NCBI GenBank assembly: GCA_032718475.1
Contig: JAUCBJ010002424.1
Span: 1-49,333, forward strand
Length of the DNA stretch: 49,333 nucleotides
Source of the DNA: Nemertoderma westbladi
Lineage: Eukaryota > Animalia > Xenacoelomorpha
Direction: 5' to 3'
Shown here: in pieces, positions 1 to 49,333 of the stretch
How positions within the stretch are numbered: the first letter of the stretch is position 1
Layout: every line of letters starts with the position of its first letter
The notes under the pieces: model-generated
The model's database searches: none
The model's input: only the letters and a program-made list of their open reading frames with translations
Told to the model about the DNA's origin: nothing
Made by a program: the position numbers and the translations under genes

Positions 1-2951
1 ATATTTAATTGTCTGTATAGTGGTGGTGCATGTTTCCGGTAGTGACTGAAGGTAATTGCTCTAATTAATTTGTTTATTTTAGTTTTAATCGGATTAATAT
101 GAACATGTTTAGCAGTTCCCCAGATCACTATACCGTACGTAATATATGGTTGTATCAAAGCGTAGTAAAGTAATTTCATAATGCCTAATGGTAGGATGTG
201 ACGTAACTTGAAGAATATACCTATAGATTTTGAGATTTTTTTTAGTACATACGCGCAGTGATTTTTCCATGTAAGTTTGTTATCTATCCATATTCCTAAA
301 AATTTTGTTTGAGTTACTTTCTTGATTGGTAAGTTTTGCATATTTATATTGTTATTTATAGGTTCCTTTTTAAATGTAAAAATTAGGTGTTCTGTTTTTT
401 TAAGGTTTAAAGAGAGCTGATTGTCAGTAAGCCATTGTTCGACCTTTTGGAGTTCTGTGTTTACAGTGTCAGTCAGTATGGTCGGGTCTGTATGGCTGTA
501 AAGTAGGTTAGTGTCGTCTGCGAATAGGGTTGCTAGTAGTGTTGTACAATTGGGTAGGTCGTTAATGTAAAGTAGGAATAAAGTGGCGCTCAGTATTGCT
601 CCTTGTGGGGTTCCACAGGGAGACAGTATCGGTTCTGATTTTGTGTTGCCTATTGAAACAAAATGTGTGCGGTTATTTAAGAAACTGGATATTAGTTTAT
701 GAGGGAGACCCCGTATACCGTAGCATTCTAGCTTATTTAGAAGTATTTTATGTTGTAAAGTATCGAAGGCCTTTTTAAGATCTATAGAGATTAGGCATGC
801 TGAGTCTTGGGAGTCCAGTATTTGTTGTAGTCTTTCAGTAACTGTGAGTATGGCGTCTGTGGTTGTTGAGTGCGTTCGGAATCCGTATTGACAGTCTGAT
901 AGTATAGAGTATTTGTTTAGATATGATAGTAATTGTGAGTTTATGACGCGTTCAAATAGTTTACTAAATAGCGGTAGTATTGAGATTGGTCTATAGTTAT
1001 TTTTATCAGTAGGGTCGCCAGATTTAAAGACAGGGGTAATTTTTGCTGACTTGAGAGTAGAAGGGAAGAAACCGTTTTTAATGGAGAGATTAATTAAGTA
1101 AGTAAGGTGAGGGGCGATGTCATATGCAGCTAATTTAACTATTTTTATAGGGAAACTGTCGTTTGTAGAGCAGGAGTTGTTAAGATCCAGTATGTTATAA
1201 ATAGTTTCTGTGGTAGATGTTTCAATAAGACTGAGAGAGTTCGGTTTTCGGTGATTAATAAAGCGTGTGGGGTTTCTGTTTGTAGTCGGTATGTTTTGAG
1301 CTAAGCGTGGTCCAATAGTGGAGAAGTGGTTGTTAAAAACACTGCAAATCTCCTCTGGGTCAGTAGTTTCAATCTCCCTTCCATTTTTTGATACCGTAAT
1401 TTTTTTTGGTGATGATTTTAATTTTGTTTTTTTTAAAGCCATATTTATAGTTTGCCACGTTTTCCGGGTGTTATTTTTATTTTTATCGAATTGCTTTTTA
1501 AAGTATAATTTTTCAGCTAGTTTTAAAAGTTTAGTTAGTTTATTTCGATATTTTTTGTATTCATTTAACTTGACATCTGTCATATTTTTTGATAGCGCGG
1601 CATACATTTTATTTTTATTTAACGTTGATTTTATTAGTCCATCGGTCATCCACGGTTTTCTTGGAATTTCTTTTTTTTGTAGTTCTTTTTTTGGTAGATG
1701 GGTGTTTGAAATTAATTCAAAATTTTTATAAAACTCGTCAAATTTATTTTCGGTTGTAAGATTTTTATTTGTGTATGTCCAAGTGTTAGGGTTTTGTAAA
1801 TCTCTTAAAAAGGTTTCTTTGTTAAATTTCGAATAGTCAAATACGTAGAGTTTGTCTGGCTGGTTAAAGAAACATGAGTAATTTTGGATTATAACAAATG
1901 AGGATAAATGATCGGTTGTTCCTACTTCCGTTAAAAATACACCCGGTGTTAACATTCTATCATGTATATTAGTTGTTATATGATCTATAAGTGTTTTGGA
2001 ATGTGGGGTGATTCTCGTTGGTACCTTAATGAGTTGTTCGAAAGAGTTTGATTCTAAAGTTTGCAAATAATTTGTAGAGTTATTGGTATTTTTTAGTAGG
2101 TCTATATTAAAATCTCCCGTTAGTATGATGTCAACATTTTCATTGGATAAATTGAAAAGAGTATTATTTAGATTTTCAAGGAAACTGTGTAGATCACAGG
2201 AATCAGGGCGGTATATAGTACCTATTATTAGTGGTTTTTTATTTTTTTTATTTTTTGATCTTGAAATTCTAACCCAGGAAGATTCACAATGTTCGATTTT
2301 AATATCGCTTAGGTGGGTGAAGTCTAGCCCATGTTTGATGTAAATGGCTGTCCCTCCCCTGTCCCGTTTCCCGTATTGTCTGTTTGTTATTGTCGGCTGT
2401 GAGTATCCTGCTATGTTTATCATCGTAAGGTTAGTATTGTCTGTTAGAAAAGTTTCTGTAAATGTAAGTACGTCAAACTGTTTGTTTAGTAAATCAAGGT
2501 AGTCAGTTGTTGCGCTAAGGTTTTTATTTAAGCTCCTACAGTTTAGGTGGTATACTGAGAATGATGAATAATTATTTGGAATGTTATTAAATTTTTGCTC
2601 AGAGAAGTATTTACCGTCAGTATTGTTAGAGTTCAAATTTTGGTCAGGATCTACGTTTTGAAATGTGGCGTTTGCATCAGTATAATTGTCTGGTAGGAGA
2701 GAGTTGTCATTGTTAGTGTTATTGTAAAATATATCAGTGTCATTGTCTGGAACTAGAGTAAACGGAAATGTTTCAAAATTGCAAAAGGTACAGTAGATGT
2801 AATTTTCGGTAGTAGTTATGTAAACGTTATCTAGATGGGTCCCACATGGTATGTGGTAAAGTTTCTTACAGATATTACAGGTAAATCTCGGTTCTGAATT
2901 GGACATCGGGGTAAAGCAGAATTCACATGTAGATTGGCTGGCTAGGCCCAT
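1..2951 (-). CDS. LINE ORF2: PHD finger + apurinic endonuclease + reverse transcriptase (partial, runs off window start)
   Basis: Manual translation from ATG at 2951: MGLASQSTCEFC...CNICKKLYHIPC...CTFC (PHD). APE motifs: YHLNCRSL, FTETFL, GDFNID, IDHI, TDHL. RT motifs: YRPISILPLFSKLFE, QYGFR, DLKKAFDT, GTPQG, FADDT. The FADD codon (524) is in frame with the ATG. The ORF is missing from the track, consistent with no stop before the window edge. Confidence 0.93.
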   Translation of the reverse strand, partial: MGLASQSTCEFCFTPMSNSEPRFTCNICKKLYHIPCGTHLDNVYITTTENYIYCTFCNFETFPFTLVPDNDTDIFYNNTNNDNSLLPDNYTDANATFQNVDPDQNLNSNNTDGKYFSEQKFNNIPNNYSSFSVYHLNCRSLNKNLSATTDYLDLLNKQFDVLTFTETFLTDNTNLTMINIAGYSQPTITNRQYGKRDRGGTAIYIKHGLDFTHLSDIKIEHCESSWVRISRSKNKKNKKPLIIGTIYRPDSCDLHSFLENLNNTLFNLSNENVDIILTGDFNIDLLKNTNNSTNYLQTLESNSFEQLIKVPTRITPHSKTLIDHITTNIHDRMLTPGVFLTEVGTTDHLSSFVIIQNYSCFFNQPDKLYVFDYSKFNKETFLRDLQNPNTWTYTNKNLTTENKFDEFYKNFELISNTHLPKKELQKKEIPRKPWMTDGLIKSTLNKNKMYAALSKNMTDVKLNEYKKYRNKLTKLLKLAEKLYFKKQFDKNKNNTRKTWQTINMALKKTKLKSSPKKITVSKNGREIETTDPEEICSVFNNHFSTIGPRLAQNIPTTNRNPTRFINHRKPNSLSLIETSTTETIYNILDLNNSCSTNDSFPIKIVKLAAYDIAPHLTYLINLSIKNGFFPSTLKSAKITPVFKSGDPTDKNNYRPISILPLFSKLFERVINSQLLSYLNKYSILSDCQYGFRTHSTTTDAILTVTERLQQILDSQDSACLISIDLKKAFDTLQHKILLNKLECYGIRGLPHKLISSFLNNRTHFVSIGNTKSEPILSPCGTPQGAILSATLFLLYINDLPNCTTLLATLFADDTNLLYSHTDPTILTDTVNTELQKVEQWLTDNQLSLNLKKTEHLIFTFKKEPINNNINMQNLPIKKVTQTKFLGIWIDNKLTWKNHCAYVLKKISKSIGIFFKLRHILPLGIMKLLYYALIQPYITYGIVIWGTAKHVHINPIKTKINKLIRAITFSHYRKHAPPLYRQLN

Positions 2952-3450
2952 GGGGTGGTGGTGGGGGGTGGGGGGGGGGGGGGGGGGGGGGGTTGGTAGT
3001 ATTTAAATCTATATATATATACGAAATATGAAACTCACTAAAATGCTCACATTGTGCTTCTACTCTTACAACAAGACTACATCGTTAATAACTGTGAAAA
3101 AAAATATAACTAACTCTAACTAGATATCATAGTTAGTTTGTTTTGTTTATACGTGAAGATAATAAACAAAAAAAAAGAAAAACACATAATATCGTATTTG
3201 TATCGCATATAGATTGACATATGTGGGTTGGACTATATGTACCAATGTAAATGTACCCGCATTATATCGAGTAGCGAGTAGCGTACTAATGGAGACTCCT
3301 AGAAACTAAGATAATAATTTCCCACAACCTAGCTAATATATAGACAAGACTGAATGCATATCGCATTATATTGTAAGGTAATAATTTCATAAAAAACTGA
3401 CTATAAACAAGACTGCATATATATCGCATAATGCAATGTTTTTTTAGATT

Positions 3451-3542
3451 TTTTATATAGGATCGCATATATATATTTTATATAGGATCGCATATATATA
3501 TTTTATATAGGATCGCATATATATATTTTATATAGGATCGCA
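3451..3542. repeat. 25-bp tandem repeat (~3.7 copies) in the LINE inter-ORF spacer
   Basis: ttttatataggatcgcatatatata recurs at 3451, 3476, 3501 and 3526. Confidence 0.9.
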
Positions 3543-3647
3543 AAATGGCATATATATAGCATAGTCTAATAATAGGTAGATCTTTCTTACATATGTATGT
3601 TCTGTTCCTATAATCCTGTAATCAAATCGGAGTAAAGAGCTGTATTT

Positions 3648-4400
3648 TTATGGGTGAGGTGTACCGGTGCTGGATTCCATCTCGAAGTTTACTTTCGTTG
3701 CCAGATTGGTTACATCTTTGAAATCGTAAATTGCGATCACCGCTCCTTCTTCTTTAAGCTTAACTACTACGGTGCCATTGCGGGTGTACGCGGAATGGAT
3801 GCGTTTAGCTTTCTTTATGCGAACCACGTTGCGAAGTAACTCCGCGCGGCGCGCAGTTAGATGTTCAGTGACAAATGTGTTTTTGGGAAGATTATCTTTG
3901 TTCTTTAACACAGTGAGACGTTTATTGCGTGAAATGAAACGCACTACGAGTGGCCGAGTAGGTTTAGATGCTTCTTTATCTCCCGAGATTTTCTTCCTTG
4001 GCAGCCGATGATATATATCAATATCGGAATCGCGGATACCTACAGCATTGAAAGCGTCGGATACGTCTTTATCGTTGTCTGGAATGTTATGGAACAGTAG
4101 GTTGTAGCCTCTCGAGTACTGTTCATGGTCGTCAAGTCTTACCTCGATTTCTCGGTATTTATGGGTTAGGTAGTCGACAGATTTCGCTAGGTTGTCCAAG
4201 CGTGGTTTAATTTTGTTAGCTTCCGCATTACTTAATTTAATCGTAGCGATGTCGGCTTTCATGTCTGATATGTCGTTGGATAGTTTCCTGATTAGGTGGC
4301 ACATCTCTTCTTGTTCATCACCGCTGAGCGTGGTATCGCTTTCGAGACTGTTGTAAGTATTGGACTTTGTGATGCTCTGCTTGTTTTTCTTTGGACCCAT
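3648..4400 (-). CDS. LINE ORF1 protein (coiled coil + RRM-like, L1/Transposase_22-like)
   Basis: 250 aa with a coiled-coil segment ending LDDHEQYSRGYNLLFHNIP, then IDIYHRL, RPLVVRF, FVTEHLT and AYTRNGTVVVK, which are typical LINE ORF1 motifs. It lies upstream of ORF2. Confidence 0.88.
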   Translation of the reverse strand: MGPKKNKQSITKSNTYNSLESDTTLSGDEQEEMCHLIRKLSNDISDMKADIATIKLSNAEANKIKPRLDNLAKSVDYLTHKYREIEVRLDDHEQYSRGYNLLFHNIPDNDKDVSDAFNAVGIRDSDIDIYHRLPRKKISGDKEASKPTRPLVVRFISRNKRLTVLKNKDNLPKNTFVTEHLTARRAELLRNVVRIKKAKRIHSAYTRNGTVVVKLKEEGAVIAIYDFKDVTNLATKVNFEMESSTGTPHP

Positions 4401-5669
4401 TTTGATTACCGTAATTTTCGTGAAGAAATGTGATCAAGATAATCGAGATAGAGTTAATTAAGTAGGCTGTATTATTTCTGTATTTGTCACGATGCAGACT
4501 GCTGTATCATAGAAGCACAAAACAGTAGGCCTACATTGCTGTACTGTTGTACTTTTTCAACAAAAAATGCACAACGAGCAACAATCATGCACAACGAGCA
4601 ACAATATTACAGAAACCATATTACAGAAACTCTGATTTGAAACCAGGAACTCAAATTCATAATCACTACCAGTTGACTGTTATTTTTTAAATAAAAGGTC
4701 CGTTCCTTATCGGGCCTCTAGGTCCGTCATCAGTTCACATCTGTAAATTAATTCATTGGGTGGATCACTTTCTATACATCGGTATTTTCAAGTATGTTAC
4801 TTAGCTGGCAGCAGCCTCGTTACTTTTTTGTGATTGATTGATGAAGTCACTCTTTGGAAGAACTTGTGTAATTGACCATGCTGATTTAATTGTTTTGCCA
4901 TACGCCACGTATGTGTACGTCATGATTAAACTTTTTGTTGATGGATTTCTCTGTAAAGGGCTTCGTGTTTCTTCCCTTTCTTCCACATTAACAGTAAATG
5001 ACGAAGTAATTTGGGGAAATAATTTAATTTTTGTAATTTCAGGTAATCGCTTTGGTTTAATGAATATTTAATAATATTGCTACCAGGGGATTATGATTAG
5101 CTTAGATTAAATTTACTGTCACACACCTGACAAGCTCCTATTTATCGTTATGTTTCTGGTGTAAGTTCCACCCATAAACATCTCATAAGTTATTGTATTA
5201 CTCGAATCATCATTACAGAAAAGGTCTTTCGCGCATTGTCTCTATCACTAGATTTCATTTTGAATCTCTCAAATATCGTATCCCCTGTACTGGTTTACAT
5301 TGGACCACTACATCCAACAGTTATCCTTGTATTTGTCAGAATCTTTCTGGAATGGTGTAAAGGTACATATTGTTGATGTAATAAAGCCAAGGCCATCTAA
5401 AGAACAGACCTGGCAACAATGCAGGGCTACTTGAAGGCCTCCAGTTATTTCTGGAAGCCTACTGGAAACAGTGTTTGCTCTAACATAGTAACTTTTATCG
5501 TTTTTGTTGTTGATGCTTTTCGGGTTATACAACACATTTAGACTTTTCATCATCATTTAAAATATAATTTTTACACAATGTTTGAATGGTAATTCGTAAA
5601 GTAACACGAGTTTAGAGACTAGTTGATACACGACGGATACAATCAGTCCTTTGTCACTATCTTAAAATG

Positions 5670-5865
5670 GTACAGGTTTTTCTACAGATAAAACGGATTT
5701 ATTTAAGACATTGTGGGTGGATTCTTCTGAAATAGTTTGTATTCAAGAACATTTTATTTTTAAAGAAAATTTGTACAGAATCCGTAAATAATTTCCTAGT
5801 TTTAAGTGTATTGTATTATTCAGTCAGCTGTCTACGCTAATTATGAAATTAGAGCCGGTAGTCAA
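5670..5865 (+). pseudogene. Degraded fragment resembling the N-terminus of a LINE APE endonuclease
   Basis: Translates as GFSTDKTDLFKTLWVDSSEIVCIQEHFIFKENLYRIRK*, similar to the 'D-I-x-C-L-Q-E-H' APE motif, with an in-frame stop. Confidence 0.45.
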
Positions 5866-6714
5866 ATCACAATAATTAAAACAAACTCCCTTCGTTTACG
5901 GCCAGCGTTTACGCTACTTTTCGGTGCAAGTTCATTTTCACAAAATTTCGTCTCATAGTTGTGATGCCCCATCCTTGATCTATTATATATGTAAAATAAA
6001 ATTGTTCTGACCTATCACGTAGAATATCATTTTAGGTACTTATATTCCAAATTATAGCCAAAACCAAACAATTTTGAAACGCTGGGAGTGATGTATCGAG
6101 GAGTTGTTCAAAAATGGTGTACCCCTCCCCCACCCCTAAACACGGTACTTTTTTGTGACTTGTATCTGATGTTAGACAGCCATAAGTGGTATTTTTTTGT
6201 AACCTGGTTGTTTTCCTCCTCAAATTACATTATTTTTTATATTTGAGCATTAATAATAATAATTGCCTATATATTATTGGTTTTGAAAACATTTTTCCGA
6301 AAATAAGTGGGGTTTGTGGGAATTGTTTACCTTCAGGGGACCTATTTGGTTCCTTTCGGGGGGTGGCGGCAGACCCTAACGCCGGCCCCGGTGATTCCAT
6401 ACAATTTGGTATAGTTTATATGTACAAAGCCATCCCATCGCTCAATACACAATCGTTCTGACGTCACTACTCGTCCGTTATAACCCGACGACCGGCCACT
6501 CAGCAGGGAGTGCCATCGAACGACGAGTTGGGATGATTACTTTTTATTCTTACAAGTGTAACGGATCAATTCGAAATCCTGTGCCGTTAAGGTTAACAAA
6601 ACGATTAACTTTTATAAAAGCTTGAAATGTATAAGCAAGGCTGTTATTAACAAGCAGACACGCGATTGGCTCAAGTTTCTAATGCTGCTTCCCAGTGATT
6701 AGTTGACACGCTTC

Positions 6715-6900
6715 CATTCACACCTCCATCTCCCTGTGGGATTTCATTCAATTCGACATTTTCTGGCTCGATCTCTTGAGAAAGCCGCCTGTATTGGGCG
6801 AAGCAACGAATCAGCTGACTACCGTTAACTAAATGGGCCTACTGATTGGGCGAAGCAACGAATCAGCTGACTACCTTTAACTAAATGGGCCTACTGATTG
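6715..6900. repeat. Diverged half-copy of the 40025-40319 hairpin family, with an internal 52-bp tandem duplication (6793-6900)
   Basis: ctggctcgatctcttgagaaagcc...ggcgaagc...tcagctgactaccgttaact...tgattg parallels ctggcttggtctcctgagattgcc...ggcgaaac...tcagctggctgccgtcagct...tgattg. attgggcgaagc starts at both 6793 and 6845. Confidence 0.6.
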
Positions 6901-8328
6901 CAAGATACGTCTACTTTAAGTCACGATAAGGATTTTAATTAACTTCCTCGAATATTGAAATGACATTAAATTAAACTATAGCTATTAATATTTTGTTACA
7001 TTTAGTAATAATTAACGAAATTAATTTGCACCACATTCAACAATTTAAATTTATTTAACTAATTTATAATTGTAACTACACTTACACTTGTATATACATA
7101 TGTATTGCATTACCGATTCTTTACATTTATGAAAAAACGCAGTAATGCACTGATAACAGTTTAACTGTATTGCGATATGAAATAACCCTTTTCATTAAAT
7201 TAAATCGGTTTTATTGAATGCAATACAAGATTCTCATCAGTCTTCAGTCCTCCTGATAAGAACTAGATGGAAACAGCATGGAAATGTTTAATTTGTTGTT
7301 ATAACAGTTAATTGTTTCAGTTTATCAGTCTGCACTGCACATATCGGTAAGGAATAAACGAACGTAAGTGAAAATAAAGTTACGAAAAAAGTTTTGGAAA
7401 CTTTGAGGCGAGCCGCTTTACACCAAAATTGTAATACGACTGTACTCATTTATCGACCTACTAAAAATAATTTTTCACTAAATTTTAACAAAAATCATAA
7501 AATATGCATTTTCCTTTTTCAATAAATTCATATTCAGTTAAAGTCATTAATTATCACTAAAATCTATTAATCATCACTAAGTATTGGATATGGGAAAAGA
7601 AAAGGTTGCAGTTGTTTTTAAAAACTGATATCATGAATTAATATCTAATAAATTGACCTTTACTGTGCGTTAGCGCCTAACCGACGATCAACATGTATAA
7701 TACGATCTATATTACAGTTATTCTTTATGTTACAATAATCGAAATTTAATAGAACATGTTATAGCTATTATTTTTGATGCTAAGAAATGCATTTTAGTGA
7801 TAGTTAATATATTTTAGTAGATGAATGCATATTTTAGTGAAAAAAAAAATATAGTAGAAAAACTATTTAATTTAGTGGAAAAGGCAATTGTTTTAGAGAC
7901 CGAAATATTAATGCGATTAAAACTGCATAGGAAACCTTTAAATCCAAATCCAAAAATATACAAAAAAAAAACCGGCAAGTGTAAAAGTAGCCTTATATCG
8001 AAACTCGTTACGGTAGGTTACGGAAAATGAGGGGCCTTTAAGTAAAGTTGAGATGTTTGAATATTAAACTATTCATTGCAGTAAAAACTAATATCGCTTT
8101 ATTTCTCGCTCATACAGAAATGTATAATTTGAGGAGTTAGCTTTACCGAACGGGATAAATTATTTATCAAGGAAATAAAGCTATTTATTTGTCATAAAAA
8201 AATAAGTAATCTGATTCTTATACTGTAGTGCCTTCAATCCTGTCGTATTTGGAGTTCACTGATTATTTATCTAAAAAAATATAATTGGATAAATCGATTG
8301 TATTGATTTATTTGTTATATTGAAGTGA

Positions 8329-8425
8329 TTTAACCATTGGTTTAGGTTTTTAACCACTGGTTTTGGTTTTTAATCACTGGTTTTAGAATTTAACCACTGG
8401 TTTTGGAATTTAACCACTGGTTTTA
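8329..8425. repeat. ~21-bp tandem repeat (ttaaccactggtttt...), 4-5 copies, downstream of the LRR-ARH stop
   Basis: ttaacca(c/t)tggttt recurs with a ~21-bp period. Confidence 0.8.
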
Positions 8426-8679
8426 ATTTTGAATCACGAATAATGACAAAATAATAGCAAAAGTGAAATCTTACAATCAACAAAATGTTAGCTACAAACA
8501 AATAATAGCTAGCAAACCACAATATAAAGGTGTCTGTATCTTTTCATCTGTAAAATATTAGGTCTACTGTCCTGTACTTTATATCCATAGTGTTATGATC
8601 AATATTAACAAAATATACTGTAGGTTCAATGCACTACTTGTTTTTTCATATGCATCATTTTATGTTCTTAAAGTAATTT

Positions 8680-10572
8680 TCACGGTAATGCCATTAGGTC
8701 AAGCAGCTGGTTAATCCGTAGGTCTAACCAATCGACCTCTCTAGTTGGCAACTGTAGCAGCCACCCGCGGGGCAGTCTACTGTATCCCGCCTTGCAACCA
8801 GCAACCGCCCCAGCCACCATACAATTCATTCTACTGCTCCCCCCTAAAAGGGCCAATTCTATAAGTAAAGTCTCGAAGTCCCGGTTATCTCTCATAGCAA
8901 CGACAGCGCAAGCTAAAGCTTTAGTTGCCATGGCTTGCTTCCCTGCTTCCCATGGTTGAATGCTGTCGAAATGATGGAAATTAAAGCATTTCATATAATC
9001 GTCGTACATGGCTGGGTTTGGCCCTAATCTCTTCCAACCTATCTCCAACGATTTTTTCAAGACGCCTTCGATGTAGCCTTTCTCCCTGGGGTTACCGCGA
9101 CCTTGTAGCAACATCGCCAACATAGTAGCCATAGCGACGCTGGCGGCACGACAACGGGGTTCACCATGAGTTGTCTGCGACAAACGCGATGCATTGGCAG
9201 AGACCTCGGAAAGCTTGTGAAAGTTCGGAACAGCTAAAGCGACTGCGGCGGAGAATACGAAGTTGCTACAAACGGTGAACTCCTTTCCATTCCAGTTTTT
9301 GAGATCCTGCCAGTAGTTAACGGCGGCGAGATGGGGATCCCGTATGAACTGGGGGTGGGCAATTAGTCGTGGGAGCGCGTCTTCTATCCCTACTCCAACC
9401 GTGTCGCTAAGTTCCGGGTATCCATGAGACATCCAGGTCCGTAGCCTCTTCGCAAAGTCCAACTCGTCGACTACGCCGCCCCATTGGAGCAGCGAGTCGA
9501 GACACACGACCATAATGTCGGTGTGGCAGGTCCACTCACCCGGACTCCATTGCGACCGGTAGTCGTCGCTTATTGCGTTGTTGAAGGTGAGTAAATCCCT
9601 CGGAGTGTAATGGAATTCCGTCTCATCTGTGGTCATTCCCTCGCAGAAGAGCCCAACTGCGTCCCCGATCGCAGCTCCATATAGCAGTCCCACAATCCTG
9701 TCCACTAATTCATCTTGGTTGAGTGACGTGTGTGCGCTGGACACCCGCAGCGGAGTCTTTAACCGGGAGGCGGTGTGCATCTGGAAGGTGGAATCCGAGT
9801 TATTGTAGTCCAGATTTATATTGGGTCCGGTACCGCCACCGATGTTCTCAGTTTCTATGCAGCCTTGAAGAACGCCGCTCTTCACCCGGTGGAACACATT
9901 GAAAGTTCGTGTGAAGTTCATTACGTTTCCATTAGGATTGGCGAATTGTTTACGACAAGAACTCAGATAATCTAAAATATGTTGGGTTCCTTTGTCGGCT
10001 ATATGTTGAGGGGGGTTTTCCAGTTGGTTTCCTGTGGCTAAAATTACTTTCATTTTCGTTTTACCTAAACTTAGCGGAAGCTCGATGAGATTATTGTTAC
10101 TAACATTGAATTTGTTTAAAAATTTGAGTTCTCCTATATTATCTGGAAGATATTCGAGTTGGTTGTTTGATATATCTAGTTTTGCTAATTCTGGTAATGT
10201 AGGCAAAGAATCGGGAAGTCTATCCAGTTTGTTATATGACACATCCAGAACCTCCAAATGGTAGAACAGACAGAAACTCTGGGGTAAAGAATATATGGAG
10301 TTGTGACTGAGGTTGATAGAGACTAGATGGGGAATTCGCATCGGTATCTCTACGGGGATGGAAGTTAAGCTATTGAAGGAAACATTGATTGAAGAATAAA
10401 GCCACACCGAGTCGACCAGTGTCCATGGCAACTGATGCATCGCGGATGGCAACGACTCACCCTTTCTGTGGCGTCGATATTTCTCCGGGCTCACTTTCAC
10501 ACTCAAGTCCAGATCCCGCCGCTCGTTGCCACCGTTTGGCGTAAAGTCTTGCACCTGCATCGCGTTACCCAT
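8680..10572 (-). CDS. Leucine-rich-repeat + ADP-ribosylglycohydrolase (ARH/DraG-fold) fusion protein, predicted catalytically degenerate
   Basis: 630-aa single ORF. It has ~6 LxxLxLxxNxLxxLP repeats capped by NQLENPP. The C-terminal part has ARH hallmarks: DRIVGLLYGAAIGDAVG, GEWT..TD, DFAKRLRTW...G, TTHGEPRC, LALLGG...NCMVAGAVAG...GYSRLPRGWL. Confidence 0.9.
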   Translation of the reverse strand: MGNAMQVQDFTPNGGNERRDLDLSVKVSPEKYRRHRKGESLPSAMHQLPWTLVDSVWLYSSINVSFNSLTSIPVEIPMRIPHLVSINLSHNSIYSLPQSFCLFYHLEVLDVSYNKLDRLPDSLPTLPELAKLDISNNQLEYLPDNIGELKFLNKFNVSNNNLIELPLSLGKTKMKVILATGNQLENPPQHIADKGTQHILDYLSSCRKQFANPNGNVMNFTRTFNVFHRVKSGVLQGCIETENIGGGTGPNINLDYNNSDSTFQMHTASRLKTPLRVSSAHTSLNQDELVDRIVGLLYGAAIGDAVGLFCEGMTTDETEFHYTPRDLLTFNNAISDDYRSQWSPGEWTCHTDIMVVCLDSLLQWGGVVDELDFAKRLRTWMSHGYPELSDTVGVGIEDALPRLIAHPQFIRDPHLAAVNYWQDLKNWNGKEFTVCSNFVFSAAVALAVPNFHKLSEVSANASRLSQTTHGEPRCRAASVAMATMLAMLLQGRGNPREKGYIEGVLKKSLEIGWKRLGPNPAMYDDYMKCFNFHHFDSIQPWEAGKQAMATKALACAVVAMRDNRDFETLLIELALLGGSSRMNCMVAGAVAGCKAGYSRLPRGWLLQLPTREVDWLDLRINQLLDLMALP

Positions 10573-10733
10573 GGCAACACGCAGTTGAAAGAATTAATTA
10601 CTTACTTTTGCGAATCATACCGGTACGTTTAATAATAATAAGCTGAATCAAAATAATATTATATATGATTTATTTATACAAATTATTTATTAAGAATTAA
10701 ATACATTATTGTAACTGTATAGTACGGTCTACT

Positions 10734-11388
10734 TACGGTGGCTGATTGCGGCCAATTATTTCCATTTTTAAAATTATTTTTCACCCGGGTGAAAAACATT
10801 TATCACCCGGGTGAAAAACATTTATCACCCGGGTGAAAAACATTTATCACCCGGGTGAAAAACATCTGAACTCTGAACACATGTAGTTAGTTTCCTTATA
10901 AATAATATCGAAAACTCATTTTGATCCAGATTCACTCTTGGCGAATTAATATCTCGACCAATCTTATTAATCCATTTAGGGAAAGGATCAGGTTACAATG
11001 GCATGTTATTCTAACAAAAACAATAAACAAAAGTCTATAGTTAAACATTTAAATATTTTTCACCCGGGTGATAAATGTTTTTCACCCGGGTGATAAATGT
11101 TTTTCACCCGGGTGATAAAAAGTGATAAATGTTTTTCACCCGGGTGATAAATGTTTTTCACCCGGGTGATGAAAAGTGATAAATGTTTTTCACCCGGGTG
11201 ATAAATGTTTTTCACCCGGGTGATAAATGTTTTTCACACGGGTGATAAATGTTTTTCTCCCGGGTGATAAAAAGTGATAAATGTTTTTCTCCCGGGTGAT
11301 AAATGTTTTTTACCCGCGTGATAAATGTTTTTTACCCGGGTGATAAACAAAAAAAAATGGAAATAATTGGCCGCAATCAGCCACCGTA
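10734..11388. mobile_element. Non-autonomous DNA transposon (IS3EU-like MITE), 655 bp
   Basis: TIRs tacggtggctgattgcggccaattatttccattttt / aaaaatggaaataattggccgcaatcagccaccgta. 6-bp TSD tctact at 10728-10733 and 11389-11394. TAY..RTA termini with a 6-bp TSD match the IS3EU superfamily. Subterminal 22-bp cacccgggtg arrays are present. Confidence 0.8.
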
Positions 11389-11684
11389 TCTACTTCATAA
11401 ATTATATTACTGCCGTTATTAAATATTTAATTTCCAATAATTATTTAATTTAATTTAAAATTATTATTAATTATTAATTAATTATCAACGCAAATTCCAA
11501 TATTATCACGTGTAAGTTAAAGTTAAGTTAAAAGTTAAATGTAATATCGGGTAATATTCAAATATTATCACGTGTTAGGGGCTGTTCACACATTAGGGGC
11601 AGTCACAATAGCGTTCCGATGGACATTTTATTTTTCAAAAGTGTCCGAAACACCGTTGGTTTTCAGAAACACTGAAACACTCAG

Positions 11685-11966
11685 TTGAGGGAAAGGAGCA
11701 GGTTAGGGAGGCAGGCTTTTATAACCAAAACAATATACGGCCACTTTACCAATTGAGGGAAAGGAGCAGGTTACAGAGGTAGGCTTTTATAACCAAAACA
11801 ATAAACGGCAACTTTACCAATTAAGGGAAAGGAGCAGGTTACAGAGGCAGGCTTTTATAACCAAAACAATAAACGGCCACGTTACCAATTGAGGGAAAGG
11901 AGCAAGTTAAAGAGGCAGGCTTTTATAACCAAAACAATAAACGATCAGTTTACCAATTGAGGGAAA
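11685..11966. repeat. 68-bp tandem repeat, ~4 copies
   Basis: ttgagggaaaggagcaggtta...ataaccaaaacaataaacggccactttaccaa begins at 11685, 11753 and onward. Confidence 0.9.
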
Positions 11967-12717
11967 CCATATGGTCAGAAAGTCAGTAACCATATGGTCA
12001 GACAGTCAGTACCGGTACCCCTAGTCGCTCTATAACCCAAAAAATACCGATACTAATTGTAATAAGACATAGGTATTTTATATTCTTAATTTTTCTACAT
12101 AAACAGCCGGTGGAATCCGGACCAAGATTAATTTTTTCATTTATTCATATAAATATCATAAAAAGGGCGTTCAGTGTACTGGCATTGCCGGATCCACCCT
12201 GATGTGAGTAGTAGAGTCTTGAGTTGGGTCTAAGTGTCACAAAGCCGGCCAAGACTCTACTACTGATTTGCACTGCGGAACTGATTGTAGCGACTCATTT
12301 CCCGACCTGTTTATCAACTTGACTCGTTTTTTTTCAATTTTTTTCATTTCAAAATAATTATATATTATTGTCTGATAGTTAAAACTTTATCCATGAATTT
12401 GTAATGTATTTCAATTATTACGAAAAATGATTACCAAAAATACGTTACAAATCATTACAATTTGTAATGAATTATAACGCATATTTTTTTCGTAATAATT
12501 AGTTTAATGGATGTTTATTGAATTGAACAAAATATTTCCGAACATAATAAAGGGCGTTAATAGTAAATTAATTACAATAATTATAAATATTGTAATAATT
12601 GTATTTCATTCACATTATTACATATTATATTTAATTATTTTATCTATAATAGAACTGCGTTTTGTCTTATAAAATTATTTTCGACTATAAAATTTTACTC
12701 AAGCGTTACCCTACTAC

Positions 12718-14197
12718 TTCGGTACGTCATTCTGTTTCTCATTGGCGTACCAACTGCCCCCCTCCTTTGGTACGTCATTATGTTGCTCAGTGGCGTGCCA
12801 ACTGCCACCCCTTCGGTACACCATTATGTTGCTCAGTGGCGTACCAACTGCCCCCTCCTTTGGTACGTCATTCTGTTGCTCAGTGGCGTACCAACTGCCA
12901 CCCCTTCGGTACACCATTCTGTTGCTCAGTGGCGTACCAACTGCCCCCCTCCTTCGGTACACCATTCTGTTGCTCAGTGGCGTACCAACTGCCACCCCTT
13001 CGGTTCACCATTCTGTTGCTCAGTGGCGTACCAACTGCCCCCCTCCTTCGGTACACCATTCTGTTGCTCAATGGCGTACCAACTGCCCCCCTCCTTTGGT
13101 ACGTCATTCTGTTGCTCAGTGGCGTACCAACTGCCACCCCTTCGGTACACCATTATGTTGCTCAGTGGCGTACCAACTGCCCCCCTCCTTCGGTACACCA
13201 TTCTGTTGCTTAGTGGCGTACCAACTGCCACCCCTTCGGTACACCATTCTGTTGCTCAGTGGCGTACCAACTGCCACCCCTTCGGTACACCATTCTGTTG
13301 CTCAGTGGCGTACCAACTGCCCCCCTCCTTTGGTACGTCATTCTGTTGCTCAGTGGCGTACCAACTGCCACCCCTTCGGTACACCATTCTGTTGCTCAGT
13401 GGCGTACCAACTGCCCCCCTCCTTTGGTACGTCATTCTGTTGCTCAGTGGCCTACCAACTGCCACCCCTTCGGTACACCATTCTGTTGCTCAGTGGCGTA
13501 CCAACTGCCCCCCTCCTTCGGTACACCATTATGTTGCTCAGTGGCGTACCAACTGCCACCCCTTCGGTACACCATTCTGTTGCTCAGTGGCGTACCAACT
13601 GCCCCCCCTCCTTCGGTACACCATTCTGTTGCTCAGTGGCGTACCAACTGCCACCCCTTCGGTACACCATTCTGTTGCTCAGTGGCGTACCAACTGCCCC
13701 CCTCCTTTGGTACGTCATTCTGTTGATCAGTGGCGTACCAACTGCCACCTCCTTCGGTACACCATTCTGTTGCTCAGTGGCGTACCAACTGCCCCCCTCC
13801 TTTGGTACGTCATTCTGTTGATCAGTGGCGTACCAACTGCCCCCTCCTTCGGTACACCATTCTGTTGCTCAGTGGCGTACCAACTGCCCCCCCTCCTTCG
13901 GTACGTCATTCTGTTGATCAGTGGCGTACCAACTGCCCCCCTCCTTCGGGTACACCATTCTGTTGCTCAGTGGCGTACCAACTGCCCCCCTCCTTCGGTA
14001 CACCATTATGTTGCTTAGTGGCGTACCAACTGCCCCCCCCCCCCCTTTGGTACACCATTATGTTGCTCAGTGGCGTACCAACTGCCCCCCTTAGGTACAC
14101 TATTATGTTGCTCAGTGGCGTACCAACTGCCCCCCCTTAGGTACGCCACTCCCGTTGCTCAGTGGCGTACCAAATGCCCACCCCCCTCTTGGTACGC
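12718..14197. repeat. 46/48-bp minisatellite, ~31 copies
   Basis: Unit is ttcggtacaccattctgttgctcagtggcgtaccaactgc + (cacccc or ccccctcc). It explains all the overlapping ORFs in this region. Confidence 0.97.
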
Positions 14198-14315
14198 AAT
14201 TTTGTAACAACATTCGAATATTTTATGTTGTTCTGAATTTGAGTTGTTTTTTTCCTTATTGTATATCCTTATTATGCTTTTCTTCTTATTAAGTTTTTTA
14301 TAGCGCATATTTAAT

Positions 14316-14516
14316 TCTTATAACATGTACAGCGATAATAATTCGTTTATTGTTTTGGTTAGATTCAGCCCTTCTGACTTTGTAACCTGGATTTTTAGTG
14401 AAAATCTGGTATTTATTACATGGGGGTAAACAGCCAATGTGACTGAAACCACAGGATAGAGAAAACTGAATCTAACCAAAACAATAAACTAATTAGTATC
14501 TGTACTTGTTATAAGA
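14316..14516. repeat. Small inverted-repeat (MITE-like) element
   Basis: gtttattgttttggttagattcag (14345-14368) is the reverse complement of ctgaatctaaccaaaacaataaac (14466-14489). The arms extend to tcttataaca / tgttataaga. Confidence 0.75.
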
Positions 14517-15907
14517 CACTTAATAAGGAGAAATTTAACAAAATACCATTTCTTCATAATATTTAAAATTTCAATGGAAATTCGACCGTAAATTGGAAAA
14601 TTGGTAATTATTCACATGGGATTATTTTGATATAATTTTGAGTAAACTTTTTGAAATATATGAAATTGAGACCCTAAAATCAGAGCAATTTGTGTTTAAA
14701 TATTTTTCGGTAGAATTATAAAATACGCAGATCCCATTATTTAATCAATAATGTCCTGCAACCAGTTTAAAAAAAACAACATGTCCTATAACAATTAATG
14801 TATAATATTGCTTTGTTACAAAATTAAGAAAATTACCTATAATAATCATGAAATTTATAGCAAAAGGTAGACAAATACAGTATTTGTGTCTAAAACTACT
14901 AATATGAAGAAAATTTGATTACCAAAGGGAGAATTTCTTAAATTAATTATGTGAGCTAATATATTATAACAATAAATACTGATGGAATGAAACATTAGTA
15001 AAGTTCATTGAATAATGCGATCCATTGACTAACACATTAATAGCTTCAGCAGACCATATGGCAAGAATGAGTCATAGAACAAAGCTCAAGGCATGTATAA
15101 AGCACAGTACCACATATGTATGCAATATTGCATTAACAGCTGGAAGGGTGTGAGCTAAGAGCGAAGCTGTACCCAACCCAGAAGCTGGTAGTAATGATTG
15201 GAACGGGTGCAGTTGCCCTCTTCCTCTGTCAAACTACAATTAACAAACCAATTTTCAACGAAATAGCTGTTTTAATAATTAGACATACAGGATATACGGG
15301 TGGTAATACTGAGAAAATATATTAAACGGAAAAAGTGAACCAGCAAACGATGGACTGGGCGGCTTTCCCCCGCTGTCATTGTTTTTACACGTTTCAGATA
15401 ATTTATTCAGGGAGGAATTAAGAGGAAGAGGGGGGGGGGGGGGGGGGGGGGGGTGGGGGGGGGGGGGGGGCAGTTGGTTGGGATAAATTCACCAAACATT
15501 ATATTCTGACTGATAAAACAACCTACAGTAATTTATTTATTTCTGGCTGTTTAACAAATATTTATATCTCACAAACAGCATCATTCATAGAGCTTTCACG
15601 ATTAGACAATGCCATTGAAACGCAATAGAAGGGACCTTAATGGTGTCAACGGATAGCAGGAGTCAATGTCGTAAATATTCATTCCATAACATGAAATTAT
15701 TTAACAATAGTGCAGTGGTGAAAGGTAAAAGGGTTAAAATGGTAAAAGCGAAAAAGGAGTCGTTGGAGAGGTGAAAAATTAGCATGGGGGGGGGGGGGGG
15801 GGTTGATCTGATTATGTATATTGGTAGCCTGATTAACGGCATAACTGCCTGTAGTAGCCAAGTGAAGGTGAATGTGTGCTGAGCGAAAGGGCTTTTCATC
15901 AAATTTT

Positions 15908-16979
15908 AACAATGATAGTGCATTGATTAGTTTGGTACGTTACTAACAATGATAGTACATTGCTTAGTTTGGTACGTTACTAACAATAATAGTGCATTGA
16001 TTAGTTTGGTACGTTACTAACAATGATAGTACATTGCTTAGTTTGGTACGTTACTAACAATGATAGTGCATTGATTAGTTTGGTACGTTACTAACAATGA
16101 TAGTGCATTGATTAGTTTGGTACGTTACTAACAATGATAGTACATTGCTTAGTTTGGTACGTTACTAACAATAATAGTGCATTGATTAGTTTGGTACGTT
16201 ACTAACAATGATAGTACATTGATTAGTTTGGTACGTTACTAACAATGATAGTGCATTGATTAGTTTGGTACGTTACTAACAATGATAGTGCATTGATTAG
16301 TTTGGTACGTTACTAACAATGATGTACATTGATTAGTTTGGTACGTTACTAACAGTGATAGTACATTGATTAGTTTGGTACGTTACTAACAATGATAGTG
16401 TATTGATTACTTTGGTATGTTACTAACAATGATAGTGCATTGATTAGTTTGGTACGTTACTAACAATGATAGTGCATTGATTAGTTTGGTACGTTACTAA
16501 CAATGATAGTGCATTGATTAGTTTGGTACGTTACTAACAATGATAGTGCATTGATTAGTTTGGTACGTTACTAACAATGATAGTGCATTGATTAGTTTGG
16601 TACGTTACTAACAATGATAGTGCATTGATTAGTTTGGTACGTTACTAACAATGATAGTGCATTGAATAGTTTGGTACGTTACTAACAATGATAGTGCATT
16701 GATTAGTTTGGTACGTTACTAACAGTGATAGTACATTGATTAGTTTGGTACGTTACTAACAATGATAGTGCATTGATTAGTTTGGTACGTTACTAACTAT
16801 GATAGTGCATTGATTAGTTTGGTACGTTACTAACAATGATAGTGCAGTGATTAGTTTGGTACATTACTAACAATGATAGTTCATTGATTAGTTTGGTACG
16901 TTACTAACAATGATAGTACATTGCTTAGTTTGGTACGTTACTAACAATAATAGTGCATTGATTAGTTTGGTACGTTACT
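15908..16979. repeat. 37-bp minisatellite, ~29 copies
   Basis: Unit aacaatgatagtgcattgattagtttggtacgttact. Confidence 0.97.
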
Positions 16980-19231
16980 TATGTTGTTACTTTCTGTTTG
17001 TTTAATAATGTTTAAAGTGTTAAAAGCAATAGAATCGAATAAAATAATTCCAACTTATTTCCCAGTATGTGTCTACTGTACGCTACGCGTGCACGATGTC
17101 AGTACATATGTCTAAATCTTCCTAAAATTTAGGATCTATTTTTAATAGAGAAATAACTTTTGGATGGTGTAATTTTAGGAAAACGTCTAGGGACACTCTT
17201 CCTCTACTACTGACCCTCTCTCCATAACATTTACAATTCGTGTATGAATGCTATTGCGTTATCTATGATATTACTATCCCTATGATATTTTGATATTTAA
17301 TTTTCGACTTATCGTCTATTACAAGTATTGCCTAGTTGCGCATACAAACTCCATTATGACTACTTTACTTTAGCACTAAGAATTTGCTATTATATTTATA
17401 TGATGTAATCTATATAAATATAAACTGACTTATAAGAATTACATCTCATTCTCAAACGGGCCATGAGCATGAAATAATAACTATTTACAAACTAATTAAT
17501 AATTAGATGGAAGTCGTCCATGGTTTACGTCCATTATTACATAATATATAATTGAATTCCTGAGAATATGAGTCTGACACGGCTGGGACGTGTGAAACGT
17601 CACTTAATGTTTATTTCTGCTAGTGCCAGACTCTCCTACTCATATAATAAGGATAGCCTAAAAAACGTAGAAACTGAAAGTAAATTAGTCAGTCTGTATT
17701 TAATACCTACACAATGCCTAATTTTAGAAATGACGTGTCTTGGATGGTGTAATGGTGGAAAAGAGTACAATCTTCAAAAATGGATTAGGGACCGGTCTCT
17801 AAGTACTTAAATTGTGTGGTTGGGGTAGGGGCCCGAAAATTTGGACTGCCTCGGGTCCGAAAATTCATCATCCGTCCATGGGCTTGCAGCCGTGCAGCTC
17901 GGCACGGCTCTTCTGACTTTGTTGAATGCTATTTTCCTCTTATGTAAATCGGTCAGAAGTATCGAATAATTATGAAACGGTAGTGTGTGAGCTGCAACGA
18001 AATACCTTAATAATAATGGCGAAGTGGTGTGGTAAGCCTCGCCCAATGTAATAACCATTATCACAAGACGACAACGGCGGCGCTATTCATTATAATAAAT
18101 TATATTGGCTGAACTATCGGTAGGGAATCAAGGTTCACGGCTTGCACTGTTTTAGTTAGTAGTGGCTGAATTCCTGGCAACCACAGCACACTGCTACTCT
18201 GTGCCCCCTGTCGTTGAAAGTGGAGGCCATTAAACATATTATATAGAATATGTTAATCTACATAGAGTATAAGGAATCCGCTCCGAACCAGGAAGTAATG
18301 TATTTTACTCAGTTTACTTTGCACCTTGTAAACATTGGTAGATTACAGTAAGCAGTTACGGTATGCATCAAAGTCGTATCCGTTATTATTAATCAATTAC
18401 TCAATTAATAATCAATATTTCAAATTTTTCATTCGTCATATTGTTTTTTTATAAGTAAATAACGAAGCTAATATATACTCATTTTGGATACCCGTTATTT
18501 TGTAATAGTAAAGCCAGTTTGCACATTAAACTTTGGGTTAAAGTCGTATTGTAGAATACTGGTGGTAGGCCTTCTGCGGTACTGCCTGTGGTACTGTCTT
18601 CTTTCATTTGTCAGGTACTGAGATGTGGATTAGTAGGTGGGGAAAAGTGATTTAAATTGTTATACTCGCTTAGCCAAATATTACAACCAAAAATATATTA
18701 TTTAAGATTTTAATGTTTTAAATTCATAGCTATGTAACATGACTTTGGACGAACAGCTGAAGTGCACTATATAAAGATTGGTAGTCAATGGTAGCATTAA
18801 TGACTGCGAGACACTTGTGCCTGCGGGCACTACCCAACCAACTACTAATGCATCAAGACCTATTGAAGAGAGAAAAATTCGGGATATGACGTGTTTACTG
18901 TACTGCACCATCATGGCGACATCTCCTCACGGTTCTGTTCAGGGCTCAGGCTCAACCCAGTATTTTTATCAATATAGTATTTTGAAAGTAATCGGTTACA
19001 TTCTTTCCATTGCCGGAGTGTTCTTCATTTACGTTCTTCATTCAAGTGTTTAATGAAAGTTTAAGTTTTCTTTTACATACTTTGCACTTCTAGTACAGGG
19101 TGGCCCCAGGATGGGCCTGTTGTATAAGGCCTTCAATTTATTTCCATATCACATATTGTCGGAATAGGTTTACCGTTTTCTACAATCACATAAAATTGTA
19201 TGCACTTTAGTATTTGTAAAACACTTATCTT

Positions 19232-20381
19232 TCAGAGAGACATGCCTCCTCTCTCAGAGTCAGAGAGACAGGCCTCCTCTCTCAGAGTCAGAGAGACATG
19301 CCTCCTGTCTCAGAGTCAGAGAGACAGGCCTCCTCTCTCAGAGAGACAGACCTCCTCTCTCAGAGAGACAGGCCTCCTCTCTCAGAGAGACAGGCCTCAT
19401 CTCTCAGAGAGACAGGCCTCCTCTCTCAGAGAGACAGGCCTCCTCTCTCAGAGAGACAGGCCTCCTCTCTCAGAGAGACAGGCCTCCTCTCTCAGAGAGA
19501 CAAGCCTCCTCTCTCAGAGAGACAGCCCTCCTCTCTCAGAGAGATAGCCCTTCTCTCTCAGTGAGACAGCCCTTCTCTCTCAGAGAGACAGGCCTCCTCT
19601 CTCAGAGAGACAGGCCTCCTCTCTCAGAGAGGCAGGCCTCCTCTCTCAGAGAGACAGGCCTCCTCTCTCAGAGAGACAGGCCTCCTCTCTCAGAGAGACA
19701 GGCCTCCTCTCTCAGAGAGACAGGCCTCCTCTCTCAGAGAGACAGGCCTCCTCTCTCAGAGAGACAGGCCTCCTCTCTCAGAGAGACAGGCCTCCTCTCT
19801 CAGAGAGACAGGCCTCCTCTCTCAGAGAGACAGGCCTCCTCTCTCAGAGAGACAGGCCTCCTCTCTCAGAGAGACAGGCCTCCTCTCTCAGAGAGACAGG
19901 CCTCCTCTCTTAGAGAGACAAGCCTCCTCTCAGAGAGACAGGCCTCCTCTCTTAGAGAGACAGGCCTCCTCTCTCAGAGAAACAAGCCTCCTCTCTCAGA
20001 GAGACAGGCCTCCTCTCTCAGAGAGACAGGCCTCCTCTCTTAGAGAGACAGGCCTCCTCTCTCAGAGAGACAGGCCTCCTCTCTCAGAGAGACAGGCCTC
20101 CTCTCTCAGAGAGACAGGCCTCCTCTCTCAGAGAGACAGGCCTCCTCTCTTAGAGAGACAAGCCTCCTCTCAGAGAGACAGGCCTCCTCTCTTAGAGAGA
20201 CAGGCCTCCTCTCTCAGAGAAACAAGCCTCCTCTCTCAGAGAGACAGGCCTCCTCTCTCAGAGAGACAGGCCTCCTCTCTTAGAGAGACAGGCCTCCTCT
20301 CTCAGAGAGACAGGCCCCCTCTCTCAGAGAGACAGGCCTCCTCTCTCAGAGAGACAGGCCTCCTCTCTCTCAGAGAGACAG
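19232..20381. repeat. 22-bp quasi-palindromic minisatellite, ~52 copies
   Basis: Unit gagagacaggcctcctctctca. Confidence 0.97.
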
Positions 20382-21172
20382 CACCATTATTATTCTTTAT
20401 GTTATACGTTTCTGTATTTTGCATTTAAGTATAGTAAACGAATGAGAATAACTTCACTTCACATCATATAATCACATTTCAATACAAGGGACAACAATCA
20501 TTGGCATTGGCATTTACATTAGTAAAATTAGAATAGTATTTGGCTTCCTTTGTGATTAACCAAGCCTACAATCTACTATGGAATATGTTTACACCCAACC
20601 AAATGGCTTCCCTAATGGTTTATTATCTACGATGAGTTGCAGTTGGAGACCCATACATACATTGTGACAGTGATACCCCCCAACCCATGTACTTTGCTTT
20701 AACACACCCGCATCTCAATAGCACACCCCGAACTTAGGGTGATATTTTTGCATTTAACTTCATCATTTACAGCGTGGGATGCCACACACCATGACATGAA
20801 TTAAGGGTATTCGATTTTAACAATTGAATAACTGTATCTAGGTCATTGTTTTCATGCGGCAGGCGGCAGAAAATTTAATATAATGATAATAAATTGAAAG
20901 TTATTGACTATGGAACTAGGTAGACAGTTGTAATTCATTTCATTTTAAATTTCTGGTTATAAAATAATGTTGTTGTTTACTATAGTCGAGTCGATAAGCA
21001 TAAATCCCAAATTAAATTCGTTATCAATCCACACCACAATTTTTTGGATTCTATATTACCTTTTTAATGCCAAGAATAATTAATCTATAAGAATTTATTT
21101 TTGGAAAATATAAATTTATTCATGAAATTTATACGTAAATCAGCTTAATAGATGCCAAATGAAAGGAACATG

Positions 21173-21843
21173 TTTATTTATTCCTTACATTATTTATTCC
21201 TTACTTTATTTATTCCTTACTTTATTTATTCCTTACTTTAATTATTCCTTACTTTATTTATTCCTTACTTTATTTATTCCTTACTTTATTTATTCCTTAC
21301 TTTATTTATTCCTTACATTATTTATTCCTTACTTTATGTATTCCTTACTTTATTTATTCCTGACTTTATTTATTCCTTACTTTATTTATTCCTTACTTTA
21401 TTTATTCCTTACTTTATTTATTCCTTACTTTATTTATTCCTTACTTTATTTATTCCTTACTTTATTTATTCATTACTTTATTTATTCCTTACTTTATTTA
21501 TTCCTTACTTTATTTATTCCTTACTTTATTTATTCCTTACTTTATTTATTCCTTACTTTATTTATTCCTTACTTTATTTATTCCTTACTTTATTTATTCC
21601 TTACTTTATTTATTCCTTACTTTATTTGTTACTTACTTTATTTATTCCTTACTTTATTTATTCCTTACATTATTTATTCCTTACTTTATTTATTCCTTAC
21701 TTTATTTATTCATTACTTTATTTATTCCTTACTTTATTTATTCCTTACTTTATTTATTCCTTACTTTATTTATTCCTTACTTTATTTATTCCTTACTTTA
21801 TTTGTTACTTACTTTATTTATTCCTTACTTTATTTGTTACTTT
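21173..21843. repeat. 16-bp minisatellite, ~42 copies
   Basis: Unit tttatttattccttac. Confidence 0.97.
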
Positions 21844-22627
21844 CTTTTTGTAAAATATAACTAGGTACTGGTACTATAGTATCTGTTACGTTTTTGGTTG
21901 TATAGGCCTAATGTATCTCTACAGTAATATCGTTATGTTTATGTAATATCATATCATATCGCATCACAATTGGTGTATAATAATACAATATGTTGTATCA
22001 ACCAGGATATGGTGGCATGTAATAATGAAAATATGTTATCCTTTAAAAGGGATAGATATGGTTAGTTTATTTCAATTATATTTCATTTTCAGTCTTTAAG
22101 CAGGAACTGGCATCGAATCGAATCAAAAGCAATTTTTCGTCTTAGATTTCCCATATATTTTTCGATTCGATTTCGATTCGACTCGGGTAAAAAATTTCGT
22201 CTTCGATTCGATTATTCGACCTTTGAATATTAACTTAATTATTTGTCATTAAATATAGGCCTATATTATAAATTTTATTCTTAAATTGTTACTTTGAATT
22301 GGAACTTCTTAAATTTAATCACAATGGTTGAAAGAGCATCGAAGTAGAAAATGTTTGCAAGTACTGTAATTAGTGCAAAATCAATTCACACCTCAAAAGT
22401 AATTGTAACTTTTTAGTGTTGTGTGCACTGTGTACACCAAAACATAATTCAATATCCAATATTAGTTTATGTAAGAAGTTAAGCGGCTCTCTAATTACGT
22501 AATAAATATTCGGGAACACTAATGGATTTAAAATTGTGTAAGGCAGCATCAGGTGTTGAATACTAGGCCTACAATAATTTTAATTGCAGTAACCATGGAA
22601 GCAATAGAGTAAAATACCATAAATAAT

Positions 22628-22918
22628 ATAGTAACAATGTGTTGGCAAGCTGTATTTTTCGAGGTGTTTGTTATTATACATAGAGAGATATGAGATATTA
22701 ATTTCAAGAAAAAATACGCGATTCCTAAATTTGTACACTACCCGGTTAAAAAGTGCGCATGTGATGGGATTGGTCCTGCAGTTGCGCCAATAAAAGATAA
22801 GTTATTTTCGGTAAAATAAACTTATCATTCGAGGTTAAGACCCCTAGATCCCTTCCTATAATAAATGTATAATAACAAACACCTCGAAAAATACAGCTTG
22901 CCAACACATTGTTACTAT
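22628..22918. repeat. Perfect 54-bp inverted repeat (22628-22681 / 22865-22918) enclosing a direct copy (22683-22872) of 23095-23284
   Basis: atagtaacaatgtgttggc...ttattatacat versus atgtataataac...cattgttactat. The 190-bp block is identical by eye to the block 412 bp downstream. Confidence 0.92.
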
Positions 22919-22987
22919 CAATAATAAAAAATCAGGGGTTAATAAAATTGGCAGCTGGCTTTGAAATTAATACTCCATATCTCAAGA

Positions 22988-23050
22988 ACCTGTGGCCTAG
23001 TGGTTGTAGTCTCGGCTTCCACCTCGAGGTCCCAGGTTCGAATCCGACAC
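22988..23050 (+). pseudogene. tRNA-like head (probably tRNA-Gly-TCC-derived), not a functional tRNA
   Basis: A and B boxes are correctly spaced. The anticodon-like arm CTCGG-CTTCCACC-TCGAG has a non-canonical 8-nt loop, and no acceptor stem pairs. Confidence 0.7.
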
Positions 23051-23091
23051 CACGCTGATGAGACCCAGTAAGGTCGAAACGCGTACGTGGT
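23049..23091 (+). ncRNA. Type I minimal hammerhead ribozyme
   Basis: Stem I ACCACG/CGTGGT, core CTGATGA, stem II GACC-cagtaa-GGTC, GAA, palindromic stem III ACGCGT, and a GUA cleavage triplet at 23083-23085. Confidence 0.9.
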
Positions 23092-23609
23092 TTGGAGAGA
23101 TATGAGATATTAATTTCAAGAAAAAATACGCGATTCCTAAATTTGTACACTACCCGGTTAAAAAGTGCGCATGTGATGGGATTGGTCCTGCAGTTGCGCC
23201 AATAAAAGATAAGTTATTTTCGGTAAAATAAACTTATCATTCGAGGTTAAGACCCCTAGATCCCTTCCTATAATAAATGTATAAATAATATATGTACATT
23301 ATTCCATTAGGGATCAGGGGGTGGGGTGAGTACCCGACAAGAATGTAGCAGAACATGGGTGAGTTTGGTTCCCCAAACACGTCTTTGTAACCTGCTCCTT
23401 TACTAACCTGGTCCTTTAAAAGGCAATGGGACCGAAGGCTCTTTGAGAGCTAACGCGACTTTACCTCTTTGTTTAGTACAGAGGGTCTTTGGTCTTTACT
23501 TTGTACTCACCCAGCAGATCACTACTATTGATTGTATTATAGTTATTGACTAGCATTGGAAGTCCTGAATTTCTATTCATCAAGTTGAAGTTGTGGTATA
23601 TTACAGTAC

Positions 23610-25005
23610 GCCCCCCTCACACGTAGCAAATAATTGTTTCTGCAATTTGTTTCTCAAACTTGATGCTGGAATCCTCACACGCGGTAAACTTTTTTCTCAA
23701 AAAAATAACAGTTAATTCAAAGTAAATAGTTAACATGTCCACTCACACACGGGAAACTTGTTGCTCAAGAAAATTTGTTCAATCACTTTGTAGCGTTATG
23801 ACACGAGTATATTTATGTACCGAGCGAGCGCAGCGAGGGAGGTTTACATAAATAAACAAGGGTCTTTAACGCTGAAAAGTTATCTTTGCAAACAATGATG
23901 TATGTAATTTTGTTACATTATGTCAACTTAATCAGCGTTCGGTATATGAAGAAAGGATTTTATGGATACTCATTTATACATTTTAATCTGTACTATATCA
24001 ATATAAGTGAAGTTTATTAACAGCTATACAGTATTAATTATCTAATATCTTAATAATCTCCTGCATGGATATGATAAATCAGTAATCCATCTTGATTATA
24101 GTCGACTGAATCTAACTGAGTCACCGTCTGTGTCCGTTAAGTTTTACTGAACACTGTCGCCATTTTCTTTCATTTTCTTTTCTATTGGACATTTCGCCAA
24201 AATGGCGAAATGTAATCCCACACTCCCACCTCCCTGGCTTGCCCCACTCTCCTCGTTCAAGGCGTCCACCCCCATGGCTCGCCTCACTCACCTCGTCCAA
24301 GGCCTCATCCACTCTCACCTCCATGGCTCGCCCCACTCACCTCGTTCAAGCCGTCCCCCACTTCCACCTCCATGGCTCGCCCCATTCACTTCGTTCAAGG
24401 TCTCCTCCACCCCCACTTCCATGGCTCGCCCCACTCACATCGTTCAAGGCGTCCTCCACTCCCACCTCCATGGCTCGCCTCATTCTCCTCGTTCAAGGTC
24501 TCCTCCACTCCCACCTCCACGGCTCGCTCCACTCACCTAGCTAGTCCCGTCACTGCAAACTGGATAATAAAGCAGCACTCATTAACATAAATGGAAATAA
24601 TGCATTTTAGAATACGGTAATTGAAGTTGTTTTCCATGTTATTGATTACTTTGCAGCGTTCCGTCCTGCGAGTAATTCACCAGAACGCTGTTTTAAGTTG
24701 ACATAATGTAACAAAAATAAGTAGTTAACATGTCCTTAATTTATTTGTATTATCAAATTATCTAATATTAGCTACCTGTCCGCGGTAGTACATAAAAATG
24801 TGATGTAATAAAAGTTGTTAAAGATGTTGCAGAGGAATATAGTTGTTTTATAAAAACGTTGCAGCAACTTATTGCTGGATTCCTCACACATAGAAACTGT
24901 TGTAGCGAAATGTTTCTGAGTGTCCAGCAATTGCTGACCCCTCACACGGAACAACTTTTGTTTCAGAAACAAGTTTCAGAAACAAAAGTTGCTCCGTGTA
25001 GTGGT
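23610..25005. mobile_element. Old MITE-like element with imperfect TIRs (PIF/Harbinger-like), containing a nested IR-bounded element
   Basis: The left end cccctcacacgtagcaaataattgtttctgcaatttgtttctcaaac matches the reverse complement of gtttcagaaacaagtttcagaaacaaaagttgctccgtgtagtgg. Subterminal ctcacac motifs recur. Inner IR at 23908-23940 / 24683-24716. Confidence 0.55.
24220..24537. repeat. ~49-bp C-rich tandem repeat, ~6-7 diverged copies
   Basis: Unit cacctccatggctcgccccactcacctcgttcaaggcgtcctccactcc. Confidence 0.88.
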
Positions 25006-25328
25006 TTAAGAGGACCATTAGTCATTGCCCAAAGTTTATTATATTTTATTTATAAAACTACTACTCTGAAATTTTAATGTAAAGCTGCTGAACATTTTGG
25101 TATAAGTTATATGAAAAATAATAAAGTAGTAGAGTATTTAGTGATGAAATATGTCAAAAAATTTAAATAAGAAAAAAGTTAAAACACACTATTTCTATAA
25201 ATCACATAATTAATAAATTAATCTAGGCTGTGATTTTGTTTAATTTTCAAGAGTCGAATCTAATCGAATATTTTCTTTCGATTTTCGATTCGGTTTCGGT
25301 ATTTTTCGATTCGATTCGATTTCTGATG

Positions 25329-25590
25329 TGTTGCCCGTAGCAAAGTTGATGCTTGCTGGTTGCCCGTAGCAACCGATGACGGTGGGAAGTTGTCCGTAAC
25401 CACCTGTTTTCGCAGCTGGGTTGCCTGTAGCAACCGATTACGCTGAATGTTAGCCTGTATCTGGATGGTTGCCAGTAGCAACCGACGTCACTGGAGGGTT
25501 TCCATTAGCAACCAATGATGCTGTTCGGTTGCTCATAGCAAGCGTTGACGCTGGCGGGTTGCCCGTAGTAAATGATGACGCTGTAGGTTT
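25329..25590. repeat. Degenerate 30-bp-period repeat (ggttgcccgtagcaaccgatgac...)
   Basis: ttgcc(c/t/a)gtagcaa recurs at ~30-bp intervals. The minus-strand translation gives 10-aa ATGNxxASxx-like repeats. Confidence 0.6.
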
Positions 25591-26729
25591 ATCCGTCGCA
25601 ATTGCATTTTTGCAGACTGAAGTTATAGACGTCAGTATATCAGAACGAATATCCATTACCTTATATTCGAAGAAACTTAAAAACACATCAGCCAGCCATC
25701 GACTTATCGTCATTATGCGTCGGCAGATTGCTTTTATTATTAACGGCGAATAAAATCGAGACTAGAAACGCAAACATTGAATTTTATTTTATTTTCCACT
25801 ACCAAATCGCGCAGGGCGACATATTTTCCAACTTTATATTTTAATTTAAAATTTTTACTATCAAAGACAAAATGTACAAATATTAATATACCACACGTCT
25901 GATGCTATATCTAATACTTGATAATGTGATTTAAAAGTATTTATGTCCGAAACTCCTTAAGCAATAAAAGTATTTATGTCCACAACTCCTTAAGCAATAA
26001 AAGTTTCCGTCGTGTGAGAAATCTGGCAACATATTTCTGAAAGAAGTCGCGCATCAAAAATTGCACTAATATTCTATATATTAATATAAATACTATGTTA
26101 TAGAATTCCTTTGGTTGCACTTGTGAGGCTGACCCTAAAAGTTGGTCACTGCCCCAAAGTATAGCATCCTAACAAGTGTTCTTTCTTATATTTGACAGCA
26201 TCAGACAGACACAGACATACAGACAGACAAACATGATTCTGACAAACATGAAAACTGACATCGGAAATGAAATCACCGACATGGAAAACCCCCAAAGTGA
26301 AACTTTTATCTAATTATTCTGCTTTTTTATAATTGAGAAACAACAGACAGACAGACATACTTGATTTAGACAAACCCGAAAACTGGCATCGGAAATTAAA
26401 TTACCGACTTGGAAAACTTTTGATACTTTTAGTAAACTATTGTGCTTTTGTTATATTCTACAACCTAAAATTAGAAAAGACGGACAAACTGACAGTCAGG
26501 CACCAAGAATGTAAAGGAGAAACAGCACTGATATAAAATACCGCATGGAATATTCAATGTACATTAAATCGAGGTCCTGTAACTAATTTAGGTAGAATAT
26601 TGTTTAGTTGTTTCCACAGATGTATATAATGCATTCGACTTGTTGCTATGAAATTATATTGTATTATTTCTATTTTTGCATATTTTAGGATATATTCATG
26701 AAACAGACAACTGAGAGTTGATTTGGAAA

Positions 26730-29700
26730 ATGGACCACATAGCACGTCATAATCCTCCCCCGATTCCTCCACGTAAAATTACATTAAAAACCGATGTTTC
26801 CACTATGAGTACAAAGGATGTGGTTACAACTCCTGAGGAATCCGAAGGAGAAAAATCCTATATTAGTGTATGGAACACAACTAGTAAACCGTTACTTCCT
26901 AAACGTCGTCTAAGAAGTCCAAATGCCCAGGCCAGTAGTCCTCCCAGCCATTCACGCAATAGGATTAATAGCTTTGGTATCAGCCCTCAACAATTACCAG
27001 ACAGCCTTGATTTTAGTGGTTATCATGTTATTTCGGTAAAATCAAAATCTGAAGAAGAATTTGCTCGGAATCAAAATAGTGAACCAGATACTTCTTATTT
27101 ATCCAGTAAAGCTGAAGGCTATCACCGTATTGTTCCAGGTGAACAAAAGTCTCCCCCCTATGATAATGTATTTCAAGACAATCTTGATCAGAGCCAATGT
27201 GATGTCCATCAACGTTTTCAACATAGAAGTTGCAGCGAAGACGTTCCTACTAACAGAAGATACTCAACTTTCAAACCTGAACCCAAACCTCGATTATCTG
27301 AAGGAACAATTTCAGATGATTTTAATTCTCTTCAAAATCAACCAGAATTATCATGGTCATTAGAGGCAAATCCTCCATCAATACAGCAAGGAAACAATGA
27401 TGCTAAGGCTGAATATAATGATGATATTATTGATTCTGGTGAATTTAGTGACTCTGGATTTAAACAAAGTCAGTTTTCCCCACCACGTTGGAGCTGTTCC
27501 ACTCCTGACTTGTTGGATGTAGAGGATATGACTACAACAAACTTGAATCGTGACATTTCTAAATCAATTGAGTACCTTTCTCCAGATGAATTAGATTTTA
27601 CTGGAATCAGCATGAGTGACATCCGGCCTCCATTGCCAAAGCGAAAAGAGCCTGCAATGGAAATTAACATTCCTTTTTCATTCAAATCAGCATTAAAAAG
27701 GTCTGATTTGCGACAATCATTGCGTAAAACTCGCTTGTCTGATATGTATTCAAAAGTACAGAAACCATTCAAATTACCACCAAAGTCAAGGGAGATATTT
27801 AAACCATGGGTTAATATATATCAGCCACAGTTTGTTGCTGATACTGCAGCAAAGTCTGGCTTCTGTCAACTCTTGGAACACCAGAAACTCAACACAAACT
27901 CATCAGAAATAGACTCCAGTGATTTAGGGTCTTTATCTGTATCCTATGAAAAACCTCTCGAAATTTCCCAATCAAGTAGTACATATGACCTACTTCAGGA
28001 TTGCGTTACGGGTTTACCAGAAATAAAAGAGGACGAAGTTGCACATCATACACCTGCTATTTCATATCCGAAGGAGAGACCAGATTCCATTTCTTATGAT
28101 CTGAATACCTCTACTACAGAACATTCTATCATTCGGACTATATCAATGTTGCCACAATCCCAACGTCTTGGTAAAAAATCTGGATTGTTATTTATCTTAG
28201 ACAATAAATCTTGGCAGAAGAGATGGGTTACTGTTGATGATAATGAATTGGGTATTTATAACTCAAATGACTACAAGCATATCATAAAGGTGATCCCTGT
28301 CACAGCTATCAGCTTAGTTCGCAATGAGGTTAAGATTACTGATTCAGCTAGACCTAACAGAATATACTTAGAACTTGTTGATGGGAGAGTAATTTCTATG
28401 GCAGCAACAGATAACTTTGAAATGTCTGTCTGGTCTAACATAATTATGAGACATGTGGTTGCAAAAATGAAGTTGCAATCCCCTATCTACAGGTTGGGTG
28501 GATCTATGAGTGACCCTGATAAACAAGGCCATGTTAGAGTGGATGACAAGAAAAGGTATGCAGTGATAAAGGGTTATAGGATGAATTTTTATGAAAATGA
28601 TAATGACTACTTCTTGGCATGCGTATCCATGGACATCAATTTCAAATCTATAATTTATACAGTGAAGCAACTGTCACCAACCAAATTACAATGCATTTGC
28701 CATTCAGGGAGCTTCATTATAACAGGGGAAGATGAATCAGATACTGATAGTTGGAAGTCTGCTATAGAAGAATCTATTTATTGTGGTCTTTCTGATGATT
28801 CATACTTAAAGGCAGTTCAAGAAAATGTGACCAACACATATTGTGCAGATTGTAGGAATAACAAAGCAGTTTGGGCATCTGTTAATATATGTGTTACCCT
28901 CTGTGATCACTGTGCCGGCCTTCATAGAAAATTTAGCATTTCTAAAATTCATTCTCTGAGAATGGATAAAAAGATTTGGCAGCCGAATGTGATAGCATTA
29001 TTTAAACATTGTGGTAATGGGTTTCTAAATGAAATATGGGAGGTTAATGTACCAGATAGTGCAGTAATTTCACCAGACTGCAGTGATGAACAACGACATG
29101 ACTTTGTACATCAAAAGTATACTTTGAGGCAATTTATGGACATTCCAGAACAGTACTCTGATAATGAGTATCTAAATTTCATGTTAAATGATAGCGTTAA
29201 AAACGATAAAGATCTTAAAAAAACAATGCAGTTTGTATTTTGTGGTGCAGACATTCTTGCTGTAGATAATGATGGCTTGACTCCTTTAGATGTTGCGAGA
29301 AAGTATGGACAGACTCTCACTGAAACATTTCTTTCACTGAATGGTGGTGCTGGAAATGGCTCTAAATTTATATCCATCAACTGCCTCTTAGAAAGCTTAG
29401 AAGAATGGAATAACTCAGTAAGATTACATGCTGAAGGAGTTGTTTACCTAAAAGAAGGACGGCATATAAATAAAAGGTGGGCAATTTTAAAGCACAATTT
29501 ATTTGAAATGTTTAATGAAAAGGGGGCACCAAATTCAGCTATACGCCTTTGTTTAGTTATGAGGGATCATCAAAGAGACTGCGAAGGAGAGTGTGTGGCT
29601 ATCATTTCTGGTTCATCCAATGATCACAACCCACCATCCTATCTTCTCGATAAGTATTCCATCGAGATGTTGAACAAAAATGGGAAGTCATTGATATTTA

Positions 29701-31562
29701 TTGTTGAAGATGCTCAGGAGAATTTTAATTGGATGGAAAATTTGAGTAAATCCGCCACTTCTCCCAGATCATGGGGGAAAGAGGATGACATGGTATTGGC
29801 AAAACCTATTATCCATGCTGGTTTCTTACAGTGGAAAATTATCAACAGCCCTCACTGGCGCAAAGATTGGTTTATATTAAGAGGAAAATCATTGTTCTAT
29901 TTTGATACTGATAAAAAAGCTTATGAAGAAATTGATCTTAGAAAAGTCACTGGAACCTCCCCACGAAATAGATCGGAAATTATTAGCGATGGTACCCATT
30001 TTACGATGATGCAATATAACAAGGTATTCGAAATGAAGGGAATGTGTGCACGAGACACTTGTGCGTGGTTTGATAGCATAGTAATTGCCTCCACAGTCCA
30101 GGGTAGTGTCTTCCATGAACAACAACTTACCATGGCCGATATTCCAGTTTATATTGATGTTTGCATTAACCATATATGCATGAATGGTATTCAAAGTGAA
30201 GGTATATATAGGCAGGCTGGTGTTAAGTCCAAAATAAACAGGCTGAAAGAGCAATTGTTAGGTGATGCCAGACGTGTTGCCATAGACCAATCGGAATACA
30301 TGATCAACGATGTTTGTGGAGCTTTAAAACAATACTTCAGAGAGCTACCTGAGGCTGTAACAACTAATGCATTATATGAACAGTGGCTGGTTGTTGCAGG
30401 TTACAGTGATGACTATATGGAAGATAAAATGGGTTGGTATCACTACCTAATGAATGAGTTGCAACTGGCTAAACCATTAAACTACAATGTTTTACGTTTT
30501 CTAATTGGTCATTTAAAAGATGTGGCCCGTTTTAAATTGCAAAACAAAATGGCTATTTACAATTTAGCTACTGTTTTTGCTCCTTCTCTAATTTTTCACA
30601 GTGATGACTCAAACACTCACACTAGTACGGGGGATAAGTTATCATCGCCAGATTTAGCAGGAACTGAAATGAAAATACGTTGCATAGAATTTTTAATCAC
30701 TCATTATAAAGAGGTTTTCAAAGTCTCTGATGAAGATATCAAGAAGGAGAATGATCTTTTAGATGCGATGATACGAATGAGCACCGCATGGTTACCACAG
30801 TTCAATTCACGTGAGGAATCATTGTTTCAAGTAGAGATTCTCCTATTTGCTATCAATGGGAAGCAAACCAGCGTTCACATCAACAGTAGATCTACAGCAA
30901 ACGAAGTTCTTAAAATTATTGCGAAGCGAGAGAAATTAAACTTTGATGATATTTGTCTCCATGAAAACTTGAATGGCGGGGATATATCTCGACCTTTGAC
31001 CAACTCAGAGAATGTTCTCAATGTGCTCACGGAATGGAGATTTCTTCCCACCTCTAATAACTTTCTTATTGTCAAAGGAAACGATATTTTTGCCACCATA
31101 AATGCAAAGTTTAAGGGGGTATATGGTATAGATACAACAATGCAATATTGTGGGAGTAAGGATGCCAAAAAGTTTGTACTAGTCCACACGTGTATTGAAG
31201 ACGAGTTAATTAAATGTTATCGATTCAAAGATTTCAGTAAACCTCCACTAGCAACATGGCCCTTGGACTCAGTACTGGTATATATTTACTCGGTGGCAGA
31301 GAAACGCATGAAACTCCCAAAAGGCTACAAACATTGCATAGCTTTGCACACAATTAACAATGACAACTTCAGTTTATTGGCATCGAAGACAGATGAAGAC
31401 CCGTTTATCTTAATGGCAGCGATTCATAACACCAAAGCCTATGGAATGAATGCGCCTTTCACAACTCCTGCGGCATCCACCCATCCGATCTCCATAGGTA
31501 GAATATCGGAAAGTGACGACAGTCAGATGGGTGACGCACAACTCAACCAATCATCGTTGTGA
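26730..31562 (+). CDS. ARAP: Arf-GAP with Rho-GAP, ankyrin repeat and PH domains (ARAP / centaurin-delta family; RhoGAP15B-like), 1610 aa
   Basis: Domains in order: PH (KKSGLL..SWQKRWV), second PH, ArfGAP zinc finger CADC-x16-CDHCAGLHR, ankyrin (GADILAVDNDGLTPLDVA), two more PH domains, RhoGAP (EGIYRQAG, ALKQYFRELP, NKMAIYNLATVFAPSL), RA-like domain. The first ATG after the in-frame TGA (26712-26714) is at 26730; the track start at 26718 is TTG. Confidence 0.95.
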   Translation: MDHIARHNPPPIPPRKITLKTDVSTMSTKDVVTTPEESEGEKSYISVWNTTSKPLLPKRRLRSPNAQASSPPSHSRNRINSFGISPQQLPDSLDFSGYHVISVKSKSEEEFARNQNSEPDTSYLSSKAEGYHRIVPGEQKSPPYDNVFQDNLDQSQCDVHQRFQHRSCSEDVPTNRRYSTFKPEPKPRLSEGTISDDFNSLQNQPELSWSLEANPPSIQQGNNDAKAEYNDDIIDSGEFSDSGFKQSQFSPPRWSCSTPDLLDVEDMTTTNLNRDISKSIEYLSPDELDFTGISMSDIRPPLPKRKEPAMEINIPFSFKSALKRSDLRQSLRKTRLSDMYSKVQKPFKLPPKSREIFKPWVNIYQPQFVADTAAKSGFCQLLEHQKLNTNSSEIDSSDLGSLSVSYEKPLEISQSSSTYDLLQDCVTGLPEIKEDEVAHHTPAISYPKERPDSISYDLNTSTTEHSIIRTISMLPQSQRLGKKSGLLFILDNKSWQKRWVTVDDNELGIYNSNDYKHIIKVIPVTAISLVRNEVKITDSARPNRIYLELVDGRVISMAATDNFEMSVWSNIIMRHVVAKMKLQSPIYRLGGSMSDPDKQGHVRVDDKKRYAVIKGYRMNFYENDNDYFLACVSMDINFKSIIYTVKQLSPTKLQCICHSGSFIITGEDESDTDSWKSAIEESIYCGLSDDSYLKAVQENVTNTYCADCRNNKAVWASVNICVTLCDHCAGLHRKFSISKIHSLRMDKKIWQPNVIALFKHCGNGFLNEIWEVNVPDSAVISPDCSDEQRHDFVHQKYTLRQFMDIPEQYSDNEYLNFMLNDSVKNDKDLKKTMQFVFCGADILAVDNDGLTPLDVARKYGQTLTETFLSLNGGAGNGSKFISINCLLESLEEWNNSVRLHAEGVVYLKEGRHINKRWAILKHNLFEMFNEKGAPNSAIRLCLVMRDHQRDCEGECVAIISGSSNDHNPPSYLLDKYSIEMLNKNGKSLIFIVEDAQENFNWMENLSKSATSPRSWGKEDDMVLAKPIIHAGFLQWKIINSPHWRKDWFILRGKSLFYFDTDKKAYEEIDLRKVTGTSPRNRSEIISDGTHFTMMQYNKVFEMKGMCARDTCAWFDSIVIASTVQGSVFHEQQLTMADIPVYIDVCINHICMNGIQSEGIYRQAGVKSKINRLKEQLLGDARRVAIDQSEYMINDVCGALKQYFRELPEAVTTNALYEQWLVVAGYSDDYMEDKMGWYHYLMNELQLAKPLNYNVLRFLIGHLKDVARFKLQNKMAIYNLATVFAPSLIFHSDDSNTHTSTGDKLSSPDLAGTEMKIRCIEFLITHYKEVFKVSDEDIKKENDLLDAMIRMSTAWLPQFNSREESLFQVEILLFAINGKQTSVHINSRSTANEVLKIIAKREKLNFDDICLHENLNGGDISRPLTNSENVLNVLTEWRFLPTSNNFLIVKGNDIFATINAKFKGVYGIDTTMQYCGSKDAKKFVLVHTCIEDELIKCYRFKDFSKPPLATWPLDSVLVYIYSVAEKRMKLPKGYKHCIALHTINNDNFSLLASKTDEDPFILMAAIHNTKAYGMNAPFTTPAASTHPISIGRISESDDSQMGDAQLNQSSL

Positions 31563-32217
31563 ACCTACCTCGGCATTGATAGATTTAATAAATTTCCCAC
31601 GAATTCCAACCATATGAAGCCTAAGTTAAGTTTATTCTGAAATGGTTGCATATTGGTTTTGTATCCAGAATTTATCAACTCCGTCTTCGTTGGCTAAACG
31701 CAATTTTTAACACATTATCATCTTTAATGGAACCTTTGCAAATTATCAATTTAATCTCAGTGATAATTTAAAATTAAATACCTTTAAGGGCGGTGATATT
31801 ATATATATTACAAGTATCAATGTAATTAGTTATATTTTACTGTAGAATATTTTACTCTTACAAATTTACGAATTACAAGATTGCTCTTTTTCGATAAATT
31901 CGACCTTACAAGTTGATAGTGGGATATAAACATATTTCTCGGTATACTAGGTGAACTGAATTGAACTGCAGTGAATGTTGTTGTCGTGAAAGAGACCATC
32001 ACTAATTAGTCGAAAAAACGAGATAATTAGTCATGGGACTCCGAGAGGTTGTTGGCGACGACGGAGTAGTTTCTGTGATTTCGAGTGATGTAATGGAATT
32101 ATTTTCACATGTAAATAAAATTGTTTATTTTCCCTTATATGCAGAAGCGGAAAATAAACTTTGTAATCAATTATTCTTATACTGAGCTGATGATTATTTA
32201 TTTAAACTAATTATTTC

Positions 32218-33156
32218 CAGCATACGAAACTAAAAAGAGTGTCCAAAATTAGAAGACCACCAGCATACGAAACTAAAATTAGTGTCCAAATTAGAAGACC
32301 ACCAGCATACGAAACTAGAATTAGTGTCCAAAATTAGAAGACCACCAGCATACGAAACTAGACTTAGTGTCCAAAATTAGAAGACCACCAGCATACGAAA
32401 TTAAATTTACGGTCCAAAATTAGAAGACCACAAGCATACGAAACTGAGAGCCGTATACAAAATTAGAAAACCACCAGCATACGAAACTAAATTCGAAATT
32501 CGAAGTATCCAAAATTAGAAGACCACAAGCATACGAAACTAAATTTACTGTCCAAAATTAGAAGACCACAAGCATACGAAACTAAAATTAGTGTCCAAAA
32601 TTAGAAGACCACCAGCATACGAAGCTAAAACCAGTGTCCAAAATTAGAAGACCACCAGCATAAGAAACTAAATTTAGTGTCCAAAATTAGAAGACCACCA
32701 GCATACGAAACTAAAAACCGTATTCAAAATTAGAAAAGCAGCATACGAAACTAAATTTACTGTCCAAAATTAGAAGACCACCAGCATACGAAACTAAAGT
32801 TACTGTCCAAAATTAGAAGACCACAAGCATACGAAACTAAATTTACTGTCCAAAATTAGAAAACTACCAGCAGACGAAACTAAAAACCGTATTCAAAATT
32901 AGAAAAGCAGTATACGAAACTAAATTTACTGTCCAAAATTAGAAGACCACCAGCATACGAAACTAAATTTACTGTCCAAAATTAGAAGACCACCAGCATA
33001 CGAAACTAAATTTACTATCCAAAATTAGAAAACCACCAGCATACGAAACTAAATATCCTGTCCAAAATTAGAAAACCATCAGCATACGAAACTAAATTTA
33101 CTGTCCAAAATTAGAAGACCACCAGCATACGAAACTAAAGTCAGCGTCCAAAATTA
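32218..33156. repeat. 43-bp minisatellite, ~22 copies, with a hypervariable ~10-bp window
   Basis: cagcatacgaaact-[variable]-tccaaaattagaagaccac. Confidence 0.95.
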
Positions 33157-33979
33157 ACACATCAGGGAAAGGATCAGAATAAACTATAACAATGCGATGT
33201 GTAACAAATGGTGATTTGGCTAATTTTATTTATACTGTATTTTCGAATAAAATTACATATATCAAATCAGTGTACACTCGATAATATTCTAATTTCTATT
33301 ATATTTCACTAAAACTATTATATTTCACTAAAGTTAACTTTTATTCCAGTAAAAGTCATTAAGATTTGTAGAACTCGATGAGGGGGGGGGGGGGGGGGGG
33401 GGTGGTATAATAAGGGGAATCAGCGGATGTCGTCTGCTCTAATATCTTCTCTATTCTAAAGCAATAAACTATATTCAAGAACACAGGTTACAATACCTTG
33501 CAGCCTATTAGCCGAAAGCTATTTCAAGTAAAGCATCAGTATATCTATTTATTAAACAGTAAAACAGTTAATAAAGTATGCTTTATTAAACAGTTAATAA
33601 AGTATGCTGTATTAACCGCCCGTCCCGGGATATCTAATTTACTGAGCATGCACAGTTTGCTGGGAACGGGAAGTTAATTTATTTATTTTCTGTAAAATAT
33701 TACATTAAATGTAATATTTTTTAATATTTGTAATATTTTATTTTTCTCGATAAAGTGTAGTGTCATTGTTATATAACGCACCACGAGATCATTTCACACG
33801 TGGCGAATATCAATAGAAAGCGGAGAGTCTGCGCATCTTTTGACTCTACAATTAATTAAATTCATGGTGATAAACATTGTTAAAATTAATCAATTCACAA
33901 TTATATACTGACCTGACCGGTATGCAAGTAGTAGGCCTACTGAACCACTAAGCCCTATCCACCTATTCCATTTCTGAAT

Positions 33980-34130
33980 CAGAGTATTGAGGATTGCTGT
34001 ATTGCAGCTTGAGTTCATTAAGTTAAAATGTGTACAGGTCAGCAGTAGTGTATGAGTGGTACAGCGGTTTGTTTACTCAACTTAATGAACTTAAGTAACA
34101 GTACACCAATAGGCCTACTCCGATACTGCA
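33980..34130. repeat. Short imperfect inverted repeat
   Basis: ttgagttcattaagtt versus aacttaatgaacttaa, with partly complementary outer flanks. Confidence 0.55.
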
Positions 34131-34944
34131 ATGCAGTAGGTGGCTAGGAGGGCTGAGTTGGTGAATGCTTGCATTCGGAGTTAGGCAATCTACCAAGTTT
34201 GCAAAATTTTATCAATGTTCATGATCATGAATTTAAGTAATTGTAGTGTTAAAAGACGCCCAAGACGCTCCGCTTTCAATTGATATAAGCCACATGTGAA
34301 ATGATTGAGATTAAATGTGTATTTGAATGGATCTAAAATCACCCTCCATAGAAACCTATATAAGAATTTATCTGAGAACTGCGTGACGTATGCAGCAGCC
34401 AATCACAGCCGATTTTCAAAATTTGCTTCCCGGGCTTACTTCAACCCGCCAATTCGACCGTTTCCACGTGTTTTTACAAAAATCCCCCTCGCCACTCGAT
34501 TTAGGGCACCTTGTTACCCCTTATTCGATTGTTTCTAGCCCAACAATTTTTTCGCGCACCAACCCTATTGTTAAAATTATATTTGTTTTAATAATTATTA
34601 TATTTGTATGATACCGACACATTTGAAAAGTAAAAAAATTAGACAAGCAAAATGTCATCTACTGAAGTATATTTCATCTAATAAAAAAGCAAACCTTGTT
34701 TGACTATAATTCATAAAAAAAATGTAGCAATAATTAATGATAGCTACCTAAATTATCTGCGATAATTTAATGATAATATTTCCCCCCTGTAAATTTAAAG
34801 TTTATTTACCACTACTGCGCCATAGGGGGGTAATTAGGTAAATTTTTAACTATGCCGAAAGTTTTATTAGTAGAGCAGTTGTGAAACTACACGTTCCCGC
34901 ATGGTATCGAAACGTGACATTTATATTGGTGTCATTCATTCTAT

Positions 34945-35045
34945 AAATCAATCAACTCAACAAATCAATCAACCCAATTAATCAATCAACCCAATTAATC
35001 AATCAACCCAATCAATCTATCAACCCAATCAATCAATCATTCATT
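34945..35045. repeat. (AATC)n-derived microsatellite
   Basis: aatcaatcaacccaatt repeats. Confidence 0.85.
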
Positions 35046-36621
35046 TAGTTCTCAATGGCTTTCTAACGTGTTCTTTTCCACGCTGTGTTATTTTTGGGAC
35101 CTGATTATATCTTGGTTTTTATTTCGGTTAATATTTGCCAGTTTTATTATTTTGAAACTATTTCTTTTGTTGTCACGATTTTAATTATGTATCCGGAACG
35201 TTGTTTATTCAGAACTACATTGAAAAAATTAATAATCAACAAAATCTGAATGCTATTTTACTGTATTCTGAATGTTATCAGAATGTAAGTAATGTACTAT
35301 TTTAAAAAAATGTGTTATAGTTTACAATTAACAGTTAGGCGCAATGTGATGTCTCAGTATCCTATTGTACGGCTTTGGAACCAGAAGTAAGAAATGTATC
35401 TAAAACTCCAATTAATAATGATAATAAATTAATTTATTTTGTTGTATAATCACGTTTTCTACCATATATCATTCACTATGTATGTATGTATGTTCTATAA
35501 TATGTCGAAATGTTTGTAAATTTAAAATGTTATCAAGAAGTTCAATTCTATTATTGAAGGATGACTTTCATTTTATAATAATAATATCGATTTATTGGGA
35601 TTCCCTTATTGGTAGTAACGCCAGTATTACCAAGTAGCAGACGGAACTGGAACTGTTGCAATATTAATACATTTATTAACAACGAGCCAGGCCAGGGCGT
35701 AAGTCGTTGTGGGTATAAACTTATTTATTGCATGGAAGTGAAATAAAATAGCTTTATATCCCTTGTAACTCATTGATGTGTAATCTCGCAAGTTCATTTG
35801 CCAAATTCTACATCTTGGGTCGTTAAACAATAATTTTATTTCCATGATATTTTTAACTACAAATTTCTCATCATGTTTTTCACGTTATGCGTTTCGAAAT
35901 GTTACAATAATTGTGGAATGTAATTGAATACAAACTTGCTGCTGGAACTAACTGTAGGGTTGTTAGTGAAAACACGGGCGAAATCGCATAAACGTCCGCG
36001 TCTGATAACTCATGAACTGTCTCCTCCTTGAATGGCTCACTATCAACCTGAATCATGTTTTCAAATTTTAATTAAACCAATTTTTTATTAAACCAAAATA
36101 TTTCCTTCGAAAAAACATATCTCACCTCATCTCGAATTCCATGTCCAATGATCTACCAAGTTAGCAAAAGCGTCATGTACTGTACTAAGTCAGAAAAAGA
36201 GCCATTATGTGCCAAGTGCGCGAGAGCAAAGTGGACACCCAAAGTGGAGTGTTTAACAACAACAAGGACTTCTCGCTAGAAAGGTCTCGCTACTCGGACC
36301 TAATACAGTAATACCACGAGAATCAGTATCGTACCACTATCTCAATTCCACGAAACGAACCGAATCCGGAGTGGTACTGTTAGCGGTAATTGTATAGCCG
36401 TTATTGGCCTAGATGAATTATTAATAATTATTATGTAATACTTGCGTCGACGTCAAGTTATAGTCAATTTCTATGTTGAATTTCAATGTGAAGTTATGCT
36501 AGCAATAATTTAATTATTTTGGCCTATCGGCATGTTGTAAATCAAAAAGTTATTAGTTTTAAACAAAATCGCAATGTTTCAACTTTGGAATAAATAAAGT
36601 AAATGACAATAAAATAGGCCT

Positions 36622-37522
36622 ATATACACAATAACCCTTAATACAAGAACCATTTTTAGGGGGTCGGAGACCCCACCCCCCTATTTTTTTTCAAATTTCA
36701 ATAAAATGCTAAGAAATTTGGTATGATGATAGATCGACACCTTTTCTTACTGGTGGCCTGGCCGGATTTTTTAATTTATGAGCTATTTCGATACAACAGG
36801 CCGTTAAAAATCGTCTATTTCGCAATATTTAGCCACCTCCGTCGGCATTATTTTTCGTCTTTGGAATGAGATCTAGATATCATTAGATCCACCTTCATCT
36901 GCAGATTCCGATTCCGAATCTGAAACTCGTTGTAAATTTCACAAAGAACTTCCGTAGATATTATCCAAATACTAAGGTGTAAATTTTGTCACGTAAATCG
37001 CTATAATTCTAATGTTTTTTTTACTAAATTCTAGAATATTAATTATGGGTGATGAAAAAACAAGATGGAGAGTTTTAAACGCTCAGCTTAATAATAACTA
37101 ATATTCTAGAATAAAGACAACAAAACATCAGAATTGTAGCGATTTACGTTTCTAAATTTACACATTAGTATTTTGATAATATCTTAACCAATTTTTGGTT
37201 AAACTTAAAATGGTTTTCAGATTTGGAATCTACAGACGAAGGCGCTTCGAATGATATCTAGATTACATTTCAAAGACGTAAAATAAAGTCTACGGAGGTC
37301 GTTAAACATTGCTAAATAGACATTTTTTAAGGACTTGTATGGAAATAACTGAGAAATTGGAAAATCCGGCCAGGCCACCACTAAAGAAAAGGTGTCGATC
37401 TATCATCATACCAAATTTCGTAGCATTTTATTGCAATTTGAAAAAAATTATGGGGGGGGGGGGGGGGGGGGGGCTCCGACTCCCCTAAAAATGGTTGTTG
37501 TATTAAGGGTTATAGTGTATAT
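36622..37522. mobile_element. ~900-bp foldback (whole-length palindromic) MITE
   Basis: atatacacaataacccttaatacaagaaccatttttagggg... versus ...cccctaaaaatggttgttgtattaagggttatagtgtatat. The arms remain complementary to the centre near 37070, with TA at the ends. Confidence 0.88.
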
Positions 37523-38009
37523 TTATGTTTTTAATTAATAAACACATTAAATGAATATTTAGACCACGACTATGTGACACGACGTGTAATCATTATATGT
37601 TCTAGAACTTGGATTTAGTTATACTATTTTGCTGTTCTCTTTCTGTGACTGTTTTTCCTGTACACCCGTGAGTGTTTTTTCATTAGCTAAATTTCCAGGC
37701 GGAATCATATGGTTGGGTAATTCAGAAGTAAGCTCAACTCCCTCAAATTTCATATCCGTGATATACATGGCAAGCGAGAAGTCTTCCTGTGTCCAAAAAC
37801 AATTAATATGTTTCAGTTAAATAGTAAGTAATATTATCCGAATAAGAAGTACTTTTTCACTAATATAAATTGACTGAAATGAAACTAAAATAATCGTATA
37901 ATTGTGTTAACACACCTTATTTAGGAAGTTATCTTTATCATAATCAGCTAACTTCCATAAACCATGTCCTGGAATACACCATGACCCGTAATACAGTGTC
38001 ATTTTCTGC

Positions 38010-38910
38010 TGACACGGACCCCCCCCCCCCCCCCCCCCCAAATTTTTCTTCAAATCTTTATCATATTGCTTGAAATTTGAAACACAACTACTGTAGTTCA
38101 ACTCACCGTGGTTGTTACCATGAAGCCGGAATTTTCTATTTCGCCTTTAAATTTTATTTATAAGCGTTTTAAAAAAGTGTCTTTTGCTAAATCGCACCCT
38201 CTGTATCATTGCCATTCTTCACATTAGTCGTAATTTTTTCACATCAATAGAAAGCTTGCGTTGAAAGGATTCCAAATATCTAGCAATAACTGAATTTCAT
38301 TGAGAAACAGCTGAGAAATAGGCGTTCAAAGATTGCAAGAATTATTGTTCGCTGCAAGCCATTTATTCTATTTAATAAATACACAAAATTCTAGAACGTG
38401 TTATTTATTTTATGAGTTGGTTGGCAATAGCGGTATGCCTATACAATATCTATATTGCGTAGCTAATCATACATAAACATGTGACAATATCCTAATTTTT
38501 TATTAAAAATAAAAAAAAAATCATACATAAACAAAATGTTCCAGAATATTGTGTATTTATTAAATAGAATAAATGGCCTGCAGTGAACAATAACTCTTGC
38601 AATCTTTGAACGCATATCTCAGCTGTTTCTCAACGAAATTTAGACATTGTTACATATTTGGAATCCTTGCAACGCAAGCTTTCTATTGATGTGAAAAAAT
38701 TACGACTAAAGTGAAGAATGGCAATGATACAGAGGGTGCGATTTCGCAAAAGACACTTTTTTAAAACGCTTATAAATAAAATTTAAAGGCGAAATAGAAA
38801 ATTCCGGTTTCATGGTAACAACCACGGTGAGTTGAACTAGTTGTGTTTCAAATTTCAAGCAATATGATAAAGATTTTAAGAAAAATTTGGGGGGGGGGGG
38901 ATCCGTGTCA
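38010..38910. mobile_element. ~900-bp foldback MITE with highly similar arms
   Basis: tgacacgga-polyC-aaatttttcttcaaatctttatcatattgcttgaaatttgaaacacaac... versus ...gttgtgtttcaaatttcaagcaatatgataaagattttaagaaaaattt-polyG-atccgtgtca. Confidence 0.9.
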
Positions 38911-38912
38911 TC

Positions 38913-38913
<1 letters not shown>

Positions 38914-38943
<30 letters not shown>

Positions 38944-39790
38944 ATAAAAATGTTTCTACAAAACGCAATGAGATTGCATGAAATTTGAAACAGAGTTAGT
39001 TTCATCTCCCTCCTCCTCCGTGGGTGAACCAGACTTTTTATTTTCGCTTTCAATCTTTAGCTACAAGTGTTTAAAAAAAAGGTGTCGATATTGTACTGTA
39101 CCACCAGTCGTACTGCAGTTATTCTTCAACATTATAGTGATGTTGGTACTAGTGGAAAGCTGGCCGATTTCAAATATGTAAAAATATTTGAATTTGGTTG
39201 GGAAACAACTGAGATATGGGTATTCGAATTGCATGTATATTCTTCCGCTGTTTTTTCTATATAATAATTAAACAATGTTCTAGGATATTTTGCTTATGTA
39301 GGAATATCCAATGGATTTTCCATATCCATATACTAGTATTATCATGTAGGCATTGCATTGTTGCCAAGCTACTTATGAGATAAACTAAATGTTCCAGAAT
39401 GTTATGCATTTATTAAATGCAGCCGAAGCAAATACATGCAACTTTCGAATGCCCATATCTGAACTATTTCTCAACCAAATTCAAATATTTTTATATATTT
39501 GGAATCCTTGTACGGTCAGCTTTCTACTAGTACCAAATCACTATGATGTTGAAGAATAATTGCAGTACGACTGGTGCAATATCGACGGAGACCCTTTTTT
39601 TAAACGCTTGTACCTAAAGAACGAACGCAAAAATAAAAATTCTGGCTCACCCACTAAGGAGGAGTGAGGTGAAACTATCTCTGTTTCAAATTTCATGCAA
39701 TCTCATTAAGATTTGTAGAAAAATGTAGGGCGGGGGGGGGGGGGGGTGCGTGGGGGAGGGGGCATATACCTGAGAAACGACCCTATATAC
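38914..39790. mobile_element. ~850-bp foldback MITE, related to and directly abutting the previous one
   Basis: aatgagattgcatgaaatttgaaacagag... versus ...ctctgtttcaaatttcatgcaatctcatt, with poly-C/poly-G subtermini. Confidence 0.85.
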
Positions 39791-40024
39791 CGGGGCATGG
39801 TGTATGCGAGATAGAACAGATCCTGGCAGCTTCGACTTTATTAACTCTGTCCGAGCAACACAACCTGAATTATTAAAGTAGAAGCTTGAAAATCCAATAA
39901 TAAATTGTATTGTATTGTATTTTATTTATTAATCAAGCACGTTAAGTAAAAACCTTACCGGTAGGTATGTCAGTGCCAAAGTATGTAAAAAAACTAAAAA
40001 GCAACAAGACCTAGACGTTGCATG

Positions 40025-40319
40025 CAATCAGTCATCAGCTGACGGCAGCCAGCTGATCGGTAGGTTTCGCCCCTCAACTGAAGGCATTCTCAGGAGGCCA
40101 AGCCAGGAAATTGAGAGAGAGATTCCCAAAGGGAGACGGAACAGGTAACGAAATGAAGATCTGTCTGTAGGCCTACTGTAACTAACCACTAACCACTTTC
40201 GTTACCTGTTCCGTCCCACTTTGGGAATCTCTCTCTACATTCCCTGGCTTGGTCTCCTGAGATTGCCTTCAGTTGCGGGGCGAAACCTCAGCTGGCTGCC
40301 GTCAGCTGATCAGTGATTG
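40025..40319. mobile_element. ~295-bp hairpin element
   Basis: atcagctgacggcagccagctga...ggaacaggtaacgaaa versus tttcgttacctgttcc...tcagctggctgccgtcagctgat. Confidence 0.88.
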
Positions 40320-40469
40320 TGACAGGATCCAGGAGTTGGCAGTCTGAACCCCGACCGGTGTGTTGTTTGGGCTATACGCGTCGCCGCGTCCGTAGGCTGC
40401 TGAAAGGCTGATGTCTGAATATTAAGGCCGAAGGCCGTTTGAATAACTGAGTTTTTAGTGCCATGTTGT

Positions 40470-40920
40470 TGTAATGTCAGATCGCAATAATAGCACAGTC
40501 AGAATATAATAGCACGGTAATGACGACGGTTAAAAACCGTTCCGGTCTCACAACTCTACAGATACCAACTGAATCAGAATCAATAAATACAACGGTTATA
40601 TCACTAACACATATTAGTTGCTCCTACTGTTCTAAGCGGCCTGGCCAATGGATGCGTTCCAATCACCTGTTTTCCCCTCCCATCATTGGCTAACCTTATT
40701 CCATCTCGCCACTCCCTGTTGCCACTGTCCCCAATTGCAAGCCCCTTTGTCCCCTGAGATGGCTTATGGCCTCTCAACTCTATACGTGGCTGGCAGTGTG
40801 TGTTGCCTGAGTTGGTTATTAGGTGGCATTATATTAGTAATGTCACCTTCCCAACTATAATTGGTAAAAAGCCACTTCGCCCATTTTCCGCTGGGTAGTG
40901 CAGGGAATTGAATCCTTACA
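40470..40920 (-). repeat. Probable 3' LTR (451 bp, TGTAA...TTACA)
   Basis: On the minus strand it starts TGTAAGG directly after the purine tract GGGGGGGGGAG (40931-40921) and ends GACATTACA. The partner LTR is not in the window. Confidence 0.7.
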
Positions 40921-41896
40921 CTCCCCCCCCCATGCTATCTTCCCGGTGAGAAGATAGCATCAACCTCAAGTGCGCTTCAATTCCGCTGGAACCCAATCTA
41001 TATTTGGATGTGGGGTGGAATTTTCTTCTCGGGGTCAGCTTTCCAGGCTGGCCCCCCTGGGTCTGTTTTCACTACCCATCCTCGGTAGATCTGCGAGCTA
41101 AGCTGTACCAAGGCATCTGGCGTCTCTGTTTTAGACGACCGCCCTCACTCCTCACACAATTTTATCTTTCGGACTTTGTTGTCCCTTCCTCTCTCACTAG
41201 TCCCTTAGGACTCATCCCCCTCCATGCTCGCTCCCCATGCTTGAGCCTCGCACCCTTTTACTTCCACATACCCTAACACCTCCTCCCCATACTCCTCCCA
41301 TACTCAAACCATCTTCGCTGTCACTCTTCCCACTCTTATCGGGTCTCACGCAAGTGTGCACCATGTCAGTGAGATCCGTCATTGTCCCATTCTCTTGTTT
41401 TTTGTCAGTTAATCCCCAGTCCCAGTAGCTAATTGGAAAAGGTTATATCTAACTATAGTACGTATATTATACTTTCTCTAATATTGATTGATTACCTACT
41501 TACATACAAATTGTACTTGGTTAATTACACTTAGGAATTATTGTACTGGTTTGTCCATGCGGTGCCTTCCAGGCACATTGACATCGCCTGTAATCGGCTC
41601 CTAGAGTTCTATATTGCTCCTCCCATACCCTGCGGGAACCATCTAAGTTCCTTACCCCTATCGTCGTTCTGCCTGTGTCACTTCCTCCCTTCCTGTTTAC
41701 CCTTGAGGCTACTCATCCTCGCTGATACCGTCTTACCAAGCCCCGTTGTTGGTTCTTTGGGCACGGGTGTTATTAACTCACGGTATCGCTTTGCAAGGTG
41801 GTCCCACTGAGTGTCCCTCCTGTTTCCCCCTGGTAGCATCCCACAAGATCATTTTCATCGCACGCGGCACGTGTTCCGCCAGAAAATCCCTGAATT

Positions 41897-44107
41897 CTAT
41901 CCTATTTTCTGGTGACCATCTATCCAGATATCTTTGGGTGTTGATGTCCCCTCCGTATGATGCCGCTGTCGCTGTAGATTAATGTTGAAGAAGCCCCACC
42001 AGAACTCCTGGGCCTTCATCTTTTGCTGTGTCATGACTCCGACGTCGGCCCACTCCTCGAAAATGCGAAACTTCTCCTCGTCCTCGATCCAGACACACTG
42101 GCGCTCAAAGTGCCCCCTAAACTTGCACTTCAAACACCTGTGGTGCAACCTTGGGCACGCGCCCATCCTGTGCGTAGACTCGCGGCAGTAAAGACATGCC
42201 GTCCCCTTCTGGTAACGGTATAGACAGTTCTTTTGCTGATGGGTTAGTCTCCCACAGTAATCGCAACCGTCTATCAGTGTCTCTCGCCCTAAGTCGTCCT
42301 TGGCTCCACGTAGCCTCCTGGGTCTGTGGAGCCGCTGGTAGGTAAACATCTCGACGTTGTCCTCCTTACCCATATCGATGTCCTCCTCCTCCCTCGGCAT
42401 CGTTTCTCCAAACACTACCCGTGGTGCCACTGCCGGTTGCTCGCCCAGTCGGATCGTGTTCGCCGCAAAATCCATATCCGGCTCCCCGTGCTCCCAGGTC
42501 CGTTTGCCGGGTGCGTCCCAGAAGGCTCTCGCCCTGCTGGCTGTCACCACTCTCCCATCCACACAGTCCGTGTCCGAGTGGCTGATCCTCTCTATCGGTG
42601 GCATCACCCCGAACTCGTCCCCCTCCTCATTCCCTGCTGGGAGCGGATCCAAACCCGGGATCCCGGTTGATCCACTGTGTCCCTTTCCGGCCTGGTATTC
42701 ACCCATGGCCTTCCACTCATCTACCTCCCTCAGTCTCTTCCTTCCGAAGTCGCCCTCAGACCCCGCAGGCATCGGCATTCCTTGCAGACCCGATGTAGAC
42801 TGTATCGGTGTCTCTTCCATCCAACCCAGTTCGTCCCCCAGCCGAAACTCGCCCGAGGTCTCCGATCCCCACCTCAACTCGTCCAAGTCTTCGGCTTCGA
42901 ACTCGTACTCCCATCCCCTTATATCTGCCTCTCTGCCCGCTGCCTCCCTTCTCTCTCTCCTGGCGACTTCCTCTAGTCTCCTCTCCTCAACTCTATCCGC
43001 CTCCTGTTTCTCCCATTGCTTGTACGGTGTGTCTACCTCTCTGTCCACCAGGTTTCGGGTATTGTAATATACCGACTCGCCCTTCAGCCCTGGGTGGTCT
43101 ACAAGACCTTCTAGGGCCACTTTAAAGGCTCTCCTGTGGCTCAGAGGTGATCCCGATAGTAGAAACGCCATCGGTTGAAGGTTTAAAACATGAATAGGTT
43201 TAGAAAACCTATCATTATCCAGTCCTCATGTAGGATATATCTCTTCTGATATATCCTTATTGCTCCCTTCCGGAAGTGATATAGCTCCTCCTTCCCTGGT
43301 CTCGCTCCCCATTTGAGTGAGTTTGCAAGTTCCGCTCCGTATTCCTCCCGGAACTTGTTCCACTCCATCGGTTTGTGGCAGACGAGTCCCACCAGTTGGC
43401 CCATCGCCACGGCTCTGTAATGTCCCGTGTTGTCCACCAATCCCAATCTGTCTGGTTTCGTCATAGCCATGTAGACTACCTGCATGTCCAGAGATTCGGG
43501 GTGCTCGTTCCAATAATTCTGTCCGCGTCGTCGCGTATTGCCGATCCCACCTTGACCGTAGACTTCAACCTCACTAGCTCCTGCACCGCGCTCGTCAACC
43601 GGTTTAACTTTGGCCCACTCCTCTTCCCGTATGTCCCTAGGATGAATAGAAAGATATCTCCATTCAGCGCCGCTAAGTGCAGCAATATGGTTCTAGCCGA
43701 TCCTCCCGACCGTCATCCTTCACAGTCCCTTCGTCGTGTATTCACCATGTATCCACCCCTCTCCACGGATTCTACAAACCTCCTCCACTCTTTCTTCGGT
43801 GGTTCCCTTGGAACCTAGCCTCATCCCCCTTTACAACGTAGTGAAGATGCTCGTCGATCGCGTTGTCCAATGACGGAGTCCCATAGGTCCCGACCAGTCG
43901 TCGCTCGTGCATCTCCCTAAACTGATCCTGTAGATGTGGCTTTGTGGATGACGCTTTGTGGCCCTTCAGGAGTCGTTTGTAGTATCCCTTCGTCTTGTTC
44001 TCCGGATGCCTCAGCGTGAAATCCACTAGTAAGTCCTTTCCGCTCTTCTCCGATTTCCTCTTCTTCACTAGTTTCTCCCCCATCACGAATCCACTCACTC
44101 TCACCAA
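41897..44107 (-). pseudogene. Frameshifted accessory ORF (track pieces 43772-44107, 43476-43685, 43183-43485, 41897-43171) ending in three CCHC zinc knuckles
   Basis: Abutting same-strand ORFs. CDYCGRLTHQQKNC, CLYCRESTHRMGAC and CLKCKFRGHFERQC all fit C-x2-C-x4-H-x4-C. Confidence 0.7.
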
Positions 44108-44597
44108 GCTGGTGGGGCCTTAGAAAGGCTCAGTTAGGTAAGAAGGTTACTAAATAAGATCTTATTAGATTTGATTAGCGATGACTTACCTCCTATCTGC
44201 TCCTTTTGCTACCTTTTAGTACAAATATTCCCCTATGTGTCAATTTTTGCTCCTAATTTACAATTTTGTCTGTTGCTTTTATTAATGATTCTAGAATTTT
44301 TCTTCCCAGTTGCTGTAATTTTATTATTTTGTTATTATTTATATTCTCCCCCGTATGTGCTATTATTCTATCTGCTACTTGATTACTACGTAAGTATTCT
44401 ATACCTACTTGTATACAGAGAAGACTAGCACAGTTTTCCTATTGTCGTACTAGCTTCTTACCAGACAGTCTCCTGGCTCTGTAACAATACCCTAAGTCTG
44501 TACTATGGGCGATGCGCTATAGTAGCCAAGTTTCGTCGTTTGATGGGCACATTGTGCCCATCAGACGTACACAATGTGTACCCCTCATAATCCTCAC

Positions 44598-44790
44598 TAT
44601 GGTACTGTGTACCCTTCTACTACAGTATGCATACATACCCCCCCTCAACTCCTCACGTGGCGCCGTCAGTGCCCACAATAGTACGAATTACATATTTATG
44701 GTACTATGTACCCTTCTACTACGGTATGCATACATACCCCCCCCCCCCCCTCAACCCCTCACATGGCGCCCTCAGTGCCCACAATAGTAC
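44598..44790. repeat. Two-copy ~90-bp tandem duplication
   Basis: tatggtact.tgtacccttctactac.gtatgcatacata-polyC...cagtgcccacaatagtac at 44598 and 44697. Confidence 0.85.
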
Positions 44791-45065
44791 TGGTGGTGCG
44801 TATGTAAATTAGGTACATTGGTACATTTGTACCAATCTGACATACGTAATTATAACTACCTACACCTAAATATTATGTACATTGGTATGTCCGTACACAT
44901 CAGATGTACATAATGTCTCCCTACAGCGTGCCCTGGTACTAGTGTTTTACTACATATTTTATTTATATTTATTTATTTTATATATTTTTTGTTTAGTGTG
45001 TGGGAAGGGCGTCTCACCCTCATTCCCACCCCCCTCAGTCCAATATATTGGACGACTCAACTAGT

Positions 45066-48000
45066 TTAGGGCGACCCCTCCAATAGGCAACACTTCCCTA
45101 CCGCCCTCCTGTAGGTCTTCCTATCTTTGGCCCACATCTTCCCTCTGATCCTCACTTCCACGGATCTAATTCTTCCGTCTTCGCCGGGGTAGCACTCCAC
45201 TACCCTAGCCAACCTCCAGTGATTGTTGATAATCATGTCATCTGTGACAATTAGCAAGTCACCCTTCCTTAGCTCCCTCTGGTTATTCCTCCATTTACTC
45301 CTCTTGTGCAGTGTTGGAAGGTACTCTTGGATCCACCTTGCCCAATACTCTGCACTTATTGCCTTAGCCACCTTCCAGCTTTGAAGCGAATGTATATCGT
45401 CTGGATCGATGTTTCGCATGTCAATCGTCGCTGGTCTCTCCATCAGCAGGTGTGCTGGTGTTAGGACGTCCAGCGATTCTGGCTCTTCATTCTCGGGATA
45501 CAGTGGGTGGCTGTTGATAATCCCCTCGCATTTCGCCAGCACTGTCCTTAGTACGTCCTCAGTGACCATAGTTATTCATGAGCTTGGTCATGAGTTGTTT
45601 GGAGCTACCCACAAGTCGCTCTACACATCCCAGCATATGTGGCGCGTATGGTGTTCTCCTCTCCCATCTGATTAGGTGTATCCTCATCACTGCCTTGACA
45701 TCTTCGCCCTCCAAAATGTCAAGGGCCTCCGCTAACTCGTTCTCCGCACCCACGAAGTTAGTCCAATTATATGAGTATAGTACCTCAACTAATCCTCCTC
45801 TGCTGGTCATGAACCTCTCCAGCGCATTAATAAATGCCGACGCCGTGGCGTCCTGAGCTAGTTCTATCCCCACTGCCCTCGTATCACTACAGATGAAGAT
45901 AATGCCGTAGCGTTTCTCTGTATGCCGCATCACTTTTATTTTAATCGGCCCAAACATGTCCCCGCTGCACTGTGTGAACAGTGGATTGTGATGCCTCACC
46001 CTGTTGGTCGGCAATGGCGCCATCTCCTGTACAGCCCTCTCCTTCGTCGTCCATTGGCACGTCTGGCATTGCCCCACTACCACCTTCACCATCTTCCTGA
46101 GCTGGATTACCCAGAATATCTTTCGAATCTCCATTAGGGTCTGGTTGGTACCCCCGGCGTATAGTATGGACTTATGGGCATCCCATATGATCTGGTGGAA
46201 TATTGGTGACTTGTTGGGGATTATTATCGGCTTTGGTGGGATTACAGGGCTGATGTTGTTCACCAACCTGGAGTTCATGACCAGGATCCCATCCTTATCT
46301 AATTGTGGTGACAGCGCATTGAGCTCGCTGTCTTGACAAAGGCGTTGTTGTTTGCTGATGCACTCTACCTCATCTCTGTATCCCTTCCTTTGTTCGTATC
46401 GTATCACGGCTTTGGCCGCTCCTTCCAGATCGATGGTGGGTCTCGACTTGGTATCCTTACCAGCTCCCCTAAGGATTTCTCTGTTTGCCCTCAGATATGC
46501 TACTAGCTTCTTTGTCTTGTACCAGGTGGAGCTGTAACTGATCAGCCTGTCCGTTGGGTTATTGCATGACTCTATCGCCTTAGATCGTGGTGGCGCCTCC
46601 TTAACCTCCCTCACTAGCTGACTAAATATTTCTTCCCCTTCTGATTCCCCTCCCTCATCCTCCACAACTCCTTCCTATGTACTTGGGTCTACCTTCCTCA
46701 TCGGCGGCCACTTTGACCTGTCATTCAGGAAGTCGCTGAGCCATGCTGCCACAACTCCTGCTTCCTTGAGAAAGTGTGGCGTACGACGCCCCTCAATAGC
46801 AGATCCGGTGGATTGTCATCAGTTGGGCAGTACTGTCACTTCTACAAGTTTGATGTTGCTCTTATCTCATCCACTCTATTCGCCACAAATATGGGATAGT
46901 AAATGCAGTCTTCTCGTTATGCAACTATCACAACACTATCATGGAATCTGTCCAGTAGTGTGTCTCTACTATACTTGGTATCGTGTCCACCAAGCATGCT
47001 ATTGCTCTCACTCCTAGTCTCGCAGCTGTTAACTCGAGTTTCGGCACTGATGCTGAATCTGGTGCCATCGACCTCGCTTTACTAAATGCAAGCCTGGGCT
47101 TATGAGTCCCCTGTACCAAATAGAGTGCCGCACTCCATGTGATTCCAGGGATGCATCAGAGAAATATGTAGTTCTATGTCGGTCATGTCCCCATCCGGGA
47201 AGTATACACGTGGCATACTATAAGTCCCCATTTCTTGGAGGCTCCCTGTCCATTTCTCCCACTGTTTGCTTATCTCCATTGGGACCTCCGGGTCCCAGTC
47301 ATCTTTGATCTTGTAGACCTTCTTCAATATTTGTTTCCCCATGACTAACAATGGCGACGCTAGACCTAGCAGATCATAAATGCTCGCTATGTATGACACA
47401 TTGCCCCATTTAGTATGGATCCCGCCGCCCTCCTGACTTAGTTGATGCACCAACTCATCTGTCTCCCGGTTCCATACGATCCCTAGTGCCTTCTGCTGCG
47501 ATTCTATTCTCTTGTCTGCCATGATCTGCTCCTTTACCGTCATAGGTTTATCTATCTTTACCTCCAGTTGTTTATCCTATATGGCTTCCATGAACTCTCT
47601 GGCGTAAGACTGGAATTTCGTAAGGTTAAATCCTGACCTCTTCAGGATGTTGCGAACTTCACGCCCTGTAACAAGGATCTCCTTAACTGAGTTTCCAGAG
47701 CCCATTCCATCGTCCACACAGAACCCGCGTCGAATCATATCAATCGCCTTCTCACTGTACTCCCCCTCTTTGCCCTCCACCCTGTCTCTTATGGCTGTAG
47801 TTGTGGTATCGACTCGGCCCCCATATTCTGCACTACCATCTTGTACATTGGTATCTCCGACGGTTCTTCCTCGCCGTTGTACCACAAGAAGCGCTGACTA
47901 TCGCTATCCTCCTCCGTCACTCGCACTTGGTTAAACATGCCCTCTATATCGCATGTGAAGGCATGTTTTCCACTTCTAAACCTTAACAGGACCTCTATCC

Positions 48001-49333
48001 CCGAGTTGTAAATATTGGGGCCTTCCAGTAGGTAATCGTTTAGACTATTGCCGTTTGTCTTGGAACGTCGACTACCATTCTGAACTTGCCCTTCTTAGGG
48101 TCTAGAGCCACATGAAGTGGCAAATAGTAGGTCCTATCAGTATTCGGCTCGTCCACTGGTAGCTCCATGGCCCATCCTCGATCCACGTACTTCTTGATGG
48201 TCTTGTGGATGTACTCGTTCTTCTTAGGGCTCCATCTAAGCGTTTGCTTTAATTTTCGAAGCATCGTCATGACCATCCTCTTGTTGTCTGTTAGGGACAC
48301 GGTCTGTAGTCTCTCATGGGCTGTCGGACAGTCCATGCAGACTATAAGAGACACTTTCGGGACATCCATTTCAGGTACGGAGAAATCGATATCGTCCAGG
48401 TACTGGTATTGCTCGATCTCGATCTTTGTAAGTCACCTGGCGTTAATGTTGATCGACTCTATTATTTGGGTTTGATGGTAGCCCCATAGTCGCACCCTGG
48501 TGTTATCGCTGCAATTTCGCATCGTCCTGTCCTCATCTTCATGACTTCATCTTTGCTGGAAATTGTGGTTACCGCCATCTTACTTGGCCTCGTTTGTAAC
48601 CATATCTTTTTGGCCACCCTACTTTCCGCTAACGTGAATGCTGCTCCGCTATCGACCAGCATTAGCGTCGTAACCGATAGTTTGTTCTCCCCTATTATCC
48701 TCACTGGTACTACTCCGAGTAGTACCGTTCCCTTCCTTATTGCTCCCATGGTGCTTGTCACCATCGTCTGGCCTCCAGTCCCATCTGTCACGGCATATTT
48801 AATCGGTGGTTCCTGGCATTCATCCTTTCTATGTCCTCCTACCGCACATCGATGACATAGTCCATTCTTACCGGTGTAGGCTATTCGATCTTGTTTAAGC
48901 AACACCTGCCAATGTTTACAGTTTATGGTCTTATGTTTACTGAACCTATGCAATTGGAATTTGTATTCTGGATTGTAGCATTCCTTATATAACGCTTCAT
49001 GTATTGCGCTTAGATTCATATCTAGTGGTTTAGTGTTTTGGTTACTTGGAGTCGGCCTACTGGGGGTATTGGGTTTGTATTTGTTTGTGTTGTTACTTTG
49101 TTTCTGTCCCTGCCACGGTGTGGCTCTACTCCCAGCTCCCTGCGGACTTGTAGTCCCCTGTGTGGCCGCATACGGTAGTGACTGCCTCACCTTCGGAAGT
49201 GTATTGGCCGCACTATGTTCGAGTTTAGGTCAGCTGTATTCAGTTTTTGGTACCTTGCCTAGACTGTCCTCACTATAGACTGGATCCGTTATTAGCTCCG
49301 CCTCGTAGTTAAGGAAGTTCGACATCTCCTCCA
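45066..49333 (-). pseudogene. BEL/Pao gag-pol polyprotein, fragmented by frameshifts and stops
   Basis: CHRCAVGGHRKDEC knuckle. Protease LVDSGA. RT motifs YYLPLH..KFRMVVD, LLEGPN, CDIEGMFNQV, CVDDG. Pao RNase H motifs PKLELTAA and WTDSMIVL. Integrase motifs CQTC, DMFGP, SYNWTNFVGA (mutated SDNGTNF) and ERLV. DUF5641-like YWARWIQEYLPTLHKRSKW. Confidence 0.95.

What the first reader, a model, noticed from the sequence alone, without database searches (positions are those of the whole stretch)
22988..23284. tRNA-derived Pol III head fused directly to a complete hammerhead ribozyme (SINE-retrozyme hybrid)
Seen: an A box (22993-23003) and B box (23035-23045) in a tRNA-Gly-like head. Three nt later comes a full type I hammerhead, ACCACG-CTGATGA-GACC(cagtaa)GGTC-GAA-ACGCGT-A-CGTGGT, with predicted cleavage after GUA at 23085. 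A ~190-bp body follows, with its own stem-loop (gataagttatttt-cggt-aaaataaacttatc). Known: minimal type I hammerheads with a palindromic stem III are typical of Penelope-like elements and non-LTR retrozymes, and usually cleave as dimers. Inference: this is a Pol III-transcribed non-autonomous retroelement whose RNA cuts off its own tRNA promoter head, probably mobilised by a Penelope-like RT. This may be an undescribed family.
Basis: partly seen in the sequence, partly recalled or inferred. Interest (0 to 1): 0.88.

Follow-up and report, generated by a model that had tools for sequence, protein, structure and literature searches.

The report
Pol III hammerhead retrozyme, Penelope-style insertion
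This is one insertion of a very abundant 412-base animal repeat that carries a tRNA-type promoter directly ahead of a hammerhead ribozyme sequence, the layout already known from blood-fluke Sm-alpha elements; its ends suggest it was likely pasted in by a Penelope retrotransposon, possibly from a single RNA unit copied one and a half times.

Summary
The A box, B box and type I hammerhead are real and far beyond chance. It is a 412-bp circularly permuted monomer, present here as 1.46 tandem copies (22683-23284), with a 54-bp inverted piece on the left and a 5-12-bp target duplication in AT-rich DNA. That is the insertion anatomy published for Penelope-like elements (partial tandem, inverted 5' copy, one-sided tail). 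Public contigs show a young, very high-copy family, and a diverged relative keeps B box, ribozyme and 3' end while the body drifts. Promoter-then-hammerhead in tandem units is the known Schistosoma Sm-alpha/Sj-alpha layout, and animal retrozymes were recently tied to Penelope elements, so this is a new member of a known kind. One detail stands out: both 190-bp body copies share four rare A-to-G changes within 27 nt, which suggests one RNA unit, possibly edited, was reverse-transcribed twice. Cleavage, Pol III transcription, circular RNA and the partner element were not shown; no genome or RNA run was available.

The parts
22619..22630 (+). Left copy of the target-site duplication (12-mer; last 3 nt also match the element's inverted end)
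   Evidence: Identical to 23281-23292; 0.12% of random AT-rich 26-nt pairs share 12 nt or more
22628..22681 (-). Inverted, 5'-truncated piece of the element (last 8 nt of body plus the 46-nt tail), head-to-head with the direct copy, one unmatched A at 22682
   Evidence: 100% reverse complement of 22865-22918
22683..22872 (+). Upstream 5'-truncated copy of the body (pLTR-like direct repeat); starts 9 nt 3' of where the hammerhead cut would fall
   Evidence: 190 of 190 nt identical to 23095-23284, including the rare variants
22873..22918 (+). 46-nt tail: family sequence that follows the body; absent at the right end of this insertion, present in the inverted piece
   Evidence: Loose ends at 23284 continue with this sequence in 28 X1 and 24 X2 contigs; mixed-flank 3' ends at 22863, 22870 and 22925 in X2
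22919..22960 (+). Variable linker that joins the tail to the promoter region
   Evidence: Bridged by X1 record 22905-23023 and X4 record 17; depth dips here and variant forms exist
22961..22983 (+). Arm of a predicted 23-bp helix with 23097-23119 that encloses promoter and ribozyme
   Evidence: 87% complementary, duplex -24 kcal/mol; in the monomer fold; the relative's match starts at 22963
22986..23045 (+). tRNA-derived type 2 Pol III promoter region: A box 22993-23003, B box 23035-23045; truncated right after the B box; isotype unsettled (Gly or Glu)
   Evidence: no tRNA call; TTC anticodon in relative; transcription itself not tested
23044..23095 (+). Type I hammerhead: core and 6-bp stem I at 23049-23091, stem I extendable to 23044-23095 using the end of the B box; stem III is the palindrome 23079-23084; predicted cut between 23085 and 23086
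   Evidence: stem I and II pair probabilities 0.76-1.0 in the circular monomer; double-hammerhead cofold -38.9 against 2 x -15.3 kcal/mol
23095..23284 (+). Body, with helix arm 23097-23119, four rare G-for-A sites (23167, 23184, 23190, 23193), hairpin 23208-23238 holding the unit's only T4 run, and the 3' end of the insertion
23281..23292 (+). Right copy of the target-site duplication (first 4 nt also match the element's end)
   Evidence: family depth falls from about 6e5 to about 2e2 beyond 23295 in X1

Best explanation
The locus is a 1.46-unit insertion of a high-copy 412-bp repeat with a tRNA-type promoter followed by a type I hammerhead, likely transcribed by Pol III from tandem copies, predicted to cut itself into monomers as a dimeric ribozyme, and likely reverse-transcribed and inserted by a Penelope-like RT/endonuclease. 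Shown: unit length, permuted order, high copy number, promoter-ribozyme linkage, conservation of B box, ribozyme and 3' end in a relative, and the insertion anatomy. Inferred steps: (1) Pol III starts near 22986 and must read through the single T4 run to make multimers; (2) two palindromic stems III pair and cut after 23085, giving monomers that start with the body and end with promoter plus ribozyme, and may be circularised by a host ligase; (3) a Penelope-like enzyme nicks AT-rich DNA and primes from both target ends at two internal sites of the RNA, 23284 (right end, 4-nt microhomology) and the equivalent of 22918 (left end, 3-nt microhomology), giving the long direct copy and the short inverted copy joined head-to-head; (4) the long cDNA went round one monomer 1.46 times (circle, or end-to-end jump on a cut monomer), which rebuilds a promoter upstream of a body and duplicates that molecule's private changes. 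Confidence about 0.75 for class and mobiliser, about 0.45 for step 4.
For: Unit and anatomy. Family: 4244 X1, 1812 X2 and 156 X5 contigs laid on 22876-23500; summed depth about 5e5-8e5 over promoter, ribozyme and body in X1 against 17-45 for long single-locus contigs, so roughly 1e4 copies (the tool warns that depth is no copy number); 608 of 4244 and 540 of 1812 contigs lie only partly on it. A 441-nt contig in X4 wraps once round the unit with a 30-nt end overlap, as a tandem or a circle would give. Relative in X7: one 309-nt contig matches 23029-23108 with 1 difference in 80 nt, then 162 unaligned nt, then 22851-22891; a second has 9 listed differences in 22963-23028 (Fisher p 0.005). Monomer folds better than all shuffles (z -3.5 linear; z -3.9 circular). 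Published PLE anatomy: partial tandem, inverted 5' copy, one-sided tail (PMC8557442 passages); two direct pLTRs plus inverted pLTR, 9-bp TSD, 31-bp tail (PMC3846280 passages); both strands cut and extended, two internal RT starts define the tail, AT-rich targets (PMC11167929). Step 4: G at the four sites has under 0.2% of family depth in X1 and X2, is in both body copies, and the 6 of 27 words that X1 and X2 lack match the 5.6 expected if this haplotype is absent from them.
Against: No autonomous Penelope partner was found: no genome is held, and the body's 41-codon open frame hit only 4 translated tandem repeats among 1.84e9 proteins and no Pfam family. Only one ribozyme lies at this locus, so it fails Li et al.'s definition of an active retrozyme; no contig piece shows two complete ribozymes in a row. 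The T4 run at 23217-23220 could end Pol III transcripts before the inferred RT start sites; scarcity of T runs is not significant (p 0.53). The tail is 46 nt, longer than the published 30-40. Depth dips to 95k-178k at 22928-22951 in X1, so many copies may lack the linker and be solo units. No step in depth and no listed cluster of 5' ends at the cut site (14 of 398 loose-end rows shown). For the anole PLE, ribozyme cleavage was not needed for insertion in vitro and no reads began at the cut site; 8 of 9 Xenopus retrozyme dimers did not cleave. For editing: 3 of 4 sites are predicted unpaired and none has the 3' A that invertebrate ADARs prefer.
Confidence: 0.72

Rival explanations
1. Same element and mobiliser, but the template was a linear multimer from a tandem source locus, cut at the upstream ribozyme only; the shared rare variants were already in the source DNA or were spread by gene conversion after insertion. 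No circle and no double copying.
For: The upstream copy stops 9 nt from the predicted cut, as a ribozyme-made 5' end would give; uncleaved RNA is the main substrate of the anole PLE in vitro; the window's individual is probably not among the runs laid, so a rare source locus cannot be excluded.
Against: Needs a source in which four clustered A-to-G changes were already homogenised (4 of 7 private differences, p 0.02; within 27 nt, p 0.001; both post hoc), which only moves the double-copying event one generation back or needs conversion.
Confidence: 0.35
2. Ordinary tRNA-derived SINE moved by a LINE (for example the APE-type LINE in this window), which happens to carry a hammerhead.
For: A and B boxes, high copy number, target duplication; a LINE RT is present at 3-3002.
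Against: Promoter is internal to the unit, no poly(A) or simple-repeat 3' tail at 23284, family sequence continues past 23284 and round to the promoter, inverted piece carries a tail that the direct end lacks.
Confidence: 0.07
3. Satellite-like DNA repeat spread by DNA-level mechanisms; promoter and ribozyme are relics.
For: Tandem junction and wrap-round contig fit a satellite; decayed copies with a mutated core exist (X5 record 20); no RNA evidence was obtainable.
Against: Target duplication and inverted piece at this locus; hundreds of contigs with foreign flanks; 79 of 80 nt kept over B box and ribozyme in a relative whose body no longer aligns.
Confidence: 0.08

Closest known systems
Schistosoma Sm-alpha / Sj-alpha SINE-like elements
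   Same: A and B boxes followed by a type I hammerhead, tandem units, promoter left at the 3' end of cut monomers, more than 10,000 copies, tRNA-derived (PMC6765202, PMC2576457, PMC2770079 passages)
   Different: Sm-alpha derives from tRNA-Gln, this one has Gly/Glu-type anticodons; stem III here is a 6-nt palindrome that predicts dimer action, whereas the Sm-alpha ribozyme has a longer stem III (recalled); sequence homology not tested; the passages I read do not describe Penelope-type ends for Sm-alpha
Metazoan non-LTR retrozymes (Cervera and de la Pena 2020; Li, Clavereau and Pollet 2026 preprint)
   Same: 150-450-bp low-GC tandem unit with a canonical type I hammerhead, target duplication longer than 4 bp, self-paired monomer, proposed PLE mobilisation
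   Different: Carries its own tRNA-type promoter, which the passages read do not report; one ribozyme only at this locus; circular RNA not shown
Penelope-like elements and their non-autonomous derivatives (Adineta Pen2a, anole PAc, Chlamydomonas MRC1)
   Same: Partial tandem, head-to-head inverted 5' copy, one-sided tail, short TSD, AT-rich target, hammerhead about 200 nt upstream of the 3' ends
   Different: No ORF; Pol III boxes in place of the internal region; canonical rather than minimal ribozyme; tail 46 nt; no partner identified

Membership tests
Type I hammerhead ribozyme | Conserved core with stems I-III, ends in stem I | tested here: met
Type I hammerhead ribozyme | Rfam gathering score of a hammerhead family | tested here: not met
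   No hit at gathering; HH9 26.6 of 52 bits; reflects the very short stem III
Type I hammerhead ribozyme | Self-cleavage | not testable with these tools
   Needs an in vitro assay
Non-LTR retrozyme | Tandem-prone unit of 150-450 bp, GC under 45-50%, with type I HHR | tested here: met
   412 bp, 164 of 412 G+C; wrap-round contig
Non-LTR retrozyme | [quoted passage not shown] 'active') | tested here: inconclusive
   One HHR at this locus; short-read contigs collapse tandems
Non-LTR retrozyme | TSD longer than 4 bp | tested here: met
   5-12 bp
Non-LTR retrozyme | No PBS or PPT | not tested
   Not searched for
Non-LTR retrozyme | Expressed as unit-length linear and circular RNA | not testable with these tools
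   Only contigs were served
Sm-alpha/Sj-alpha | A and B boxes directly 5' of the hammerhead, linked across copies | tested here: met
Sm-alpha/Sj-alpha | Sequence homology to Sm-alpha | not testable with these tools
   No Sm-alpha sequence was served by a tool; so 'works like', not 'is'
Non-autonomous Penelope-like element | Partial tandem forming direct pLTR-like repeats | tested here: met
   190-bp direct repeats
Non-autonomous Penelope-like element | Adjacent inverted 5'-truncated copy, head-to-head | tested here: met
   22628-22681
Non-autonomous Penelope-like element | 30-40-bp tail at one end only; two clusters of 3' ends | tested here: inconclusive
   One-sided tail is present but 46 nt; clusters at 22863/22870 and 22925 rest on 21 X2 contigs from a cut table
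Non-autonomous Penelope-like element | Homology to the pLTR or 3' end of an autonomous PLE in the same genome | not testable with these tools
   No genome held; peptide search negative
Classical tRNA SINE | tRNA head at the 5' end of the unit | tested here: not met
   Family sequence lies upstream of the head at similar depth
Classical tRNA SINE | Poly(A), simple-repeat or LINE-derived 3' tail | tested here: inconclusive
   No poly(A) at 23284; no match to the window's LINE, whose 3' end is outside the window

The most novel reading that the evidence does not exclude
A Penelope-driven 'SINE' that arose independently of Sm-alpha, and whose copy here is a molecular fossil of the mechanism: an A-to-I-edited circular RNA monomer copied 1.46 times by rolling-circle reverse transcription, primed from both target ends at the two Penelope tail sites. 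With some 1e4 young copies, the family would let one count, from a genome assembly alone, how often retrozyme tandems come from one circular template.
Probability: 0.3. Interest if true: 0.72.

Novelty: new member of a known kind. Interest (0 to 1): 0.45.

Why it matters
Whether animal retrozymes are mobilised by Penelope enzymes, and whether circular RNA is the real template, are open: the 2026 preprint rests on co-occurrence and pLTR similarity in frogs, and the one in vitro PLE study found ribozyme cleavage dispensable. This insertion shows the full Penelope signature on a protein-free element with its own Pol III promoter, and its duplicated private variants give a simple genome-wide test of single-template copying. 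The promoter-ribozyme layout itself has been known since Sm-alpha, so the surprise is moderate.

Tried and rejected
Expression: no RNA holder listed; X4 is only a guessed RNA run of another organism label and also holds a neighbouring repeat at low depth, so I do not use it as evidence of transcription or of circular RNA. Empty-site allele not tested: both read-laying runs went to the unit itself. B box + hammerhead pattern in viral (1 locus) and metagenome contigs (27 loci): 0 of 28 belong to this family. Head against 52 prokaryotic or phage tRNAs from those loci: best scores Arg, Ser, Glu, no isotype call. Body as a Penelope ORF relic: ATG lies in the ribozyme core as in the anole element, but the frame stops after 15 codons, and the next 41 codons gave only artefact hits. 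A 1831-nt X5 contig with promoter and ribozyme was considered as a partner and dropped: three core positions are mutated. T-run depletion not significant. Bacterial promoter scan irrelevant. Earlier findings of the scan: nothing. Host: an animal with no close annotated relative (best 40% identity, echinoderm and brachiopod proteins); not pursued further. Ferbeyre 1998 and Lunse 2017 were not held and are cited second-hand. Searches for a published Penelope-mobilised tRNA SINE or Pol III retrozyme other than Sm-alpha and for edited Penelope copies listed none by title or abstract; Repbase, Dfam and subscription journals were not searchable, and the preprint's supplements were not seen.

Full report
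Observation. A structure-aware scan finds this one hammerhead in 49 kb and none of equal quality in 200 shuffles; the A+B pattern occurs once and in none of 300 shuffles. Rfam gives HH9 at E 4.9e-05 but below gathering. ARAGORN and Rfam do not call the head a tRNA: it stops right after the B box. The ribozyme has a 6-bp stem I, a 4-bp stem II and a 6-nt palindromic stem III, which Cervera and de la Pena (PMC4209133, passages) call the canonical metazoan type that needs a second copy. Two copies cofold as a double hammerhead, 8 kcal/mol better than two monomers.

The unit is larger and permuted. The 190-bp body is repeated without a mismatch 412 bp upstream, and 54 bp left of that are the reverse complement of 22865-22918. 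Laying public contigs shows that 22876-23284 is all one family: 4244, 1812, 2 and 156 contigs from runs X1, X2, X4 and X5 were laid on 22876-23500; summed depth in X1 is about 5e5-8e5 over the promoter, ribozyme and body and about 2e2 just beyond 23295. Against 17-45 for long single-locus contigs this is roughly 1e4 copies, a rough figure since the tool warns against reading depth as copy number. Contigs that pass 23284 continue with 22873 onward (28 in X1, 24 in X2), others bridge tail, linker and promoter, and one 441-nt contig in X4 goes once round the unit with a 30-nt overlap. Depth dips in the linker (22928-22951), from variants, from solo copies without it, or both. Most X1 contigs are 95% or more alike (3006 of 4244), so the family is young.

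Conservation. A sediment metagenome (X7, 3 contigs laid) holds a diverged relative in the same circular order: 79 of 80 nt identical over B box, ribozyme and start of body, 162 nt that do not align, then a match to 22851-22891; two further contigs cover 22963-23058 with 12-13 differences, of which the listed ones lie inside the tRNA-like part (9 of 66 against 1 of 80, p 0.005). The promoter-ribozyme link therefore predates the present burst, the tRNA fold is not kept, and the anticodon reads TTC there. No covariation in the ribozyme stems could be scored, since they hardly vary. The monomer folds better than all 100 linear and all 60 circular shuffles, mainly through a 23-bp helix (22961-22983 with 23097-23119) that can form only in RNA spanning the tandem junction or a circle, not in a transcript that starts at the head and stops in the body.

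Insertion anatomy. A 12-mer flanks the whole structure (22619-22630, 23281-23292; 0.12% by chance among AT-rich pairs), with 3 and 4 nt shared with the element's ends. Inside it lie an inverted piece with a 46-nt tail, a truncated direct copy and a full unit without tail. This is a miniature of Adineta Pen2a (two direct pLTRs, adjacent inverted pLTR, 9-bp TSD, optional tail; PMC3846280, passages) and of the general scheme in Craig et al. (PMC8557442, passages). Frangieh et al. (PMC11167929, parts 1-2 of 4) showed that a PLE protein cuts and extends both strands of AT-rich DNA and starts reverse transcription at two internal RNA sites that bound the tail. The two 3' ends here (23284 and the equivalent of 22918) fit that, and X2 contigs with mixed flanks end at 22863 (5), 22870 (7) and 22925 (9), from a table that shows 14 of 398 rows. 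The partner enzyme was not found.

One template copied twice? The window's monomer differs from the family majority at 7 listed places; 4 are G for A within 27 nt (23167-23193), each under 0.2% of depth in X1 and X2, and all 4 are in both body copies. X1 and X2 lack 6 of 27 sampled words, as expected (5.6) if they lack exactly this haplotype. Post hoc odds: 0.02 for the type of change, 0.001 for the clustering. The 5' neighbours are U, U, U, A, consistent with the G depletion of ADAR sites, but none has the 3' A preferred in invertebrates (PMC5625713, passages) and 3 of 4 sites are predicted unpaired, so editing is a guess. Whatever the chemistry, changes made in RNA would be duplicated only if one unit was copied twice. 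The upstream copy also stops 9 nt from the predicted cut, which fits a ribozyme-made 5' end or a stall at stem I. A rare tandem source or gene conversion remains possible.

Comparison. Schistosoma Sm-alpha and Sj-alpha are tRNA-derived, carry boxes A and B followed by a hammerhead, occur as tandems, and leave the promoter at the 3' end of cut monomers (PMC6765202, PMC2576457, PMC2770079, passages). Non-LTR retrozymes are 150-450-bp tandem units with type I hammerheads, expressed as circles (PMC7229834, passages), and are argued to be non-autonomous PLEs (bioRxiv 10.64898/2026.07.22.740005, parts 1-3 of 5; supplements not seen). The element works like these. It is not a classical SINE, since the head is internal. 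Homology to Sm-alpha could not be tested. The host is an animal whose neighbouring gene is at most 40% identical to annotated proteins. My paper searches (listings only, apart from the papers named) showed no other Pol III retrozyme, but repeat libraries were not searchable.

Verdict. Real feature, boundaries and reading corrected. New member of a known kind, with unusually clear Penelope-type ends and a testable hint of single-template copying. Interest 0.45.

Noticed in passing
L001-L028 (e.g. L011 1437-1610, L018 1450-1630, L005 347-553, L007 1027-1343): Metagenome and viral contigs in which a tRNA gene (mostly Glu-TTC, with encoded CCA) is followed within a few bases by a type I hammerhead; 16 of 28 loci close as type I in my script, many with a 50-66-nt stem III that Rfam gathering misses; in L005 and L007 the ribozyme sits between tRNA genes of a cluster. 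Several share a small phage-like ORF. Possibly a hammerhead counterpart of theta ribozymes (search listing only). Unrelated in sequence to the window's element.
   Followed up: partly
window 23364-23497: A second high-copy repeat 80 bp to the right (depth about 1e5 in X1), with short matches to the repeats at 10967-11028 and 11677-12021.
   Followed up: no
window 8680-10593 and 26715-31562: Long uninterrupted ORFs for an LRR plus ADP-ribosylglycohydrolase protein (637 codons) and an ARAP-type ArfGAP/RhoGAP/PH protein (1615 codons): apparently intronless genes in a repeat-rich animal genome.
   Followed up: partly
window 3-4433: LINE with ORF1 and an endonuclease-RT ORF2 running off the window's start.
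   Followed up: no
window 41897-49229: Broken LTR retrotransposon remains, BEL/Pao-like by recalled motifs; integrase zinc finger found.
   Followed up: no
window 36671-39746, 40062-40288, 10767-11350: Several long inverted-repeat (MITE- or foldback-like) elements, and minisatellites of 16, 22, 37, 43 and 48 bp elsewhere.
   Followed up: no
run X5, record 20, on window 23010-23118: A decayed copy with three core changes inside a 1831-nt contig of depth 401, i.e. nested in another multicopy repeat.
   Followed up: no
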